From an uncultured Candidatus Saccharibacteria bacterium (GTDB lineage Bacteria; Patescibacteriota; Saccharimonadia; Saccharimonadales; CAIOMD01), in the NCBI GenBank assembly GCA_964566135.1, contig CAZMHM010000005.1, positions 7,995 through 71,994 on the forward strand: a stretch of 64,000 nt of DNA. The letters run 5' to 3'. Below are positions 1 through 64,000 of the stretch, in pieces (the first letter of the stretch is position 1; the number at the start of each line of letters is the position of its first letter). A model generated the notes under the pieces. The model had not been told where the DNA came from. It was given only the letters and a program-made list of their open reading frames with translations, and made no database searches. A program made the translations under genes and the position numbers.

Positions 1-58
1 AACTTCCAAAAATAATACCAAGGATAAACAGAAAAACTGCTACAAGATTATTGCTCAT
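1..58 (-). CDS. 5' end of a membrane protein running off the window (possibly prepilin peptidase)
   Basis: ATG at 58..56 (minus) opens MSNNLVAVFLFILGIIFGS, a hydrophobic N-terminus directly downstream of the pilin gene. The identity is guessed from position only. Confidence 0.3.
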   Translation of the reverse strand, partial: MSNNLVAVFLFILGIIFGS

Positions 59-121
59 GTTTAGATTCTATCGTAGATATTCATTTTGTTATAGCAATTC
101 ACCGTAATTGACGGGCTGATT

Positions 122-152
122 AAAAAGGACCTCCCGCTAGGAGAGGTCCTTT
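122..152 (-). terminator. Rho-independent terminator after the pilin gene
   Basis: Stem GGACCTC (127..133) pairs with GAGGTCC (143..149). The plus-strand A-run 122..126 gives a U-tract on the minus-strand RNA, 20 nt past the pilA stop. Confidence 0.7.
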
Positions 153-171
153 CGTAAGTACGAAGTGACTA

Positions 172-654
172 TTAGAGATTAATACATGCTCCGATATAAC
201 CGGAAGTTGACTCTTTGGTGTACTGTAACGCCGTTTTACGTGAGCTAGCAGAAGTGTCAGCTACGGTCGCACCGTTGTCACCACACTGTGCCCCTGTAAC
301 AATCTGCATTGCATCAGTAGTGAGCGCAGACTGCGTTCCTGTTGCAACTGTGAAGTTTGCGCCAGTTCCCGATACTACTAGCGTAGTTTGGTTGAGCGTG
401 CCTACAGAGCTGACAACAGCAGTTAGGTTAGCATTGCTTGTACCAGCGACAAAAGTCTTACCTTGGTTGTTCGCCGTCCAATCACTTACTGCAGATGCGA
501 CACGAGTTGCATCATTCTGCCTACCGTTATTACGGCTGTTTCGTTGCAGTGCTGGAACTGCCAAAAATACTACCAGCATAATAAGGCCGGCAATTGCCAA
601 CACAATCAAAACCTCGATGATTGTAAAGCCTTTTTGATTTGTTTTCTTAAGCAT
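172..654 (-). CDS. pilA: Type IV major pilin (prepilin with class III signal peptide)
   Basis: N-terminus MLKKTNQKG|FTIIEVLIVLAIAGLIMLVV carries the G/FTxxE prepilin cleavage and methylation motif plus a hydrophobic helix. It is the last gene of the pil operon. Confidence 0.9.
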   Translation of the reverse strand: MLKKTNQKGFTIIEVLIVLAIAGLIMLVVFLAVPALQRNSRNNGRQNDATRVASAVSDWTANNQGKTFVAGTSNANLTAVVSSVGTLNQTTLVVSGTGANFTVATGTQSALTTDAMQIVTGAQCGDNGATVADTSASSRKTALQYTKESTSGYIGACINL

Positions 655-698
655 GTTAAGTGGTGCCCTTTCTTTTAAATGCTTACGCTTATGAACTT

Positions 699-726
699 AT
701 AATAGCGGTAAACCGTCATTTTGCAA
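699..726 (-). promoter_or_regulatory. Candidate sigma-70 promoter for pilA
   Basis: Minus strand reads TTGCAA (726..721), a 16-nt spacer, then TATTAT (704..699), in the pilC-pilA intergenic region. Confidence 0.4.
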
Positions 727-738
727 GTATTTTCCTAC

Positions 739-1947
739 TTAGCCCGAAAGATTCTTACCAGCTAAGCCATAGATTGGCATGAGCACCGCGGCAACGATCA
801 CTAGTGCTACGATACCGAGGACAATCATCAAGAGTGGCTCGATAATGGTCGAGATGGCTTTGACCTGATCATCAACTTCTTTCTCGTAATAGTCAGCTGT
901 TTTCGTAAGCATGGCCTCAACAGAGCCGGATTGCTCGCCGATACGAAGCATATTGGGTACGAGTTCTAGGAAGTTTGGGTCACCCTCAAGGGAATCTGCC
1001 AAGCTCTTGCCACCTTTTACTTGCACAATAGCCCTGCTAATTGATTCTTGTATATACACATTATTAATAGACAGCGCTGTGATGTCGAGCATTTGCAGAA
1101 GCGGAACGCCACTTGCAACAAGTGTAGAGCCAGTACGGGCAAAGCGTGCCATATAGACCTTCATAAACAGCGGCCCAAATGGTGGCATTTTCATCTTTAC
1201 CTTGTCAACAAATCGCTTGCCGCCGACCGTACGAGCCCATCGGGTCCCAAACACTGCAGCGAGGATAGCTAATATAATAAATATCCACCAAAAATGAATG
1301 ATAAAGCTAGAGACCGCGAGTAACACCGTTGTTAATATTGGTAGCTGCGCGCCAGGTAAACCATCATATAGGACTTTAACCTGTGGCAAGACGCTCACGA
1401 GCATAAAGGCGACGACCGCAACCATGACAAGAAGTACGATAATCGGATAAATCATAGCACCCCGTACTTTCGACTGAATTTCGGCATCTTTTTCTTGCTG
1501 CATAGCAAGACGTTCTAGTGAACCATCAAGCGTACCCGAAACTTCACCGGCCGCCACAAGGCTGGTGAACACCGTGCCAAAAGTCTGAGGATGGCGCTCT
1601 AGCGCGCTGGCAAAACTCTGCCCAGACTCAACATCAGAGATAACATCATTTAACTGCGACTGTAGTTGCTTACTTTGTGACTGTTTTTGGACCATCCGCA
1701 AACTTTGCACTAACGGCAAGCCTGCGTTAATCAGGGTGCTTAATTGTCGAGCAAATAGAATTCTATCTTTTGTCTTAACCCGCTTAAACAAACCGCCCGA
1801 CCCTTTATCTTCTTGCACAATCGAAAGTGGCGCTAAGCCCTGCTCTTGTATTAGCCGTGCAGCCGATTTTTCGTTTTCGGCCTGAACTTGCGCTTTAACT
1901 TTTTGGCCAGTGGCAGGATTTCGTGCTTCGTAACGATACGTTAACAT
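739..1947 (-). CDS. pilC: Type IV pilus platform protein PilC (GspF family)
   Basis: 402 aa with a duplicated GspF-like architecture and three TM segments. It lies between pilT and pilA, and the sequence (RQLSTLINAGLPLVQSL, GEQSGSVEAML) is typical of PilC. Confidence 0.9.
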   Translation of the reverse strand: MLTYRYEARNPATGQKVKAQVQAENEKSAARLIQEQGLAPLSIVQEDKGSGGLFKRVKTKDRILFARQLSTLINAGLPLVQSLRMVQKQSQSKQLQSQLNDVISDVESGQSFASALERHPQTFGTVFTSLVAAGEVSGTLDGSLERLAMQQEKDAEIQSKVRGAMIYPIIVLLVMVAVVAFMLVSVLPQVKVLYDGLPGAQLPILTTVLLAVSSFIIHFWWIFIILAILAAVFGTRWARTVGGKRFVDKVKMKMPPFGPLFMKVYMARFARTGSTLVASGVPLLQMLDITALSINNVYIQESISRAIVQVKGGKSLADSLEGDPNFLELVPNMLRIGEQSGSVEAMLTKTADYYEKEVDDQVKAISTIIEPLLMIVLGIVALVIVAAVLMPIYGLAGKNLSG

Positions 1948-1949
1948 GC

Positions 1950-3017
1950 TTAGCCTCTCATTAGCCTATCTAGCTCATCTAAATCGACGGCATAATTGCG
2001 AGCTTCGTCATAGGTAATGGTGCCACTATGAATGAGACTAACTAGCGTTTTATCCATGCTCTGCATACCAAACTCAGCACCGGTCTGGATAACTGCATCA
2101 AGCTGGTGACTTTTACCTTCGCGAATAATATTACGTACTGCTGGCGTTGCAACTAAGATTTCGGCGGCAGCTACACGACCACCACCAATTGACGGCACTA
2201 AACGCTGCGATGTAATCGACATAAGAATATTGCTAAGCTGCGCGCGAATTTGCGGCTGCTGGTGCGGTGGAAATACGTCAATCATACGATCAATACTTTG
2301 TGCTGCACTGTTGGTATGTAGTGTCGCAAACACAAGGTGACCGGTTTCGGCAATCGTAATAGCCGCGGCAATAGTTTCGAGATCGCGCATCTCACCAATC
2401 AGTACCACGTCTGGGTCTTGGCGCAAGCTACTACGTAAAGCAGCACTAAAACTAAACGTGTCATAGTGCACTTCGCGCTGCACAATCACACTCTTAACAC
2501 TCTTATGTGTAAATTCAATCGGATCTTCAATCGTAACAATATGTTCGGCTCGCTCGTGGTTAATCTTGTGCACGAGTGCGGCAAGTGTTGTTGACTTACC
2601 CGAACCAGTCGGCCCCGTAACAAGCACAAGGCCACGTGGATAATCGGCAAATTTGTTAACAATCTGTGGCAATCCAAGCTGCTCAATCGTCAAAACTTCG
2701 TTAGGGATAAGACGCAAGGCAGCAGCTAAGTTACCACGCTCGTGGAAGGCGTTTACACGGAATCGCCCTAAATCGCCAAACGCAAAACTAAAGTCAAACT
2801 CTTTGTCTTTAAGCAGAATTTGCTTTTGGTCTTCGTCTAAAATCGCAAATACAAGTGTTTCTATTGCTTCTTCGGTAAGTGCATCTGTGCCACTCACTGG
2901 CTTAAGCGCACCATCGATACGAAGCATTGGCTGCAAACCAACCTGCAAGTGAAGGTCACTCGCTTTCTTTTTAATAACTTCTTCTAGGAGAATTTCTATT
3001 CTTGGTTGTGCTTGCAT
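1950..3017 (-). CDS. pilT: Twitching-motility retraction ATPase PilT
   Basis: 355 aa with Walker A GPTGSGKSTTLAAL, the ATLHTNSAAQSIDR His box and the AAEILVATPAVRNIIRE motif characteristic of PilT. Confidence 0.92.
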   Translation of the reverse strand: MQAQPRIEILLEEVIKKKASDLHLQVGLQPMLRIDGALKPVSGTDALTEEAIETLVFAILDEDQKQILLKDKEFDFSFAFGDLGRFRVNAFHERGNLAAALRLIPNEVLTIEQLGLPQIVNKFADYPRGLVLVTGPTGSGKSTTLAALVHKINHERAEHIVTIEDPIEFTHKSVKSVIVQREVHYDTFSFSAALRSSLRQDPDVVLIGEMRDLETIAAAITIAETGHLVFATLHTNSAAQSIDRMIDVFPPHQQPQIRAQLSNILMSITSQRLVPSIGGGRVAAAEILVATPAVRNIIREGKSHQLDAVIQTGAEFGMQSMDKTLVSLIHSGTITYDEARNYAVDLDELDRLMRG

Positions 3018-3047
3018 ATGTGTCTTTCCACCTTTTTTGAATTCTTG

Positions 3048-4838
3048 TTACGCGTTATCGGACGCTGCCACCCTATTAACTTCTGATAATGTCGTTCTGC
3101 CGGCTAAAGCTTTAAAGTAGCCGTCTTCGCGCATGTTTATCATGCCCTGTTCTTGTGCCTTTGCCTGAATCTCGGCACTTGTTGCTCGTTTGATAATAAG
3201 ATCTTGAATATCTTCTGTGACATTAAAGACTTCATATAAACCAAGCCGCCCCTTATATCCACTTGGATTGCTAGGCGTGGACGTACCCTTAAACAAAGTA
3301 TAAGCGTTTTGGCCGGCTAGTGGCAAGTCGCCATAACCAAAATCTTCTACGGCTGCTTTCTTTTCTTCCTCTGTTTTCGGTAATAAACCGCCAAGGGTTG
3401 CTTCTATTGCGGCGACCTCGGTCTTGCTGGCATCATATTTTTCAGGCTCACCAGCAATACGCCTCACTAGACGCTGACCAATAACGGTACGTACGGTACT
3501 GGCAATCAAAAACGGTTCGATATCCATATCAAGTAAACGTGGCAGAATTCCGGCAGCACTGTTAGTGTGTAGCGTGCTGAGCACAAGGTGTCCGGTAAGC
3601 GCCGCCTGCACCGCTAGCTGGGCCGTTTCTTTATCGCGAATTTCCCCCACCATCACCACGTCGGGGTCTTGGCGTAGAATACTACGCAAACCAGATGCAA
3701 ACGTTAAGCCAACGTCTGCGTTAACCTGAATCTGATTGATGCCGTCCATTTTATATTCAACCGGGTCTTCTAATGTAACAATATTTATCTCATCACTCTT
3801 TATCTCTTGAATAAGTGCGTACAGGCTGGTTGACTTACCAGAACCAGTAGGTCCAGAGGTCAAAATCATACCATTTGAGTTTTTAATGCCTTCGCGTATT
3901 GTACGCAGCGCCCGACCACTATAACCCATATCTTCGAGCTTCAGGCTCGTACCACTCTTATCGAGTAAACGAATAACTACTTGCTCACCCCATACAACTG
4001 GGCTAATGGCGATACGAAGGTCAATGGGTTTTTTGTCTACTAAAATTGTAAACTGGCCATCTTGCGGGATACGGTGCTCATCAATCTTAAGATTGGATAA
4101 AATTTTAATACGACTAACCAAAGGTGGTTCGGTTGCTTTGGGCAACTTCATAATTTCACGTAGCACGCCATCAACACGGCAGCGAATCTTAAGCTCTTTT
4201 TCGAGCGGTTCAATGTGGATGTCACTTGCCCGATTCTTGGCTGCATATTCGAGGATTGTCGAAAGCGCCTTACTAATAGGCGAATCTTGTACGATTGTCT
4301 GGATGTTCTTTTGATCAGACGCCTGACTTGGCTGCTCGCCATCTTTTGGCTTATCGCTATGGTCTCCAAGCGCATCGGCAACGTCTTTACCCACATCAAG
4401 CTGATACTGCTTTAAGACGTTCTCTATGCCCTCTTGGCTCGCCAGAAAGACCTTGAGCGGTCTACCAATACGATTAGCCAAAAAGTCTACCGCCTGCACA
4501 TTGTCTGCGTCAAGCATCGCGACAACCAGACGGTTTTGCATCTCGCCCAGTGGTACCGCCATGTAACGCTCGGCTACTTCTTGTGAAAGAAGTGCTAACA
4601 CCTTAGGGTTTACTCTGGCGTTAGTTAAGTTAACGTATGGTACTTTTGTAACCTGCGCGATTGTTTTGGTTAAGTCTTCGTTAGTTACGTGCCCTTCGCC
4701 GATGAGAAGCGATAAAAATGGCTCGTTATTAGCTGTTGAACGCGCATGCAGTTGCTTAATGTCGGAATCACTAATAAGACCGTTTTTAACAAGTAGTTCC
4801 TCTACTTGTTTCTGGGTATCTGCCAATAGTACGCTCAC
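3048..4838 (-). CDS. pilB: Type IV pilus assembly ATPase PilB (GspE family)
   Basis: 596 aa with an N-terminal GspE-N/MshEN-like domain, Walker A GPTGSGKSTSLYAL, LRQDPDVVMVGEIRD and STLHTNSAAG. Confidence 0.92.
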   Translation of the reverse strand: MSVLLADTQKQVEELLVKNGLISDSDIKQLHARSTANNEPFLSLLIGEGHVTNEDLTKTIAQVTKVPYVNLTNARVNPKVLALLSQEVAERYMAVPLGEMQNRLVVAMLDADNVQAVDFLANRIGRPLKVFLASQEGIENVLKQYQLDVGKDVADALGDHSDKPKDGEQPSQASDQKNIQTIVQDSPISKALSTILEYAAKNRASDIHIEPLEKELKIRCRVDGVLREIMKLPKATEPPLVSRIKILSNLKIDEHRIPQDGQFTILVDKKPIDLRIAISPVVWGEQVVIRLLDKSGTSLKLEDMGYSGRALRTIREGIKNSNGMILTSGPTGSGKSTSLYALIQEIKSDEINIVTLEDPVEYKMDGINQIQVNADVGLTFASGLRSILRQDPDVVMVGEIRDKETAQLAVQAALTGHLVLSTLHTNSAAGILPRLLDMDIEPFLIASTVRTVIGQRLVRRIAGEPEKYDASKTEVAAIEATLGGLLPKTEEEKKAAVEDFGYGDLPLAGQNAYTLFKGTSTPSNPSGYKGRLGLYEVFNVTEDIQDLIIKRATSAEIQAKAQEQGMINMREDGYFKALAGRTTLSEVNRVAASDNA

Positions 4839-4856
4839 GGCTTATGGCTCCAGTGC

Positions 4857-5102
4857 TTAATTACTCTTAAATGGCTGGTTGTTGGTGCTGTCACCAATAG
4901 TAATATTTTTAGTTGGGTTAAGAGAGTTGCTATTAAAGTATGCGGTGTCGGGCTGCTTAAACTCAGCGCTAATTGGCGCAATTGTTGGTGCGGTCAATTT
5001 ATAGGACTTTTGCCCGCCAAACAACGCATTAGCGATGACATAACTAAAGATTCCACTAACTACAGCCACGGCAACGATAATTACTATATCTTTTTGTTTC
5101 AT
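4857..5102 (-). CDS. Small single-pass membrane protein in the pil operon
   Basis: 81 aa with an N-terminal TM helix (IVIIVAVAVVSGIFSYVIANALF). Its start codon shares one nucleotide (5102) with the stop codon of the upstream pilO-like gene. Confidence 0.5.
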   Translation of the reverse strand: MKQKDIVIIVAVAVVSGIFSYVIANALFGGQKSYKLTAPTIAPISAEFKQPDTAYFNSNSLNPTKNITIGDSTNNQPFKSN

Positions 5103-5818
5103 TATTTTGCGCTCCCCGTTGTCTTTGTGGTTGTCGTCTTTTTGGCAGTTGTTTTTCCGTTAGTAACGATAACTTGCTTGATATCAAGTTTTTTCTCTGG
5201 CTGGTAGTACGTCTTAGCATTGACTGCTATCTGTAGATTACTGTCGCTACCAGTAAGATCAAGTGAAGCAATTTTTACCGGACGAATTGATCGTTCCAAA
5301 TCAAGTATGAGCTTCTGAGCAGAGGTAAAGTTCCCCGATGCCCCAATCAGTATCGGAATATCGACAGGCGTCGGTTCGGCACTATCTTGCGAGGCCTGTG
5401 CTTCATTATCTGTCCCACCAATACTGGTGATTTTATTTCCGCTACCACTAATCAGGCCTTCAAGACTTGTCGCAAGTGCTGGAAAGTCATATTTACTTGG
5501 CAATGAATCCAGTACTATCTTTGAGTTTTTGTCTTTTGTGCCGATAACCGACTCAGGCGTGGAATCAAATGTTTGGTAAGCGCTGTTTAGAGTGTCAGCC
5601 GCCTTTACGTTTTTACTTAGCTGCGATGCTGCCTTGCTGCGCAAGCTAATAACTTTGTTTTGATACGACATCCGTTTTAGCAAGGCCTGCGAAGCAACTA
5701 GGCTAAAAATTACTACCGCAGTTGTTATGGCTGCAGCAATTAGTGCTAACGAGTTAGCTTTATCAATTTGAATATGTTTGCCTGATAGACCAAATTTCTT
5801 TGTAAATGAAGATGCCAT
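5102..5818 (-). CDS. pilO: PilO-like pilus alignment protein
   Basis: 238 aa with one TM helix, then a coiled segment, then LDSLPSKYDFPALATSLEGLI, which resembles the PilO core. It lies after pilN and has a Thr/Lys-rich tail. Confidence 0.55.
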   Translation of the reverse strand: MASSFTKKFGLSGKHIQIDKANSLALIAAAITTAVVIFSLVASQALLKRMSYQNKVISLRSKAASQLSKNVKAADTLNSAYQTFDSTPESVIGTKDKNSKIVLDSLPSKYDFPALATSLEGLISGSGNKITSIGGTDNEAQASQDSAEPTPVDIPILIGASGNFTSAQKLILDLERSIRPVKIASLDLTGSDSNLQIAVNAKTYYQPEKKLDIKQVIVTNGKTTAKKTTTTKTTGSAK

Positions 5819-5820
5819 GA

Positions 5821-6510
5821 TTATTGCCCCTGCTGTGTTGTTTGTGGCTGAGCCTTAAATAATGCGTCCGGACTTTCTGTTTCTGACCTGGTAGATGTTA
5901 TCTTTGGTACAACTAGAGTAATTTTCTTGTTTTCGCTGCTAAATATAGCTGGGTCGAACTTTAGCGTGATTGTATAGCTGGCATCTTTGTCGCTTCTCGA
6001 GAAAGTCGTAAGAACAACAGATGAGAACGCAGATTTTTGGTCAGTACCATCATCTATGGTGTACTTAGTAAACTTAAGAGTATCGACAAATTTATTAACA
6101 GACTCTAGTGAATTTGCCGTACCTGTAATTTGTAACGAAGAATCATCATATTTAAGATTCAACGCTGATACCTGCACAGATGTCGGGGTTATCTGAGGCA
6201 AAAATCCAAATATTCTGCTCGTAACAGGCTTGTCGGCGTGTAGTTTCGAAAGTTGATTTAGTTGATTTTGAACCGTTAAAATTTTATCGAGTCCTTCGAC
6301 TTTTTGCAGTGCAGCTGCATTCTTTTTTATCTCACTGTCATAGTGGCTTAATTGTACTTTTTGCACTCCATACACGACGCTTGCAAGAATAGCGAGTATA
6401 CCAAGAGCGGCAGAAGAAATAAGAATTGAGCTTACAAGCACCATTCTTTTAGTACGCTGTGCCTTTATATACTTCGTTTTTACATCTGGTAGTAGGTTTA
6501 ACTGAATCAT
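5821..6510 (-). CDS. pilN: PilN-like pilus alignment protein
   Basis: Starts MIQLNLLPDVK (the INLLP motif of PilN) and has a single TM helix. It overlaps the pilM stop by 4 nt. Confidence 0.65.
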   Translation of the reverse strand: MIQLNLLPDVKTKYIKAQRTKRMVLVSSILISSAALGILAILASVVYGVQKVQLSHYDSEIKKNAAALQKVEGLDKILTVQNQLNQLSKLHADKPVTSRIFGFLPQITPTSVQVSALNLKYDDSSLQITGTANSLESVNKFVDTLKFTKYTIDDGTDQKSAFSSVVLTTFSRSDKDASYTITLKFDPAIFSSENKKITLVVPKITSTRSETESPDALFKAQPQTTQQGQ

Positions 6511-7547
6511 TCGGTACGCTCCGCAAGGCCAGTGGCTACGCCAAAGTGATTAGAAACAGCCAATAGCTCGTTTTGCCTGTCTGTTGGGAACGAAACATTG
6601 CGCCAGGCATTACCAATCTCTACATTGATAGCAAATTTATTAGCTAAGAATAATGGAAATTCGGGGAGTGTTGAGGCGCCACCGGTAACAATAATCCTGT
6701 CAAGCGGTACCGCCGGATAACGTGACTGGAAGAACTTAATTGATTTTTCAATCTCGCCAATAAGAACTTCTACCGTACCAATAATTGCGTTATATATCTG
6801 GCCCTCTAGCTTATCTTTGCTTAGACCAAATTTGTATACAAACTGTTCTGCTTGTTTATCGTCAATGTTTAAATTCTGGATAGCCGCCTTAAGAATAGTA
6901 TCCGTGCCGGTCGGGATTGAACGGGTCAAGCGAGGACCGCCGTTAAGCGAAATAACCAAGTCTGATGCCATACTTCCCATATCAATAACCATTTGCGCAC
7001 CCGTAGCATCACTTGGGATAATTGCGCGAGCCAGCGCTACCGCATCGGGCTCAAACGCAATAACGTTTAAACCAATGCCTTCGAGCATATCCAGGCGTGA
7101 TTCTATAAAGTCATTTGCTACGCTAGACAAAAGTATCTCTACCTTATTAGTGTCTTGTGGTGAATCGCCAAGTAGCGCCCAGTCGATCTTACTTTCGTCT
7201 AGTGGTGTAGGAATAAGTGTATCGGCTTGATAATGAATAGTCTTTTCGAGTTCTGCCTTGCTTAAACGCTCGATATCAACAACAGCAGTAAAAACACGCT
7301 GCGACGGCAAGCCCACTGCAACGTTCCTGGTCGTGACTTTTGACTGTCCCACCAGTTCTTTTATAATGCCTGCTATTTTTTGTTGATCTGCTTTTGCATC
7401 ACTGAGTACTAATTTGCTATCCACCGGTACTAGCGCATATTTGACGAGTGCTTTTACTGGACCACTGCCCCGTAATTGCACTAACCGAATCGCTGATGTA
7501 CCAATGTCTAGACCAAAAAAGTCCGTGACGCCGCTAAGGACGCTCAT
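6507..7547 (-). CDS. pilM: PilM, actin-like ATPase of the pilus alignment complex
   Basis: 346 aa with the actin-fold phosphate motifs GLDIGTSAIRLVQL, DMGSMASDL and IIVTGGAS. It lies upstream of pilN. Confidence 0.88.
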   Translation of the reverse strand: MSVLSGVTDFFGLDIGTSAIRLVQLRGSGPVKALVKYALVPVDSKLVLSDAKADQQKIAGIIKELVGQSKVTTRNVAVGLPSQRVFTAVVDIERLSKAELEKTIHYQADTLIPTPLDESKIDWALLGDSPQDTNKVEILLSSVANDFIESRLDMLEGIGLNVIAFEPDAVALARAIIPSDATGAQMVIDMGSMASDLVISLNGGPRLTRSIPTGTDTILKAAIQNLNIDDKQAEQFVYKFGLSKDKLEGQIYNAIIGTVEVLIGEIEKSIKFFQSRYPAVPLDRIIVTGGASTLPEFPLFLANKFAINVEIGNAWRNVSFPTDRQNELLAVSNHFGVATGLAERTE

Positions 7548-7554
7548 ACCTGTA

Positions 7555-7582
7555 ATTGTAGCATAAGCGTTATGGATAACAA
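7555..7582 (-). promoter_or_regulatory. Candidate promoter with extended -10, placed for a leaderless pilM mRNA
   Basis: Minus strand reads TTGTTA (7582..7577), 16 nt, then TGCTACAAT (7563..7555). Only 7 nt (TACAGGT) follow before the pilM ATG, with no Shine-Dalgarno. Confidence 0.4.
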
Positions 7583-7589
7583 CGTATTT

Positions 7590-10151
7590 TTATAATCGAG
7601 GTGGCATATTAAAGTATGCGTCTGGCTTCGAGCTACTGTCGTCAGGTAAGTTTAACGGCATAAAATTAAGATATGCAGGATAATTGACTACTTCGGCTGG
7701 GTTTGTATTGTCAGTTGCAGGGGCACCAAAACCAGCATAGCTAGTACTTGTATTAGCAAGCAAACGCGTACCTGTTGAACGCATAAAGTGAACATTGCTT
7801 GCATATAACGCCCCGTTGATTATGAGCGTCGATCTACAGCCAGCGGGGCTATCTGATGGTAGGTTATCCCAGTTAGCACGCGCTGGTGATGCGCCATTAC
7901 CACACGTATAAATATCACCGCTTGCAAATAAGACTGCATCAATTCGTTTTACATTAGGGCTAATGTAAATATTTTGCGCCTTTATCAATAGCACTGGAGC
8001 CGTTCCCATAGTCGCAGGCGTAAATGCGTTAGTAGGTATCGCATTGTTGATAATATCACCAGATATTGTCACGCTTCCGCTATCTTTAATGGTAACTTGG
8101 CCACCTAATGTACCCGATATCGAAGCGTTAGTAGTCTTATAATAGCGCTTTCCGGAGGCACTTAGATCTACGCCCGATGTCAGAGCACTTGAGTCGGCGG
8201 GGAATGTAATTGTCTGACTATTGCAAGCACCTGCTACTAATGATGACCAAGTGCTCCTAATCTTATCTCGACTACCGCTCGGATCCTCTGTGTGTAATCC
8301 CGCAAACGTATTACTGCCCAAAGAATTAAAAATTGTCGCAAGACTAGAGAAGGAACCTTTTTTACCGTTGGCAGTATCAAACATAAATTGGCTTGTATCA
8401 CCACTACCGCATACAGAAATATCCTGGCCAAAGAACCGAACAAACGGAACTTCATATACATTTACTGCTACTGGAGCAGCCGGAGTTACCCCTGATGGGC
8501 TAGATGCACTCGCGGTGTAGTTGTAGTTGCCTGGTGCCTTACCATCAAGAGCATTGCCCGTGTTCGCATTTACGGGATGGGTAAATGTTCCACCCGATAC
8601 GCAGGAATCGGTCCATGAGCCATTTGTAAGACCCGAACCATTAGATGTTGACCATACTACAGAACCCGCATAGGTGTTACAATTTAACGTCGCAGTAATA
8701 TTTGCCGCACCTCCCGCACCCTTCTCATATGTAGTGCCGGTAAGCGTTATGCTCGGTGGCACTGGTGGTGGTGTTATTGTTGTACAGTCCTCAGATGGAG
8801 GGTTTAACGTAACGAAGTTTGGGGTTGGGCTAGCACTTAGCAATGTAAGTTTGTAGCATACTGAGGTATCACCTACGGCTGGAGTGTAGGTCTCGCCCGC
8901 CAATGCATAGGTGCCATTGGCATTCACACCATTAAGTGTACTGCTCGAAATATCAGCGTACGCGCCATTGTTAACTTTTCTGGAAACTTTATACGAAACA
9001 GCAAAAGGTGTTGATTGGTAGTTTGTTATAGTGACGCTTTTAGTAAAATTAATCGGATTTGTGCCAACGCTCGTCGCACTTGCAGCAGTAACTTTGGGGG
9101 TTGCAGTGGCGGTAGGATACTGGCAGCCAATGCTGTCAAACGGCATTGAGAATTTAACAGTGTTGTTATCAAATACATTTATATGCTCCCAACGATAATT
9201 GACGCCGCCTGTCATCTTATAAGAGACGATCGATGTTATTCCTGACGCATTCGCTGGATAAAAATCTGTGCCGTTTTTCTCTGTGCCCTTTGACGAAGCC
9301 ACTATCGGAACTAGCTTACCAGTGCTTAAATTCATAAGTCTGACATACCAGGGATTGGGCTGAACATTAACATTGCCATTATCTGGGTCGGATATATAGA
9401 AAGACCTTGTCACAGTCGTACCGTCTGGAACGCTACAATCAGGGCTTATAGGAAATGTAATGTTACCGTAGTCAGTAAATCTACCCTGTGCATCAACCGC
9501 ATATATGTATTTAGACCAGTTTGCCCCGTCACTTTTGTATCCACGGTAGCTTACTAGCGCACTGGGGTTGTTTACAACTACCCTAAATACATTCACATAC
9601 TCAAACCCAACATTTGCACTAGGTCGACCCGAAGCAGTGAAGCCCATCTTCCAGCTATTAGTAGTGTTGTCGAATGGTATGGCTGCCGCCTGTGCCGCAG
9701 TAAGGCTGATTGTTTTCGTGCAAGTTGGGCTTGGCGGATTTGCCGTGGACATATTAACCAATCCTGTGACTTTTTTACTTGAGCTGCCCCAAGTTGCAGT
9801 ATAGTACGTTACTTCCTTCTTGTTGTCTGCGGCAGTAATAGAACTAAAACCTGCGTCGAGAGTATACGGATTTGAAGTAAAGCCCTTTGCATTTGTCTTA
9901 CACATATCTGCATCAATCACATCAATCGTGAATGCTGTCGATGGTTTTGTCTTAAAATATATATCCAGTGTCGATGTTGGGGCCGTAACATCAGTAGAAT
10001 AAGCAGTGACTAGGTAGACACCATTATTAAATGTTTCTTCAGTCTTTGAGTGAGCTTGATTAGAAATTGCTGCATATACAGCAATTTGGTTTCCAAAAAC
10101 TGCAGCAATAAACACAAAAGCTGCTACGAGGCGCGCTAATCTTTTAATCAT
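7590..10151 (-). CDS. Large secreted protein of unknown function (candidate pilus-associated or adhesin protein)
   Basis: 853 aa with signal peptide MIKRLARLVAAFVFIAAVFGNQIAVYA|A. It is Thr/Ser/Asn/Gly-rich with many Cys and has no C-terminal anchor. It is translationally coupled to the upstream gene and lies immediately before pilM. Confidence 0.6.
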   Translation of the reverse strand: MIKRLARLVAAFVFIAAVFGNQIAVYAAISNQAHSKTEETFNNGVYLVTAYSTDVTAPTSTLDIYFKTKPSTAFTIDVIDADMCKTNAKGFTSNPYTLDAGFSSITAADNKKEVTYYTATWGSSSKKVTGLVNMSTANPPSPTCTKTISLTAAQAAAIPFDNTTNSWKMGFTASGRPSANVGFEYVNVFRVVVNNPSALVSYRGYKSDGANWSKYIYAVDAQGRFTDYGNITFPISPDCSVPDGTTVTRSFYISDPDNGNVNVQPNPWYVRLMNLSTGKLVPIVASSKGTEKNGTDFYPANASGITSIVSYKMTGGVNYRWEHINVFDNNTVKFSMPFDSIGCQYPTATATPKVTAASATSVGTNPINFTKSVTITNYQSTPFAVSYKVSRKVNNGAYADISSSTLNGVNANGTYALAGETYTPAVGDTSVCYKLTLLSASPTPNFVTLNPPSEDCTTITPPPVPPSITLTGTTYEKGAGGAANITATLNCNTYAGSVVWSTSNGSGLTNGSWTDSCVSGGTFTHPVNANTGNALDGKAPGNYNYTASASSPSGVTPAAPVAVNVYEVPFVRFFGQDISVCGSGDTSQFMFDTANGKKGSFSSLATIFNSLGSNTFAGLHTEDPSGSRDKIRSTWSSLVAGACNSQTITFPADSSALTSGVDLSASGKRYYKTTNASISGTLGGQVTIKDSGSVTISGDIINNAIPTNAFTPATMGTAPVLLIKAQNIYISPNVKRIDAVLFASGDIYTCGNGASPARANWDNLPSDSPAGCRSTLIINGALYASNVHFMRSTGTRLLANTSTSYAGFGAPATDNTNPAEVVNYPAYLNFMPLNLPDDSSSKPDAYFNMPPRL

Positions 10152-10822
10152 TTACTTAATTCCTTGATTTGGTCATCATAATACGCGATTCCGCCACTAA
10201 CTACAGAAGCCTCTAATCCCGTCCGAGCACTCAAAGCTGTCTTTGCTTTTTGAAAATACTGAACAGCAACTGATTTATTACCTGCAAGCTTGGCAGTAAT
10301 GCCAACTCTTTCATAGAAAACATAGGTTTTTGTACCTTGCATGCTATCAGCAACAAGGTAGACTTCAAGTGACTTTCCATACTCGCCAGCATCATAATAA
10401 AGCGAAGCTTTTGTGGTCGCATCATCTACACTTGAAAATTTCACATCAGACTGCGTGACATCAGTTGCGCTAGAACCGCTCTTAAGCACTGTTGTTGCAT
10501 CCTTTTTTGCAACAATTTGGTCTCCCTTAGTAGAGTTTTTGCCCGTTACGGCGTCGATATATTGCGTGCTTGAAGTATCAACTGTCGGCACGACAGCATC
10601 TTTATTAGAGAACAATACCAGCAATCCAGTTGTAGCCGTTGCAGCAATAAATACAAAACAGATTATCAAAAATACTACCCATCTCTTTTTTGTCCAATCG
10701 CGCCAAAAGACAAGCTTATTGTTGCTGACCTTGCCCACGACAACAGATGACGATGCGGTGCTGTCGACTTTTTGTTCGGTGCCTGTAGTGGTATCTACGT
10801 TTTTATCGTCTTCTTTTGTCAT
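10148..10822 (-). CDS. Single-pass membrane protein with a TPR-like C-terminal region
   Basis: 224 aa with TM helix WVVFLIICFVFIAATATTGLLVLF and a Ser/Thr-rich linker. The C-terminus (ASLYYDAGEYGKSLEVYLVA...AVQYFQKAKTAL) looks like TPR helices. There is a 4-nt overlap with the 853-aa gene. Confidence 0.5.
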   Translation of the reverse strand: MTKEDDKNVDTTTGTEQKVDSTASSSVVVGKVSNNKLVFWRDWTKKRWVVFLIICFVFIAATATTGLLVLFSNKDAVVPTVDTSSTQYIDAVTGKNSTKGDQIVAKKDATTVLKSGSSATDVTQSDVKFSSVDDATTKASLYYDAGEYGKSLEVYLVADSMQGTKTYVFYERVGITAKLAGNKSVAVQYFQKAKTALSARTGLEASVVSGGIAYYDDQIKELSK

Positions 10823-10922
10823 ATAAACATAACTTTACGCTTTCGTTAATTTAACCATGTACCGCGACTAAACACAACGCTTATGCATGTCGGCGGCTTC
10901 CCTGTTATAATATGAACCAATT

Positions 10923-12005
10923 ATGAGTTTATCTATCGGAATTGTTGGCTTGCCCAACGTTGGCAAGTCCACCCTGTTTAATGCGTTAACGAACAATAAT
11001 ATTTTGGCCGCGAACTATCCGTTCGCAACAATCGAGCCAAATACAGGCATCGTGCCCGTACCAGACCCACGGCTCGAAAAGCTTGCTGCAGTTTTTGGTA
11101 GCAAAAAAATCTTACCCGCAACAGTAGAATTTACTGATATTGCAGGCCTCGTTGCAGGTGCCAGCGAGGGTGAAGGTTTGGGTAATAAGTTCTTGAGCCA
11201 TATTCGTGAATGCGCGGCTATCGTGCAAGTAGTGCGTGATTTTACCGACCCAAATGTTATCCATGTCGATAACGAGCTTCACCCCGATAATGATATCGAT
11301 GTTATTAACACCGAGCTCGTTCTGGCAGATTTACAGACTATTGATAAGGTACTGCCACGCGTCCAAAAAGAGGCCCGTGCCGATACTAAAAAGAAACCAT
11401 TTGCCGATGCTCTAGCAACTGCGCATGCGCTACTCGATGCGGGCACTCCTATATATAATGACGAAAAACTCCGTACTACGATTGCCGAATATAAAGAGCT
11501 ACAGCTCTTAACTGCAAAACCGATAATTTATTTGTTCAATGTTGATGAAGCGGCCTTAACAGATACAGCAAAGCAAGCCGAGCTTGCAAAACTTGTAGCA
11601 CCAAGTCGGGCCTTATTTGTTAATGCAAAATTAGAAGATGAATTACGAAGTCTAGACGAAGCCGATCGAACCGAGATGCTTCAAGAATACGGCATTACCG
11701 AATCTGGCTTAATTCAGCTCATCCACGCTGCCTACGAAACACTTGGCTTACAAAGTTACCTAACCGCAGGCGAACAAGAAGTTCGCGCCTGGACTATCCC
11801 TACTGGCGCAACTGCCCCACAAGCTGCAGGTGTCATTCATGGCGATTTTGAGCGCGGTTTTATTGCTGCTGACATTGTTGATTATGATGATTTGATTGCG
11901 GCTGGTTCACGCTCAGCTGCTCGGACTGCCGGAAAAATGCGTACCGAAGGCAAAACCTACGTTATGCGGCCTGGTGATGTGGTTGAATTTAAGTTCAACG
12001 TTTAG
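10923..12005 (+). CDS. ychF: Ribosome-binding ATPase YchF (Obg-family GTPase fold)
   Basis: MSLSIGIVGLPNVGKSTLFNALT (G1), DIAGLVAGASEGEGLGN (G3) and a C-terminal TGS-like YVMRPGDVVEFKFNV. Length is 360 aa. Confidence 0.93.
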   Translation: MSLSIGIVGLPNVGKSTLFNALTNNNILAANYPFATIEPNTGIVPVPDPRLEKLAAVFGSKKILPATVEFTDIAGLVAGASEGEGLGNKFLSHIRECAAIVQVVRDFTDPNVIHVDNELHPDNDIDVINTELVLADLQTIDKVLPRVQKEARADTKKKPFADALATAHALLDAGTPIYNDEKLRTTIAEYKELQLLTAKPIIYLFNVDEAALTDTAKQAELAKLVAPSRALFVNAKLEDELRSLDEADRTEMLQEYGITESGLIQLIHAAYETLGLQSYLTAGEQEVRAWTIPTGATAPQAAGVIHGDFERGFIAADIVDYDDLIAAGSRSAARTAGKMRTEGKTYVMRPGDVVEFKFNV

Positions 12006-12074
12006 TTTTACGAGTATCTATCCACAACGTATTTGTAATGAAAGGATAGCCATAAAACTTGTTGAGGCGCCGAG

Positions 12075-12109
12075 GGCGCTCTATCTGCATGGCTTGCAGA
12101 AAGAGCGCC
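12075..12109 (-). terminator. GC-rich hairpin downstream of the first island gene
   Basis: GGCGCTCT (12075..12082) pairs with AGAGCGCC (12102..12109), with an inner CTGCA/TGCAG stem. On the minus strand it is followed after about 15 nt by GTTTTAT, a weak U-tract. Confidence 0.4.
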
Positions 12110-12124
12110 ACTCGGCTTCCCCAG

Positions 12125-13615
12125 CTACTTGACGATGGCGGTGTACGCCGAGAAGGCCTTCCCCTTGTTGTAGTAGGCCTTGACGGCCGTCACCAACAGG
12201 ATGACCCGGTGCTTGCGGTCTGCCTTGACGAGCTTGTAGCTCGACTTGATGGCGCCCTTGATGAGCACGAGCTTGGTACCCACCTTGCGGTACCACTGGT
12301 ACTTGTAGCTCGTGGGCTTGGGCGACCACACGCCGACCGACTTCACCTTGAGGGTGTAGCCGACCTTGGCCTTACCGACGATGGTCGGCTTGACCTTGGC
12401 GACCGGCGCCACGCCGAGCCCCACCTTGACGGTGGCAGTCGACTTGATGACCGCCTGCTGGTAGTTGGCGTCGTACAGCTCGACGTCACAGCGGACGTTC
12501 TTGCCGTACATCGCAGAGGTAAGCACAAGGCTGGACCCGACATGCACTGCGACACCGTTGACACGCCAGATGTAGTACAGCTCGACCGGCAGGCTGGCCG
12601 AAGTGGCGGCGGCCGTGACCGTCAGCTTGGAGCCAACAGCCGCCTTGCCGGACAGCTTCGGGAGAACCGTGTAGACCGGCGCCGTGCAGTTCGGGACAGT
12701 GCCACTCGTAGGCCCGCTGTCGGCGGTCTCGTAGAGAACACCATCGAGATACTGCTCGGCCGTGTAGGTCGAACCGGGCACGAGTCCCGTCGGGTTGATC
12801 GGCTCGGAAACGTACTCGCCAGCGGGGATGTTGGCGGGGCCGTAGACCGTGGTGCCGTTGATCTTCAGCTCGTAGGTGTGCCCACTCGGGTCGAGCGTCG
12901 CATCGATGTTCGCACCGATGATGGGCACGTACTGGTCGCAGAAGACGGACGTCACGTATGCCGACGTACACATGACCGACAGCGTCGCCGAGGTGAGCTC
13001 CGAGTCATCGGAAGCATCCCTGACAGACAGACTGAAGGTCGTGTCGCCCGACTGAGGTGTAAACGACCACGGGACGTCCTGGAACGCCTGCGTGAGCGAG
13101 ATCGGGGCGGACTGGGTAGCGATGCTACCCGGGCCGTTGCCCTGCGTGACGTAGTAGACCGACTTCGGGGTGGCGTAGCCGTTGATTCCCCCGAAAGTTC
13201 CGCTGGTACCGCAGGTCTGACCGCTCGGGTTGGCCTTGACCGTGTTGCAGTCGAAGGCGAACCACTGGTCGTAGTAGACCTCGCCGGTGTCAGCGTTCTT
13301 GACGATCCACTCGTAGGCGATGTCGCCCTGGTTGCTAGCGAACTCCCAGCCACCACCGCCCTGACCGCCGGCCGTGAGCACGACCGGATCAGGGAAGTTG
13401 AAGTGGCCACTGGGGTACTGCACCGTCTCGTTGACGATGTTGAGGTCCGTAGCGGTGTTGTTGACGATGGTCTGGACACCCGGACCCATGCCACACGAGA
13501 CCGTGTTGGTCACCGTGACATCACCGGGTGCTGCACTGGCGGGGGCGCTAACCCCCACCATGATGCCGAGCGCGACGGCGGGTGCCGTCAGCCATGCGAT
13601 GATTCGCCGATTCAT
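12125..13615 (-). CDS. Secreted GC-rich protein with two C-terminal Ig-like repeats (the last one very Lys-rich)
   Basis: 496 aa with signal peptide MNRRIIAWLTAPAVALGIMVGVSAPASA|AP and SD GGAGGT 6 nt before the ATG. Third codon positions are G/C-rich. The C-terminal repeats follow the pattern GKAxVGxxLxV...Y.YxW. Confidence 0.8.
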   Translation of the reverse strand: MNRRIIAWLTAPAVALGIMVGVSAPASAAPGDVTVTNTVSCGMGPGVQTIVNNTATDLNIVNETVQYPSGHFNFPDPVVLTAGGQGGGGWEFASNQGDIAYEWIVKNADTGEVYYDQWFAFDCNTVKANPSGQTCGTSGTFGGINGYATPKSVYYVTQGNGPGSIATQSAPISLTQAFQDVPWSFTPQSGDTTFSLSVRDASDDSELTSATLSVMCTSAYVTSVFCDQYVPIIGANIDATLDPSGHTYELKINGTTVYGPANIPAGEYVSEPINPTGLVPGSTYTAEQYLDGVLYETADSGPTSGTVPNCTAPVYTVLPKLSGKAAVGSKLTVTAAATSASLPVELYYIWRVNGVAVHVGSSLVLTSAMYGKNVRCDVELYDANYQQAVIKSTATVKVGLGVAPVAKVKPTIVGKAKVGYTLKVKSVGVWSPKPTSYKYQWYRKVGTKLVLIKGAIKSSYKLVKADRKHRVILLVTAVKAYYNKGKAFSAYTAIVK

Positions 13616-13714
13616 GACGAACCACCTCCAATCAAGTAGTTGGGTGTTAAGGACTTCGGTCTTTTGGGACCAAAGGTTCCGCTCCCTTCGGTCCCCCGAA
13701 GATTGCTGTGCTAA

Positions 13715-13743
13715 TTTATATCATATTTAAGGTGTTTTGTAAA
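13715..13743 (-). promoter_or_regulatory. Candidate promoter for the 12125..13615 gene
   Basis: Minus strand reads TTTACA (13743..13738), 17 nt, then TGATATAAA (13723..13715), in an AT-rich patch between the two GC-rich genes. Confidence 0.45.
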
Positions 13744-13758
13744 TTATGAGCAGGCATG

Positions 13759-13781
13759 AAAAAAACCTACCAAACGGTAGG
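13759..13781 (-). terminator. Rho-independent terminator of the LPXTG gene
   Basis: The minus-strand RNA reads CCUACC-GUUU-GGUAGG followed by seven U (plus-strand A-run 13759..13765). Confidence 0.75.
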
Positions 13782-13792
13782 CGGATGTGCCC

Positions 13793-13826
13793 GGGTGGGC
13801 GCGTAGTATGTACTACGCGCCCACCC
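13793..13826 (-). repeat. Perfect 16-bp inverted repeat (long GC hairpin) just after the LPXTG gene stop
   Basis: GGGTGGGCGCGTAGTA (13793..13808), then tg, then TACTACGCGCCCACCC (13811..13826). The arms are exact reverse complements. Confidence 0.85.
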
Positions 13827-13839
13827 AGAGCGATGTCGG

Positions 13840-15093
13840 TTACGGGGCCGCGGGGGCCTCGGTACGACGACGCGAGATCAGCATCAGCAGAGTGCCGACA
13901 GCCAGCAGACCAGCGGCGATGGCGAGCTCCTGGGAGCTCACCGCCCCAGTCTGAGGCAGCGTCGACGGCGGGGTCTTGGTCGGCGTCTGCGGCACGGTGC
14001 AGTTGGCGGTGATGGTCTTCTGGGCCAGTTCTTCACCGTTGTACTTCACCGTGATGGTGACCTTCTGACCCACCTTCAGCGGAACCGGAACCGTGATGCT
14101 CTTGCCGAGCGCCACAGTGACGGTCTTCTTGAACCCGATGGACGACGTCACCACGACGGTGACGTTGGTGTCCTCCTGGACGGTCTTCGACGGCAGGTTC
14201 GCGACCGACGTCGTGTTGACGATGGTCGCATAGGCCAGCGGCCCATCCCCGTCCGTGCAGACCGCCTTGCTGATGGCGGCCGTAGCGGTCGGAGGAAGAA
14301 CCTCCGGCCCACACTTCTCGGACGAGAACGTGTCCGTGAGCTCGAGCTGCACCTCACCCTCGAAGAACGCCGTCACCGTGACGGAGACGTTGCCTTCAAA
14401 CGGCAGGATGACCTCCTCGACCTTGCCCGCCTCGACGGACTTCTCGATCTGCTGGCCATCACTGGCCTTCAGGCGATAGAGCACCGTCGCGTTGTGCTGA
14501 GGAGTTGCCTCGCTCATGCTGTTGTCGAGCTGTCCAACGATCGAAGCACCACCCGCCTCACAGATCGAGGTGAGCTGCGCCTTGGGCGAGACCACCGGCT
14601 GCTTGATGCAGCTGGCGGGCGCGTCTTGCGCATAGGTGTTCGGACCCTTGCTCAAATTGCTGACGAACTTGGGCTCGTAGGGCTTGCCCGGCGCCGTCAG
14701 GGTCTTGCTCGGCTGCGGCTCTTCGCCGTAGCCCGCGTAGGCATCGCGCTGGCCGCAGCCAGCGGGTGCAGACACCGTCACGGAGTCACCGGGGTTCTGA
14801 AGCGAACCACGGTTCACACCGCTGAGCGTCTGCGGCCACATCCCCGCGTCGGGGTTGTCGAAGCTGTAGAGCGCGACACCGATGTAGAACTTCTTGCAGA
14901 GCGGCTTCTCGCCGCCGAGGGTGACCTTGACCGTGCCAGTGGTGCCATCCCAGGTGTGGGACAGAACCGCCTTGCTGGCGTCGACGCAGTCGTACTCGCT
15001 TGCGGATGCCGAAGGCACCACCACGAACAGGCTCGCGACGCAGGCAACGACAAGCGCGCCCAGCATCGCAATGAGCCGTTTGATGCGGTCCAT
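13840..15093 (-). CDS. LPXTG cell-wall-anchored surface protein (GC-rich)
   Basis: 417 aa with signal peptide ...LFVVVPSASA|SE. The C-terminus LPQTG + AVSSQELAIAAGLLAVGTLLMLI + SRRR is a canonical sortase sorting signal. Codon usage is G/C-ending. Confidence 0.85.
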   Translation of the reverse strand: MDRIKRLIAMLGALVVACVASLFVVVPSASASEYDCVDASKAVLSHTWDGTTGTVKVTLGGEKPLCKKFYIGVALYSFDNPDAGMWPQTLSGVNRGSLQNPGDSVTVSAPAGCGQRDAYAGYGEEPQPSKTLTAPGKPYEPKFVSNLSKGPNTYAQDAPASCIKQPVVSPKAQLTSICEAGGASIVGQLDNSMSEATPQHNATVLYRLKASDGQQIEKSVEAGKVEEVILPFEGNVSVTVTAFFEGEVQLELTDTFSSEKCGPEVLPPTATAAISKAVCTDGDGPLAYATIVNTTSVANLPSKTVQEDTNVTVVVTSSIGFKKTVTVALGKSITVPVPLKVGQKVTITVKYNGEELAQKTITANCTVPQTPTKTPPSTLPQTGAVSSQELAIAAGLLAVGTLLMLISRRRTEAPAAP

Positions 15094-15206
15094 AGCTGAT
15101 AATCCAATCTCGCGAATTGTGAATGTCGGTGTTACCCGACTTCGGGGATTATCCCCGGTGCTCCCTCATCACCCTCACACAGTGACGAGTGACAAAAGCA
15201 ATACAT

Positions 15207-15236
15207 ATTATAGCATAAATTATACTAATTTGTCAA
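15207..15236 (-). promoter_or_regulatory. Candidate promoter for the LPXTG gene
   Basis: Minus strand reads TTGACA (15236..15231), 18 nt, then TGCTATAAT (15215..15207). It begins 4 nt after the stop of the upstream native gene and leaves a leader of about 105 nt. Confidence 0.5.
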
Positions 15237-15239
15237 TTA

Positions 15240-15794
15240 CTAACCCCTAAAGAATTCTATAATTCGAGCACCAAAGCGTCTCGTGTTTGTGGTATTCTTT
15301 TTTTCGTAAAAAGATACCAATCGCTCTTGGAAAATACTAGTATATTCATCAGCACTGATTGGCCGAAGGTCTTCGACATGTCGTTCGAGCATACCAAGTT
15401 TATACGGATCTATAACTGGAATAGCTGGACTAATCACTGGTGCCGGTACGGTATACCGTACAACGGTACGCATCTGCAGATTATCGGTACCAAGTGGCAC
15501 CATTAGCCGCATTTCATCAGATAATGCAGCGCCAAACCGCGCTTTTAGCGGGTTCCATGTATCAGGGATAAATGTATATTGTTCGCCTGCTACCAGGTCT
15601 TCAATGTACACTTTGGCACAATTGCCTGCTGGGGTCGCTACAATAGCATGCGGCAAGCCAAGTTGATGAGGATTTGGTGGCTGAATTAAGTCCTGTTGTT
15701 TTGCGCGACGCACTGCATCGCCAATACCAATCACAATATTCATAACCGCATCATGATTTTTAGCTTCTACGAGTGGTAGCTGATCGATAGACAT
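15240..15794 (-). CDS. Hypothetical protein
   Basis: 184-aa ORF with native AT-leaning composition. I recognised no motif. Confidence 0.5.
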   Translation of the reverse strand: MSIDQLPLVEAKNHDAVMNIVIGIGDAVRRAKQQDLIQPPNPHQLGLPHAIVATPAGNCAKVYIEDLVAGEQYTFIPDTWNPLKARFGAALSDEMRLMVPLGTDNLQMRTVVRYTVPAPVISPAIPVIDPYKLGMLERHVEDLRPISADEYTSIFQERLVSFYEKKNTTNTRRFGARIIEFFRG

Positions 15795-15843
15795 AGTACG
15801 TACTATCTAATGTACTACTAGAACATAAAATGTAAATGCGTAT

Positions 15844-16407
15844 CTATTGCCTGCTAACAAAGGCGGCCGTTACGGCATTGCCCAGTTTCTTAAGCGGACC
15901 ACGATTGTTTCTCTTTGAGATTGCCCTGCTTTCGGCTTCGGTAAGCGTTGCACCGGGTACTAGAGGCATTGCTTCTGCCTGCAGAACACCCATTGGTAGA
16001 AAGCCTCTATCGCGCTCAATCTCAGCCACGATGAACTCACTTCGCCTTGCTTCACTAACGGGTGTGGCAGCTGACAAGTTACCATTTAATTGGTAGATTT
16101 TATCGAGGGGTGTTTTTTGAGTGACTTCATCGACACCGCTGTCCCATACGATACCATTAGCATCAATAACATAACGAACGGTTCGCCCGGTTACTTTATC
16201 GATTACTGTTTCAGGACCCTTTTCGCCGGTGTACCCGCTCAGCGAATAAACCTGACCGTCATTGCTCTCAACAAGCGCAGGTGCACCCGGCTCGTCGCTC
16301 TTGAATCCTTGTTCGAATATTTTGGCAGTAACAGTACTGCTAAGATTTGCTACTGCAGATTCGTATGGTTGATTGTCACTATTTGGATTTGTTTGTTTTA
16401 TAGCCAT
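15844..16407 (-). CDS. Hypothetical protein
   Basis: 187-aa ORF with no TM segment or signal peptide. It is preceded by the stereotyped promoter at 16414..16442. Confidence 0.5.
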   Translation of the reverse strand: MAIKQTNPNSDNQPYESAVANLSSTVTAKIFEQGFKSDEPGAPALVESNDGQVYSLSGYTGEKGPETVIDKVTGRTVRYVIDANGIVWDSGVDEVTQKTPLDKIYQLNGNLSAATPVSEARRSEFIVAEIERDRGFLPMGVLQAEAMPLVPGATLTEAESRAISKRNNRGPLKKLGNAVTAAFVSRQ

Positions 16408-16413
16408 GAATTA

Positions 16414-16442
16414 ACATTAGCATTTTATTGCTATTTTGTCAA
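16414..16442 (-). promoter_or_regulatory. Stereotyped promoter copy A (leaderless geometry)
   Basis: Minus strand reads ATTGACAAAATAGCAATAAAATGCTAATGT, followed by 6 nt (TAATTC) and the ATG at 16407. The -35 box lies inside the last codons of tlyA. Confidence 0.5.
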
Positions 16443-17150
16443 TGTTAGCAGATAGAATCTTTCTTTGTTGCCCTTGGCGCCTGCTACATCCGAATCGGCT
16501 TTATCTATAATAACGAAATACTTTTTTACCCAGCCTTCAAAATCTTTTAAAATCTCACGACGCATAGCATCATTTTTGATAACGCCCTTATGTCGCGTGC
16601 CGCTGCCGGCCTCGAACTGCGGCTTAACCATGGCTACGATGCGCGTATTTTTGCCACTAATTTTAGCGATGTGTGGCAGAATTTCGCGCAAGCTAATAAA
16701 CGACACATCAATCACCACGATAGTCGGCTTTACCAGAGGTATAAAATCGCGAATATCGGTCTGCTCATGTAACTCAATCTTGTCGTTTCCGTGCAAACTT
16801 GGGTGCAGCTGATTAGTACCAACATCCACCGCGAATACTTTTTTTGCTCCGCGCTTAAGCGCGTAATCAGTAAAGCCGCCCGTACTGCTGCCAACATCCA
16901 AAACAATGGCATCGGCAAAGTCTAATTTGAGTGTTTGGGCAACACTGGCAAGCTTTAAGCCCGCCCTACTGACGTATTGTTCAGCCTGCTTAAGGGTAAT
17001 TTTTGCCTCGCTGGATACAAAAAAACCAGGTTTCGATATCTGTTTTTTATCAACAAATACTTTGCCTAGTTTAATGTAGCTTTCGGCCTGGGAACGGCTT
17101 ACAACAAGCCCTCTTTGTACTAGTTCGTGGTCAAGCCGTTGTTTGGTCAT
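16431..17150 (-). CDS. tlyA: TlyA-family rRNA 2'-O-methyltransferase (S4 domain plus FtsJ fold)
   Basis: RLDHELVQRGLVVSRSQAESYIKLGKVFV (S4 RNA-binding domain) and VLDVGSSTGGFTDYALKRGAKKVFAVDVG (SAM motif). Confidence 0.85.
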   Translation of the reverse strand: MTKQRLDHELVQRGLVVSRSQAESYIKLGKVFVDKKQISKPGFFVSSEAKITLKQAEQYVSRAGLKLASVAQTLKLDFADAIVLDVGSSTGGFTDYALKRGAKKVFAVDVGTNQLHPSLHGNDKIELHEQTDIRDFIPLVKPTIVVIDVSFISLREILPHIAKISGKNTRIVAMVKPQFEAGSGTRHKGVIKNDAMRREILKDFEGWVKKYFVIIDKADSDVAGAKGNKERFYLLTLTK

Positions 17151-17156
17151 AAACTC

Positions 17157-17285
17157 CTATGCGGCTTCGACAGCAAAATCGCCAAGTAATTGCAAAACCT
17201 CTACCGGAACTTGCTCTTGCTCGAGTGTTTCAGTAACGCGTGTGCCTAGCTCAATAATCTCAAATTCTTGTACTTCTCTGGCCAT
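17157..17285 (-). CDS. Unlisted 42-aa acidic small ORF between efp and tlyA
   Basis: MAREVQEFEIIELGTRVTETLEQEQVPVEVLQLLGDFAVEAA. AAGGAA lies 6 nt upstream of the ATG, and the stop is 6 nt before the tlyA ATG. It is below the ORF-track length cutoff. Confidence 0.4.
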   Translation of the reverse strand: MAREVQEFEIIELGTRVTETLEQEQVPVEVLQLLGDFAVEAA

Positions 17286-17367
17286 ATGTATTCCTTTTTA
17301 TTCGATTTATAGTTTGGCTTTTTGCATACCTAGTACCATAGTACACCTAGATACTTAAGCATAATAC

Positions 17368-17931
17368 CTATTTTTTACGTTCGCGGTAGGCGCCAGATTC
17401 GGTATCAACGCTGATAACATCACCCTGCTTAATAAAGGCAGGCACTTTGATGGTTATACCCGTTTCAACAGTAGCATCTTTTAGGACACTGCTGGTGGTA
17501 TCTCCCTTAACAACAGATTCGGTATAGGTAACCGTTAAATACACGTTTTTAGGGAGTTCGATATTGATAACTTGCTTATCAAACGTTTGCGCCTTAACAG
17601 TGTCACCTTCTTTCATGAAGCCAGCGTATTCGCCTACTAAGTCGGCGGATACTTCTATCTGTTCGTAGGTATCATTATCCATAAAATAGAACTTAGCTCC
17701 GTCGTTGTACAAATACTGCACATTTTGGTAGCCAACATCTGCTGGTTCTACTGCCTCATTACCCTTAAAAGTCTTTTCGAGTACTTTGCCGTCAAGCAAA
17801 CTTTTGATGCGCACATTCACAATCGAGCCACCACGCCCCATAACCTTTTGGCCGTATTCGACCACACGGTATGGAGTGCCGTCAAGCTGAAAAATCACAC
17901 CCTTTTTAAGATCAGTTATGCCAAATGCCAT
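17368..17931 (-). CDS. efp: Elongation factor P
   Basis: 187 aa with full-length EF-P architecture, including YLYNDGAKFYFMDNDTYEQ and the C-terminal ISVDTESGAYRERKK. The loop reads KVMGRGGS. Confidence 0.92.
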   Translation of the reverse strand: MAFGITDLKKGVIFQLDGTPYRVVEYGQKVMGRGGSIVNVRIKSLLDGKVLEKTFKGNEAVEPADVGYQNVQYLYNDGAKFYFMDNDTYEQIEVSADLVGEYAGFMKEGDTVKAQTFDKQVINIELPKNVYLTVTYTESVVKGDTTSSVLKDATVETGITIKVPAFIKQGDVISVDTESGAYRERKK

Positions 17932-17943
17932 ATAGTTTCCTTA

Positions 17944-18213
17944 TTACTTTGCCGCTTCAATTTGATCAAGAAACGAGTTGAGCTCTTGCTCGGATAATAC
18001 ATTCGTAAGCTGGGCGGTACGCAAAAGTGCTTCAAGTTTTGATGAATCATCGTGCTCGAACCAGTCTTTAAGCGCCACACTCAGTTCTTGTGTAAGATTA
18101 CTTCCTGAGGTCTGAAAGCCAAACCCTTGGTTCGTACCGAGTAAGGTGCTGAAATGCGGGTTTAATTTCGTAAAAATCGCATCTGCAATTTCTTTTTTAG
18201 ATTGAATATTCAT
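17944..18213 (-). CDS. Hypothetical small protein
   Basis: 89-aa ORF between rpsR and efp. No recognisable motif. Confidence 0.45.
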   Translation of the reverse strand: MNIQSKKEIADAIFTKLNPHFSTLLGTNQGFGFQTSGSNLTQELSVALKDWFEHDDSSKLEALLRTAQLTNVLSEQELNSFLDQIEAAK

Positions 18214-18243
18214 ACAAACACCCCCTCTACCCAGGCTAAGTGA

Positions 18244-18450
18244 TTAGTTGTGAGCTACGAATGGTAATAGTGCAATGTGACGTGCGCGCTTGATAGCCTT
18301 TGCGAGGCGACGCTGTTGCATTTCGGTTAAACCAGTCCGCTTGCGCACCTCGATTTGACCAAACTGGTTCACAAATCGTTGCAACGTCTTTACGTCTTTG
18401 TAGTCAAAGTAAACCGCGCCGGTTACTTGTTTTCGTCTGTTCTTTGCCAT
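18244..18450 (-). CDS. rpsR: 30S ribosomal protein S18
   Basis: 68 aa containing [20 protein letters not shown]...[18 protein letters not shown], typical of S18. It lies in the rpsF-ssb-rpsR order. Confidence 0.93.
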
Positions 18451-18468
18451 TATGTTATAAATTCCTTT

Positions 18469-18915
18469 CTAGAATGGGATCTCACTGAGATCAATTGGTT
18501 CATCTGATATATCTTCGATAACTACGTCTTTATTAGCAGGTTTTGCAGGTGCTGCTGATGGAGCTGGGCCATCGCCACCTTCGCCACGTCCACCGAGGAA
18601 CGTAACGTCAGTTGCAACAACTTCAACTTTACTGCGCTTTTGACCGTCTTGTTCCCAAGCACGGCTTTGCAAGCGACCGCTTACAAGCACTGGGCGACCC
18701 TTCGTTACAAACTTTGCAACGTTTTCACCCATTGGGCCCCAAGCTGTTACATCTACATAATCGGTTACTTCTTGTTGGCTGCCATCGGCACCCTTCCAGC
18801 TGCGGTTTAATGCCAAGCTAAAGCTACAAACATTCTGACCGCTAGGAGTTGAGCGCAGTTCTGGATCGCGCGTTAAATTACCCATTAGTACTACTTGATT
18901 AAAACTTCGTGCCAT
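18469..18915 (-). CDS. ssb: Single-stranded DNA-binding protein
   Basis: The OB-fold N-terminus FNQVVLMGNLTRDPELR, a Gly/Pro-rich linker and the acidic tail DISDEPIDLSEIPF. Confidence 0.93.
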   Translation of the reverse strand: MARSFNQVVLMGNLTRDPELRSTPSGQNVCSFSLALNRSWKGADGSQQEVTDYVDVTAWGPMGENVAKFVTKGRPVLVSGRLQSRAWEQDGQKRSKVEVVATDVTFLGGRGEGGDGPAPSAAPAKPANKDVVIEDISDEPIDLSEIPF

Positions 18916-18943
18916 GTCGTATTCCCCTGTTTAGCCTAAGTAA

Positions 18944-19327
18944 TTATTCGTTTGATTCTTCTTTTTCTTCTGAGCGATGTGCATCGCGACCAGCTTGCTT
19001 CTTAGCACGAGCTGCCTTAAAGGCTTCGGCCGTAGCAATAGCCTTAGTATCCGGCTTGGTAATCAAGAAACGGATTACTTCGTCAGTAATGTTGAGGGTT
19101 GCCTCAATCTTTTTGACGCTGTCTGCAGGTAGTTCAGCTGCATAAAAAACATATACAGCGTGGTCATGACCTTTAATTTTGTATGCAAGTTTTCGCTTGC
19201 CCCAGTTGTCATCACTAACAACCTTACCACCATTATCGGTGATAACTTTTGTAACTTTAGCTGCTGCTTTATCAAGATCTATTTCGAGATCAGGATGGTA
19301 CAGTACAGCAATCTCGTAGTTGTGCAC
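18944..19327 (-). CDS. rpsF: 30S ribosomal protein S6
   Basis: HNYEIAVLYHPDLE... is S6-like. I place the start at GTG 19327 because AAGGAG sits 5 nt upstream. The ORF-track ATG at 19342 has no SD and adds 5 non-conserved residues. Confidence 0.85.
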   Translation of the reverse strand: MHNYEIAVLYHPDLEIDLDKAAAKVTKVITDNGGKVVSDDNWGKRKLAYKIKGHDHAVYVFYAAELPADSVKKIEATLNITDEVIRFLITKPDTKAIATAEAFKAARAKKQAGRDAHRSEEKEESNE

Positions 19328-19423
19328 GAGCACTCCTTCCATTGGATTATCGGTTGCCTCCCCGAGTGGTGGAAACCTGAAGTTTTATTAACAGATGTAT
19401 TGTAGACTATTTACCTCTGTTAG

Positions 19424-20272
19424 TCAAGCCGCGAGCGTTTCAAGTACACGCTCTTCGAGCGTCCTAAAGTAGTCTGGCTGATGATTGAGCACAATTGCAC
19501 GCATAAGCCCAACTGGATCATCGCGCTGTGCAGGATGAATATACCCACGACGGTGAGCAATTCGATATACGTCTTGCACCGGCTCGGTTGCCCTATCAAA
19601 CGCCCTATCAACGATAAACATACCTAGTTTTAGCCTTCGTTTCGGATCGGGTGTTTCTACGAACTCCTCGAGTAAGGTGCTACGAATATGGTCTAAATCT
19701 TCGTTAAGCGCACAATTCATCAAAAAGATGCCCCGTTGGCTATTGTTAATATCAAGACCCGTCGTGTCGCTCATTCGCGCTTCGGGATAAATCAAATCTT
19801 CTTGCATATGACGGCGAAGTTCGGCATCCAACCGTACCTCTACGGGCTTGCGATAACGCACATCGATGGCTGTTTCGGGCACATAGCCAGCACACGCTAG
19901 CACAATGGTTGCCAAGCGTTGCTTTGGGTCAAGCGGCACCTGTACGCCATCGTATAAGTAATGATATTCGGAATGCAAGTCGGCATTACCGTATTGCAAA
20001 CGAGAATGACGCAGTATCCTACCAGCAGGACCTTGTAGCAGCGGGCTTACATTTGGAAAAAATGCGTGATGTTGGTCATGATGCCAATCGTTTGAATATT
20101 CTGCCGGGAATATCGGCAATGGTAGGTCTGAGAACTCATCGGTAGGCGCTGGGCGGGTATACCGAATGGCATATAAAGAAAAAAGCGCCTCGTCATACGA
20201 TGAAGCGCCTGTAAGTTCTAGATCATCAACCGAGAAGCCCGGTGGTGTGTTGTTTTCGCGAATCATTTTCAT
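19424..20272 (-). CDS. Hypothetical protein
   Basis: 282-aa ORF, His-rich in the middle (WHHDQHHAFF). No family recognised. Confidence 0.5.
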   Translation of the reverse strand: MKMIRENNTPPGFSVDDLELTGASSYDEALFSLYAIRYTRPAPTDEFSDLPLPIFPAEYSNDWHHDQHHAFFPNVSPLLQGPAGRILRHSRLQYGNADLHSEYHYLYDGVQVPLDPKQRLATIVLACAGYVPETAIDVRYRKPVEVRLDAELRRHMQEDLIYPEARMSDTTGLDINNSQRGIFLMNCALNEDLDHIRSTLLEEFVETPDPKRRLKLGMFIVDRAFDRATEPVQDVYRIAHRRGYIHPAQRDDPVGLMRAIVLNHQPDYFRTLEERVLETLAA

Positions 20273-20328
20273 TTTTAGCCCCCTTTAACCCTATGGTACA
20301 CCGCTAGCAAACGGTTTGTAAACATACG

Positions 20329-22569
20329 TTAGTTTGTAAGGTATTCGTCGCGAGGGTCGTCTGATACAGGAATTTGGGTTGCACCTGGTACTTCGTCATG
20401 GCTACCAAAGACTTCGTCCATACTGCGTACAAGCACTTCACGAGGCCGCGAGCCGTCGGCAGGCCCAATCACACCACGTTCTTCCATTTCGTCGATAATA
20501 CGGCTTGCACGGCCATAGCCAATGCGTAGGCGGCGTTGTAGCAAGCTGGTGCTTGCCTTGCCGCTTTCGATTACCACGCGTACGGCTTCGTGCCACATAT
20601 CGTCATCTTCGTCAGTATTGGAATGTTCGACAACAATGCCACCCTTACCATTGAGCTGTACGGGCATACTGACAATTTCGTCATCGTATCGTGGCATACG
20701 CTGTTCACGTAAGAAATCAGTGAGCTTTTGTGTTTCTTCGGTAGATATAAAGGCACCCTGGATACGCTTAGGTTTTGACATTTCTGGCGTCGAAAAGAGC
20801 ATATCACCATACCCAAGTAGTTTTTCGGCACCAACCATATCGATAATCGTGCGGCTGTCTACCTGGCTGTTGACGGTAAACGCTAATCGAGCTGGCACGT
20901 TAGCTTTAATAAGCCCGGTAATCACATCAACGCTCGGACGCTGAGTAGCAAGCACAAGGTGGATACCAACGGCACGTGCCTTTTGGGCAATACGTACAAT
21001 CAAGGCCTCCACATCGCGTGCAGCCATCATCATAAGGTCGGCAAGCTCGTCGATAACAATCACGATATACGGCATACCTTCTTCTTGACGTTTATTATTG
21101 TACTCGGCGATATTACGAACTTTTTCATCAGCAAGACTACGATACCGGCGTTCCATCTCGGCAACCGCCCACTTTAGCGCACTAATACACTTCTCGGGCT
21201 CGTTAACGATAGGCGTTAACAGGTGCGGGATATCGTTGTATGGCGCCATTTCAACGAGCTTAGGGTCAACCAAAATAAGTTTCAAATCTGCCGGACTATT
21301 TCGATACAACAAACTAGTTAAGAACGAGTTAATCATAACCGACTTACCAGATTTAGTTTGACCAGCAACAAGCATGTGTGGCATATCTGCAAGATCACCG
21401 ATAATTGGGTTGCCCCCAATATCTTTACCAACACTAAATGCGAGTGGGCTTGTCTCTTTCTTCCATTCATCCGAATTCATCAAGCTCTGCATGGTCACTG
21501 TCGCCGATTTTACGTTCGGTACTTCGACACCAACGGCACGTTTACCGGGGATAGGAGCTTCGATACGAATCGATGTAGCTGCTAGATCATAGGCCATGTT
21601 ATCGCCTAAGCCAACAATTTTACTCATCTTAACGCCTGTACCAGGCTTGAGCGTGTACTGGGTTACACGTGGACCAACGTTGGCGCCTTCCATCTCAACT
21701 TCGATACCAAAGTTGGCAAGGCTTTCGCGAATAATTTCGGCGTTTCCCTCTACATCACCTGGGTCAGCCTTATCTTGCTTGGCGCTCAGGAGGCTCAGGC
21801 TTGGGAACTTCCAGTCTGGGTCGCTTGCTGCGGTAAGAGCCGCATGATCTTCGACAGCAGAAAGCTTAACGGCGCTATTTTTTAGGCTACTGAGACGTGG
21901 TGCTGGCTTAGCATCTTCGGTCTGAGCATGGTGCTCAACCGGTACGCCAGCATGCATTTGGAATTTGTGTTCTTCTTCTTTCTTTTTTAGGTCGCTCAAA
22001 TCTGTATCTTCAGATTGTTTGCGCTTAAACGGTTTGAGCATCCAGCCAAACATCTGCTTTGGCGACATGCCAGACATCAACATAAACGCAATCCAGGCAA
22101 AAACAAAAAAGACAATAAATGCCGTCATGCTATTTAGGAATAACTGTAAGCCACTACTTGCAACATAGCCGATTTCGCCACCATACGTGCCATCGGCTGC
22201 CGCTTTAGAGGCTTCGTCTTTACCAACAAATACGTGCATCATGCCTGCTAGACATGCCACAAACAAAAAGCTACTTAATAACTTAACGAACGGGATAATA
22301 TGTTCTTCGTGTTTGAGTTTGTGTACGGCTAGATACAAGAGTACAAACGGCAATATATAGGCAACCAGGCCCACGCCCCAGCTGGCAATATCAAACAGCT
22401 TTACGGGTAGTGCGCCGCCCCAGCCAAAACCGCCCAAAAATAGGAATAAGCTCAGTACAATGAGCACGAACGCAAATACCTGCCGCCAGAAGTAACTGGT
22501 GGTTTTCGGTGATTCGTCGATGACTTCTTTGCGACTCTTGCGCTTGGTAGTCTTTTTCTTTTTTGCCAT
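20329..22569 (-). CDS. ftsK: DNA translocase FtsK
   Basis: 746 aa with N-terminal TM helices, Walker A AGQTKSGKSVMIN, ATQRPSVDVITG and a C-terminal gamma wHTH (ASTSLLQRRLRIGYGRASRIIDEME). Confidence 0.93.
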   Translation of the reverse strand: MAKKKKTTKRKSRKEVIDESPKTTSYFWRQVFAFVLIVLSLFLFLGGFGWGGALPVKLFDIASWGVGLVAYILPFVLLYLAVHKLKHEEHIIPFVKLLSSFLFVACLAGMMHVFVGKDEASKAAADGTYGGEIGYVASSGLQLFLNSMTAFIVFFVFAWIAFMLMSGMSPKQMFGWMLKPFKRKQSEDTDLSDLKKKEEEHKFQMHAGVPVEHHAQTEDAKPAPRLSSLKNSAVKLSAVEDHAALTAASDPDWKFPSLSLLSAKQDKADPGDVEGNAEIIRESLANFGIEVEMEGANVGPRVTQYTLKPGTGVKMSKIVGLGDNMAYDLAATSIRIEAPIPGKRAVGVEVPNVKSATVTMQSLMNSDEWKKETSPLAFSVGKDIGGNPIIGDLADMPHMLVAGQTKSGKSVMINSFLTSLLYRNSPADLKLILVDPKLVEMAPYNDIPHLLTPIVNEPEKCISALKWAVAEMERRYRSLADEKVRNIAEYNNKRQEEGMPYIVIVIDELADLMMMAARDVEALIVRIAQKARAVGIHLVLATQRPSVDVITGLIKANVPARLAFTVNSQVDSRTIIDMVGAEKLLGYGDMLFSTPEMSKPKRIQGAFISTEETQKLTDFLREQRMPRYDDEIVSMPVQLNGKGGIVVEHSNTDEDDDMWHEAVRVVIESGKASTSLLQRRLRIGYGRASRIIDEMEERGVIGPADGSRPREVLVRSMDEVFGSHDEVPGATQIPVSDDPRDEYLTN

Positions 22570-22610
22570 AACTGTTTTATTTTACCCTATTTATAAGTTC
22601 TTACTAAGTA

Positions 22611-23168
22611 TTACGAGGGATTAAGTAAATGATTGAGCAGATATACTTCTGCTTCATTAACCTTTGTCGTACCTTGCGCGCGTTGGCGCTGACGACCCTC
22701 TCGGGCAAACCGAAGGTGTTGGCGACGCTCATCCCAGGCAACACCAAGGCGTTGATCACGAAGAGCCCTACGGGCAAGTAAGATATGGCTCTTACCGGTG
22801 GCGCGTCGTTTTTCAAAACGTTCTATGCCGTCAGCGTAAATCACATATTCGTATGCCGGAGCTTCATGACCATCCGCTGCAGATTCACGTTGCAAGCTAA
22901 TAGTCGCAATGACCTGTTTCGGATTTTCGTCTGGGCTGGTTTTTTCTAGTGGTGCGAGAGAAGCCGGAAAGTAGACTACGCGCATATCCTTGATACCCTC
23001 GGCAGGCGCAGGTACATCCTGCGTATAGCCGCTCGTATCAAAAGAGCGAGAAAGTGTCAGCACCTTGGCTTCGGCTACTTTCTCGACAGCACTTTTGATT
23101 GAGCCCATGAGCTCTGTTATTGAATCGTTAGATACAGCTGCATCTAGCGGCATGGTTTTTGATTCCAT
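22611..23168 (-). CDS. Hypothetical protein with an Arg-rich C-terminus
   Basis: 185-aa ORF. I re-read its frame and it is continuous with no frameshift. No family recognised. Confidence 0.45.
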   Translation of the reverse strand: MESKTMPLDAAVSNDSITELMGSIKSAVEKVAEAKVLTLSRSFDTSGYTQDVPAPAEGIKDMRVVYFPASLAPLEKTSPDENPKQVIATISLQRESAADGHEAPAYEYVIYADGIERFEKRRATGKSHILLARRALRDQRLGVAWDERRQHLRFAREGRQRQRAQGTTKVNEAEVYLLNHLLNPS

Positions 23169-23201
23169 GTAGTATATTATACCACAGAATTGCGCTTATG
23201 T

Positions 23202-25274
23202 CTAGTCGGTGCGAGCGTCTTGGTTAAGAAGCTGCTGACGAAGTTGCGCAAAGCGACGCGCTTGGTTGGCTGCTTCGTCTTTAGCGGCTTCTTCAGGGCT
23301 CTTGTTGCTATTGTTATTGCCAGGCTTACCCTCTGGGCCATTTTGGCCAGGAGCTTTGCCAACAACGTTAATAACAGGTATCACAATTGGTGAGCGTTGC
23401 GTCTTTTCGTACAAGAAATGGGTTACATGTTCTTTGATTTCTTGCTTGAACCTATCAAGGTCAACGCGCTTGAATCGTTGCTGGACAGCACGACGGAGTT
23501 CATTACGAAGCTCGGTCATAAGATCCTCGTTATCTCGCATGTAGATAAAACCACGGCTAATGATATCGGGGCTTGTCATGCTTGTACCAGTTTTGCGGTC
23601 GACGGTTAAGACAACTGCAACAATACCGTCTTGCGCCATCATAATGCGATCCTTAACAACTACGTTGCTTACAATCGCACCAGTTTGGTCAACAAGCACA
23701 GTACCATGAGGCACTTGGCCGAGATGTTCCATCTTATCGCCCGTAAATGCTAGAACGTCACCGTTTTCGGCATTATATGTGTGATTACGTGGAATACCCT
23801 GTTCGATTGCAATCTCGGCGTGACGCTGTTTAGAGCGATACGAACCGTAAATTGGCACGAAGAACTTTGGCTTCATGACATCAATCATTTCGCGATATTC
23901 TTCGATACTTGCGTGACCTGAAACGTGCAGCGGACCGCAACCGTCAAGATCGTGTGTCGTGTGCTGAAATACGTGTACACCCTTACGCATAAGATCATCA
24001 ACCATAGCGCCAATAAGTGCATCGTTACCTGTTTCTGGGATAGGTGTCGAACTAAGTACGACGGTATCTTGTGGCTTCATCTTGACGTGACGGTGGTCGC
24101 CAGTACTCATACGCATTAGCGCAGAACTTGGCTCACCCTGGCCACCAGTACAGATAACAATAACTTTGTCATCAGGTAGCGTGTTGGCGCTGGCAATCGG
24201 AATAAAGGTACCCTTTGGTACTTTCACAAAGCCATGGCGCACGGCCATTTCGAGTGTGCTCATCATGCTACGGCCATCAAGTGCAATTTTGCGACCATGA
24301 TGTGCGGCAGCATTAATAATCATCTGGATACGGTTAATATTGGTCGAGAAAACTGCTACGAATACACGGCCTGGTGCTTGATCTAAAATCTGCACATAGC
24401 TTGATTCGATAGTGCTTTCACTTGGCGTGCGACCAGCACGTTCGGTAGTGGTACTTTCTGAAAGTAGCACCAACACACCCTCGTTACCAAGCTCTTTTAA
24501 GCGCTCCATATCGGTGCGTTCGTGGTCGAGTGGTTCTGGGTCAAACCGGAAGTCACCGGTGTTAACAACACGGCCAACTGGTGTATCGACAACCACTACG
24601 GTTGAACCAGGAATAGAGTGCGTTACACGTACAAGTTCGATAAAGAAGCTGCCAACCTTAAGGCGCTCGTGCGTATTTTCGTTCATAACGATAGTTTGCA
24701 TTTCGAAGCCTTCGGGCATTGGCAAGCCAAAGTTCTCGAAGATTTCTTCGACACGCCCAATGGTAAATTTACTACCATATACTGGCGCTGGTGCCTTTGG
24801 AATGATGTGTGGCAAGCCACCGATATGGTCAAGGTGACCATGGGTAATCACGTAGCCACGCAATTTATGCTTAATCGATTCGAGATAGCTCGTATCGGCA
24901 ATACCATAGTTAATACCTGGCAAATCAACACCAAGGTCGTTACCGGCGTCAATCACGATGGCGTCGTTTTGGAACTCGAGCAACATCATGTTTTTTGAGC
25001 CACCACCGTCCATACCACCGAGACCGATGATTTTAAGACGAGGCGTGTCATCTATCGTGTTAGCACGATTTTCAATCTTGTTTGCTGACGCATCAAGATA
25101 TTCGTTGGCTAATTTGTTAGCCATTTCAGCATTGCGTTTTTGGGCGCGAATAGCTGCTCCACGCGACACGGTACGTGCCGGTGAAGAAATATTGTTGGGT
25201 TTTTGGCCGCCGCGTGAGTTTTGTGACCTATTGCCACTTTGCCCACCGCGAGGCCGATTAGTTTGTTCGTTCAT
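23202..25274 (-). CDS. rnj: Ribonuclease J (beta-CASP metallo-beta-lactamase)
   Basis: ITHGHLDHIGGLPH (the HxHxDH motif), a beta-CASP region, and basic low-complexity N- and C-terminal extensions. Length is 690 aa. Confidence 0.88.
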   Translation of the reverse strand: MNEQTNRPRGGQSGNRSQNSRGGQKPNNISSPARTVSRGAAIRAQKRNAEMANKLANEYLDASANKIENRANTIDDTPRLKIIGLGGMDGGGSKNMMLLEFQNDAIVIDAGNDLGVDLPGINYGIADTSYLESIKHKLRGYVITHGHLDHIGGLPHIIPKAPAPVYGSKFTIGRVEEIFENFGLPMPEGFEMQTIVMNENTHERLKVGSFFIELVRVTHSIPGSTVVVVDTPVGRVVNTGDFRFDPEPLDHERTDMERLKELGNEGVLVLLSESTTTERAGRTPSESTIESSYVQILDQAPGRVFVAVFSTNINRIQMIINAAAHHGRKIALDGRSMMSTLEMAVRHGFVKVPKGTFIPIASANTLPDDKVIVICTGGQGEPSSALMRMSTGDHRHVKMKPQDTVVLSSTPIPETGNDALIGAMVDDLMRKGVHVFQHTTHDLDGCGPLHVSGHASIEEYREMIDVMKPKFFVPIYGSYRSKQRHAEIAIEQGIPRNHTYNAENGDVLAFTGDKMEHLGQVPHGTVLVDQTGAIVSNVVVKDRIMMAQDGIVAVVLTVDRKTGTSMTSPDIISRGFIYMRDNEDLMTELRNELRRAVQQRFKRVDLDRFKQEIKEHVTHFLYEKTQRSPIVIPVINVVGKAPGQNGPEGKPGNNNSNKSPEEAAKDEAANQARRFAQLRQQLLNQDARTD

Positions 25275-25286
25275 TTAAAATTTCCT

Positions 25287-25859
25287 TTACTTTGAATCTC
25301 TAATTAATGTAAGTATGGTTGGAATACGACTGAAATCATCTATAAGTGTTTGTCGTAGACCACCGTTGTATAGCGCCGCAGCTGGATGAAATAGAGGTAA
25401 ATATACCCTACCATCTTTTCGCTTTGGTTCGCCATGCGCCTGACTTATTTGCAGGTTTAGTAAAAAGCAGTTCATACTATGTCGCCCTAGCGTAACTACC
25501 AACAGTGGCTGAATTACATCTAGCTGACGCTCTAGGTATGGCAGAAATGCTTCTTTTTCTGCCGGCAATGGGTCGCGATTACTTGGTGGACGATATTTAA
25601 CGATATTCGTTATATACACTTGCTCGCGTTTTAAGTTAATTAAACCGAGCATCTCCGCCAAAAATTTACCACTTGCACCGACAAAAGGTAGCCCTTGCTC
25701 GTCCTCTTGCTTGCCAGGTGCTTCGCCGATGAACACAATGTCTGCATTCGGATTACCGTCTCCGAATACGAGGTTCTTGGCCGTCTTGGCCAAATCTGGG
25801 CAGACATCGTTGTTTGTGATGTCTGCCATGATTTGATCGAGTTCTGCCTGTTTGTTCAA
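25287..25859 (-). CDS. Uracil-DNA glycosylase, family 4-like
   Basis: [37 protein letters not shown] and HPAAALYN are the family 4/5 UDG motifs. Confidence 0.8.
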
Positions 25860-25874
25860 ACGTTATCCCTTAAA

Positions 25875-25893
25875 TCATCCCGTTACGGGCTGA
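25875..25893 (-). terminator. Weak hairpin after pnp
   Basis: The minus-strand RNA reads UCAGCCCG-UAA-CGGGAUGA followed by UUUAAG. The stem is short and the U-tract poor. Confidence 0.3.
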
Positions 25894-25904
25894 GAAACAG
25901 CTTA

Positions 25905-28025
25905 CTACTTAGCTTTTTTCATGCTGAGGTTTAGGCGACCACGATCATCAATCGCAATCAACTTAACCGTCACCTTATCACCTTCTTGTACCACATCGCC
26001 AGGGTGTGCAACGCGCTCGTCTGACATTTCGCTAACATGCACCATGCCATCAGTACCAGGCATGATGTTAACGAATGCACCAAAGTCCATGAGCTTCACA
26101 ACAGTACCTTCGTAAATTGTGCCCACTTCTGGTTCTTGGGTAAGGCTTTCAATCCACTTGCGGGTTGCATCGATACTCGTTTTGTCTGGGCTAGCAATAA
26201 ATACCGTACCATCATCTTTAATATCAATGTCAGCGCCGGTTTCGGCAATGATTTTGTTAATCATTTCGCCGCCCTTACCAATGACATCGCGAATCTTATC
26301 TGGATTAATCTTCATACTTTCAACGCGCGGTGCGTATGGGCTAAGCTCTTTGTTTGGTGTCGCAATCACGCTGAGCATGTGCTCGAGGATGTGTGCGCGA
26401 CCTTCTTTACCCTGCGTCAGCGCAGCGGCTAGAATTTTTGGATCAAGGCCATGGACCTTCATATCCATTTGGAGAGCAGTAATACCTTTTTCGGTACCTG
26501 TTACCTTAAAATCCATATCGCCAGCAAAGTCCTCTGCGTCTGCAATATCGCTAAGGATATATGGTGTATCACCTTCCATCATTAGACCCATCGCAATACC
26601 ACTTACGGGGCGCTTTAGTGGCACGCCAGCATCCATAAGTGCTAAACAGCTGCTACACGTAGCGGCCATACTAGTTGAACCGTTTTGGCTCATGATTTCG
26701 GTAACACTACGGATAGCGTATGGAAACTCTTCTTCAGTTGGCAAGACTGCGGTAAGTGCACGTTCTGCAAGGTAACCGTGACCAATCTCGCGGCGACCTG
26801 GGCTACCCAAGCGGCGAACTTCACCAACTGTATAGCCTGGTGCATTGTAGTGGTGCATGTAGCGACGTTCTTGGTCGCGTTCCATAGTATCAACAATTTG
26901 TGCGTAGCTTAATGGAGCAATCGTTACAATGTTTAACGCCTGTGTCATACCGCGGGTAAAGATGCTAGACCCGTGCGTACGTGGTAAAACACCAACTTGG
27001 CTACTGAGTGTACGAATTTCTGTAAGTTTACGGCCATCAGGACGGATACTATCGGTAACGATACCCTGACGTACGTCTTTGTGAACGGCTAGCGTAAAGG
27101 CTTCGTCGTATTCGTTCTTAAGTTCTTTGTATACATCTTCGCCATATTTAGCCTCGAGTGATTCGTGGAATTCTTGGCGAAGTGCGTTAACCATTTCGTT
27201 ACGTTCTGGATATGCAACGCGGAGCTTGTGGCCAAGCTTGCCGTCAACCCAAGCGTAGACTTCAGCCTGGACATTTTCATTTGGCAAATCAAGTTCAAAT
27301 TCTTGTGCAGTAACGCCAACTTTTTTAACAAGTTCCTTTTGCAGCTTGATAGCAGGTTGCAATGCTTTTTGAGCCCATGCAATTGCATCAATGACTACTT
27401 CTTCGGTAACTTCGTTCGCGCCAGCTTCAACCATCATAACGCCAGTTTCGGTACCAGCAACTACAAGGTCTAAATCACCCTTATCATATGCTTCGTTGCT
27501 CATGAAGGCTTCGAACTTGCCGTCTTTATTGAGGCCAACGCGCAAACCAGCAACTGGACCATCAAATGGTGCGCCAGTTAGGCTAAATGCTGCACTCATG
27601 GCAATCATGGCAATCATGTCTGGGCGAAAACTTGGGTCAAGGCTCAATACTGTTGCGACACCCTGGACTTCGTGGCGATAGCCCTTCGGCCATAGTGGGC
27701 GAATTGGACGATCAATTAAGCGACCAATAAGGATTGCATCGTCACTTGGGCGACCTTCGCGCTTAATAAAGCGTGAGCCACTAATTTTACCGGCTGCATA
27801 CATTTTTTCTTCGTAATCGATACTAAGTGGAAAATAATCGAATCCACTGAGTCGATTTGGGCTTACCATTGCAGTACCAAGTACTACTGTGTCGCCGTAG
27901 CGAACAAAAACAGATGCACTGGTACGAAAACCAACGCGGTTAATTTCGAGACTCAGGGTACGACCCAAAAACTCGGTTTCTACTTTTACTATATCTTTAC
28001 CAAATGGGTTAATGATTTGCCCCAT
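25905..28025 (-). CDS. pnp: Polynucleotide phosphorylase
   Basis: 706 aa with two RNase PH domains plus KH (IGKGGEMINKI) and S1 (GAFVNIMPGTDGMVHVSE) domains. Confidence 0.95.
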   Translation of the reverse strand: MGQIINPFGKDIVKVETEFLGRTLSLEINRVGFRTSASVFVRYGDTVVLGTAMVSPNRLSGFDYFPLSIDYEEKMYAAGKISGSRFIKREGRPSDDAILIGRLIDRPIRPLWPKGYRHEVQGVATVLSLDPSFRPDMIAMIAMSAAFSLTGAPFDGPVAGLRVGLNKDGKFEAFMSNEAYDKGDLDLVVAGTETGVMMVEAGANEVTEEVVIDAIAWAQKALQPAIKLQKELVKKVGVTAQEFELDLPNENVQAEVYAWVDGKLGHKLRVAYPERNEMVNALRQEFHESLEAKYGEDVYKELKNEYDEAFTLAVHKDVRQGIVTDSIRPDGRKLTEIRTLSSQVGVLPRTHGSSIFTRGMTQALNIVTIAPLSYAQIVDTMERDQERRYMHHYNAPGYTVGEVRRLGSPGRREIGHGYLAERALTAVLPTEEEFPYAIRSVTEIMSQNGSTSMAATCSSCLALMDAGVPLKRPVSGIAMGLMMEGDTPYILSDIADAEDFAGDMDFKVTGTEKGITALQMDMKVHGLDPKILAAALTQGKEGRAHILEHMLSVIATPNKELSPYAPRVESMKINPDKIRDVIGKGGEMINKIIAETGADIDIKDDGTVFIASPDKTSIDATRKWIESLTQEPEVGTIYEGTVVKLMDFGAFVNIMPGTDGMVHVSEMSDERVAHPGDVVQEGDKVTVKLIAIDDRGRLNLSMKKAK

Positions 28026-28042
28026 AGCGGTCCTTTCTGTGT

Positions 28043-28106
28043 ATCAAAGTGACAGGGTTCAGATATACATCCTAATTAGGGTATAGCTGTGCTCCATCAC
28101 TTTGAT
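28043..28106 (-). promoter_or_regulatory. Long imperfect hairpin in the rpsO-pnp intergenic leader
   Basis: ATCAAAGTGA (28043..28052) is the exact reverse complement of TCACTTTGAT (28097..28106). The inner palindrome CCTAATTAGG sits at the tip. Confidence 0.5.
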
Positions 28107-28189
28107 GTTTATGTACCTTTATTATACTACGTTGGGCGAGGCTGTTAAACCTGTTAGCGAGGTGACTCGCCCAATAACTACAATAAAGA

Positions 28190-28456
28190 CTAGCGGCGAA
28201 TGCCGAGTTTAGCGATCAAATCAAGATACGCCTGACCATCTTTGTCAGCAAGGTATCGTAGTAAACGACGGCGCTTACCTACGAGTTGCAATAAACCACG
28301 GCGAGCCATGTAATCGTGCTTGTTAGCCTTCAAATGCTCGGTGATTTCAGCAATACGTGCAGTAATGATGCTGACTTGTACTTCAGGAGAGCCAGTATCA
28401 GTCTTACCTGTCTGGTGAGTCTTGATTAGTTCTGCTTTTTTAGCGGTTGAAATCAT
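28190..28456 (-). CDS. rpsO: 30S ribosomal protein S15
   Basis: MISTAKKAELIKTHQ...GSPEVQVSIITARIAEITEHLKANKHDYMARRGLLQLVGKRRRLLRYL. I take ATG 28456 as the start, because the ORF-track TTG at 28495 would overlap truB. Confidence 0.9.
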   Translation of the reverse strand: MISTAKKAELIKTHQTGKTDTGSPEVQVSIITARIAEITEHLKANKHDYMARRGLLQLVGKRRRLLRYLADKDGQAYLDLIAKLGIRR

Positions 28457-28484
28457 ACAGGAACTTAGTTTACCAGATATGTAT

Positions 28485-29186
28485 TCAATTTTCAAGAGTA
28501 ATTAGGTGCTGGGTGATATCTGAGTACTCTAGGCCTTCAATTCCTATCGACTGCGCAATATCAAATTGACCAATTTTTGTACGTCGTAAATCACTCATAT
28601 AGGCACCCGTCATCAGGGCAGTACCGATGTCTTCAACCAAACTACGAATATACGTGCCACTGCCTACTTCGCTGACAAATTTGACCTCTGGGTAGTCATA
28701 CGAAACAAATGTGTTTGCGTATATTGTTGCTGGTCGTGGCTCTATACTCACCTCTTTACCATCGCGAGCCAATTTATAGGCTCGCTGGCCATCAATTTTA
28801 ATTGCGCTAAAGGCGGGCGGTGTTTGCAGAAGAGTACCTGTAAACTGTTGCAAAACAGCTTTTACATCATCTATGCTCGGTTGCGCATCAGATACGACAC
28901 TTAAATCACCCTCTTTGTCGCCAGTGGTCGATGTTTTTCCAAGAGTCATAGTGACTTCATAGGTTTTATCTTGCTTAATAAGCTCTGGGACTCGTTTGGT
29001 GTACTTACCAATGGCAAGGACTAACAACCCGGTGGCAGCGGGGTCAAGCGTGCCGGTGTGGCCCACTTTATACTTTTTAAGTCCAAGGCCAGCCTTTATG
29101 CAACCTCGTACTTTGGCAACAACACCGAAACTACTAACACCTTCGGGTTTGTCGATTAATAATAGACCTTCAATCATCAATAGCAT
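28485..29186 (-). CDS. truB: tRNA pseudouridine-55 synthase TruB
   Basis: GLLLIDKPEGVSSFGVV...GHTGTLDPAATGLLVLAIG contains the catalytic Asp motif. Confidence 0.92.
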   Translation of the reverse strand: MLLMIEGLLLIDKPEGVSSFGVVAKVRGCIKAGLGLKKYKVGHTGTLDPAATGLLVLAIGKYTKRVPELIKQDKTYEVTMTLGKTSTTGDKEGDLSVVSDAQPSIDDVKAVLQQFTGTLLQTPPAFSAIKIDGQRAYKLARDGKEVSIEPRPATIYANTFVSYDYPEVKFVSEVGSGTYIRSLVEDIGTALMTGAYMSDLRRTKIGQFDIAQSIGIEGLEYSDITQHLITLEN

Positions 29187-29202
29187 TGTATACTAAACAG
29201 AT

Positions 29203-29895
29203 ATGAAACAGGTTTTTATTGGTATATTTGCCCACCCCGATGATGAAAGTTTTGGCCCATCGGGCACATTAGCGCTACAGATTGCCGAAGGAGCAGACGT
29301 ACATTTAATCTGCGCAACCGGTGGCGAAAGCGGCATGAACCCCGACAACCATGATGACTTAGGCGAAGTTCGCATTAAAGAGTGGCAAAATGCGGGTGCG
29401 CTATTGGGCGCAAAAAGTCAGCATCATCTTGGCTATCATGATGGCTCGTTATCTAACAACTTATTTCGCGAAATTGCCGCAAAAACAGAAGAAATTGTTA
29501 CCAGTATTGTTGCTGAATACCCTACCGATACAGAAGTTACTATTGTGACCATGGATCAAAACGGTATCTCTGGGCACATCGACCACATCACAATGAGTTT
29601 TGTGGCTAGTTTTGTATTTGTAAAACTACGCGAAACCGAACCGCGGCTGAAACATTTGTGGTATTTCTGCATCAGCGAAACATTGTTACCAAGCGCTGAC
29701 ACAAGCTTTGTGTTCCGCAGCAAAGGCCATAGCGACGACGAAATAGATATCCGCACGGACATTAGCGCCATATTTGATAAGAAAAAACAGATTATGCGAG
29801 CGCATGTATCGCAGCGCGGCGATGCAGAAATGCTGATTGCCCGTGCCGAGCAATCTGGTGTTCTAGAAGAGTGTTTTTACACGTACAAAGACTAA
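29203..29895 (+). CDS. PIG-L/LmbE-family deacetylase
   Basis: IFAHPDDESFGPSGT and the later HIDH motif are typical of the GlcNAc-deacetylase LmbE family. Confidence 0.8.
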   Translation: MKQVFIGIFAHPDDESFGPSGTLALQIAEGADVHLICATGGESGMNPDNHDDLGEVRIKEWQNAGALLGAKSQHHLGYHDGSLSNNLFREIAAKTEEIVTSIVAEYPTDTEVTIVTMDQNGISGHIDHITMSFVASFVFVKLRETEPRLKHLWYFCISETLLPSADTSFVFRSKGHSDDEIDIRTDISAIFDKKKQIMRAHVSQRGDAEMLIARAEQSGVLEECFYTYKD

Positions 29896-31548
29896 TTACT
29901 GAGGTAAATTGCCGTTTTCGTCGGGCATTGGGAATGGTGGTGGCACAATTGGAGGTGCAATAGCTGGTGGCAGTTCAGGCACTGCTGGTTCGGCGTTTAA
30001 GTTTTCACCTAAAGGCTGGGCGCCAATCGATTGCAATGGTTCAGGCCTATTTGGGTCATAGCCACCGGCACCCATTGCATCAAGTACTGCTTGGCGGGCA
30101 GCTTCGGCATCGGGCATTGGTTCATCGGTTTTATGTACTTCTTCGCCCGTAAATTGCTCGATTGATTTTTCGATATCTGCAAGTGTTTCATCAGGGGTAA
30201 CCTGCGGACCTAATGGCTTATCACCCGATTCGCCATCACTTGGTAATTGTGGCGATTCAGTAGATGGAATTGTTGCAGCTGATACTGATTCGGCATCATC
30301 TTGCACGCTAACAAGCGGGGATTGCGTAGATGGAATCTCTGATGCCGGGAATGTGCTTTCGGGAATCATACTGAGTGGATCGGTGCTTGGTTCGTCCTCG
30401 TCATCGTCGCCACTTGCCGTCAAGGTGCCGCCCATTTGTGGTGGTTCGGTTACGTATGCGCTGTACTGTTCATCGCCTTCTGGTTCTTGGCGTTGTTCTT
30501 CGGTTAATGGCTGGACAACTTTTTCGTGATTCATGGTCGCTTCGCGACTTTTAATCTGTACATCATTTACTGCATCCGCTAGTTCATCCGCGGAACGCAA
30601 CGTACCATGCTCATCAATGTGAATCTGGTCTTCTGGCACTGGTGCTTCATCTTGTGGTTGCTCATAGGCTGGACCAGGTTGATTCTCTTCTTGTGGTTGT
30701 TCGTGATGTAAGCTCAAAACACCCTCGGAACCATCTTCGGATTGCTCAACAGTATCTGTTGGGGCTGGTAAATCCGCAGGAACTTCGGCTGCTGCTTCAG
30801 CAGGTGCCGTCAGTTCGGTGGCAATTAGTTGCTGGTTTGCACCAGCAGCCATCAGTTGAGCGCTCATGGTCATTACCTTCGGACTCGTTTTGTCATTACT
30901 AAAGCGCTCGGTTTCGGCAACGATACCCGTTAAGAACGCGGTTGCCATCTGCGTATCAAGCAAGCCACTTTGGAATGCTTCGCTGATACTTACTAACATT
31001 TCACACAGACTACTAGCACTTGGATCTTGCCAATTAATGCTCCCGACATCAACCGGAGCCTGGCCTGCCATAACGCCGATAACAGTTGCATCATGCAAAA
31101 TACGACCATGGGCCATAATTGCTTGATCGATATGGTCTCGCTGGTCTACACCAAGCGCAATCACTGCATCAACATTAAAGTCACCCTGGCTAAAGTCTAG
31201 GTCTTGATCGGATAAGCTCGTTTTATACGGCGTAATAAATATCTTTACAACATTTTCTTCTACCTTGTAGCGAAGTTTGTCGGCCTTTGCTTTATCAAGG
31301 GAAATAATAAAGTCGCGCAAACTATCAGTGTTCGTTTCGAGCGTGTCTTCAGGTTTTAAAAATTCGAGCGTTGAGGGTACTTGCCCACTGAATACCGCTG
31401 TGGCATGCTTGCCCAGCTTGTTCATCATTAATGTAAAACCAATCGCAGCAGCAAGCTGGTCCACCGAAGGATTGTTACTTACCGTAATAAGCACATTTTG
31501 GGCTTCTTTGAGCCGTTCTACAACTTGGGTTTTTGGATTGTTTTCCAT
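29896..31548 (-). CDS. Protein with a degenerate DHH-like N-terminal domain and a long acidic, Pro-rich disordered tail
   Basis: The first 240 aa or so resemble DHH phosphoesterases (NVLITVSNNPSVDQLAAAIGF where H.nPDgD is expected). The last 300 aa or so are E/D/P/Q-rich low complexity. Confidence 0.4.
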   Translation of the reverse strand: MENNPKTQVVERLKEAQNVLITVSNNPSVDQLAAAIGFTLMMNKLGKHATAVFSGQVPSTLEFLKPEDTLETNTDSLRDFIISLDKAKADKLRYKVEENVVKIFITPYKTSLSDQDLDFSQGDFNVDAVIALGVDQRDHIDQAIMAHGRILHDATVIGVMAGQAPVDVGSINWQDPSASSLCEMLVSISEAFQSGLLDTQMATAFLTGIVAETERFSNDKTSPKVMTMSAQLMAAGANQQLIATELTAPAEAAAEVPADLPAPTDTVEQSEDGSEGVLSLHHEQPQEENQPGPAYEQPQDEAPVPEDQIHIDEHGTLRSADELADAVNDVQIKSREATMNHEKVVQPLTEEQRQEPEGDEQYSAYVTEPPQMGGTLTASGDDDEDEPSTDPLSMIPESTFPASEIPSTQSPLVSVQDDAESVSAATIPSTESPQLPSDGESGDKPLGPQVTPDETLADIEKSIEQFTGEEVHKTDEPMPDAEAARQAVLDAMGAGGYDPNRPEPLQSIGAQPLGENLNAEPAVPELPPAIAPPIVPPPFPMPDENGNLPQ

Positions 31549-31654
31549 TTTTTGATTTTTATTTAATGACTATGTAATTGCACATTACCATAAAAACTTT
31601 GACTCCGCAAGAGCAACAGATTAATTACTGTTACTAAAAATCAGGCGCTCAGAA

Positions 31655-31683
31655 TTGCATATTCTCCTCTTTTAGGTTATACT
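31655..31683 (+). promoter_or_regulatory. Candidate promoter for rpsT
   Basis: TTGCAT (31655..31660), 17 nt, then TATACT (31678..31683), about 60 nt upstream of the rpsT ATG. Confidence 0.45.
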
Positions 31684-31744
31684 TGCCCACTGACGAAATA
31701 CTAATTTGTAAGTGGCCTCGTGCCAAAGGTAAAAGGAACTATTA

Positions 31745-32137
31745 ATGCCAATCATCAAGTCTGCAAAGAAGCGTGTAAAGGTATCAGCTAAGGCTGCTAC
31801 ACGTAACGCAAAAACTAAGCGAACGCTTCGCGAAGCTGTTAAGAGCTTTCAGGCTGCACTTAGTGGCGGTAAGCCAGCAGAAATCAGCGCAGCACATGCA
31901 AAAGCTAACAGCGCTATCGATACTGCTGCTAAAAAGAATGTTATTCACAAGAACAAAGCTGCTCACAAAAAGAGTCAGCTTGCTACAGCTGCTAAAAGCG
32001 CTGGCGCTAAGCCTGCTGCAGCTAAAAAAGCTACCGCAAAACCTGCGGCTAAGGCTGCAACTAAGCCAGCAGCAAAGAAAGCAGTTGCTAAAAAGGCTCC
32101 TGCTAAGAAGCCAGCAACCAAAAAAGCTGCTAAATAA
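31745..32137 (+). CDS. rpsT: 30S ribosomal protein S20 with a C-terminal Ala/Lys/Pro-rich extension
   Basis: MPIIKSAKKRVKVSAKAATRNAKTKRTLREAVKSF is S20. Residues from about 85 to 130 are AKKA/PAAK repeats. Confidence 0.9.
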   Translation: MPIIKSAKKRVKVSAKAATRNAKTKRTLREAVKSFQAALSGGKPAEISAAHAKANSAIDTAAKKNVIHKNKAAHKKSQLATAAKSAGAKPAAAKKATAKPAAKAATKPAAKKAVAKKAPAKKPATKKAAK

Positions 32138-32156
32138 TTACGGAATTAAACAGCAA

Positions 32157-32184
32157 ATACCCCTAGCAATAGGGGTATTTTTTA
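32157..32184 (+). terminator. Rho-independent terminator after rpsT
   Basis: ATACCCCTA (32157..32165), loop gcaa, TAGGGGTAT (32170..32178), followed by a T-run extending to 32184. Confidence 0.8.
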
Positions 32185-33099
32185 TGCAAACGAAACAATA
32201 AGAGACTGAACTGCGTCATCAACGTTAACACGCGTTGTTTTAATCAACATATCGGTAACTATTGCCTGTTCTAGTAATGCAATGAGTTTATGATCGGATA
32301 AGCGTCGGGCGTTTGTTTGGTTTTTGCGAACCACAAATGGGCTCATTTTGGCACGGGCCGCAATTTCGTTTGCTGGCATAGTGCCAGCGGCTTTAACGAG
32401 CGTTAATGAATGTAGCTGCCATATAATCATGCCAAGTATGGCTTGGGGCTCCATACCTTGCGTACGCTGCTCTGCATATAAGCTAAGGGCTTCGGAGGCG
32501 TTTCCGGCAAAAGCTGCGTCTAGCATGGCAAAGATACTACTCTGAGGCGTATAAACGGTTAGTTCGGCGATTGTTTCGGGCGTAATTTCGGGCTGATACA
32601 GCACGAGCTTGGCCAGCTCATTAGCAATGAGCTGCTGATTCGTGCCAACCCTGTCCACTAGCTTTTGAGCAACTTGCCTGGTAATAGTGCCCCCAAGATG
32701 ATTCGTTTGCTCGGAAATCCAGGTAAGTAAATCCTCGCCCTCGAGATGCGCAAATTCGCGTACTTCGGCAAGTTTTTTTAGATTGCTTAAGTACTTACTA
32801 CGACCATCAACGTGGCCCTCAATAATTACCAAATCGGTTGTGTCAGCGACGCTCTCGACAATAAGTTCCAGCTGCTCGGCCAGTGTTTTATTTGCGCTTA
32901 GATCGCGCACAATCACGAGTCGGCGGGGTGACAAAAAAGGCACCGTCGAAATAGCATCTGAAAGCGTTACAAGTTCGAGTTCCTCGCCAGCAAATTTGTC
33001 TACCGCCATAGCGCCGTGTACGCCGGTAAAGCCCGCGATAAATTCAGTAGCCGCTTGTTCGCGAGCGTGCCCGTTATCACCAATAAATGCCAGTATCAT
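32182..33099 (-). CDS. holA: DNA polymerase III delta subunit
   Basis: 305 aa. Size, helical C-terminal half (LIANELAKLVLY) and the 4-nt overlap after mutM fit holA. The assignment comes from overall resemblance only. Confidence 0.6.
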   Translation of the reverse strand: MILAFIGDNGHAREQAATEFIAGFTGVHGAMAVDKFAGEELELVTLSDAISTVPFLSPRRLVIVRDLSANKTLAEQLELIVESVADTTDLVIIEGHVDGRSKYLSNLKKLAEVREFAHLEGEDLLTWISEQTNHLGGTITRQVAQKLVDRVGTNQQLIANELAKLVLYQPEITPETIAELTVYTPQSSIFAMLDAAFAGNASEALSLYAEQRTQGMEPQAILGMIIWQLHSLTLVKAAGTMPANEIAARAKMSPFVVRKNQTNARRLSDHKLIALLEQAIVTDMLIKTTRVNVDDAVQSLIVSFA

Positions 33100-33980
33100 G
33101 ATTGTTTCCTTTTAAACATCTTTTGGCAATGTAGGCACACATGCGTACCCCTACCTGCCACTTTCGTTTTTATTATCTCATGCCCGCAGTCCGGGCACGG
33201 CAAAGATTCTCGTCGAAATACTTTTGCAAAGTCGATATAGCTACCCCGCTTGCCTTCGGCATTTACATAATTTCGGTCGGTTGAACCACCCTTTTCAATA
33301 CTTAGGGAAAGCACCTCTTTGATTTCATGATGTAGGGCTCGTAGCCAAGTTTTTGGAATCACGCCAACAATACTTGCGGGATGAATTTTAGCAGCAAATA
33401 ATGATTCGTCTGCGTAAATATTTCCGACACCCGCAAGCACTGTTTGATCTAAAATCGCTGCCTTAACAGTCGTGTTTTTACGGCGCATAATTCGGTCGAT
33501 AAATACTTCAGCCGTAAAGTCGTCGCTCAGTGGCTCGGGCCCAACTCGCTTCATAAAGTCTATGTTCGGAATCTCAATAGTTGGCATAAGTCGCATCCAG
33601 CCAAATTTACGCTGGTCATTAAAAAATAGTTTTGAGTTGTCAGTAAATACGAGTGTTACTCTCGTAGATTTGTCAGGCAAATCGCCTATCAAACTATCGT
33701 TTGGGTGCCCCGCCCCAAAGCTCTCGCTGCCACGAACCACTAGCTGCCCTGTCATTTTTAAATGGATAACCAGGCTGTATTCGGTCGATAAATCAATCAT
33801 CAGCACTTTTGCACGGCGGCGCACCTGCATGACTGTTGCCCCAATCAAGAATTCCTGGACATCGTGTGGCGAATTAGGAAAACTTTTAGGCGTATCAAAA
33901 TCAACCGATTCAATGCGTCGGCTTGGTAATAAGCGTTGCAGTCCTAAGCGAACTGTCTCAACCTCGGGCAACTCTGGCAT
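33096..33980 (-). CDS. mutM: Formamidopyrimidine-DNA glycosylase (Fpg/MutM)
   Basis: N-terminal MPELPEVETV (catalytic Pro2 and Glu3), H2TH region, and a C-terminal zinc finger CPDCGHEI...CLHC. Confidence 0.93.
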   Translation of the reverse strand: MPELPEVETVRLGLQRLLPSRRIESVDFDTPKSFPNSPHDVQEFLIGATVMQVRRRAKVLMIDLSTEYSLVIHLKMTGQLVVRGSESFGAGHPNDSLIGDLPDKSTRVTLVFTDNSKLFFNDQRKFGWMRLMPTIEIPNIDFMKRVGPEPLSDDFTAEVFIDRIMRRKNTTVKAAILDQTVLAGVGNIYADESLFAAKIHPASIVGVIPKTWLRALHHEIKEVLSLSIEKGGSTDRNYVNAEGKRGSYIDFAKVFRRESLPCPDCGHEIIKTKVAGRGTHVCLHCQKMFKRKQS

Positions 33981-34033
33981 ACAGCTATTTTACGCTCTTT
34001 ACTCTCGGTACTAAACTCTTTACTCTTAAATGG

Positions 34034-34270
34034 ATGGATAGTTTAAAAGATTTACTGTCAGCTAAGAACCTGGATGAACCAACCGAGGTTACCGCCTTAC
34101 GCGAATATTGTCAGAGTTTATTTAACTTTACCCCAAAGATTTCTATAAAAAATGATTGCGTGTGGCTAACTGTGCCAAACGGCATATTAGCTACCGAGCT
34201 GCGCATGCGTACGCCAGAGATAAACCGTCGCTGCGGGCTTACCCAAAAACTTGTCGTTAGAATCGGCTAG
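34034..34270 (+). CDS. Small DUF721/DciA-like protein
   Basis: The 78-aa MDSLKDLL...CVWLTVPNGILATELRMRTPEINRRCGLTQKLVVRIG resembles DUF721. I start it at ATG 34034 because the ORF-track start at 33923 would overlap the mutM start. Confidence 0.45.
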   Translation: MDSLKDLLSAKNLDEPTEVTALREYCQSLFNFTPKISIKNDCVWLTVPNGILATELRMRTPEINRRCGLTQKLVVRIG

Positions 34271-35309
34271 CGTCTAGCCGCTCAACCCTACCACTTACCG
34301 TTGCAGATAACGGACGATAATGCGGTGTTAAACTTTGCATCCACGCGAGCGTTTGACCTTCGAGGGTGCGCGGATCTCCAAGACTGTACACATCGTCTTG
34401 ATGTTTTTGCCCAAGCATATGGTTCGTTGGTAGCGTGACAACCGCCACGTTACCATTTGGCGCGTTACGAGCGAGCTCCGCCAAGGCATCGGCATCAACA
34501 AATTCATCATTCAATGCGGTCGGAATAAATACCGACGTATCAGCTAACCCGTATACTATCGGCTTTACATTAACGCCAAGTGCTTGCCGTACTTCTACGT
34601 ATGTTTGTTGGGGATTTTCGACGACTACTTTAGCAATCATCATAGCGTGATGCCCCACAAGTCGTAAGTCACCAGAATACCGAAACGAATTAATCGCCAG
34701 ACCTGCCAGATTAAGCGCTAAGTTTGGAAGATTCTTCGTTTCCATAGATGGTGCCAGAAATAACACGCCCTCTAGCCCACCGTCTTCGGCCTGAGCTATC
34801 TTTTCAGCAGCAATCGAAGAAACAATACAGCCACGGCTATGTCCGCCTACAATAACGCGATTGTTAGCGTGCATAGCTTGCAAAAAACTACGAGCTTCGA
34901 CAACTGCACCGGCTTGCCATTCTAATAGCTGTTCTGGCTCATGAATAATGTGATGTTCGCGTGGCAGCTCTATTGCTGCGCAAGCAATGCCAAGCTTATT
35001 AAGGTTCTGAAAATATTCCCAAAAATAGCTCGCGTCACTTGCCACACCATGCACCATCAGGAGCTCTGGAAATTGGATATCAGAACCGTGGTCATCTTTA
35101 TATGTTCTAAGCCCGTCAGTTGGCCTATATGTTGTCAGATGAAACTGCTTGCCCTCGTGTTGTAAATCATAATTAGTTATCTCGCTCAGTTGCCTACGTT
35201 CGCGCTCTGCGTTGGGTAAATCTATCTCGTCACGATACACATCAGCAATTTTCGGCTCAGGAGTTGGGCTGTTGGGAGGTATATAAAGCTGATGAATCTC
35301 TGCACTCAT
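34257..35309 (-). CDS. Alpha/beta-fold hydrolase
   Basis: 350 aa with the nucleophile elbow VGGHSRGC and an HGV oxyanion-region motif (LLMVHGVASD). Confidence 0.7.
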   Translation of the reverse strand: MSAEIHQLYIPPNSPTPEPKIADVYRDEIDLPNAERERRQLSEITNYDLQHEGKQFHLTTYRPTDGLRTYKDDHGSDIQFPELLMVHGVASDASYFWEYFQNLNKLGIACAAIELPREHHIIHEPEQLLEWQAGAVVEARSFLQAMHANNRVIVGGHSRGCIVSSIAAEKIAQAEDGGLEGVLFLAPSMETKNLPNLALNLAGLAINSFRYSGDLRLVGHHAMMIAKVVVENPQQTYVEVRQALGVNVKPIVYGLADTSVFIPTALNDEFVDADALAELARNAPNGNVAVVTLPTNHMLGQKHQDDVYSLGDPRTLEGQTLAWMQSLTPHYRPLSATVSGRVERLDASRF

Positions 35310-35367
35310 TTTTGCTTACCACTCTTTGTTTCAACAACAGTACTATACAAGCATAGTACGCCTGCTT

Positions 35368-35949
35368 TTAGGATTTGGGTAGTAGGTTTTGTAGGCTACG
35401 CTTTAAATGCACTAAGCCTTCGTAATCAATCGCATGCATACCGGCAAGGCGTGCGCCACGACAATTCTCGGCATTATCATCAATCATAATCGCTTCGCTA
35501 GTATCTACGCCAAGCGACTCGCAAATATGTACAAACGCAGCTGGACTTGGCTTAATCACCCCTGTTTCGCTAGATAGTGCGGCCGCATCAAAAAGTTGTT
35601 CACGTTCTTTTTTGCTAAAGAATTTTTCCATTGTTCCGCGGCTAATATTACTTAACATGCCAATTTTATAATGTGGGCGTAGTGTGTTTTCGATATAGTC
35701 CATAAGCTCGTTATTCCGCCCAAAGCCCATAGTGGCATGACGGTTAACATCTCCTGGGCTTAACCCAGTAAGTTCGGCAACCTGCTTCTCCCATTCTGCC
35801 TGGCTAATTAAGCCATAATCAGTCTGGTTGCTAAGCTCCTTTAACCTGCCTTTTATTTGTTCGTAGTTTTTGGCGTTGTTATGAAAGAACTCCGGCCCGT
35901 GATGTACATACAAAACTCCAAAGCAGTCAAAGATTATTGCTTTAATCAT
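35368..35949 (-). CDS. HAD-superfamily hydrolase (subfamily IA-like)
   Basis: MIKAIIFDCFGVL (motif I variant), MLSNISRG (motif II) and a C-terminal MIDDNAEN (motif IV). Confidence 0.7.
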   Translation of the reverse strand: MIKAIIFDCFGVLYVHHGPEFFHNNAKNYEQIKGRLKELSNQTDYGLISQAEWEKQVAELTGLSPGDVNRHATMGFGRNNELMDYIENTLRPHYKIGMLSNISRGTMEKFFSKKEREQLFDAAALSSETGVIKPSPAAFVHICESLGVDTSEAIMIDDNAENCRGARLAGMHAIDYEGLVHLKRSLQNLLPKS

Positions 35950-36530
35950 GCGCCTATTTTCGCATGGGTGCGGCGTAGCTCATAAAGTTTTTTGGCAACC
36001 ATGTGGTAGTACCAGGCGGGATGCGGAACAAGCCCTTTGCTTATGGGCATGGCGGATCTAAGCGCAAAAGTATCAAGGTTCCACCATTCAAAACTACTCA
36101 CTTCATCGTCATTAGGATGAACCGTAACTTCGGTTGTATTAAGAACTGCAAAATACATATACACTAATTGGTTATGTAGCCACGCATTCCCCTTGGCATA
36201 GCGACCTTCTTCGGCTACGTAAATGGGGCCTTCGGGTAGAATTATACGATTCGTTAAATCAATGCCAGCCTCTTCGCGTATTTCACGGAGCATGGCTTGT
36301 AGCGGTTGCTCATCGGCATCGACATGCCCCGCAACCGAAATATCATACTTATTGGCGTAGGTTAATACGTGCTTAGAACGTCGTTGCATAAGTACCGATT
36401 TGCCATCGGCGCTTAGTATCCAACAATGCACGTTTATACACTGTAAATTTGGATCAGCATGCACAGTATCTATATCTACCCCACCGGGTATACGACGATT
36501 CGATATATCTACTGCTGCTATATTCTTCAT
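35946..36530 (-). CDS. Nudix hydrolase
   Basis: Nudix box GHVDADEQPLQAMLREIREEAGI. It overlaps the HAD gene by 4 nt. Confidence 0.8.
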   Translation of the reverse strand: MKNIAAVDISNRRIPGGVDIDTVHADPNLQCINVHCWILSADGKSVLMQRRSKHVLTYANKYDISVAGHVDADEQPLQAMLREIREEAGIDLTNRIILPEGPIYVAEEGRYAKGNAWLHNQLVYMYFAVLNTTEVTVHPNDDEVSSFEWWNLDTFALRSAMPISKGLVPHPAWYYHMVAKKLYELRRTHAKIGA

Positions 36531-36605
36531 TGTTTGTATTTACGATAAAGCTATATGTCTGTAATACGCTCTTTGGCGCAAAAGCACAAGCAGTTATGAA
36601 CAGTC

Positions 36606-37043
36606 TTACGATTTGCCGGTGCTGCCAAAGCCGCCAACACCACGGCTGGTTTCGTCGAGTTCGTCTACTTCGCCCCAAATAGCACGTTCATGCTTGGCAA
36701 TAATCATCTGGGCGATTCTATCGCCATCATTAATCACAAAATCATCTGGTCCGTGATTGATTAAAATCACACCAAGTTCACCGCGATAGTCTGCATCAAT
36801 AGTGCCGACACCATGCACCACACTAATGCCAAACTTTGCCGCATTACCACTACGGCCACGGATTTGCGCTTCGTAGCCCGGAGGTAATGCAATAGCAATG
36901 CCGGTTGGAATAACCCTAAAATCTTTGTGCTTAAGGGTGATTGGTTCGTCTATGCGAGCACACAAATCAACGGCGGCAGCGTGCTCGGTTTGATACTGCG
37001 GAACAATAGCGTCTGGGTGTAGTTTTTTGATACGAATATTCAT
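36606..37043 (-). CDS. dut: dUTP diphosphatase
   Basis: AAAVDLCA, GRSGNAAKFGI, GTIDADYRGE and a C-terminal RGVGGFGSTG are the five dUTPase motifs. Confidence 0.93.
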   Translation of the reverse strand: MNIRIKKLHPDAIVPQYQTEHAAAVDLCARIDEPITLKHKDFRVIPTGIAIALPPGYEAQIRGRSGNAAKFGISVVHGVGTIDADYRGELGVILINHGPDDFVINDGDRIAQMIIAKHERAIWGEVDELDETSRGVGGFGSTGKS

Positions 37044-37066
37044 TACTACTATTGTGTCACAGCTCG

Positions 37067-38269
37067 TTATAAATCTGCCAAGAATAATTCTTTCGCAGGT
37101 GCAAAAGAGTTATAGCCAATAGCGCGCATGCTTGCACAATATGCACCAGCACCTTCTATGGCCAGCAAATCACCAATACTTGCCTGCTGCAACTCGCGAG
37201 GTTCAATTGTTTCAGGGTCGCCTTTGGCCGGCGTTAATAAATCACCCGATTCGCAGTTATGTCCAATTACAGCGTATGCCTTAGTCTGAATATTCTCTGG
37301 CGTTAGTTGCGGAATAACAACGAGCGGATGCTGAGCGCCATACAATGTTGGGCGCAAAATGTCGTTCATACCAGTATTGAGGCGCAGAAAGTTGTAGCCA
37401 TCCGAACCAGTGTTGGTCACGTCGATAATCTCGCTTAGTAGCACGCCGGCATGTGCGGTTAGGTATGTGCCCGGCTCTATTTCGAGGCTTAGTTCTTTAC
37501 CAGCATCATTTTTGTATGCATGCAAAAGTTCGGTTACGCGCGCACCAATTATTTGTAGGTCAGCCGTTTGTTCGGTCTGCATGCGGGCAACTTTAAAGCC
37601 GCCACCGAGCGAAACCGTGGCTACATCTGGGAACTGTTTGGCGAGGTCTAATGTAATCTGAGCAGCCTCTTGCCAGACATCTGGGTCGGTGCCAGCACCA
37701 ATATGTGTGTGCACTTTTGTTATGCGTAAATCATGCTTTGCTGCAATAGCTTTTATATCTGCAATTTGCTCGTGCCAAATGCCAAAACCTGCCGCGACAC
37801 CACCGGTAGTAACCCGATTACTCGCACCACTGCCAAGGCCTGGATTCAACCGTACGCCAATATCAGCACCACGTGATGCTGCACCAATTTGTTCTAGCTG
37901 ATGCAGCGACGTAGCCGTAATATGCACACCCGCCTTACTCAGCTCGGCAAAGTTTTTTGGTAGCTGTTGCGAATTAAGTGCAATTTTTTGTGCAGTAATT
38001 CCCTGCGTGATAATATGCTCGGCTTCTTCGCCACTACTTGCATCAAACACTAAGCCTAAACCATCAAATAAATGCAAAATTGCTGGATGCGGATTTGCCT
38101 TAATTGCGTACCGCACACTAAAGCCGAACGGTGCCCCAAACGCCAAAGCCTGCTTTGCCTGGCGGGTTAAGACCTGCTTGCTATAGACGTATAGCGGCGT
38201 ACCGTGCGCGGATGCAATATCACGTGCTTGTTGTTCGGATAAAAAACGTAGCGAATCAATCATTCGCAT
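37067..38269 (-). CDS. lysA: PLP-dependent group IV decarboxylase, diaminopimelate decarboxylase-like
   Basis: GTPLYVYS, YAIKANPHP (PLP Lys), HTHIGAG, LGGGF, EPGTYL and CESGD. The start is set at ATG 38269 to avoid overlapping rnhA. Substrate (DAP versus ornithine or another) cannot be fixed from the sequence. Confidence 0.7.
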   Translation of the reverse strand: MRMIDSLRFLSEQQARDIASAHGTPLYVYSKQVLTRQAKQALAFGAPFGFSVRYAIKANPHPAILHLFDGLGLVFDASSGEEAEHIITQGITAQKIALNSQQLPKNFAELSKAGVHITATSLHQLEQIGAASRGADIGVRLNPGLGSGASNRVTTGGVAAGFGIWHEQIADIKAIAAKHDLRITKVHTHIGAGTDPDVWQEAAQITLDLAKQFPDVATVSLGGGFKVARMQTEQTADLQIIGARVTELLHAYKNDAGKELSLEIEPGTYLTAHAGVLLSEIIDVTNTGSDGYNFLRLNTGMNDILRPTLYGAQHPLVVIPQLTPENIQTKAYAVIGHNCESGDLLTPAKGDPETIEPRELQQASIGDLLAIEGAGAYCASMRAIGYNSFAPAKELFLADL

Positions 38270-38282
38270 TATTGTACCGTAT

Positions 38283-38711
38283 TTAGGCTGCTTTTTTGGC
38301 GAGTTGTTGTTCGCGGGCTTTGTTTGCCCATTCATCGGCGAGTTCGTTGCCAGGATCATCATTATGGCCACGCACCCAAACTAGCGTTGCGTTACTTTCG
38401 CGGTACAAAGGCACAACCTCTTGTACAATATCGAGATTTTTAATCGGACCGCCTTTTTTCTTCCAGCCAGCTGCTTCCCACGGAATAGACCACTTGGTAA
38501 TAACATTTATCCAAAATTCGCTATCGGTATATATTTCGGCGTGCTCGCCGGCGGCATCTTTTAGGGCCGCAATAATGGCAAAGCCTTCCATACGGATGTT
38601 CGTTGTATCGTCCTCGCCGCCCAAAACATGTGGCTGCATTTCTTTTATGACCGCAAAGCCACCCGTGCCTGGGTTCGGTTCGCAACTTCCATCAGTGTAA
38701 TACGTAATCAT
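38283..38711 (-). CDS. rnhA: Ribonuclease HI
   Basis: YTDGSCEPNPGTGGFAVI, the downstream TNIRMEGFA (catalytic Glu region), and HNDDPGNELADEWA. Confidence 0.9.
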   Translation of the reverse strand: MITYYTDGSCEPNPGTGGFAVIKEMQPHVLGGEDDTTNIRMEGFAIIAALKDAAGEHAEIYTDSEFWINVITKWSIPWEAAGWKKKGGPIKNLDIVQEVVPLYRESNATLVWVRGHNDDPGNELADEWANKAREQQLAKKAA

Positions 38712-38761
38712 TTTTTCTTTCTTGCTTATTTATGAATTATAACAGTCTTTTCTATGCTGTT

Positions 38762-39496
38762 TTAAAAACCTAGTCTCTGCTCGAACTGTTCAATGGGAGC
38801 ATACCAGCCGGCGTCCAATATTAAGGTTTGAATTTCTTTGTCTATACCTAGTAGTACTGCTAAGCCAACAAGAATAAACAGTACGCCAACAGTTCGCTTA
38901 AACCATCCGTGTGGATCGGTAAGCCTGCCTACTTTTTTTACCAATATACTCCCTGTAAGTGCCAGTATAAATAACACCGTAGCAAGGCCAAGTACATAGG
39001 CAGCCAAATAGAATATGCCTTTTACAAATGAAGACAGCAACACCAGTGCCACTATAAGTGCATAGGTCGGGCTACAGCTACTAAATACAGGGCCAAGTGC
39101 TGCACCCATACTAATATCCCGTAGGTAGCCTTTTTTCCGCATACCTGCTGCAAATGTACCGTTGGCGGCAGTTTGTAGCCTACTGGCAATAACGATGCGT
39201 TCCCACAACGATGGCACAAGAAAAGATACACCAAGGGCAATAACGATACCCCCTGAGATTAACGACCATACCTGTTGCGGGACGCCCAATAACACGGTCG
39301 TAGCTTTTAGCAAAAGTGTAAAAATAATAATGCTGGCAGCAAGGCTACTAGTTATCACTATCGGGTGGTACCATTTTGGTTTTGTATCATCCGACTCAAC
39401 AGAAGCACCACCTATAACTACCGGTAATAGCGGCAATACGCACGGCGCCAAAACCGTAAGTACGCCCGCAAAATATGCAATAAGAAGTTGTGCCAT
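38762..39496 (-). CDS. ccdA: CcdA/DsbD-family thiol-disulfide electron transporter
   Basis: Polytopic membrane protein with LAPCVLPLLPVVIG and a second PVFSSCSPTY Cys motif. Confidence 0.85.
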   Translation of the reverse strand: MAQLLIAYFAGVLTVLAPCVLPLLPVVIGGASVESDDTKPKWYHPIVITSSLAASIIIFTLLLKATTVLLGVPQQVWSLISGGIVIALGVSFLVPSLWERIVIASRLQTAANGTFAAGMRKKGYLRDISMGAALGPVFSSCSPTYALIVALVLLSSFVKGIFYLAAYVLGLATVLFILALTGSILVKKVGRLTDPHGWFKRTVGVLFILVGLAVLLGIDKEIQTLILDAGWYAPIEQFEQRLGF

Positions 39497-39975
39497 TACA
39501 GCAAGTTTGCTTTTACATTAGCAAACGTTGGTTCGTTATAGGCAACGTATTTTTCAATAAGTTTCCCTGAATCGTCAATCCGTACAACGGTTGTTTGTAA
39601 CGTAACACCATACTTTTTTCGCAAAGCCTGATTAGTATCGTAATCTACTTTATAAATCGAGACACCCGGTACGGTGGATATATTTTTTGCTATATCCGCA
39701 TCAAGCGCGCGGCACTGCGGGCACCATGGCGCATGAAAAAAGAGAAGCTTAGTATTTTTGTCATTTGCCACATCTGTGTCTTTGTAGGCACTATATTTTG
39801 CAGATTGAGTAGTTTCGTTTGCAGATGTGATGATAGGTGGCCGTTCAGTTTGTTGCGTGTTTGCGGGCACCGTCTTATCAGAAGTAGAATTTTTAGCAAT
39901 TAAGTACCATGATGCAATCGCTACGGCTACTAATACGACAGCGGTTACCAACCCAATAAGAAATCGTTTTGTCAT
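39496..39975 (-). CDS. Membrane-anchored thioredoxin-like thiol:disulfide oxidoreductase
   Basis: N-terminal TM anchor and the WCPQC active site (FFHAPWCPQCRALD). There is a 1-nt overlap with ccdA. Confidence 0.85.
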   Translation of the reverse strand: MTKRFLIGLVTAVVLVAVAIASWYLIAKNSTSDKTVPANTQQTERPPIITSANETTQSAKYSAYKDTDVANDKNTKLLFFHAPWCPQCRALDADIAKNISTVPGVSIYKVDYDTNQALRKKYGVTLQTTVVRIDDSGKLIEKYVAYNEPTFANVKANLL

Positions 39976-40259
39976 GAACCTATTTTAACAGCGTCCTCAT
40001 GTCTTAGACTAAAGTATTTAGGAACATCTTAGTGAAGTGTCCAAAAACAATAGTAACCGGGGAAAACTGGAGCCAGTATGCAAGTAAGCGATGTATCAGT
40101 GCAATAATGTGATATCTAACCCAAGAGCTCGGGCACATACCCACAAAGCAATAAGCTCGTTAAAGACCCAGCAGAGTTCAAAAAAGTTGCCATTGAGTTC
40201 CCGCATTAGTTTGCCCAGTTAATGCATATAACAAAGCTATCTCGGTAGCGGTAGCGATA

Positions 40260-40760
40260 TCAAATACTTATGCTTACATTCTGCCACAAAAGCATATCTT
40301 CATCGAAATATGCCGAACCAGCATTTTCAAAACCAAGCGTTTTGAGCATAGCAAGCGACGGCGCGTTATGCGTTAAGGCGCGTGCATGAACCGTTTTATA
40401 GCCAATACCTTTTAGTTGTGCAAGTGCAAGCTGCATAGCGGCTGTTCCTACGCCCTTGCCACGTGCAGAAGCATCACCAATCATTATGCTAATATTCGGC
40501 GCCTCAAGCCCTTCAAATGGGTCGGTATGCATTTCTACAATGCCGACTACCTTGCCATCAAGCTCTATCATTTGCGCAATTTCGCTTGGATTACTAATAA
40601 TGTCTTGCGAACGCTTTGTCTCGTCGGCCACGGTCGTCGTAAAATCGTCCGGCACGAGCATGCCCATAAGCTGGAGCATCTGCGCTCCACCCGGAGCATT
40701 TATCCAGGCAGTTGCAAGTTGGGCATCGCGCGCAACATCAATATTTACTAGACTGACCAT
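40260..40760 (-). CDS. GNAT-family N-acetyltransferase
   Basis: The acetyl-CoA motif ARGKGVGTAAMQLALAQLKGIGY within a 166-aa GNAT-sized protein. Confidence 0.8.
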   Translation of the reverse strand: MVSLVNIDVARDAQLATAWINAPGGAQMLQLMGMLVPDDFTTTVADETKRSQDIISNPSEIAQMIELDGKVVGIVEMHTDPFEGLEAPNISIMIGDASARGKGVGTAAMQLALAQLKGIGYKTVHARALTHNAPSLAMLKTLGFENAGSAYFDEDMLLWQNVSISI

Positions 40761-41235
40761 GTAAGTACTTATTCGCCCGTTCTACAAACACGTCTTCGTG
40801 TTTAACATTCGGCTGTAGTTTATCAATTGCATCGTTATAGGTGCACCATTCTCGAAAATCATGTTCTTTATCCATTGGTTCGGCTTCGCTGATATATTCG
40901 GCGGCGTAATATAAAAATGTTTTATCAGAATTTTGGCCATCGTATAAAAACGCAGCCTGCTTGCCACCAATAAAAGTTTTGAGCTGTACGTTTACGCCGG
41001 CTTCTTCTTTTATTTCGCGCACTGCGCAATCCTCGATTGTTTCACCTAAATGCAATGTACCTTTTGGTAAATGATAACTGACGCCGTCAGCACCATTGCG
41101 GCCGAGCAACAAAAATTGATACTCATTGCCGTTCTTGCGATACACTACCCCACCAGCTGAAATGCCATAAGCCGTACCAGCTGTGCGTGGTGAATATTCA
41201 TCTTTATACAAATCGAGTTCTATCATGCAACTCAT
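40738..41235 (-). CDS. Nudix hydrolase
   Basis: Nudix box GTLHLGETIEDCAVREIKEEAGV. Confidence 0.8.
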   Translation of the reverse strand: MSCMIELDLYKDEYSPRTAGTAYGISAGGVVYRKNGNEYQFLLLGRNGADGVSYHLPKGTLHLGETIEDCAVREIKEEAGVNVQLKTFIGGKQAAFLYDGQNSDKTFLYYAAEYISEAEPMDKEHDFREWCTYNDAIDKLQPNVKHEDVFVERANKYLHGQSSKY

Positions 41236-41253
41236 TATACGGCTAAAGACGTA

Positions 41254-42231
41254 TTATGCTGTCACAGATAATAAACAGTTCTGCGCGCCTTCGGTTTGCC
41301 ACAAGCCAAAATACAAACGTGGGTTGTGTTGGTCAGGGTTGTTTGCAAACAATCGTTCTACGTTTACACCACAATAATAATCTGCCTGTGAATTAGGAAT
41401 ATACTGCGGGAACCCGGCGACGTCACCAATACGTAAACCGCCATAACGTGCAATAGCCAGGCCTTCGGCAAGGCCTGCACTCATACAATCAACGCCAGTA
41501 ATTTTGCGCATATCGCGTAGCTCGTCACGATCGCGCAGTTCTTTACCAATAAGCATGAGCCCGTAGTTATCTAGCTGGCTACTTTTATACGCGAGCTTAC
41601 CAATTGGCGTATTGCCGAATCTTATACCAGTAATATTTGGTGTAATTTTGCCACGCAAAGCACGCAGTAGTTCTGGGTCTACGTGTACTTCGCCACCATA
41701 CAGCTTTGCAAGTTCGTTTGTTGGACGATCGAGGCGTGACGGGGTTGTATCGCCCGCATTAAAAGCAGGCATAAATCGCGAATAGACGTCTTTATACGGC
41801 AGCGTTACTAAGCGTAAATCGTAGCCAGGTTCTGGGTAGGTTTGACGTAGGCGGTCATGGCTTTCTTTTAGGCGCGCTAGTTGTTCGAACCGTGTTTCTA
41901 TACGCGGAATTCGTTCGGTATAGGCACCAAACTTTTGCTGCCATGCTTCGCGCTGTTCCGGCGTTTTGGCAAGTGCAAGTGCAGCAGTTAGCTCTGCCAT
42001 GGTGTACGGTGATTCGGCTAAGTAGGCCAGCATTTCTTCTTGCCCAAGGAGCCGTGCACCCCAATCAATTATTTCTGCAATTGGTTCTGCATCGGTGCTC
42101 CACTTTTCGCCCAGTTCTGCAGCTTTATCGGTAAACCGAATATCATAATAATCTGGCACAAGTTCAGGAATAAAAGAATGAGCGGTTCTTTTCGGTTGCA
42201 AATCAGATGTGAGCGTTTCTACAGATGACAT
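41254..42231 (-). CDS. Hypothetical protein
   Basis: 325-aa ORF of normal composition. No motif recognised. Confidence 0.5.
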   Translation of the reverse strand: MSSVETLTSDLQPKRTAHSFIPELVPDYYDIRFTDKAAELGEKWSTDAEPIAEIIDWGARLLGQEEMLAYLAESPYTMAELTAALALAKTPEQREAWQQKFGAYTERIPRIETRFEQLARLKESHDRLRQTYPEPGYDLRLVTLPYKDVYSRFMPAFNAGDTTPSRLDRPTNELAKLYGGEVHVDPELLRALRGKITPNITGIRFGNTPIGKLAYKSSQLDNYGLMLIGKELRDRDELRDMRKITGVDCMSAGLAEGLAIARYGGLRIGDVAGFPQYIPNSQADYYCGVNVERLFANNPDQHNPRLYFGLWQTEGAQNCLLSVTA

Positions 42232-42287
42232 TTTTGATTTTTACCTTATACATTTAATTGTACGCCCAGGTGTCAAGTACTTGCGAG

Positions 42288-42923
42288 CTACAATATTTTG
42301 CGCAGAATAGTAGTTAACTCGGCACGAGCTGAGCCAGTAAAGTCATGATCTGAATCGATATCTATTTTTTGGGCATTAGATACCTGGCTAAGATCCGTGT
42401 CGCCAAGCACGTGATCTTTAGCCGCTCGCACAATAATGACCGGAATTTTTTGCGACAATGTTTCGTATAGTGCAATTGGGTCGCGATTTTGAAGACTTTG
42501 AATATATTCTCGCGGGACATGTGTCGTAGTGCCATCAGTACGGCGAAGCTTAGAGACACCGTCAAGATTAATTTCGGAACCTGGGCGATTTTGTAGCTTT
42601 TCGACAACCCGTTGCATACTCATTAGCACTGGAGGTGCTAGCAGTATTGCTTCCGATACCTTAGTTACATCAACAAGACCAGCAATAATACAGCCCTGCG
42701 AATGACAGAGCATCACAATTTCACCTTCAGCCTCATCGATAACAGACTGCAGCTTTTGGGCTTGAGTATCGATATCGGCAACAACTACATCGCCATTTGA
42801 CAGTATTTCGTTATAGTCAAACATCTTAAACGTGTAGCCCGGAAACTTGTTTGCGATTTCCGTGAACATTCCCCTTGAATCAGCCTTCACGCCAAAACCA
42901 TGCGAGCAAATAATTGTCTTCAT
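42288..42923 (-). CDS. Small alpha/beta-fold hydrolase
   Basis: 211 aa with SHGFG near the N-terminus, the nucleophile elbow CHSQGC and a C-terminal DHDF. Confidence 0.7.
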   Translation of the reverse strand: MKTIICSHGFGVKADSRGMFTEIANKFPGYTFKMFDYNEILSNGDVVVADIDTQAQKLQSVIDEAEGEIVMLCHSQGCIIAGLVDVTKVSEAILLAPPVLMSMQRVVEKLQNRPGSEINLDGVSKLRRTDGTTTHVPREYIQSLQNRDPIALYETLSQKIPVIIVRAAKDHVLGDTDLSQVSNAQKIDIDSDHDFTGSARAELTTILRKIL

Positions 42924-42952
42924 TGTTTTAATAATACCCTAGCTCCTTCTAT

Positions 42953-43477
42953 CTAGTTTTTGATGTGGAAGTTTTTAAAGATTAAACCATCTAACAATAA
43001 GTGGCTAAAGTAGCCTGCCACTGCCGCACCATAGTACATGGCAGAGATTGGCAAAATAGCGTGGTTATACAAATACGGGATTAGTAATATTGGCAGCGGT
43101 ACAACAAGCATTGCCCATTTAGCATGTGTCCATCCACGGTGGTGACCAATAATCGGTAGCATGGCAATCAAGCCTAAATATGCAGCGGCCTGAATATTAC
43201 CCGTTGCCAGCAGTAAAATATCCAGCGGAAACACAATGCCAAAAAATATATCTTGTGCCTTGCTGTTTGTATCGACATCCGGGAACAAGCCGAACAATGT
43301 ACCAATCACAAACACGGCTGCAATTGCCTGCCAGCTATGTAGTAAATTAGCAGTCTCGGCAAAACGCTGGACGGGCGTAAACGAAAGTACGCCGGCATAT
43401 ATAGCTGACGCAGCTAACCCGCCTACAATGTGCCCTTTATAGTTCGCCACTATCAACGCTCTGCAGACTTGCGGCAA
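42953..43477 (-). CDS. Membrane-bound metal-dependent hydrolase, YdjM/DUF457-like
   Basis: Polytopic protein with GHHRGWTH and a C-terminal HLLLD. The real start may be GTG 43450, which would reduce the overlap with the upstream gene. Confidence 0.6.
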   Translation of the reverse strand: MPQVCRALIVANYKGHIVGGLAASAIYAGVLSFTPVQRFAETANLLHSWQAIAAVFVIGTLFGLFPDVDTNSKAQDIFFGIVFPLDILLLATGNIQAAAYLGLIAMLPIIGHHRGWTHAKWAMLVVPLPILLIPYLYNHAILPISAMYYGAAVAGYFSHLLLDGLIFKNFHIKN

Positions 43478-43943
43478 TATCGTTAAATACTTTGTTTAGC
43501 GCTTGGTCGTCCGTTGCAGGTGTTGTGTTCATGCATGCCATCATTGTTGATGCAATTTGCGGTTCTAAAACTATGCGCCCGTCATCAAGAGTCTTTACAA
43601 TTTTTTTATCTGTTGCAGTGCCTTTTGGTAATAATGGAATTATGCCTGACATGTTATTGCACGCCTTGCCGCTAACCGCTATATCACCCGCGTTTGCTGG
43701 CGCCTCGGTTCCGTTACGCTCGGCAGCTTGCACTGCCGAAAGTACGCTAATGTTATAGAGTTCTTGTGCATCTTGATTAAGTCGATAGATAACGGCCAAA
43801 TCTTTGATTGCGTTAACTGACCCGCCTTTGTTGACAACCGTTACACTGCCCGCATCTTGCTTGGTTAATATGTACCCTGCCGCAACAATGATGCCTAAAA
43901 TAATAAACGCACCCGCCGTAACTGACCATTTGTTTTTAATCAT
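43437..43943 (-). CDS. Membrane-anchored or secreted hypothetical protein
   Basis: 168 aa with the N-terminal anchor WSVTAGAFIILGIIVAAGYIL. Confidence 0.5.
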   Translation of the reverse strand: MIKNKWSVTAGAFIILGIIVAAGYILTKQDAGSVTVVNKGGSVNAIKDLAVIYRLNQDAQELYNISVLSAVQAAERNGTEAPANAGDIAVSGKACNNMSGIIPLLPKGTATDKKIVKTLDDGRIVLEPQIASTMMACMNTTPATDDQALNKVFNDIAASLQSVDSGEL

Positions 43944-43991
43944 ATAGTTAGTATAACTTGTCTCTTGAGTCTAGTGCTATTATGAGACAGG

Positions 43992-44525
43992 ATGAGCAAG
44001 ATACATAAGATTACATTTATTATTCTCGTAGCGCTAATAGCACTGTACGTAAGTTTTTCCGTAGGATATTTACTGTCAGAAAATAGAGCTAAAGTTAATC
44101 AGGCGGCTTTGGACTCAAAAAAACCCGACGTGAACACGCTTTTTAAAATGGTGAATGAGGAACGAATAAAGCAAGGTAAGAGCGCGCTCGCTATCGACAG
44201 TCGACTACAAGCATCCGCAAATAGTAAATGTAGTGACATGCTTTACCAAAATTATTATTCTCACACCGACCCCTCAGGAGACACATGGGGGTTCATAAAA
44301 AAGGTTATGCCAAATTATAAATTTGCAGGCGAAAATCTTGCAGTTTCAAACCAGGGTACTCAAGCTGTTTTTGCTGGATGGCTCAACAGCAAAGAGCACA
44401 GAGATATTCTACTCAAGGATGACTTCACAATTACAGGGTTTGCAGTCTGTACGAAGCCCAACTATGCGGGTTTTGGCACACACCATAATGCATTTTTGGT
44501 TGTCGAACACTTTTCTGGCCTATAG
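43992..44525 (+). CDS. CAP/SCP (PR-1, YkwD-like) domain secreted protein
   Basis: N-terminal anchor, then VNEERIKQGKSALAID, YYSHTDPSG, GENLA and WLNSKEHRDILL, which are typical SCP/YkwD motifs. Confidence 0.8.
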   Translation: MSKIHKITFIILVALIALYVSFSVGYLLSENRAKVNQAALDSKKPDVNTLFKMVNEERIKQGKSALAIDSRLQASANSKCSDMLYQNYYSHTDPSGDTWGFIKKVMPNYKFAGENLAVSNQGTQAVFAGWLNSKEHRDILLKDDFTITGFAVCTKPNYAGFGTHHNAFLVVEHFSGL

Positions 44526-44589
44526 TTTTCTCCAGCGTCAATTAGCCTACTATACCTACCCAATCTTAAAGATGCGCCGAAAAATGAAC

Positions 44590-45375
44590 TTATTTTATTA
44601 AATAACCTAATACGCCACCGGCTACCGCAATAGCAACAATTAACAATAAGAATTTTTTCTTATCACTAATAGCTGGCGATATTAAGCCAATCATAAACGC
44701 AATCGGTAGAGTAAGCCCCAAGCCCAACCAAAGAAAGTCAATGCCAGAAAGCTTTGTAGCAGCTTGGGCGCTTGCTAACACTAATGCTACAATCGCAGCA
44801 AATACGCCCAAAATCTCAACGTTTCTCATTCTTTCCTTGTAAACATCATCTTTAAGTCTTTCGATTTCAACCTGAGTATTTATCTGTCTTATGTCGCTAA
44901 TAATACTCGTGCGGAGATTAGCCATATCAGCAGAAGTAGATATTTGAGATTGAAGCCAATCTCTTAATGCTTCGGGTTGCACAGATATTACTGAAAAATC
45001 TTCGAGGCTAGTTTCTTGATTTGACAACTCGATTGCCACGTTAATCTCTCCAAGCGCTTGGTCAAGATTTGAAATATCATTAAATTGAGTATAGAGAATA
45101 TATGCTTTAAGTCTGTGCGGTTGAGACCAGTTATTGTTATATCTTATGGAACGATTAAGTTCAGCTAGCGCTTCGTTAAAATCCCCAGAGTCATAGAGAA
45201 AAGTTGCCTTAGTGTAACTAAAAAATGCTGGTGCCTCTGAATTTAGAATTATTTTATCCAAGCTCTCCACAGCTGATTCAAATTTGCGTTGTCCTGCAAA
45301 ATTTATCGCTTTCTGCCATTCCAGGTCTTCATTGTAACTATCCAGCTTTTTGCTCATTTCTATAGCTCTCCCCAA
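44590..45375 (-). CDS. TPR-like repeat protein with C-terminal transmembrane helices
   Basis: 261 aa with N-terminal TPR-like helices (GDFNEALAELNRSIRYNNNW), a coiled middle part and 2 to 3 C-terminal TM helices. It is AT-rich (21/60 G+C in line 45121) and overlaps the polA 3' end by 16 nt. Confidence 0.55.
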   Translation of the reverse strand: MGRAIEMSKKLDSYNEDLEWQKAINFAGQRKFESAVESLDKIILNSEAPAFFSYTKATFLYDSGDFNEALAELNRSIRYNNNWSQPHRLKAYILYTQFNDISNLDQALGEINVAIELSNQETSLEDFSVISVQPEALRDWLQSQISTSADMANLRTSIISDIRQINTQVEIERLKDDVYKERMRNVEILGVFAAIVALVLASAQAATKLSGIDFLWLGLGLTLPIAFMIGLISPAISDKKKFLLLIVAIAVAGGVLGYLIK

Positions 45376-47981
45376 TTTTCGCCGATATGTACATCAACGG
45401 ATAATTTAATGCCAAGGTCGGGCGCAATCCCTTCCATGACGTCTTTTAGTACGCCTGCAACTTGGTTAGCTTTGTCGGCTGGGCATTCGACTAAAATACT
45501 ATCGTGAATCTGTAGCAGCTGCTTACAATCGCTTGGTAGCGCATTATCCACTGCCACCATGGCAAGTTTCATAATGTCAGCCTCGGTGCCTTGTATTGGC
45601 ATGTTTACCGCTTGCCTATATGCCGCCTCGCGCACAATAAAGTTACTACTATGCACGTCTGGTGTTGGGCGGCGGCGACCATATAAGGTTTCTACATAGC
45701 CTTCGGTTTTGGCTTGGTCACGTAGACCCTTAATGTAATCAACCAGTGGCTGGCGTGATGCAAAATATCTATCAATAAAATTACGCGCATCACCAAATGT
45801 CATGCCGGTTGCGGCAGCTAGGCCATGCGGGCTCATGCCATATAGCACGCCAAAGTTAATAGTTTTAGCGGCGCTACGCTGTTCTTTGGTTACATCCTCT
45901 AGCGCAATGCCATACACTTCGGCTGCGGTGCGTACATGAATATCTTCGCCATTGTTAAACACTTCTATCATGTCGGTGTCGTGTGCCATCACGGCTGCTA
46001 GGCGGAGTTCGAACTGGCTGTAATCTGCGCTCACAAATGTATTGCCCGGCGCGGCCACAAATGCAGTACGAATTGTTTTGCCTAGTTCGCTACGAACTGG
46101 AATATTTTGTAGGTTCGGATCAACACTACTTAGGCGCCCTGTTTGAGCAACTGTTAAATTAAATGTTGTGTGCACGCGACCGTCTGGCGTCGCTTGGTTT
46201 GGCAATGCATCTACATAGGTACTTTTAAGCTTGGTATATTCACGGAATTTGGTAATCTCGTTAATAATTGGGTGCAAACCGCGTAATTTATCAAGCTCGT
46301 TGGCAGCCGTGCTGTAGCCGGTTTTACCTTTTTTAACACCTTGGGTTGGCAGTTCCATGTCCTCGAACAAAACCTTAGCAAGTTGTTGCGGGCTGGCTAT
46401 GTTAAACTCTTGCTCGGCGTAGCCATAAATTGTTTGTTCAATATCGCTAATTTTATCTTCGAGGCTCGTGCTCATACGTTGCAGGTACGGAACATCCAGG
46501 CTGATGCCCTCTTTTTCCATGCTGGCAAGCACAGGTATTACGGGCCACTCAATGGTTTTTGCAAGCTCGGCAACCTTTGGCATTTTTGCTAAATCAGCGC
46601 GCTGGTGTTTTGTGAGCTCAACAAGTGCGGCAATATATGCGGGTGCAAATTCGCCAATGTCTTCTGTTGGGACATCAAATAAATCGGTGGCTTGCAGGCC
46701 AATAATGTCGGCGAGTTCGCTTAGGCCAAGCGCCCTATCAAGCGAATTAACCAAAAACGCACCAACCTGCACATCGTGCGCTACTGCAACGTCACTAACA
46801 CCCAAGCTCAATAATGATTTAAGTGACGATTTAACATCATAACCAACAACTGGCTTTGTGAAATACTTGGCATACTTAGCAAAATCTTTTGCCTCAATTA
46901 TCGTGACCCAATCTGCTGTACCAACTACCAGACACAACGGATCAACACCATGAGAACCTTTACTGCGGGCATATAGGTAAAGTTCGGGTGCGCTCGCAAA
47001 ATCAGCGCTATCGGGACCAACCAGTTTTGGTACATTTTGAGCCATGGTAGCTGGTGCTGGGTGCGCTGGTCCCTCGCCGGGCTTGATATCGGTATGTACG
47101 GGCAAGTCGCCCATTTGCCTAATAATTGCCCGAAATTCGAGCTTCTCTAAATTAGCACGCAAGCGTGCAGCATCAAATTTGTGCACGTTCATGGCGTCTA
47201 AGTCTAAATCGATTGGGGCATCGATATATAATGTCGCCAATTTCTTACTCATCATTGCACTGTCTTTACCGGCGATTAACTTTTTCTGTACAGCACCACT
47301 AATAAGGTCGATATTATCGTAGATTTCATCGAGCGATTTATACGTGTTTAATAGATTACGGGCTGCAACTGCGCCAATGCCGGGAACACCCGGAATATTA
47401 TCGCTGGTGTCGCCAACTAACGATTTGTAATCTAAGAACTGCTCTACTTGGATACCGTATTTTGCCTCAAAGGCTTCCTCTTTAAACAAATCGATATTAA
47501 AGCCCTTTTGCGGCAAATATACATGGGTAGTTTTGTTTAGGAGTTGCAGTGAATCATAATCGCCAGTCACTAAAATTACTTCTATGCCTTCGGCCTGAGC
47601 TTTTTTGGCAAGGCCCGCCATAATATCGTCTGCCTCGTAATCGTCTAGCTCGTACATAGGCCAACCAAACGCTTCTAGTAGCTCATGCAAGATTGGAATT
47701 TGTGCATAAAAATCGGGTGGCGCTGGTTTGCGCCCCGCCTTGTATTCGGGATAAATTTCGAGCCGTTTGCGGATGTTGGTTTTGGGTTTATCCCACGCAA
47801 CAGCAACGTAATCAGGGTTTAACTTTTTAATAACATCAAGGCTGAGCACGGTAAATCCGTAAACTCCGCCAGTTGGTACGCCATCTTTTGTCGCGAGCGT
47901 TGGCATCGCGTAATAACCACGGTAAAAAACGCTCTTACCGTCAATAAGTACTAATCTTTTATTCGGTTCACTCGCAGCTAT
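45360..47981 (-). CDS. polA: DNA polymerase I
   Basis: It has a 5'-nuclease domain, a 3'-5' exo-like region and polymerase motifs (DYSQFELR, RSAAKTINFGVLYGM, QIHDSI). The conserved N-terminus KRLVLIDGKSVFYRGYYA lies upstream of the ORF-track ATG (47906). The only plausible start is ATA at 47981, behind AAGAGGA. Confidence 0.9.
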   Translation of the reverse strand: MAASEPNKRLVLIDGKSVFYRGYYAMPTLATKDGVPTGGVYGFTVLSLDVIKKLNPDYVAVAWDKPKTNIRKRLEIYPEYKAGRKPAPPDFYAQIPILHELLEAFGWPMYELDDYEADDIMAGLAKKAQAEGIEVILVTGDYDSLQLLNKTTHVYLPQKGFNIDLFKEEAFEAKYGIQVEQFLDYKSLVGDTSDNIPGVPGIGAVAARNLLNTYKSLDEIYDNIDLISGAVQKKLIAGKDSAMMSKKLATLYIDAPIDLDLDAMNVHKFDAARLRANLEKLEFRAIIRQMGDLPVHTDIKPGEGPAHPAPATMAQNVPKLVGPDSADFASAPELYLYARSKGSHGVDPLCLVVGTADWVTIIEAKDFAKYAKYFTKPVVGYDVKSSLKSLLSLGVSDVAVAHDVQVGAFLVNSLDRALGLSELADIIGLQATDLFDVPTEDIGEFAPAYIAALVELTKHQRADLAKMPKVAELAKTIEWPVIPVLASMEKEGISLDVPYLQRMSTSLEDKISDIEQTIYGYAEQEFNIASPQQLAKVLFEDMELPTQGVKKGKTGYSTAANELDKLRGLHPIINEITKFREYTKLKSTYVDALPNQATPDGRVHTTFNLTVAQTGRLSSVDPNLQNIPVRSELGKTIRTAFVAAPGNTFVSADYSQFELRLAAVMAHDTDMIEVFNNGEDIHVRTAAEVYGIALEDVTKEQRSAAKTINFGVLYGMSPHGLAAATGMTFGDARNFIDRYFASRQPLVDYIKGLRDQAKTEGYVETLYGRRRPTPDVHSSNFIVREAAYRQAVNMPIQGTEADIMKLAMVAVDNALPSDCKQLLQIHDSILVECPADKANQVAGVLKDVMEGIAPDLGIKLSVDVHIGENWGEL

Positions 47982-48047
47982 AGTGGTATCCTCTTAAACC
48001 GTATAAATTCAGTATACGACATCAGGGGTCAAATAACCTACAGCGGT

Positions 48048-48455
48048 TTAACGCGTTGCTTTTTTGAGGCGGCGACGTTCGCGCTCGGACAAGCCACCCC
48101 ATATGCCGAACCGTTCATCTTTATCGAGCGCATATTCAAGACAATCGACCCTAACATCGCACGTGGTGCAAACGCGCTTTGCTTCGCGCGTACTTCCACC
48201 CTTTTCAGGAAAGAACGCTTCTGGGTCGGTTTGTGCACAGAGTGCTTGCTCGTGCCATGCAAGTACTTCTGGCTCAAGCAAATCAAGTATCGTAGTCCTT
48301 GTTTCAGAATCGTCTTCTTGGGCAGCAGCAGCGGCTCGTTCCCGCTGTTGCCTATATTGCTCGTTGAGCCGTGCAACTTCCTCGGCAGTTGGCTTATCTG
48401 CATTACCAGTTGCGGTTGTAGGAGTATACGGTTGCTGCTTGGTACTATCGGGCAA
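48048..48455 (-). CDS. whiB: WhiB-like (Wbl) iron-sulfur transcription factor
   Basis: Four Cys in the Wbl pattern (ALCAQ...VCTTCDVRVDC), the GIWGG turn and the basic tail RERRRLKKATR. An N-terminal extension of about 70 aa precedes them. Confidence 0.85.
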   Translation of the reverse strand: MPDSTKQQPYTPTTATGNADKPTAEEVARLNEQYRQQRERAAAAAQEDDSETRTTILDLLEPEVLAWHEQALCAQTDPEAFFPEKGGSTREAKRVCTTCDVRVDCLEYALDKDERFGIWGGLSERERRRLKKATR

Positions 48456-48463
48456 TCGATTGT

Positions 48464-49966
48464 CTACTTCGACCGCCCCTTCTTGAAAGACCGTCTTGCT
48501 CCGTTTTGAGCATGGTGCGGCTGTGGTACTTCGGGGGCACCGGCTAACTTACTGCCAATAAGATAGTTCGAAACAGCCAAGAATGATTCCATTGCGCTGG
48601 TGCCAACGTATCGCAACTGTAAATTATGCTGACGTTGGTAGGTCGCAATTGTTTTAGTGGCTAGGTTATCAAGCCCAATGATATTTGCCATTGCGTTCCA
48701 GTTATCTTGTGAAAACGGAAATCCTCTAATCCGCTGCCATCGTGGAGCGTAGGCGAGCATTAACGCTTTAAGCTGCTCGCGCGCCTGGGTTGCGTCTGGG
48801 TCAATATCAGACTCGCGTAAGATTGCGCCCATGCTAGCTGCTACTTCTGCACCCCAGAGTTCAAGCACTTGTGTAAGTACAGTGCCTTTAAGTTCTTCTA
48901 TCGTTTGCTGTTCGGCAGTTGGCTCGGCTACGGGCTGCACATCTGCAGCTCTATCAAAAATTTCACCGTCGGTCAGTTCATCAAGTGGTACTTCTATTTC
49001 TACTAAATCTGCTAGTGTTGGTTCTTCTGCTACTTCATCGTCTAGCTCAACCTCAGCAACTTCGGCTACATCGATTGGTTTTGGCTCTGCTCCTGCTTTG
49101 GTGTCTTTTGTATATCCACCCACTGGCTCGAGCCAAGTAGTCGCACTGTCGCCGCTAAACAGCATGTCAGCAGCTGCCTCTAGCACCTCAGGCGAGTATT
49201 CTCGATGAATAATTATCATTAGTTTATTGCGGCCTAGTCGAACACCCGTTGGTGTAATGTTTGCAAGCTTAGCAATATGAGAATCTTTGAAACCATCAAG
49301 ATAGAGCTTAAGTCTTTCAACCTGCTGCAGTGCTATCTCATGCTTATTATTCTTAGGCAAATAGAGTTTCTCTGTAATTTCGACAAGTTGGCTTATCTGG
49401 CCGACTGTTAATGAGTCTGCTCGGTCATCACCAAAAAGTTTTTTTGCAAAATCAACTGCGTTTTGCGAAGCGGGGGCATCTTCTTCGTGGCTGGGCGCAA
49501 CATCCCGTTGCGTATCAAAATCCACTGCAACTGTATCTGATTGATCTGTGGTTTCTTCAACAATCTCACGAGGTTCTGGTGGCATCAGAACTGACTCTTC
49601 AGCGTCCGTATCGGGTTCTTGAGTTTCGATTACTTCGACTGACTCTGGTACCGTAGCAACGGGAATTTCGGGAGTTGGTTCAACAGCATGCAGTCTTCGC
49701 CGGCTCAGTTGTTCCTCTACAAGTAATCGCAAATCAACCGGCTCGCCTTCGGCTTGTTCGAGCGCTATAACAAGTGATGACAATGCTAGCATCGCGTGCA
49801 TACGATTACGTGGTGACATGGTATCGATTCTTGTCGCTAGCAACGCTGCTTGCGCAGCCTCACCGCCCAATAGCGTAATAAGGTCTTGCGAAAACTGCTC
49901 GGCTGCACTTCGCTTTTCGGCGCCCTTAATACCGGAATTAGTAACACCAACATTAGGCTCAGTCAT
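48464..49966 (-). CDS. Large acidic hypothetical protein with a possible internal helix-turn-helix
   Basis: 500 aa with long E/D/P/V-rich segments. The segment SHIAKLANITPTGVRLGRNKL looks HTH-like. It lies immediately upstream of the whiB-like gene. Confidence 0.45.
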   Translation of the reverse strand: MTEPNVGVTNSGIKGAEKRSAAEQFSQDLITLLGGEAAQAALLATRIDTMSPRNRMHAMLALSSLVIALEQAEGEPVDLRLLVEEQLSRRRLHAVEPTPEIPVATVPESVEVIETQEPDTDAEESVLMPPEPREIVEETTDQSDTVAVDFDTQRDVAPSHEEDAPASQNAVDFAKKLFGDDRADSLTVGQISQLVEITEKLYLPKNNKHEIALQQVERLKLYLDGFKDSHIAKLANITPTGVRLGRNKLMIIIHREYSPEVLEAAADMLFSGDSATTWLEPVGGYTKDTKAGAEPKPIDVAEVAEVELDDEVAEEPTLADLVEIEVPLDELTDGEIFDRAADVQPVAEPTAEQQTIEELKGTVLTQVLELWGAEVAASMGAILRESDIDPDATQAREQLKALMLAYAPRWQRIRGFPFSQDNWNAMANIIGLDNLATKTIATYQRQHNLQLRYVGTSAMESFLAVSNYLIGSKLAGAPEVPQPHHAQNGARRSFKKGRSK

Positions 49967-50034
49967 GTTTGTCTCCCCGATTTATTGTTACGCATTATGC
50001 TCCCGTGATAAATATCACGCAAGCATAAGTACAA

Positions 50035-51294
50035 TTATTGTGCTGGCGCAGAGACAAGTTTGTTGTAAGTGCCCATTTTACTCGTGAGCATTTGCGTTAC
50101 TGGCTTACCGTTATTTAGTGCTGCGGTCAGCGCTTCGGTAGCAGCATCGATATTATCTACAACCATCCCCTTTTGCGTGGTTGCAACGGCCTTATCAACA
50201 TCTGCAGTAGCCACGCCAGAACTTGCCTGGAACCTGTTTGCCTGCTTAATAACGTATTCACGAATCATAGCTTTTGAAAACGACAAGTTAACATTATCTA
50301 CACCTGGCGTTTCACTCATTTGTAGCCAAGACAGCTTTTCGTCTGCAGTTGGCTTAATAATTGTCTTGCCATATTGCAGCGCGACAGCCGTATTAACGAG
50401 TGCGTTTGCGCGCGCCAAGTCATCCTCTAAATCGGTGCTATATACACTTGGTTTGAGCGTGACACGGTTTACGTTAATGACTGGATTAGTCATGTTGGTC
50501 ATTGCTACCTTTATACGGTCATTCACAAATTGCGGGTTGGTACGAAAGCCCTGGATTTCGGGTTGAATTTTAAGCTTCTTTTTTTCGATAACAAGCTTGG
50601 CATTTTCAGATTGAGTTTTCATAGAATTAATCGAGCTTGTTATGTAGCCATTAACCTGACGTTCGTTTACGGTAACAGCAGCGTCATAACGATGCTTATT
50701 AAGGTATGCAAACGGGTTAAATTTTCTGTGTGTTGCTTGATTTGCAAGTGAGGCTGTATCAACCTTAATCGAAAATTGACTAATGGGTACTTTGCGCACT
50801 AGGCCGCCATCGATAAAGGTAATCTGCATATCGCTTACGCGGTAATCGAGTGCTTTTTTAATCTGTGCCTCGTTAAGGCCACCAATAGATAGATCGCCAA
50901 CATAGGTAAAAGGTAGTGCCCTGCCACTGTATTTGTGGTTAACATAAAACCCTCCAGCTGCTAGCAAGGTTGCAAAACCAACAAGTACATACACACTTAC
51001 CGCAAATGCATGCGCCAAGCTTTGGTGCATAACGCGTTTTTTGTATGCTTTAGCGCCAACACTAAAATCAATGCTTTTTGGTTCTGCTGGTGCGTGCGTT
51101 GGTGCTGATACCACCGGTGCAGGCGCAGCAGGTTGTGCTGTCCCTACCGACATAGCGCTTATGGCGTGGTTGGACGCCGATGCAAAAGACGGCGTGAGCT
51201 GTCTTTGTGCGGGAGCGCGATGTCGTGGACGTCGAAAATCGTAGTCCACTATTTTGTTTCCCTTTTGTTTTAATCTAATTAAAATATCGCGCAA
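50035..51294 (-). CDS. Single-pass membrane protein with a large extracytoplasmic domain, function unknown
   Basis: 419 aa with TM helix AFAVSVYVLVGFATLLAAGGFYV. The ORF-track start is a TTG, so the true start is uncertain. Confidence 0.5.
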   Translation of the reverse strand: MRDILIRLKQKGNKIVDYDFRRPRHRAPAQRQLTPSFASASNHAISAMSVGTAQPAAPAPVVSAPTHAPAEPKSIDFSVGAKAYKKRVMHQSLAHAFAVSVYVLVGFATLLAAGGFYVNHKYSGRALPFTYVGDLSIGGLNEAQIKKALDYRVSDMQITFIDGGLVRKVPISQFSIKVDTASLANQATHRKFNPFAYLNKHRYDAAVTVNERQVNGYITSSINSMKTQSENAKLVIEKKKLKIQPEIQGFRTNPQFVNDRIKVAMTNMTNPVINVNRVTLKPSVYSTDLEDDLARANALVNTAVALQYGKTIIKPTADEKLSWLQMSETPGVDNVNLSFSKAMIREYVIKQANRFQASSGVATADVDKAVATTQKGMVVDNIDAATEALTAALNNGKPVTQMLTSKMGTYNKLVSAPAQ

Positions 51295-51376
51295 GCAAAA
51301 AAAGCTTATCGCAGGATATTTTTATTTAGATGTTTTTGCTTTTGTACAAGCAACTCCAGTTGCTACTTATGCTTTA

Positions 51377-51406
51377 ACTATACAAATGAATTAGTACCCT
51401 TGTCAA
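51377..51406 (-). promoter_or_regulatory. Candidate promoter for the 50035..51294 gene
   Basis: Minus strand reads TTGACA (51406..51401), 18 nt, then TATAGT (51382..51377). Confidence 0.4.
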
Positions 51407-51416
51407 CAAAATTACT

Positions 51417-51436
51417 AAAAAGGCCCTTTTAGGGCA
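51417..51436 (-). terminator. Short terminator after the histidine phosphatase gene
   Basis: The minus-strand RNA reads GCCCU-AAA-AGGGC followed by CUUUUUA. The stem is only 5 bp. Confidence 0.45.
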
Positions 51437-51464
51437 TTTACCTCATTAACCTTTTAGCAATATG

Positions 51465-52046
51465 TTAGCTATTAACTTCTTTAAAATCGCTGACTTTGCC
51501 GTCTTCCACATGAAACCACGCAACAAAGTCATGCGCGTTGCGACGTTCGTCTGCCTCGCTAACGCTGATATCACTTGCAGCAGCATAAATTGCGTTGATG
51601 GTGCCATCGTGCGCTACTAATAGTATTGAAGTGTCCGGATGCTCAAGTGCTGTCTTACCAAGAAAAGCCAAAACACGCTCTTGCATATGCCCCAATGATT
51701 CTCCATTCGGTGGCACGTATTCGGCCATGTTGAGCGGATAGCCACCAGCAATAACGTCTTCTATCTTCATATTGGCTAAATCACCATAGTTTACTTCTCG
51801 TAGCTCTGGCGTACGTTCTATCTCGGGCGTAAAACCAATCTCATGTGCAATGATGTATGCAGTTGTAAAGGCACGGCCTAAATCGCTCGAGATTATCTTA
51901 TCAAGATGAATATTGCGCAGCTTTTCAGCAGAAGATTGAGCGTTTTCTATACCAGCAGCGGTCAGCGGCGTATCAATCCAACCAGACATGCGCTGGTGCT
52001 TATTGTTTTCCGTCTGACCGTGTCTGCTGATATAAAAAGTTGTCAT
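51465..52046 (-). CDS. Histidine phosphatase family protein (phosphoglycerate mutase-like)
   Basis: The N-terminal RHGQTENN catalytic motif and a downstream LVAHDGTI. Confidence 0.8.
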   Translation of the reverse strand: MTTFYISRHGQTENNKHQRMSGWIDTPLTAAGIENAQSSAEKLRNIHLDKIISSDLGRAFTTAYIIAHEIGFTPEIERTPELREVNYGDLANMKIEDVIAGGYPLNMAEYVPPNGESLGHMQERVLAFLGKTALEHPDTSILLVAHDGTINAIYAAASDISVSEADERRNAHDFVAWFHVEDGKVSDFKEVNS

Positions 52047-52052
52047 AAAATG

Positions 52053-52928
52053 CTACTGTAGCAAACTATCCGTTTTTGCAACTTCACTTAAAATTTGTGT
52101 GAATTCTGGCTGTGCAGTAGATGGTTCTTGGCCACGAACTCGCGCAAGTGTTGCAGGACAATATGCAGCTACTTTAAACGCTCCCTTGCTACCAATTGCT
52201 CGCGAGCTAAAGTATGTTGAACTGGTCACAAGCGCAGCGTCTGAAACATCAAGCGTGCTCTTTAGGTACTCTGCTTGTTCAACAGGACTTGGCTGCGAAT
52301 ATTTTTGTGCACCTTCTGCATCGGTATAAAAAGTACGAGGAATAGCGTAGACAAAAATTTCTCTGTTGCGTACTGAGCCGAGCCTAATAAGCCCGTCTAC
52401 GCTAGTAGAATCATCTGATGCTTCAAAGCCTGGTAGGCTTCTGGCAACCTGCACAGCAACTGCAATTTCGGTATCGCCAACTTCTTCTTCGGTTACGTTA
52501 AGTAGTTCGGCCGTATTTGCACGCTCGCGTACTTTTTCGTCTTCTGATGTCTGCTTAATCGCACGATGTTCGGTACTCGCAATTACGATTGGGCCGGTGT
52601 ATTCACCTTCTAGCGCAACAACTAGCTCTGCGAGCATCTTGTGGCTTTGGCCACCTTCGATAATCGCAAGGCCATCTGCGCTTAATCCAGCCTTTTCTAG
52701 TGTTAGATCTTCGGCAAGTCCAATGCCTAGTTTGTCGGCTGCGATAGCGCGAATTGATGATTCTTTGTCTTCACTGTACTCAAATCCTACTGGAAGTTCT
52801 GAGTCAGCACGACGCTCGCCAGGCTGATCCAGTGGAACGCCTACAATTTCTTTAATCTTGCTAACACCTTCGTGCATACGACGAAGTTGTTCATTACTGT
52901 TTGGTTCTTGTGGTTCATGGGTTGTCAT
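52053..52928 (-). CDS. Hypothetical protein, distant paralogue of 54503..55510 (weak YdcF/DUF218-like pattern)
   Basis: 291 aa. IIEGGQSHKM and ALVTSSTYFSSRAIG line up by eye with LLLGGEQHSNRL and LLVSNNPYVHRTARN of the other gene. It is driven by stereotyped promoter copy B. Confidence 0.45.
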   Translation of the reverse strand: MTTHEPQEPNSNEQLRRMHEGVSKIKEIVGVPLDQPGERRADSELPVGFEYSEDKESSIRAIAADKLGIGLAEDLTLEKAGLSADGLAIIEGGQSHKMLAELVVALEGEYTGPIVIASTEHRAIKQTSEDEKVRERANTAELLNVTEEEVGDTEIAVAVQVARSLPGFEASDDSTSVDGLIRLGSVRNREIFVYAIPRTFYTDAEGAQKYSQPSPVEQAEYLKSTLDVSDAALVTSSTYFSSRAIGSKGAFKVAAYCPATLARVRGQEPSTAQPEFTQILSEVAKTDSLLQ

Positions 52929-52985
52929 AAAATGTGATTCCTTTCGTGAATTGTTAAAGATTTTTGTTTTATTACGATTAGTTAT

Positions 52986-53014
52986 ACATTAGCATTTTTA
53001 CAGTGTTTTGTCAA
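52986..53014 (-). promoter_or_regulatory. Stereotyped promoter copy B
   Basis: Minus strand reads ATTGACAAAACACTGTAAAAATGCTAATGT. The -35 box overlaps the stop of the 136-aa gene. A leader of about 55 nt with AAGGA precedes the ATG at 52928. Confidence 0.5.
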
Positions 53015-53421
53015 TGTTCTGTGTCGTGGTATGTTACATCCTCATAGGTTTCTGCAATTGCCTGCTTGGCCGATACAGCACCAGTGCACACAAACACTCC
53101 TGGCCCGATTTCACGTGGTTCGTCGCAGCCTTCGGCTACTAATATATCGCGAAGCTCATATCCTGCTTTTTCTATCAGCAGTCCGCCTTCTAGCAATAAT
53201 TTGGCAGCCTCATGGCTCATATCCGCAACCCCAAAATATTGCGCGGCAGTCAGCTTTTCGCCCGTGACTTCATCTTCGAATTCTGCGCCCGATGGACTAA
53301 GTACAGAACCAGCTTGTAACCGTGAAGCCATGCCCGCAAAAGCGATTGCTTTACACTGCGCAATTGATGGGCATGAATCAATGCATGCCTGCTTGGCTTC
53401 GCCGGGCTTGAATAATTCCAT
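53011..53421 (-). CDS. Hypothetical protein
   Basis: 136-aa ORF starting 2 nt after the stop of the 44-aa ORF. No motif recognised. Confidence 0.5.
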   Translation of the reverse strand: MELFKPGEAKQACIDSCPSIAQCKAIAFAGMASRLQAGSVLSPSGAEFEDEVTGEKLTAAQYFGVADMSHEAAKLLLEGGLLIEKAGYELRDILVAEGCDEPREIGPGVFVCTGAVSAKQAIAETYEDVTYHDTEH

Positions 53422-53423
53422 GA

Positions 53424-53558
53424 CTATTCGCCTACCAACGTCTTAAGGAGTAGGTTTTCCGTTTTTAGATTTTGGTTTTCTGCCTCAAGCGCATCGATTA
53501 TCCGATACATCTCTTCGGCATTCATGATTGCTGCATCTGCGAGTGTTGCACCTTTCAT
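53424..53558 (-). CDS. Unlisted 44-aa coiled-coil-like small ORF
   Basis: MKGATLADAAIMNAEEMYRIIDALEAENQNLKTENLLLKTLVGE. AAGGAGG lies 6 nt before the ATG and a perfect consensus promoter lies upstream. It is below the ORF-track cutoff. Confidence 0.55.
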   Translation of the reverse strand: MKGATLADAAIMNAEEMYRIIDALEAENQNLKTENLLLKTLVGE

Positions 53559-53588
53559 ATAAAACCTCCTTTATTTAGGTTGAGTCAT

Positions 53589-53617
53589 ATTATAGCTCTA
53601 AATTCATATATTGTCAA
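53589..53617 (-). promoter_or_regulatory. Perfect consensus sigma-70 promoter
   Basis: Minus strand reads TTGACA (53617..53612), exactly 17 nt, then TATAAT (53594..53589), about 30 nt upstream of the 44-aa ORF. Confidence 0.65.
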
Positions 53618-53665
53618 TATAAATTTCACTAATTGAATTAATATACTATCTGTTATATTATTTTT

Positions 53666-53682
53666 GTGAATTTATATTTCAC
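53666..53682. promoter_or_regulatory. Palindrome GTGAA-N7-TTCAC overlapping the -35 of the TrmB-like gene (candidate operator)
   Basis: GTGAA (53666..53670) and TTCAC (53678..53682) are reverse complements. A related ATTTCACTAATTGAA lies at about 53622..53636. Confidence 0.4.
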
Positions 53683-53706
53683 AATTTAATGCATATATGC
53701 TATAGT
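53678..53706 (+). promoter_or_regulatory. Candidate promoter giving a leaderless TrmB-like mRNA
   Basis: TTCACA (53678..53683), 17 nt, then TGCTATAGT (53698..53706). Only 6 nt (ACTAGT) follow before ATG 53713, with no SD. Confidence 0.45.
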
Positions 53707-53712
53707 ACTAGT

Positions 53713-54516
53713 ATGATTAATTTATCAGCTGCGGGCCTCAACGAAACAGAGGCCAACGTATATCAAACGTTGCTTAGCAAAAAACTCTGGAAGCCAAGCG
53801 ATTTAGCCAAAAGTGTCGGCGAAACCCGCACAAATATCTATAAAATTTTGGATAAATTGGCCCAGCAGGGTTTGGCGGAAAAGTTTGATCAAGACAAGAA
53901 GATTCATTATCGTGCGGCAAATCCTACTCGCCTGCTACAACTTTCGCAAGAAATTAGGCTCGAAAAAGAGCAGGCAGAAAAAGAGCTCGAACTTAATGCT
54001 CAAAACCTATTGAATGACTACATTAAGACTCACGAGCAACCGGGTATACGGTTTTATATCGGCAAAGAAGAAATCGAGAATGTATACCTCGATCAAGTTG
54101 CCGAAGCTCAACCGATATATTTTATGCTTGCCCCTAACGCAATCGATTACTATGGCTACGATAGAATGACAGAGCTTCGCATGCTAGCTGTAAATGCTGG
54201 AATCCCCCGTTTCGCTTTGACACCGGACAATAAAAACGCAACTAAGAACTATGCAGAGACTGATGCCCAGTTCTTGTTGAGCCGAACATGGCTTGGCTTA
54301 CAGGACTATACTGCTCCACTGGAGTGGGGTGTTTATGGCGATAAGGTTTATTTTGTGACATTTGGCGAGGACGCCATGGGGATGACCATAGATAGTCCTG
54401 CAATGGCAGCAGGATTTATGCAAATATTTAAGCTTATTGAAGATGGCCAAAAAAATAAACCCGACTATGCCAAACTACCGTTAGTTGCTACCTTGCGAAA
54501 AGCTAAGACGCAGTAG
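53713..54516 (+). CDS. TrmB-family winged-helix transcriptional regulator
   Basis: The N-terminus LSAAGLNETEANVYQTLLSKKLWKPSDLAKSVGETRTNIYKILDKLAQQGLAEKF matches the TrmB wHTH pattern. I start it at ATG 53713 rather than 53689. Confidence 0.6.
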   Translation: MINLSAAGLNETEANVYQTLLSKKLWKPSDLAKSVGETRTNIYKILDKLAQQGLAEKFDQDKKIHYRAANPTRLLQLSQEIRLEKEQAEKELELNAQNLLNDYIKTHEQPGIRFYIGKEEIENVYLDQVAEAQPIYFMLAPNAIDYYGYDRMTELRMLAVNAGIPRFALTPDNKNATKNYAETDAQFLLSRTWLGLQDYTAPLEWGVYGDKVYFVTFGEDAMGMTIDSPAMAAGFMQIFKLIEDGQKNKPDYAKLPLVATLRKAKTQ

Positions 54517-55510
54517 ATTGCTGCAAATCTTCGTATAAATTGCGTGCGACCTCGCCTAAGGTACGCTGAATAAGCGTGTGATTTCTTTCAGCAGATGCAC
54601 CACAGTAATCAAACCGTACGTCGGGTCTTTCTGTAGCAAGAACATTAGCTAAATTCCGAGCCGTACGATGAACATAAGGATTATTCGATACCAATAAAAC
54701 CCTGGCATCTTGTATCGGTGGTGCAAGTCGCAACCATTCTTGAAGCGTTGATTCTGTCGTATGTCGAGGTGGGCCGAGGGGACGCTCTACAGCTGGAGCA
54801 TTAATCATAATTACTTTTTTATCGCCATCGCCATGGAACACTTTATGGCTAAAAATATCGGCCCTGCCAAGCTCAATATGCGCCTGGCTAAGTCGCATGG
54901 CAGCACTACCGACGCTAGCGCTTAATGCAACGCGCATAGCCGCGTCTTCATCGAGCGCATCATTCATCTCACTTTTTAGCAGTTGTCCAAGCCATGGATC
55001 TAGCTGCGTACTACCTGCCAGTGCTGCAAGATCTGCTCCTAAGTCAAAAATTTCCCTTCCCTTGAGTTTTCGTACTCCTCCAAGGCTAACTAGGCTGCCG
55101 CCATCAGCAATACTAATATCGCCAGTAGTAAGTTGTTCGTTGAAATAGCCGATTCGCAAGCGATTCGAGTGTTGTTCGCCACCGAGCAATAAGACTTGGT
55201 CATACTCACCACCCTCGGGTTCGATTTCATCAAGCATTCTCATTGCTTCGAAAATCTTCATTGCAGTTGCCTGTTGAGATTCAGATAGTTCAAGTGACTT
55301 TTCTGGAGCATGATGGTCGCCCCGAGCCCAGGGCTGCGTCATGTCGACCACTTCTGCTAGGCTTGCTTTAGACACATCAGATACACCAATAGTTTCAAAC
55401 AATTCCGAAAGAGAATCACCGTATTGAACATAAAATGGTTCGATGATTAGAGGCTTTTTTTCGATTCGTTTTTGTTTGTTACCCGAATCAATTCGAGCAT
55501 CGTTTTTCAT
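54503..55510 (-). CDS. Hypothetical protein, distant paralogue of 52053..52928 (weak YdcF/DUF218-like pattern)
   Basis: 335 aa containing VLLLGGEQHSNRL, TTESTLQEW and VLLVSNNPYVHRTARNL. It is driven by stereotyped promoter copy C. Confidence 0.45.
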   Translation of the reverse strand: MKNDARIDSGNKQKRIEKKPLIIEPFYVQYGDSLSELFETIGVSDVSKASLAEVVDMTQPWARGDHHAPEKSLELSESQQATAMKIFEAMRMLDEIEPEGGEYDQVLLLGGEQHSNRLRIGYFNEQLTTGDISIADGGSLVSLGGVRKLKGREIFDLGADLAALAGSTQLDPWLGQLLKSEMNDALDEDAAMRVALSASVGSAAMRLSQAHIELGRADIFSHKVFHGDGDKKVIMINAPAVERPLGPPRHTTESTLQEWLRLAPPIQDARVLLVSNNPYVHRTARNLANVLATERPDVRFDYCGASAERNHTLIQRTLGEVARNLYEDLQQSTAS

Positions 55511-55516
55511 AAATAT

Positions 55517-55545
55517 AAATTAGCACAAAGTTGCTATTTTGTCAA
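55517..55545 (-). promoter_or_regulatory. Stereotyped promoter copy C (leaderless geometry)
   Basis: Minus strand reads ATTGACAAAATAGCAACTTTGTGCTAATTT, followed by 6 nt (ATATTT) and ATG 55510. The -35 box lies inside the last codons of the cyclase gene. Confidence 0.5.
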
Positions 55546-56223
55546 TCTTGCAGTGCGGGTATCGAGCCAGTTAAAGGTAACCAAAAATAGGTTAATAAAC
55601 GCGAAATTAAAGAAGAAATCCTCTACTGGGATCGTCAAAATTCGTGTACCGATTATGCTAGCTTCGCCATAGGTTATAACTGGCAAAGCAGTCAAAAACC
55701 AGTTGGCGAGTACAAAAATTCCAAAAAGTGCTAGCTGAAAAACCCAGAACCGGCGCGTGAACACTAAACGTGAACTTGCCACCACGATTGCAGCAAGCAA
55801 TGTGGCACACATAGCGGCGGTTGTATAGCCGTTATCTCTGTAAACTACCAATAACGCGATAGCACTACCGACTGCCCCGCTCAGTATCAGTAGCGGCCAA
55901 ATGGTGGCAACGGCGCGGTCGGCAACAAACTTTTTGACGACCCCCCATACGTACATCATGGCAAACGGTACGGTTAGGAAGAATAAAATCTCCTCGAACG
56001 GCAAATGAATAAAACGCGAGCTCAAAACGTAAGCTTCGTTAAATCCCCAGTGGCCCGCGTGAACAGCCCACGAATCCCACAAAATGAACGGTAAACTTAC
56101 CAACAAATACGCACCAATGAGCGAACGCCAGTGGCGATGCGGCTTTACGTCGGTCACAAAGCTCAAAATGAGTACCGGCACAAAGACCAGTAGGTTGAAG
56201 AACAAATAGGTTAACTCACGCAT
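55534..56223 (-). CDS. crtY: Lycopene cyclase, fused CrtYc/CrtYd-type (two lycopene-cyclase domains)
   Basis: 229-aa polytopic membrane protein with two copies of the PxE(E/D) motif (LPFEEILFF and IPVEDFFFNF). Confidence 0.7.
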   Translation of the reverse strand: MRELTYLFFNLLVFVPVLILSFVTDVKPHRHWRSLIGAYLLVSLPFILWDSWAVHAGHWGFNEAYVLSSRFIHLPFEEILFFLTVPFAMMYVWGVVKKFVADRAVATIWPLLILSGAVGSAIALLVVYRDNGYTTAAMCATLLAAIVVASSRLVFTRRFWVFQLALFGIFVLANWFLTALPVITYGEASIIGTRILTIPVEDFFFNFAFINLFLVTFNWLDTRTARLTK

Positions 56224-57052
56224 GTATAGACCTCACGATTGCCCTTGCCACCACTCGGTACTTACTTGGTTTAATCTTCTTATCAAACACCACAAACGGG
56301 TCTTGTGCAAGCTTAAGCGCCGTCCAGTTATACATATCAACCGCTGTTCGCAGCGCAATACGTTGGCTATACGGAATAGCCTTGAAGCCTTTATTAGCCT
56401 CGGCTTGCCACTGATTGTAATACTTTAGTTGTGCTTCTATAAATTCACGATACGAAGCCGGATGGCGCATGGCATTTGTTTGGTTAAGTTTCGGCAAACC
56501 GTGCTTGGCAAGTTCTGACTTTGGAAAATAGCAACGCTTTAACTTTATATCTTCGTCGATATCGCGAATGAAGTTAATGTATTGCATGGCCCTGCCTTGT
56601 AATTTGGCATATTTGTAAGCCTCATTTTTAACACCAAGTAGCTTGGCCATCATAAGTCCAATCACCTCAGCTGAACCATAAATGTACTCGAGAGTATCAT
56701 CGAGCGTTTCGTAGGTTCGCCCCTGTAAATCCATCTTCATAGAGGCCAAAAATGCATCTATCCACGCAAAATCAAAGTCATATTTAATGGCAACATCGTA
56801 CATATTTTGGCAAACCCTCGGTACAATATCGCCTTCTTTTTGACGAATCGTTTTTCCGCTTGCAAGTTTCTTCCAGGTGCGTACTAAACGCTCAAAATTT
56901 TTCTTGTCTTGTGGTTTGTCATCAATAAAATTATCAGCAACGCGCACAAAACTATACAACTTAAATACATCGGCACGCGTAGCCTCAGGAAAGAATTTAC
57001 TGCTCCAGTAATAGGTTGTGCTGCCTGATTTAAAAATCTGCTGCTCTGTCAT
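56216..57052 (-). CDS. crtB: Phytoene synthase
   Basis: YWSSKFF, the Asp-rich motifs SFVRVADNFIDD and YINFIRDIDEDI. It shares 1 nt with the crtI stop and overlaps the cyclase start by 8 nt. Confidence 0.88.
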   Translation of the reverse strand: MTEQQIFKSGSTTYYWSSKFFPEATRADVFKLYSFVRVADNFIDDKPQDKKNFERLVRTWKKLASGKTIRQKEGDIVPRVCQNMYDVAIKYDFDFAWIDAFLASMKMDLQGRTYETLDDTLEYIYGSAEVIGLMMAKLLGVKNEAYKYAKLQGRAMQYINFIRDIDEDIKLKRCYFPKSELAKHGLPKLNQTNAMRHPASYREFIEAQLKYYNQWQAEANKGFKAIPYSQRIALRTAVDMYNWTALKLAQDPFVVFDKKIKPSKYRVVARAIVRSIHA

Positions 57053-58527
57053 TATTTTGGTAGTTTCTCGCCTACTAAGCGGGATACCACCTTACCCGAT
57101 AACACGACTATTGGCACGCCAGTGCCAGGATTAGTATATTGGCCAACAAAGAATAAGTTTTTGACCTTTCGACTTTGCATGCGCGGTCGGAACGGCGCCG
57201 TTTGGCTAAGTGTATGCGCAAGACCAAACGAGTTACCTTTGTAAGCGTTAAATGTATCCTCGAAGTATTCCATATCTTTGATTTCTTTGACCTCGATATC
57301 ATCGGCAAATTTGGTACCCATGCGAGCTTCCATGCGCGCAATAACCGAGCTTATCAGCTCATCGCGGTGCGCATCATCAACCTTTAAGCCGTTGCTAATC
57401 GGAACAAGTATGACAATGTTTTCTTTGCCTTCTGGCGCAATGGTTGGGTCTGATTTACTTGGTGTACCAACGTAAAACAAGGGGCGCGTAACCCAAGTAT
57501 GCGTTTTAAATACTTGCTTAAAGTGCCCGTGCCAATCAGCATCAAAAAACATCGTGTGATGCAGTAAGCCTGGCACCTTCTTTTTGACACCAAGGTAAAT
57601 AAGCAAGCTAGATGGCGAAACAGTTTTCTTGCTCCAATAACGTTCTGAATACGAACGATATTTAGTATTAAGTAACTTAGTTTCTGCATGATGATAGTCG
57701 GCATTCATAACTACCGCATCAGCTGCGATACGCTCTTTGCCAACAAAGACTGCTTTTGCTCCCGAATCGGTTGTTTCAATCTTTGTTACTTCCGCACCGT
57801 AGCGAAACTTCACACCAAGTTCTTTGCAGAGCTTCTCGAACCCATCTACGACTGCGCCAAAGCCTCCAACCGGGTACCAAATGCCAAGGTTTAAATCGAC
57901 ATGCGCAAGCAGGCTGTACACCGCAGGAATATTTTGCGGACTACCACCCATAAAGACCACCATAAACTCAAGTATTTTCTGTAAATCTTCGTTGGTAACC
58001 GTCTTTTTAATACGACTATGGTATGGCCGGATAAGCTCAGGCTTCGTTAAAAAGCTAAGGGCCTTTGGATTAACCATATCTTTAGCGCTAGTATAGTCAC
58101 GCTCTAGTAAGTGTTCGCGGATTTTATCGTATTCTTTATTGGTCTTTTTTAAGAGTTTGCGAACTTTATCGGCTGAGCCAGGTTCTAAATCATCAAATAA
58201 TTGCAGACCACCATCTTTTTGCGAACGTACATCGTGCTTTTCGGTAGTTGTATATACACGGTATGACGGATTGAGCCTTTTAAGCTCATAATAGTCGGAT
58301 GTTTTTTTACCAAAGTCTGCGAAAAAATCATCGAATACGTCTGGCATCATGTACCAGCTTGGCCCAAGATCAAACGTATAGCCCTTCTTTTTGAGCACCA
58401 TTGCCCTACCACCTGGGTGATCATTCTTTTCGAGCACCGTTACGTCGTATCCATCACGCGCTAAATAAGCTGCCGCACTGAGACCGCCAAAACCAGCACC
58501 AACTACTATGATTTTCTTCTTGGACAT
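57052..58527 (-). CDS. crtI: Phytoene desaturase
   Basis: KKIIVVGAGFGGLSAAAYLARDGYDVTVLEKNDHPGGRA (FAD dinucleotide fold) and the C-terminal FFVGQYTNPGTGVP typical of CrtI. Confidence 0.9.
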   Translation of the reverse strand: MSKKKIIVVGAGFGGLSAAAYLARDGYDVTVLEKNDHPGGRAMVLKKKGYTFDLGPSWYMMPDVFDDFFADFGKKTSDYYELKRLNPSYRVYTTTEKHDVRSQKDGGLQLFDDLEPGSADKVRKLLKKTNKEYDKIREHLLERDYTSAKDMVNPKALSFLTKPELIRPYHSRIKKTVTNEDLQKILEFMVVFMGGSPQNIPAVYSLLAHVDLNLGIWYPVGGFGAVVDGFEKLCKELGVKFRYGAEVTKIETTDSGAKAVFVGKERIAADAVVMNADYHHAETKLLNTKYRSYSERYWSKKTVSPSSLLIYLGVKKKVPGLLHHTMFFDADWHGHFKQVFKTHTWVTRPLFYVGTPSKSDPTIAPEGKENIVILVPISNGLKVDDAHRDELISSVIARMEARMGTKFADDIEVKEIKDMEYFEDTFNAYKGNSFGLAHTLSQTAPFRPRMQSRKVKNLFFVGQYTNPGTGVPIVVLSGKVVSRLVGEKLPK

Positions 58528-58538
58528 TACAAACTTTC

Positions 58539-59654
58539 TTATGATTTACGTACTACTAGATATTGTACGAGGTCTAGCAAAAACTGTTTAGTATTTTTAG
58601 GCCAGTTTGTATTTTTTACGATAACTTCCGTCGCCGCATCGGCAGACTTAACAGCTTGCTTGCGGGCATATTCAAGCGCACCGCACTCCGTTAGTATGCG
58701 CTTACAATGCTCATATTCAGCCATTGTTAGCTCTTGGTTGCCAAGGCATTGTTCTAAAAAGTATGCATCGGGCTTACCGGCTTTTTCGAGCGCGTATGCT
58801 ATCAGCATTGTGCGCTTACCTTCTTTAATATCGTCCAGCGGGCTTTTGCCAGTTTCGGTTTCGTCACTAAACGTACCGATAATGTCATCGGTTAACTGGA
58901 ACGTGCGACCCGCATGAATGCCGTATTCGGCAAGCGTTGCGAGTTCACCGGCGTTTGCTCCGGCCAAAATTGCACCAAGCTGCAACGGGTTCACAAACGT
59001 GTAGTAGGCGGTTTTCCATTCAAGGACATTCCATACATCTCGCTCGGTAACATTTGCAACAACCTCGTTAAAAATATCGAGCGTCTGGCCATGCGCGGTA
59101 GCAATAAAACATTTATTAACGTTTTCGATGGCTTTGATTTTAATAGCTGGATCAACATCAAGTTGCGCAAATATATTCATTGCGTAGTGCAGCGCAATCA
59201 AAAAACTGTTTATTGCGATTGCCTCGCCAAAATGTTGCGAATCCCCACTTAAGTAGTTTGATTCGTGATAATCACGCAGAATAATATGCGCTGTTTTGCC
59301 GCCACGACGCGTTAGTGAACGATCTTGGATGTCATCGGCAAGCAAGATATAGGTATTTAAAATCTCGAGCGCACAGGCGGCTTGCATAATGAGCCTGGTG
59401 TCGGTACCACCAAACATTTCGTAGGCAACCATTGCAAGCGAGCCCCTGATTCGCTTTCCACCACGCTCCAAAACAGAGGTAAACGCAGTGACCGCCTCGA
59501 CAGGATACGCGCCAAACTGCTCGGCGGTAGTAGATTCTAGATCTTTTACATAAAACTCTAACGCGACATCTATAGCAGTTTTATACGCCAAAAGCTGCGT
59601 TTGAAAATCACTAATATCTTGGTTATTACTTAACTTAGTTAAGTTTTTTGACAT
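58539..59654 (-). CDS. crtE: Polyprenyl diphosphate synthase, probably GGPP synthase
   Basis: First Asp-rich motif LLADDIQDRSLTRRG and a second motif FQLTDDIIG (third Asp replaced), then GKSPLDDIKEGKRT. Tyr sits five residues before the first motif. It is the first gene of the crt cluster. Confidence 0.7.
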   Translation of the reverse strand: MSKNLTKLSNNQDISDFQTQLLAYKTAIDVALEFYVKDLESTTAEQFGAYPVEAVTAFTSVLERGGKRIRGSLAMVAYEMFGGTDTRLIMQAACALEILNTYILLADDIQDRSLTRRGGKTAHIILRDYHESNYLSGDSQHFGEAIAINSFLIALHYAMNIFAQLDVDPAIKIKAIENVNKCFIATAHGQTLDIFNEVVANVTERDVWNVLEWKTAYYTFVNPLQLGAILAGANAGELATLAEYGIHAGRTFQLTDDIIGTFSDETETGKSPLDDIKEGKRTMLIAYALEKAGKPDAYFLEQCLGNQELTMAEYEHCKRILTECGALEYARKQAVKSADAATEVIVKNTNWPKNTKQFLLDLVQYLVVRKS

Positions 59655-59677
59655 ATATCTACCTTACGTAAATGCTG

Positions 59678-60235
59678 TTAAGAAAACAAGCTATTGTCGG
59701 CCTGCTTAAAGAATTCTTCGGGGGTTGTCATATTATGAATCACTAAATCTGCAATTTTCTCTATTTCGGCTAAGTTAAAATCAGCGTCGCTGGCACCAGT
59801 AGAAAGTTCTTCGGCTTCACGCTGGCGAAATTCCTCAAGTGAGATCTTTACCTCATCGTCGCGCTGGCGTGCTTGCATACGTGCGTAGCGAATTTCAATT
59901 GGTGCATCTACGAATATAACCGTACCGCCCTGCTCTTTAATAGCCTTGGCTTCACCGAGGCTACGGATTCCAGTTATCGAGGCGCCGGCATACGTACGAA
60001 TACTATTGTGATACCTATCGAGTGCGCGCTCTACTAAAATGCCACCACCATATTTATGACGAAGTTCATCGGCAACAACATGCAAAACTGGTCGTTCAAT
60101 GGAGCCTTTTTGCTCTTGGGCAACTTCGCGAACAATATCAGCCGTGCTGACTGTCATAAAGCCATACTTTTCCTCGAGATGCTTGGCAAGAGTATCTTTG
60201 CCGCTGCTAAATGATCCAGAAATGCCCACTATCAT
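59678..60235 (-). CDS. P-loop nucleotide/nucleoside kinase-like protein (dephospho-CoA-kinase-like fold)
   Basis: N-terminal Walker A IVGISGSFSSGKDT in a 185-aa protein. The substrate is not assignable. Confidence 0.45.
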   Translation of the reverse strand: MIVGISGSFSSGKDTLAKHLEEKYGFMTVSTADIVREVAQEQKGSIERPVLHVVADELRHKYGGGILVERALDRYHNSIRTYAGASITGIRSLGEAKAIKEQGGTVIFVDAPIEIRYARMQARQRDDEVKISLEEFRQREAEELSTGASDADFNLAEIEKIADLVIHNMTTPEEFFKQADNSLFS

Positions 60236-60244
60236 ATGAAATCC

Positions 60245-61357
60245 TTATCGAATATAATCTAACAATTTTTTACTGTCTTTGTGCTTGCGAAGTTTCGCAA
60301 GTGCTTTAGCCTCGATTTGACGAATACGCTCACGCGTAACGCTAAATTCTTGGCCAACTTCCTCTAATGTATGGCTCTTGCCGTCTTCTAGGCCGAAACG
60401 CAAACGAATTATCTTTTGCTCGCGTTCGCTCAAGCTACCGAGTAAATCTTTTACTTGCTCTTTTAAAAGCTGGTTTGTAGCTGATTCCTCAGGGGTAATT
60501 GTATCTTCGTCTTCGACAAAGTCACCAAGCACAGAATCTTCTTCGTCATCGCGAACACTTTGGTCAAGACTATGAATATCTTGCTTGATCTTCATAATGT
60601 GTTCAACTTTTTCAACCTCGATATCCATCTCTTTGGCGATTTCTTCGTTGGTTGGTTCGCGGTTGAGTTCTTGGGTTAAGCGGCGCTGTGTACGGAGCAA
60701 CTTGTTGATCGTTTCAACCATGTGAACCGGGATGCGAATAGTACGAGCTTGGTCGGCAATGGCGCGAGTAATCGCTTGGCGAATCCACCACGTTGCATAG
60801 GTACTAAACTTAAAGCCCTTGTCTGGGTCAAACTTTTCAACTGCGCGCAGCAAACCGGTGTTACCTTCTTGGATAAGATCCAAAAGATCCAGGCCACGGC
60901 CAACGTAGCGCTTAGCGATTGATACGACCAAACGCATGTTTGCTTCGGCCATTTTATCTTTTGCTCGTTTATCGCCAGATACAACTTCATGCGCAAGCTT
61001 TAGTTCTTCTTCGGCAGTTAATAGGGGGATTTTACCGATTTCACGAAGATATAAGCGAACAGAGTCATCAGCAACATCATCTAAATAGGCATTCTGATCA
61101 ACAAAAACTTCTTCCTCTTCGTCCTCTGCCACCCACTCGTCGCTAAACACCTCGGCAGTTGGCTCATCGAGCACTACCAAATCAATGCCAGCCTCAATCA
61201 TCTCTGCATATAATGCATCAAGTACATCGAGGTTCTCTGGAGTATCAGCGATTTCTTTAAAAATCGCCTTTTGATCAAGCTTACCGTCTTTCTTACCTTG
61301 TTCGAGCAGCTTTACTTTTGCTGCACTAATATCTATAACTTGTTCGTCGTCTGCCAC
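60245..61357 (-). CDS. rpoD: Primary RNA polymerase sigma factor (sigma-70)
   Basis: [41 protein letters not shown] (region 2) and region 4 [23 protein letters not shown]. Confidence 0.93.
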
Positions 61358-61364
61358 TAAATTC

Positions 61365-63110
61365 CTACTCTTTCTTTAACAGATTATTGAATTGGTCTAG
61401 CAATTCGTCGACGCGCGCTTCATCTCCGGACGCTTCGGCGGTTCGAATTGCTTCTGTTAGTTCTAGTTTTTGTTCTTTTTGATATTTCCGTGTTAATTTG
61501 TGAATTAAATCTCGGAGCTCCCTCAGCCGCTCATTGGCGCCGAAACTGTTATAGAGCTCTTCTGCTTTGAATAATAGTATTTTGACATAGTCTTCGACAT
61601 CTTTCAAATCTTCGGGGATTTCATCGTTTAAAGATACGTGCGGATTTGCCTCTACAAACTCATACACTCGCTGACGTTCGGGGGTATTAAAGATGAGTCG
61701 CTGGTTTTCTGTCTCGAGTAAACGGCGAGAAATAGGATATGACACCAACAGGCTCAGTAGCTGATCTTCATACATATATGGATCATTGCCGACGTGTTCG
61801 ACATTGTGAACCTTAGAGCGCTTGATGGGTGACGTCCCCTCGCCCTTTAACGTTTTGAGCTTACTACGGATTGCCGCTTCACTCACACCAGTGGTTTCGG
61901 CAAGTTTTAGTAGATAGTGATCTTGCTCGACACTATCTTCTAGTCGTGAAATTGTCTGTAGCAGTACATCCGAAAAAGCACGTTTGCCGTGTGCCGTCGT
62001 AATATCGTAAACCGTGCTGTATCGTTCGATAAGCCAGTCGAGTGCGTATTGCTGATTGTGCATGGCTTTTTCCCATAATGCCGGGTCGGTTTGAATAAGT
62101 TCGTCTGGGTCTTTGCCCTCTGTCACTGTAATAATCGAAAGTTGCACACCAACGCCCTGCGCTACGGAAATTGCGCGTTCGGCTGCGGCAATACCTGCCC
62201 TGTCTTGATCGAAGCTCAATCGAATATCGCTCGTAAAACGCTGGAGAGTTTTTAAATGATACGGCGTTAATGCTGTTCCCGCCGACGCCACAACATTGGC
62301 ATAGCCGGCTTGATGGCTCGCAATCACATCAAGATTTCCCTCTACTACAACCACAAATCCTGCCCGCCGAATTGCATCTTTGGCTAGGTGCAAGCCAAAA
62401 ACATGACGGCTTTTGTCGTACAACAACGTCTGCGGTGTATTAATATACTTCGGAGCATCCGGTTCATCGGCTAATATGCGCGCCGTAAAACCAATCGGTG
62501 AACCTTGCGCGTCGGTAAGCGGAATCATAATGCGCCCCCGGAACATATCCGCTGGCCCACGATATCGTTGGGCAGATAGACCTGCCAGCTTGATTGCGGC
62601 CTCATCGAATCCGCGCTTTTTCAGAAAATCCATCAGTGCAGTGCCATTATGCGGCGCGTAGCCTAGGCGAAAATCATTAAGCGTCTGCTTGTTAAACTTA
62701 CGCTTTTTTATAACGTAATCGAGTGCATCTTGGTTCTTTAGTAATGTCTGTTGATAATACTTAGTTGCGAGTTCTAGTGCTTCGAGTGCTTTATCTTTTT
62801 GCTGGCGCGCCTTGCCATCACCCTTTTGGTACAAACTTAAATCAACCCCAGCCTTGCGAGCCAGAATCTCAAGTGCGCCCCTAAAATCGACACCTTCCAT
62901 CTCCATGACAAAGCTAAACATGTTGCCACCCTTGCCACTGCTAAAGTCGTGCCAAATTTGCTTTTCTGGGCTGACCATAAAGCTTGGGCTGCGTTCGGCA
63001 TTAAACGGCGAGAGACCCTTGAAGTTGCGCCCAGCTCGCTTAAGCTCAACGTATTCGCCAACAACATCTTCTATTGCCAGCCTACCTTTAATGTCTTCAA
63101 CCGCATCCAT
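61365..63110 (-). CDS. dnaG: DNA primase DnaG with a degenerate (Cys-less) zinc-ribbon region
   Basis: [17 protein letters not shown]-polymerase-domain motifs (FRGRIMIPL) and an N-terminal ...[32 protein letters not shown]. The start is set at ATG 63110 ([10 protein letters not shown]). Confidence 0.88.
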
Positions 63111-63201
63111 ACTATCGTAATTGTACACGTATATAGGGTAAACAAGCACAAGCGCTGGATAACAACGGTAAAATTAGCTATGCTGTAAGGACATAAGCAC
63201 T

Positions 63202-63798
63202 ATGGCACCAAATCAACAAAATCCATACGAATTCATACTAGCTGACGCGCCAAAAAAGCGAGGCTTCAATTTTAGTGGTGGCAATTCAACAAAAACCCGT
63301 GCTATCCAAATGCTGATAGTTGTTGCAGTCGTGCTTATTATTGGCATTATTCTTTTTAGCGTACTTTCAAGTAGTGGTAAGGGTAGTGTTGAAAATGAAT
63401 ACAAGCTCGCCGCCGCACAATTAGATATTATCGATATCACAAAAGATGGCGCGACAAATATCAGAGGCGCCCAACTGGCCCGACAATCTGCAACTACAAA
63501 TATCGTCGTCGTTAGCCAAAACAACGATGTGAATAAACACCTTGCGGGTACTGGCAACAAAAAGCCGACCAAGCAAATTACTGCATTTCGTGTAAAAACG
63601 TATAGTAAAACCCTTGAAGATGCGAAAAAGAACGGTAATTACGACGAAGTATATACCGCCCTGCTCGCTAATAGGCTCGATGATTACCGAGCAAAACTAC
63701 AACTTGCTTACGGGACAGCAGCTGGCACAAAGTACAAAGCGCAGCTATCTGATTTTTATCAGCAGCTCAATATTATTTCGCCCGCAGCGACAAACTAG
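63202..63798 (+). CDS. Membrane-anchored hypothetical protein
   Basis: 198 aa with TM helix AIQMLIVVAVVLIIGIILFSVL followed by a soluble domain. Confidence 0.5.
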   Translation: MAPNQQNPYEFILADAPKKRGFNFSGGNSTKTRAIQMLIVVAVVLIIGIILFSVLSSSGKGSVENEYKLAAAQLDIIDITKDGATNIRGAQLARQSATTNIVVVSQNNDVNKHLAGTGNKKPTKQITAFRVKTYSKTLEDAKKNGNYDEVYTALLANRLDDYRAKLQLAYGTAAGTKYKAQLSDFYQQLNIISPAATN

Positions 63799-64000
63799 CC
63801 CGCGGTAACAAGATTATAGCTATGCACTATGAACCCTTGGATTTCTTCCCAGGGTAATTGTCCGGTTAGAATAACAGTATTCCAGTGCTTTTTGTTTAAA
63901 TGATAGCCGGGTAATACGGTCTCGTATTTTTCACGTAACAACACCGCGAGCTGCGGGTCACATTTTACGCTCAGACGTATCGGGTCAGAACCTTCCGCAA
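63795..64000 (-). CDS. MmcQ/YjbR-family protein, 3' part (gene continues beyond the window)
   Basis: My translation of the minus strand gives ...LREKYETVLPGYHLNKKHWNTVILTGQLPWEEIQGFIVHSYNLVTAG*, where PGYHLNKKHWNTV is the YjbR signature. It is not in the ORF track because it is truncated. Confidence 0.6.
   Translation of the reverse strand, partial: AEGSDPIRLSVKCDPQLAVLLREKYETVLPGYHLNKKHWNTVILTGQLPWEEIQGFIVHSYNLVTAG

Follow-up and report, generated by a model that had tools for sequence, protein, structure and literature searches.

Stem-loops in the 5' leaders of Lactobacillus slpA and B. subtilis aprE stabilise the mRNAs of these abundant surface-layer and exoprotein genes. To our knowledge, a GC-enriched, hyper-structured coding body is undescribed for systems of this type. 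Such genes share a strong promoter, a long structured 5' UTR and strong 3' hairpins with the locus described here, which lies between ychF and tlyA, but its leaders have no sequence or Rfam relationship with them. The combination of a basic wall-binding module and a variable exposed part, known from surface-layer systems, is also predicted for one of its products.

Compositionally atypical genomic islands reportedly ameliorate over time, as modelled by Lawrence and Ochman. Actinobacterial LAxTG/LPxTG wall proteins, such as P0015 (from a contig of 75% GC) and P0025 (GCA_965193075.1), have a Cys-containing N-terminal beta-sandwich domain that is also found in the LPQTG protein of the locus, and share with it a signal peptide, conserved Cys/CGQxDxY motifs in the N-domain, a C-terminal sortase signal and GC-ending codons. 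However, only the N-domain is common to them (E ~1e-20 to 1e-41), and the actinobacterial genes belong to uniformly high-GC genomes and have no excess mRNA structure, whereas the gene described here belongs to a 45% GC genome, in which it occupies a conserved locus with native AT-rich signals.

Pam pili of Saccharimonadia/CPR are built of secreted Ig-like surface proteins, which are implicated in host contact and are among the most abundant proteins (bioRxiv 10.64898/2026.03.03.709456). The Pam pilin has a nine-strand beta-sandwich and a truncated Ig domain, pilins are joined by donor-strand exchange with membrane-anchored chaperones, and the pam operon, which contains the PamC/D chaperones, is found in an ATP-synthase gene neighbourhood (bioRxiv 10.64898/2026.03.03.709456). 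The proteins of the present locus are likewise secreted Ig-like surface proteins of a CPR lineage, but they lie between ychF and tlyA and carry either a sortase signal or a basic module at the C-terminus, which sets them apart from the described pilins. A GC-rich patch in an epibiont genome is easily taken for newly acquired host DNA, and the hosts of uncultured CPR bacteria are guessed from patches of this kind.

Composition and layout of the two GC-rich genes

In the window, which is the whole 64-kb stretch of DNA analysed, GC is 61-63% across 12.05-15.15 kb and 40-50% in the remainder. The 1-kb windows of 12001-15000 have GC contents of 0.609, 0.614 and 0.634, against 0.396-0.500 in all other kilobases, and in 100-nt windows GC climbs between 12000 and 12150 and drops between 15100 and 15250. 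An earlier note on this DNA had described the GC-rich patch, which these values and the GC3 of the open reading frames (ORFs) confirm, and had placed the two coding sequences at exactly the coordinates found here. The features of the locus are:

12063..12123, minus strand: very stable 3' stem-loop that directly follows the stop of the 496-aa gene, by folding
12125..13615, minus strand: coding sequence of a 496-aa secreted protein, by ORF and translation; GC3 0.86
13616..13714, minus strand: structured 5' leader of the 496-aa gene, hairpins followed by a GGAGGTG Shine-Dalgarno
13715..13743, minus strand: promoter of the 496-aa gene, TTTACA, 17 nt, TGaTATAAA, read from the sequence
13758..13831, minus strand: 3' end of the LPQTG gene, stem of ~20 bp including a 16-bp perfect inverted repeat, then an intrinsic terminator hairpin and U-run
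13840..15093, minus strand: coding sequence of a 417-aa sortase-type surface protein (LPQTG gene), by ORF and Pfam/TIGRFAM matches; GC3 0.85
15094..15200, minus strand: three-hairpin 5' leader of the LPQTG gene, P1 (loop GURUGAG), then P2 and P3
15207..15236, minus strand: extended sigma-70 promoter of the LPQTG gene, TTGACA, 18 nt, TGcTATAAT, 12/12 matches

The GC3 values of both genes compare with 0.32-0.54 in the 62 other ORFs compared, and their GC1 and GC2 are raised only slightly. In the spacer between them (13650-13800) GC dips to 0.41-0.42 in 100-nt windows, and both promoter regions are AT-rich. The anomaly in composition is genuine and does not extend beyond the two coding sequences, and GC-richness is a property of each coding sequence and not of the whole block. 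What had been called one island is therefore GC-rich as stated but not continuous, being two GC-rich coding sequences parted by an AT-rich spacer. Long Arg/Gly/Asp-rich shadow ORFs, which had also been mentioned, are present on the opposite strand at 12059..13639 (526 aa) and 14494..15099 (201 aa).

There are no tRNA genes within the 64-kb window, no direct repeats in the flanks other than short chance repeats at the borders, and none of the ORFs between 10 and 17.5 kb resembles an integrase, in agreement with the bare borders seen before. The sharp contrast of GC and codon usage with the flanks resembles that of classical genomic islands, but these mobility genes, tRNAs and repeats are missing, and the contrast is set per coding sequence, is shared by every relative sampled and persists although synonymous divergence is saturated.

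Predicted surface proteins and conserved RNA signals

The 417-aa protein begins with MDRIKR, a hydrophobic core and PSASA followed by SE, a predicted signal peptide read straight from the sequence, and ends with LPQTG, then AVSSQELAIAAGLLAVGTLLMLIS, then RRR. It matches PF00746 with 25.1 bits (cut-off 20) and TIGR01167 with 22.4 bits (cut-off 15.9); the earlier note had already recognised the sorting signal. Its AF2 model (mean pLDDT 86.3) has a helix at residues 2-20 and predicted domains at about 35-165, 170-260 and 270-365, for which Foldseek against the PDB gave generic tandem FnIII/Ig matches only. In this model three beta-sandwich domains follow the signal peptide, and the LPQTG motif comes before a TM helix and the final RRR. 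A search for ORFs with a TLxTC-type sortase signature gave none, either in the 64-kb window or at loci L003, L004 and L007.

The 496-aa protein has a signal peptide (SAPASA followed by AP at the N-terminus, as noted earlier), an acidic variable N-terminal part with a segment pI of 4.1-5.0 and a very basic C-terminal Ig-like module of pI 10.0-10.3, whose Ig-like Pfam matches are weak. Its final 90 aa contain 22 K/R against 1 D/E. The C-terminal module, for which non-covalent binding to the cell wall is likely, is common to the homologues in L001, L003, L007 and L010, and a similar GC-rich gene of 311 aa is found at the corresponding position in L013. Both products can be regarded as exported cell-surface proteins from their N-terminal signal peptides, one of them with a sorting signal, which is how they had been described.

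Promoters and 5' leaders alike are rich in AT, look native and are conserved as far as the start codon. The LPQTG-gene promoter is kept at the orthologous loci, and L003 keeps the -35/-10 arrangement of the 496-aa-gene promoter. Hairpins P1, P2 and P3 form in all seven lineages with different stem sequences and compensatory stem changes, and the folding z of the three-hairpin leader is -2.6 to -4.2. Within the window the P1 motif is found a single time, as it is at each Saccharibacteria locus, and its position is invariably upstream of the LPQTG gene. An Rfam 15 scan of 11900-15900 (E up to 5) gave no family match for the leader, and this conserved RNA appears to be so far undescribed; the sole match of that scan, HgcF on the terminator region, is spurious, since its 16 bits fall far below the gathering score of 70. 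The leader of the 496-aa gene (MFE -35.2 kcal/mol, z -2.65) is conserved with L003.

Both genes are also followed by very stable hairpins. The 93-nt region 13750-13842, which contains both LPQTG-gene 3' hairpins, folds with -50.2 kcal/mol (z -7.1), and giant 3' hairpins of differing sequence are found after the LPQTG orthologues in L001, L003, L004 and L007. The 98-nt region 12030-12127, with the 3' stem-loop of the 496-aa gene, folds with -46.1 kcal/mol (z -6.3 against dinucleotide shuffles), and an equivalent hairpin follows its L003 orthologue.

The coding bodies are structured as well. Full-length MFE is 7-11% more stable than that of dinucleotide-preserving synonymous shuffles in 8/8 GC-rich genes (z -3.0 to -8.7), and in a 100-nt local folding test the two genes of the window rank 2nd and 5th among 60 ORFs. 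Excess coding structure is also found in RNase J (z -5.3) and in PNPase and PilB (about -2.5). Actinobacteria-like codon usage had been attributed to both genes, and the codon table bears this out. A-ending codons are nearly missing, and GAG (0.88), CAG (0.97) and TTC (0.90) dominate, but the shift is codon-specific, as GGT (0.32) and CGT (0.31) stay near the background and GGG reaches only 0.16.

The locus in other Saccharibacteria

Homologues were found at the tlyA-ychF locus of six other lineages (L001, L003, L004/5, L007-9, L010 and L013/14), in which the surface genes have a GC3 of 0.72-0.91 and the neighbouring genes one of 0.19-0.49. Only seven lineages were sampled, of which L007 and L013 are closely related, and every recovered related locus carries the gene, the loci having been retrieved by searching with the protein itself, so that genomes without it could not surface. 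L003, from a MAG titled 'uncultured Candidatus Saccharibacteria', is syntenic with the window (EF-P 89%, YchF 83% and TlyA 79% identical), which agrees with the Saccharibacteria-type genome first suspected. In L001 and L003 low-GC genes stand between the two GC-rich genes.

Four-fold-site identity between lineages is 0.21-0.49 in housekeeping genes, with 0.26-0.35 expected, and 0.38-0.54 in the LPXTG genes, with 0.33-0.40 expected; these synonymous sites are nearly saturated. GC3 of the surface genes is correlated with that of the resident genome (Spearman 0.88, p 0.008; second gene, Pearson 0.90, p 0.015). Both genes are fast-evolving, with 30-63% amino acid identity against 75-90% for YchF and EF-P. 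Their domain-wise identities are mosaic, with 74% in the C domain and 26% in the N domain between L013 and L007, so inheritance was not strictly vertical and some exchange took place between lineages.

Neither 5.8 billion clusters nor 1.84 billion representatives (about 15 billion proteins) yielded a close homologue from outside the clade. A word-indexed search matched nothing but the query and a single homologue from Saccharibacteria. In an exhaustive profile search the top full-length matches also include P0006 and P0009, and those whose contigs were examined (P0002, P0004, P0005, P0136 of the P0007 cluster, and P0008) are in Saccharibacteria loci; the best matches outside the clade cover the N-domain alone (E ~1e-23). 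Genuine actinobacterial proteins share only this N-terminal domain and are LAxTG/LPxTG proteins on contigs of uniformly 67% and 75% GC. The actinobacterial connection of the family noted earlier thus stands, and since the N-terminal domain alone recurs in genuine Actinobacteria, an ancient actinobacterial ancestry is suggested by the sequences.

Probable origin and maintenance of the GC-rich composition

Taken as a whole, these observations are probably best explained by an ancient, conserved and persistently GC-rich envelope locus under mRNA-level selection. It would be a cell-envelope locus of a Saccharibacteria clade, lying between ychF and tlyA, with two separately transcribed genes, the first for a wall-anchored LPxTG/LAxTG protein of three beta-sandwich domains and the second for a secreted protein that varies in its acidic N-terminal part and conserves a very basic, Ig-like module at its C-terminus. 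The family would have been inherited, with its domains reshuffled, within Saccharibacteria since an ancient arrival, probably from Actinobacteria, and its extreme GC-ending codon usage would be maintained actively in each lineage and not be left over from transfer. Each gene has its own promoter, a multi-hairpin leader beginning near the predicted 5' end of the transcript, an A/U-poor and unusually base-paired coding body and a large 3' hairpin. This combination may shield the transcript from endonucleases and from the exonucleases that attack its 5' end (RNase J) and its 3' end (PNPase), so that abundant coat or adhesin proteins would be made from long-lived messages. We infer selection for such long-lived, highly structured mRNAs as the reason for the GC-richness. 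It is a more tentative idea that the hyper-base-paired GC-rich mRNA, three-hairpin leader and giant 3' hairpin form an undescribed post-transcriptional expression device of wall-anchored coat or adhesin genes, maintained by selection, whose messages are very long-lived or unlocked by host contact; this might be tied to a supply of GC-rich nucleotides scavenged from the host or to escape from the RNases of the cell itself.

From these data, a strong anomaly of codon composition can outlast a complete turnover of synonymous sites, an outcome not predicted by the neutral model of amelioration, and its persistence suggests that selection acts on the nucleotide composition or the mRNA structure of particular genes. 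If selection-maintained composition islands exist, GC-rich CPR genes are unreliable markers of host-to-epibiont transfer. The conserved, hypervariable and probably highly expressed surface locus is a predicted candidate for host recognition in the clade. As some Saccharibacteria are now genetically tractable (PMC10633639), these hypotheses are testable.

An unlikely alternative is that the locus is a hot spot at which cassettes are replaced recurrently: each lineage would keep importing alleles of unsampled high-GC donors through homologous recombination in the conserved flanks, and its genes would always be young. The mosaic domains and donor-like codon usage are consistent with it, and a preprint (bioRxiv 10.1101/2023.05.02.539146) describes Saccharibacteria as naturally competent. 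However, all placeable close relatives are in Saccharibacteria loci and none in a high-GC context, GC3 of the surface genes follows the resident genome, as does their use of GGT and CGT, and the excess mRNA structure is absent from the homologue P0015 and three other genes of genuine Actinobacteria (z +0.5 to -1.0 in the same shuffle test).

GC-biased gene conversion, in which frequent recombination at a diversifying surface-antigen locus fixes AT-to-GC changes without selection on RNA, would fit the signs of intragenic recombination or domain swapping and the fast evolution of both genes, and is nevertheless quite improbable. The GC shift ends at start and stop codons, skips the low-GC genes in between in L001 and L003 and is codon-specific, GGT being kept while GGG stays rare. 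We know of no bacterial gene-conversion effect near the GC3 offset of about +0.45 seen here, which far exceeds those reported. Ordinary translational selection, by which the most highly expressed genes use the optimal codons of the organism, is very doubtful: the perfect promoter of the LPQTG gene and a codon bias that is extreme and consistent across lineages agree with it, but S6, SSB and EF-P of five lineages do not share the lean in GAG (0.17), CAG (0.30) and TTC (0.23).

The earlier note had preferred a recent import of a block of actinobacterial host DNA that is not yet ameliorated, which we consider highly improbable, although GC and GC3 far exceed those of the flanks, codon usage is Actinobacteria-like, and the sorting signal and N-domain are common to actinobacterial proteins. 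When the ychF-tlyA interval is compared, equally GC-rich genes are found at the same locus of the six other, deeply diverged low-GC lineages, the very pattern that the note had named as refuting its view, so the description as recent and un-ameliorated fails. The spacer, the promoters and the leaders are rich in AT, and Saccharibacteria have conserved them. The borders bear no trace of mobility, and the protein searches produced no close homologue of a recent host donor. An assembly chimera of epibiont and host contigs, which an abrupt composition change in a metagenome-derived genome could indicate, is excluded for practical purposes, because the same low-GC/high-GC/low-GC junctions recur in independent assemblies (the NCBI MAG, JGI 3300045993, 3300045825, 3300048833 and 3300048930, and several Logan runs), and each gene is fused to a conserved native promoter and leader.

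Composition and organization of the two GC-rich genes

The three kilobases between 12001 and 15000 have GC contents of 0.609, 0.614 and 0.634, while every other kilobase of the window lies between 0.396 and 0.500, so the GC-rich patch described in the earlier note was borne out by the 1-kb and 100-nt profiles and by third-codon-position GC (GC3). At 100-nt resolution, the GC content climbs between 12000 and 12150 and drops between 15100 and 15250, and it falls to 0.41-0.42 at 13650-13800, which is the AT-rich spacer between the two genes. The patch is therefore not a single island, it is two transcription units, each GC-rich on its own. GC3 is 0.86 in the 496-aa gene and 0.85 in the 417-aa gene versus 0.32-0.54 in the 62 other ORFs compared, and the first and second codon positions of both genes show only a modest rise. 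Both coding sequences stand at the positions first read, and the elements of the locus are as follows.

12125..13615, minus strand: ORF of the 496-aa secreted protein
promoter of the 496-aa gene, minus strand: TTTACA, 17 nt, TGaTATAAA, plus its own leader (recognized by sequence)
13840..15093, minus strand: ORF of the 417-aa LPQTG protein
15094-15200, minus strand: three-hairpin 5' leader of the LPQTG gene
15236..15207, minus strand: promoter of the LPQTG gene, TTGACA, 18 nt, TGcTATAAT (12 of 12 consensus positions, extended -10)

The LPQTG gene is followed by a perfect 16-bp inverted repeat and an intrinsic terminator. The borders are free of mobility features, as had been noted: the searches of the window returned no tRNA, no direct repeats flanking the GC-rich genes and, between 10 and 17.5 kb, no integrase-like ORF. 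An overlapping antisense gene was dismissed, since the antisense ORF is the expected shadow of high GC3.

The interval between tlyA and ychF is variable, and lineage-specific small low-GC genes occupy 15240-16407 (minus strand) in the window and the matching intervals of the homologous loci L001, L003, L004, L007 and L010. The window ORF W_184 is 49% identical to L003_177, a homologue of W_187 was undetected in the other loci, and L001, L004, L007 and L010 carry different small genes. These small flanking proteins have no Pfam or NCBIfam match. About 2 kb from the GC-rich genes is a type IV pilus cluster (739-10151, minus strand) that comprises PilC, a PilT-like ORF, PilB and a PilM-like ORF. 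After it come genes for an 853-aa secreted protein that evolves fast (30% identical to L007_881) and for a membrane protein of 224 aa; GC3 is ordinary throughout all of these genes.

Relatives, age and ancestry

Exact look-ups of both proteins and of P0001 gave no match, nor did a metagenome contig scan with protein alignment. In a word-indexed search of 5.8 billion clusters, the LPQTG protein matched nothing but itself and a JGI protein of 44% identity, and the 496-aa protein had one weak match; with a 13-sequence profile the search returned just two proteins. Exhaustive profile searching across 1.84 billion representatives yielded 132 matches at E up to 1e-3. The contig of the JGI protein, L001, is syntenic with the window and carries efp, tlyA, a GC-rich gene for a 593-aa secreted protein, two small low-GC genes, a GC-rich LADTG homologue, a low-GC gene and a convergent ychF. 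L003, the sole locus from the GTDB scan, belongs to a MAG titled "uncultured Candidatus Saccharibacteria" and has the gene order of the window, with a low-GC 195-aa gene separating the LPQTG homologue (61% identical) from the homologue of the 496-aa protein. The best traceable full-length matches of the profile search, P0008 (L004/L005), P0136 (L007-L009) and P0004 (L013/L014), all lie in the FtsK-S6-SSB-S18-EFP-TlyA ... YchF neighbourhood, and P0005 is on a shorter contig (L010) that ends in ychF.

GC3 of the homologue is 0.72-0.91 in each of the seven lineages, versus 0.19-0.49 in the neighbouring housekeeping and small genes, and the homologue is accompanied by a second GC-rich secreted-protein gene, which is a different gene in L004. 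A third GC-rich secreted-protein gene (GC3 0.82), with a Pro/Thr-rich linker, is found in L004 at 12623-13480 on the plus strand, at the far side of ychF, where the window has low-GC genes, so the set of GC-rich surface genes varies by lineage.

An assembly chimera of host and epibiont is ruled out, since the same junctions are present in NCBI, JGI and Logan assemblies made independently. The recent, un-ameliorated transfer of actinobacterial DNA proposed from the sequence is refuted by the equally GC-rich homologues at the same locus in low-GC relatives, and the locus lacks four of the five tested features of a recent genomic island. The age of the feature was addressed by third-position identity between lineages at four-fold sites of conserved residues. 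This identity is 0.21-0.49 in ychF, efp and tlyA versus 0.26-0.35 expected from codon usage, and 0.38-0.54 in the LPXTG genes versus 0.33-0.40 expected. Synonymous sites are essentially saturated in both gene sets, save for some residual signal between the window and L003. Across such divergence, a neutral foreign gene would be expected to drift towards a GC3 of about 0.4. Surface-gene GC3 instead tracks the GC3 of the resident genome with an offset of about +0.45; the correlation is 0.88 (Spearman, p 0.008) for the LPXTG gene over seven lineages and 0.90 (Pearson, p 0.015) for the second gene over six, the lineages being not fully independent in either case. Such tracking is the pattern expected of an in-place mutation-selection balance. 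The GC-richness is very probably a conserved, old and actively maintained feature, neither a recent transfer nor a chimera. The recent-import explanation falls, and a testable phenomenon of anti-amelioration replaces it.

Nearly all of the 105 representatives matched by an N-terminal-domain HMM end in LAxTG or LPxTG. Two matches that could be placed are genuine Actinobacteria: P0015, on a 75% GC contig, adjoins acyl-CoA dehydrogenase-like and GMC oxidoreductase genes, and P0025 (NCBI assembly GCA_965193075.1) is on a uniformly 67% GC contig. The actinobacterial homologues share only the N-terminal domain, at E of about 1e-20 to 1e-41, which makes an old acquisition from Actinobacteria plausible and a recent one not. 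An ultimately actinobacterial ancestry is somewhat favoured, and the composite of an old, maintained surface locus, this ancestry and a proposed selection on the mRNA is judged probable.

More distant LAxTG homologues, P0013 and P0010, are found at L006 1757-2992 and L011 3295-4233, on contigs of roughly 55% GC. Their GC3 is 0.75-0.81 versus 0.54-0.64 in their neighbours, and the DNA upstream of them is AT-rich and encodes hairpin leaders. The phenomenon as a whole may thus reach past this clade.

Codon bias, mRNA structure and flanking hairpins

A-ending codons have nearly gone from the GC-rich genes (AAA 0.02, CAA 0.03; CCA, GTA, TTA, ATA and CTA 0) and two-fold pyrimidine codons strongly favour C (ATC 0.97, TTC 0.90), while GGT (0.32) and CGT (0.31) remain near the genome background (0.44 and 0.35). 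Orthologues in other lineages have the same codon table. Being codon-specific and not a uniform push towards GC, the bias speaks against plain GC-biased conversion. Ordinary translational selection was rejected because S6, SSB and EF-P of five lineages do not have the bias (GAG 0.17, CAG 0.30, TTC 0.23).

The minimum free energy of each full-length coding sequence was compared with that of shuffles in which protein, codon usage and all dinucleotide counts stay fixed. The gain in stability over these shuffles is 7-11% in six GC-rich genes of Saccharibacteria (z -3.7 to -8.7), and the homologues on L006 and L011 also have excess structure (z -4.4 and -3.0). The z values are +0.5 to -1.0 in four genuine actinobacterial genes, P0015 among them, and +0.9 to -2.7 in low-GC neighbours. 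In a local 100-nt test of 60 ORFs, the two genes rank second and fifth (z -4.25 and -3.30; background mean -0.96, sd 1.39). The excess is not confined to GC-rich genes, since RNase J has a z of -5.3 and PNPase, PilB and a 419-aa ORF have about -2.5 to -2.8.

Three matching hairpins (P1, P2 and P3) form in the LPXTG-gene leader of all seven lineages, with folding z values of -2.6 to -4.2. Copies of the leader outside the window are at these positions.

L001 7050-7154
L003 9900-10000
L004 9900-10000
L007 9893-10000
L010 about 1470-1570
L013 about 5895-6000

The leaders, whose P3 is not alignable by MAFFT, were compared by per-sequence folding and motif search. The P2 and P3 stems covary freely, with six distinct sequence versions of each, and P1 carries an invariant GURUGAG loop ahead of a GGGAG-like element. 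A single copy of the P1 motif is present in the window and in each Saccharibacteria locus, in every case upstream of the LPXTG gene, and it is retained even where the N-terminal domain of the protein has been swapped. The leader matches no Rfam family, a DNA pattern scan of metagenome contigs with the promoter and P1 leader gave unrelated chance matches only (STAS-domain genes, a pheS leader), and no description of this leader in Saccharibacteria was found in the literature. It may represent a novel cis-regulatory or mRNA-stabilising motif.

A very stable stem-loop directly follows the stop codon of each gene; the regions that contain these stem-loops fold at -46 and -50 kcal/mol in the window (z -6.3 and -7.1) and at -52 to -61 kcal/mol in the orthologues (z -4.7 to -10.1), whose sequences differ. 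Behind the stem-loops of the LPXTG genes comes a further, small hairpin, which has a U-run in the window copy. Hairpins that resemble these giant 3' ones, long, GC-rich and followed by a terminator, also separate the LPXTG promoter from the GC-rich gene upstream of it at L007 9700-9860, L010 1280-1440 and L013 5713-5860.

In combination, the separate promoter of each gene, the hairpins close to the 5' end of the transcript, the A/U-poor, highly paired body and the giant 3' hairpin would fit a design for a long-lived and heavily expressed mRNA. Maintenance by selection on mRNA structure or stability is proposed only tentatively. RNase J and PNPase are encoded in the window. The RNase J gene (23202-25274, minus strand) has the top structure excess of the low-GC genes (local z -5.6; full-length 7.9% stabler than shuffles) and that of the PNPase gene (25905-28025) is also raised, which may reflect autoregulation via mRNA structure.

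Encoded surface proteins and known systems

Both N-termini look like Sec signal peptides, as first read. The C-terminus of the 417-aa protein, with LPQTG, a hydrophobic stretch and RRR, scores above the curated cut-offs of PF00746 and TIGR01167, and by its sequence the protein satisfies the definition of a sortase substrate; no sortase was found within the 64-kb window. Its AlphaFold2 model, from a 25-sequence alignment (mean pLDDT 86.3), has three beta-sandwich domains at about 35-165, 170-260 and 270-365, and then the sorting signal. Foldseek against the PDB matched this model to generic tandem FnIII/Ig arrays only, and the only PDB match by sequence profile was to the LPXTG tail. Domain identities of the LPXTG proteins are mosaic (L013 and L007 share 74% in the C domain and 26% in the N domain), which indicates domain exchange among Saccharibacteria, as expected of an exposed, diversifying surface protein.

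A single-sequence AlphaFold2 model of the 496-aa protein was of too low confidence for a fold search (pLDDT 33.7). Family members are found in the window, L001, L003, L007 and L010, and L013 has a similar 311-aa gene. The N-terminal part is variable and acidic (pI 4.1-5.0), and the conserved C-terminal Ig-like module is extremely basic: its final 90 residues contain 17-22 K/R and 0-1 D/E. Through this basic module, the family would bind anionic wall polymers non-covalently.

The closest functional analogies include the actinobacterial LAxTG proteins and the S-layer or exoprotein genes with stabilising leaders. Pam pili of Saccharimonadia, recently described (bioRxiv 10.64898/2026.03.03.709456), are a further analogy, but they have, by the published description, a different locus and a different assembly logic. 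Literature searches turned up neither persistently GC-rich surface-protein genes nor sortase substrates described for Saccharibacteria.

Elsewhere in the window, a CrtI-family phytoene desaturase-like gene is found at 57052-58527 on the minus strand, with an NCBIfam CrtID match at E 1.9e-182 whose 607 bits narrowly miss the cut-off of 640 bits. A desaturase of the carotenoid type comes as a surprise in a reduced genome like that of Saccharibacteria.

Follow-up and report, generated by a model that had tools for sequence, protein, structure and literature searches.

The window analyzed here, a 64-kb stretch of DNA, belongs to a Saccharibacteria genome with a GC content of about 45%. The 80 YchF loci closest to that of the window were from Saccharibacteria or related Patescibacteria MAGs, the exceptions being a few records (loci L021 and L032) with no label beyond "bacterium" or with the name of another phylum. 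The minus strand between tlyA and ychF carries two genes for secreted proteins, here called A and B, and hairpins follow each of them:

12064..12109, minus strand: GC-rich hairpins 3' of gene A, adjoining the 3' end of ychF and without a clear U run
12125..13615, minus strand: gene A, whose 496-aa product is secreted and has Ig-like (AIR9-type) repeats at the C terminus; GC3 0.86
13759..13828, minus strand: 3' end of the B unit, comprising a long GC-rich hairpin (13828-13791) and, behind it, an intrinsic terminator whose hairpin has a U run (13782-13759)
13840..15093, minus strand: gene B, encoding a 417-aa secreted protein with an LPQTG cell-wall anchor; GC3 0.85; Pfam family PF00746

The product of gene B has the features of a sortase-anchored surface protein, namely a signal peptide, an LPQTG...RRR end and a match to PF00746 (E=1.7e-5), and its relatives carry LAxTG in place of the LPXTG anchor. 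No sortase gene was found within the 64-kb window. The C-terminal repeats of A resemble those of GC-rich genes in loci L001 and L084. A full HMMER search yielded 93 relatives of gene B, whereas the word-indexed homologue searches yielded just two relatives of B and one weak relative of A. An exact look-up of the A and B sequences returned no record, and PDB chains searched by sequence with A and with the B family profile gave no match. A metagenome scan with the B alignment returned no relative of B; this is a weak negative, as the collection evidently lacks even the contig of L001. The two-hairpin layout at the 3' end of the B unit was also present behind the B-family genes of L001, L083, L084, L090, L093, and L103, and the hairpins after gene A may act as a terminator as well.

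Both genes are preceded by promoters of the sigma-70 type with an extended -10, in which the hexamers are 17 nt (A) and 18 nt (B) apart and TGn stands directly upstream of the -10:

13715..13743, minus strand: promoter A, with TTTACA (13743-13738) and TATAAA (13720-13715) on either side of a 17-nt spacer in which TGa lies
15207..15236, minus strand: promoter B, with TTGACA (15236-15231), an 18-nt spacer, and the extended -10 TGcTATAAT (15215-15207)

Promoter B scored 12/12 with the TG in addition, and promoter A scored 10/12, with TGaTATAAA as its extended -10. The pattern TTGACAN14-16TGNTANNNT was matched four times in the window (0.06 expected), and the three matches other than promoter B were located upstream of native genes at 16442, 53014, and 55545, where they have a common start, TTGACAAAAyAG. 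The ATG of two of these native genes lies only 6 nt past the -10, so that their mRNAs are probably leaderless. Promoter B was conserved 5' of the B relatives in L001, L083, L084, L090, L096, and L103. Promoter A, together with the U run of the preceding terminator, aligned with the promoter (TTGACA...TGcTAccAT) of a native AT-rich gene of 217 aa in L001, and counterparts of the latter promoter were also present in L084 and L090. Since promoter A is orthologous to the promoter of an AT-rich gene in the relatives, gene A and its GC-rich leader stand behind the resident promoter of another gene. The A and B promoters are native in type, as had been proposed in a sequence-only reading of this DNA, and the promoter, motif, and hairpin sequences quoted there were all found in place on the minus strand. 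The locus offers a clear consensus for native promoters as well as evidence that some native mRNAs are leaderless. To our knowledge, almost nothing is known about how gene expression is controlled in Saccharibacteria, and a literature search for promoters, leaders, or GC-rich surface genes of these bacteria found nothing specific.

The same reading had described each unit as an AT-rich promoter, a GC-rich leader, a coding sequence, and a hairpin, with a leader of roughly 100 nt. This layout was borne out: the patch that contains promoter A (13710-13790) had a GC content of 36%, the leaders had 51-54%, and a hairpin was found after each coding sequence. Counted from the end of the -10 to the ATG, leader A spans 99 nt and leader B spans 113 nt. 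With an assumed start of transcription about 7 nt past the -10, the transcribed leaders would be approximately 93 nt (A) and 107 nt (B) long.

The B unit, with its promoter, leader, gene, and terminator, recurred at this tlyA-ychF site in at least six further Saccharibacteria lineages that were assembled independently, and the native proteins differed by 7-35% among the lineages with a syntenic B unit (at least seven in all). A B relative was located between tlyA and ychF wherever the contig reached the flanks (L001, L084-L092, L103/L104). The full-length relatives that were traced (P0002, P0004, P0005, P0006/P0095, P0096, and P0021) were all on contigs of Saccharibacteria type. The earlier suggestion that the GC-rich island is not a simple contaminating host fragment is supported by this recurrence at one site in independent assemblies.

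The coding part of the locus was found to vary within a fixed frame. An identity of 82-83% between loci L079 and L080 ran through tlyA, the promoter, and a leader of 170 nt, ending about 10 nt short of the ATG, and the similarity resumed from the terminator on the ychF side; the surface-protein genes in between were unrelated, and each variable segment had a sortase-like gene behind its surface-protein gene. L001 and L084 had the leader and the C-terminal half of B in common, whereas the N-terminal domain could not be aligned. The gene order around B also varied by lineage, with A-like genes located either after tlyA or after B, and in L053 and L039 other GC3-rich secreted genes were observed behind native promoters at the tlyA-ychF locus, of which the one in L039 looks Rpf-like by a motif in its sequence. 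The region is most likely composed of two expression units that are separate from each other and belong to a conserved locus for surface proteins between tlyA and ychF. The term "cassette-like", which had been applied to the two units earlier, is apt as far as fixed promoter, leader, and terminator modules surround a variable GC3-rich cargo; it does not extend to a repeated leader marked by a shared motif, as described below.

Two known kinds of modular loci were compared with this arrangement. Loci for the expression of variable surface proteins (antigenic variation, mosaic adhesins) resemble it in the fixed promoter, leader, and terminator around an exchanged coding part (L079 versus L080), in the unalignable N-terminal domain (L001 versus L084), and in the varying gene order around B. 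They differ in that the variation here was between species and not within a clone, and no silent copies, recombinase, or repeats were seen at this locus. The likeness to integron cassettes is in name only, apart from the compact single-gene units that each end in a 3' hairpin: here a separate promoter precedes each unit, neither an attC-type site nor an integrase was identified, and the units, which are syntenic, are inherited vertically.

The GC3 of genes A and B (0.85-0.86) was far from that of the native genes in the window (0.34-0.51), and B-family genes had a GC3 of 0.72-0.905 in every lineage, compared with 0.19-0.51 in native genes. Such a contrast could indicate a recent horizontal transfer or a contamination from a GC-rich donor, e.g., an Actinobacteria host, with the leaders being 5' UTRs of the donor placed behind resident promoters. 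In line with a transfer, the N-terminal domain of B had many LAxTG-anchored relatives, including one cluster from Nocardioides, and an actinobacterial origin of this domain is plausible; gene A takes the place of an ordinary AT-rich gene of the relatives behind the same promoter, and the Rpf-like gene of L039 occupies the same locus. However, the B gene was syntenic with its leader, promoter, and terminators across the diverged lineages described above, the same contig structure recurred in independent assemblies, and full-length B relatives were found solely in Saccharibacteria contexts. In addition, the four-fold degenerate sites of B were as diverged between the window and L001 (46% identical) as those of native genes (43.5% identical), both near saturation. 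We therefore consider a recent transfer or contamination very improbable. Despite the near-saturated sites, the GC4 of B was 0.83 in the window and 0.66 in L001, which argues that the island is not the decaying scar of a recent transfer and that its GC-richness has been maintained or renewed. What had appeared to be a "GC island" can be re-read as an old syntenic feature with a codon composition that has outlasted synonymous saturation and not as a fresh transfer. What keeps these surface-protein genes GC-rich is a testable question raised by the data, with selection, biased conversion, and repeated import as candidate causes.

The leaders between the predicted transcription starts and the two genes are described as follows:

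13616..13708, minus strand: A-type leader, with a two-part hairpin (13701-13654) composed of an outer stem, CUUCGG/CCGAAG, and an inner stem, GGGACCGAAGG/CCUUUGGUCCC; its 3' part has the CA-rich tail UUAACACCCAACUACUU (13650-13634) and, as a strong SD, GGAGGUG (13629-13623)
15094..15200, minus strand: B-type leader, with hairpins P1 (15189-15165, loop GUGUGAG), P2 (15157-15143), and P3 (15140-15125); in its 3' part, a UUCACAA tail (15123-15117) and a weak SD region, GAUUGGA (15109-15103)

The B-type leader is a conserved structured RNA family with covarying helices in six lineages (the window, L001, L083, L084, L090, and L103). All six sequences followed one plan, in which P1 with the loop GU[G/A]UGAG is followed by a GAnGGnGCA joining segment (J12), P2, P3, a UU[C/U]ACA tail, the SD, and the start codon. 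P1 started 7-17 nt past the -10 in each of them, close to the predicted 5' end of the mRNA. The stem sequences of P2 and P3 differed in nearly every lineage, while the unpaired parts (P1 loop, J12, and tail) were conserved in sequence. In the window, an alternative register of P1 (a 12+4 bp stem with a UGU loop) was the minimum-free-energy fold.

A covariance model built from L001 only was searched against 1.46 Mb and recovered L084 (3e-14), L090 (1e-9), the window (6e-9), and L083 (5e-7), with no other notable match; searched separately against five loci (18.8 kb), it recovered L103 at 2.7e-9. Hairpins with a GUGUGAG loop were restricted to B-type leaders (the window, L001, and its copy L002) among the 57 GTGTGAG sites of the window and L001-L082. 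Applied to the window and L001, RNAalifold already indicated that P1 and P2 carry compensatory changes. Since the unequal loop lengths of the B leaders cause MAFFT and RNAalifold to misregister P2 and P3, a hand-made alignment of the arms was scored instead. Standard pairs were observed in 95% of the pair cells, compared with 70.6% after shuffling (0/500 shuffles as high), although this alignment was fitted by hand to the hairpins and favors structure; the covariance-model matches do not depend on it. Changes on both sides were observed in 13 of the 20 pairs, compared with 6.7 after shuffling, and only 35-52% of the cells were paired in slid controls. For P3, 5.0 of 5 positions paired when both arms were from the same lineage and 1.8 of 5 when one arm was replaced by that of another lineage. 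Two other features of the leaders were rejected as candidates: a small ORF in leader B starts within the -10 region and was not conserved, and the TT[C/A/T]ACA tails, inspected as internal -35 boxes, had no -10-like hexamer at a proper spacing.

The same conservation bears on a reading of the leaders as genuine regulatory RNAs, such as riboswitches, protein-binding leaders, thermosensors, or attenuators, that would switch the surface proteins in response to a signal, e.g., host contact, with the P1 loop and the tail as the sensor. Conserved unpaired parts beside drifting stems count in favor of this reading, and they tentatively suggest a specific binding partner, beyond the needs of a passive stabilizer. 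The P1 loop (UGUGAG) is also complementary to the tail (UUCACA) in four lineages; however, this complementarity was uncompensated in L083 and L103, about 0.14 was expected by chance, and a 6-bp pseudoknot between loop and tail was rejected. The overlapping alternative hairpins in leader B of the window point in the same direction, and they had been read earlier as mutually exclusive. It was confirmed that GGGGAUAAUCCCC and CCCGAAGUCGGG overlap. However, the minimum-free-energy fold of leader B contained GGGG/CCCC (P2) and GUCGG/CCGAC (P3) and not the alternative hairpin, and the alternative (CCCG/CGGG) cannot form in L001, L083, L084, L090, or L103, so that it is confined to leader B of the window and has no counterpart in the orthologues. 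No hairpin resembling a terminator with a U run was found within the leaders, which, with an alternative hairpin in the window only, does not fit the expression platform of an attenuator or riboswitch. The SD was not consistently sequestered, and there was no match in Rfam at gathering or E-value thresholds. Signal-dependent regulation by the leaders is accordingly judged unlikely.

In the A-type leader, the long hairpin started 13 nt past the -10 that sets its predicted 5' end, and the fold had a z-score of -2.2. A homologue with the same architecture was found at L093 1340-1440 (fold z=-2.8). In L093 and L096, the B-family gene is followed by a terminator, a promoter (TTTACAAAATAG...TATAAT), and a leader equal in length to that of A. 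The L093 leader contained the outer stem CUUCGG/CCGAAG, the inner stem GCUGAAGGG/CCCUUCGGU, and then UUUUCACAUUCUACUAC..GAUU..GGAGGU; the spacing of its promoter was the same as in A, and the tail and SD blocks matched. L093 was also the best non-self match of the A-type model R2, with 20.3 bits and E=0.12 over 1.47 Mb. The stem differences between A and L093, the two members compared, were of the wobble type and on one side only (inner stem). An A-type family made up of the leaders of the window and L093/L096 is probable on this sequence evidence, but it is not proven. Six metagenome matches to the A-type leader pattern were all inside coding regions and without a promoter, and were discarded as chance matches.

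The sequence-only reading had placed its emphasis on a motif shared by the two leaders, which it took as a hint of a repeated expression cassette or a common control element. On the minus strand, the motif, CCGAAGUC-N2/3-UAACACC, was present as CCGAAGTCCTTAACACC at 13659-13643 in A and as CCGAAGTCGGGTAACACC at 15145-15128 in B, with exact identity over 8+7 nt, 27 and 34 nt 5' of the two ATGs. These were its only matches in 64 kb, and none occurred in 100 shuffles in this post hoc test. A second shared block, GAUUGGA, was located 9-11 nt before each ATG, and in the A-type homologue of L093 CCGAAG and a UU[A/C]ACA tail were conserved. If the motif were a cis element for one regulator or sRNA, or part of a duplicated cassette, A and B would be co-regulated at the post-transcriptional level.

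The comparison of the two leaders as a whole does not favor such an element. The score of their local alignment was reached in 3.7% of 5000 dinucleotide shuffles and is marginal. The motif was absent from the other five B-type leaders, in which the 3' arm of P2, the linker, and P3 are unrelated sequences. Its structural contexts also differed: in B it covers all of P3, the 2-nt linker before it, and the 3' arm of P2, whereas in A the CCGAAG is the 3' arm of the outer stem and the UAACACC lies in the single-stranded tail. Cross tests of the covariance models between A and B gave at most 3.6 bits, even with filters off, on 241-nt targets, and no further leader copies appeared when all leaders were compared by BLAST with the window and 82 loci. 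GAUUGGA overlaps the SD region of both leaders, and ribosome binding therefore accounts for it. A relaxed form of the motif, CCGA[AT]G-N2-10-TAACA, had 20 matches in 1.42 Mb, mostly inside genes, and is common by chance; for this reason, a resemblance of the L079 and L080 leaders to the motif was dropped. Leaders A and B belong to different families that are not detectably homologous. The 15 bases common to both are probably coincidental, or at most a short patch of conversion between neighbors, and we regard a shared cis element or duplicated cassette as improbable. The observations of the earlier reading were thus sound, and of its interpretation the promoters, the leaders, and the modular locus held, whereas the shared motif did not hold as a repeated leader or control element. 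The persistent GC3 anomaly and the modular locus were the more surprising results, and the shared motif is not the functional core.

A weak common theme was seen at another position: both leader families have a UUYACA-type, CA-rich stretch right after the last hairpin, which could also be counted toward a shared element, although -35 boxes inflate the background for this pattern.

Structured 5' UTRs are known to stabilize mRNAs through stem-loops, as in E. coli ompA, the B. subtilis aprE leader, and the STAB-SD of cryIIIA. The mRNA of the Lactobacillus S-layer gene slpA combines a strong promoter with stabilizing stem-loops in its 5' UTR (PMC10221546), and among the titles cited by one article (PMC3997798), the theme of 5' UTR stabilization is named for the ompA 5' UTR, the aprE leader, and STAB-SD. 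Both units in the window resemble these systems in the strong promoter, the leader of about 100 nt, the first hairpin at or near the predicted 5' end, the SD downstream, the surface or secreted product, and a genome that encodes a 5'-end-dependent RNase (RNase J, gene at 23355-24752 in the window). They differ in that the leaders have no sequence or covariance-model similarity to any described leader, that a passive stabilizer would not need the three hairpins and the conserved unpaired motifs of the B type, and that the genome is that of a Saccharibacteria member in which some native mRNAs are seemingly leaderless. The cis-regulatory leaders in Rfam (riboswitches, leaders of ribosomal-protein genes, and orphan motifs from comparative genomics that precede specific gene classes) offer a second likeness: they, too, are conserved structured elements in the 5' UTR of a single gene family, in which helices covary and loops are conserved; by contrast, the leaders described here had no model match. 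The 4227 Rfam models gave no match in the window at gathering thresholds, only noise at E<=10 over 11900-15900, and none on L001, L079, and L080. Structured 5' UTRs of surface-protein mRNAs are a known kind of element, and the A- and B-type leaders are new, uncatalogued members of it. The locus provides two uncatalogued structured leaders, the B type conserved and the A type probably so, that are attached specifically to GC3-rich genes for surface proteins of the sortase type.

By analogy with these systems, the most likely function of the leaders would be stabilization of the 5' end of the mRNA together with SD-led translation. We favor, as rather probable, an account in which the locus contains two units with native promoters and two leader families that act as 5' stabilizers and support SD-led translation, and in which the shared motif is coincidental. 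In each unit, a resident sigma-70-type extended -10 promoter would transcribe a long structured 5' UTR, followed by an SD-led, GC3-rich gene whose product is secreted or anchored to the cell wall, and a GC-rich hairpin at the 3' end would close the unit; the B unit would additionally end with the intrinsic terminator. The 5' UTRs would belong to two different, vertically conserved RNA families, the B type with three hairpins and the A type with one two-part hairpin. The first hairpin (P1 in the B type) would lie only a few nucleotides from the mRNA's 5' end, as predicted from the promoters, and may shield it from 5'-end-dependent decay, for which RNase J is encoded. The unstructured tail and the SD would provide a loading site for the ribosome, which matters because several native mRNAs appear to be leaderless. 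The GC-rich 3' hairpin may shield the other end of the mRNA, and abundant surface proteins would, as the outcome, be made from mRNAs that are stable and highly translated.

In Saccharibacteria, which live as obligate epibionts, the surface proteins are obvious candidates for attachment to the host. A more far-reaching possibility is that the tlyA-ychF site is a dedicated expression site, in which fixed native promoters, previously undescribed leader RNAs, and 3' hairpins drive LAxTG/LPXTG proteins of actinobacterial type, with coding parts exchanged between lineages. The host-like, GC-rich codons would then be actively maintained, either by selection or through repeated import or gene conversion, with GC-rich donors that may be the Actinobacteria hosts, and the leaders would be regulatory RNAs tied to the epibiotic life cycle. 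Taken as a whole, this combination seems quite unlikely. For practical use, the promoters and leaders of this locus are candidates for driving expression in the phylum's young genetic systems.

The GC-richness of gene B, which encodes an LPQTG-anchored surface protein, was shared by its relatives in the related loci. The GC3 of the B-family genes ranged from 0.72 to 0.905 in all lineages compared, and the regions concerned are listed below.

Window, 12125-15093: GC3-rich region with genes A and B
Related locus L001, 7155-8402: GC3-rich B-family region
Related locus L083, 1570-2820: GC3-rich B-family region
Related locus L084, 8001-9302: GC3-rich B-family region
Related locus L090, 5001-6266: GC3-rich B-family region
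Related locus L103, 6001-7239: GC3-rich B-family region

Synonymous sites between these lineages were saturated, yet the GC3 of the B-family genes stayed high. Rather than being the scar of a fresh transfer, this GC-richness is actively kept up or renewed. A 526-aa open reading frame rich in Arg, Asp and Gly was also observed antisense to gene A, the neighboring secreted-protein gene (window 12059-13639, plus strand); it is most likely a by-product of GC-rich composition and not a gene.

Comparison of two related genomes at the locus flanked by tlyA and ychF delimited a variable segment in each.

Locus L079, 11194-13119: variable segment with a surface-protein gene
Locus L080, 11204-13487: variable segment with a surface-protein gene

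The two loci were 82-83% identical in tlyA, the promoter, the 170-nt leader and the ychF-side terminator. The surface-protein genes between these conserved flanks were unrelated, with a sortase-like gene downstream of each. Identity broke at the terminator and approximately 10 nt 5' of the ATG. Between L001 (7168-7916) and L084 (8014-8792), the N-terminal domain of B could not be aligned at the DNA level, with 77-84% identity in the leader, C-terminal half and flanking genes around it; the domain either is hypervariable or has been swapped. At the same locus in L039, a GC3-rich gene (12276-12893, minus strand) lay downstream of a native TGCTATATT promoter and a leader of >200 nt; in the secreted protein that it encodes, an Rpf-like transglycosylase motif was recognized by eye.

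The 3' end of tlyA was doubled in L001 (3425-3646), flanking a GC-rich piece of hairpin-forming appearance. Its 45-nt core (3504-3548) was 95.6% identical to L084 10843-10887, which adjoins ychF, and may represent a recombination footprint or a small mobile hairpin element.

Sortase genes were not detected anywhere in the 64-kb window, despite the LPQTG anchor on B. An RNase J gene was present.

Window, 23355-24752, minus strand: RNase J gene, 80% identical to its L084 homologue across 466 aa

In the conserved 3' UTR layout of the B-family genes, a long GC-rich hairpin with GGUGGGGCGCCC-type arms preceded a separate intrinsic terminator.

Window, 13759-13828, minus strand: two-hairpin 3' UTR, with equivalent sites in L001, L083, L084, L090, L093 and L103

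In the B-type leader, UGUGAG in the loop of hairpin P1 (window 15176-15182) was complementary over 6 bp to UUCACA in the tail (15118-15123; both on the minus strand), as was also the case in L001, L084 and L090. A loop-tail pseudoknot was unsupported, because both sites were altered in L083 and L103 without compensation.

Two native promoters were located directly upstream of their genes.

Window, 16414-16442, minus strand: TTGACAAAATAGCAA...TGCTAATnT promoter, ATG 6 nt past the -10
Window, 55517-55545, minus strand: TTGACAAAATAGCAA...TGCTAATnT promoter, ATG 6 nt past the -10

The corresponding distances were 99 nt for gene A and 113 nt for gene B. Given the 6-nt spacing, the mRNAs from both native promoters are probably leaderless, unlike those of A and B.
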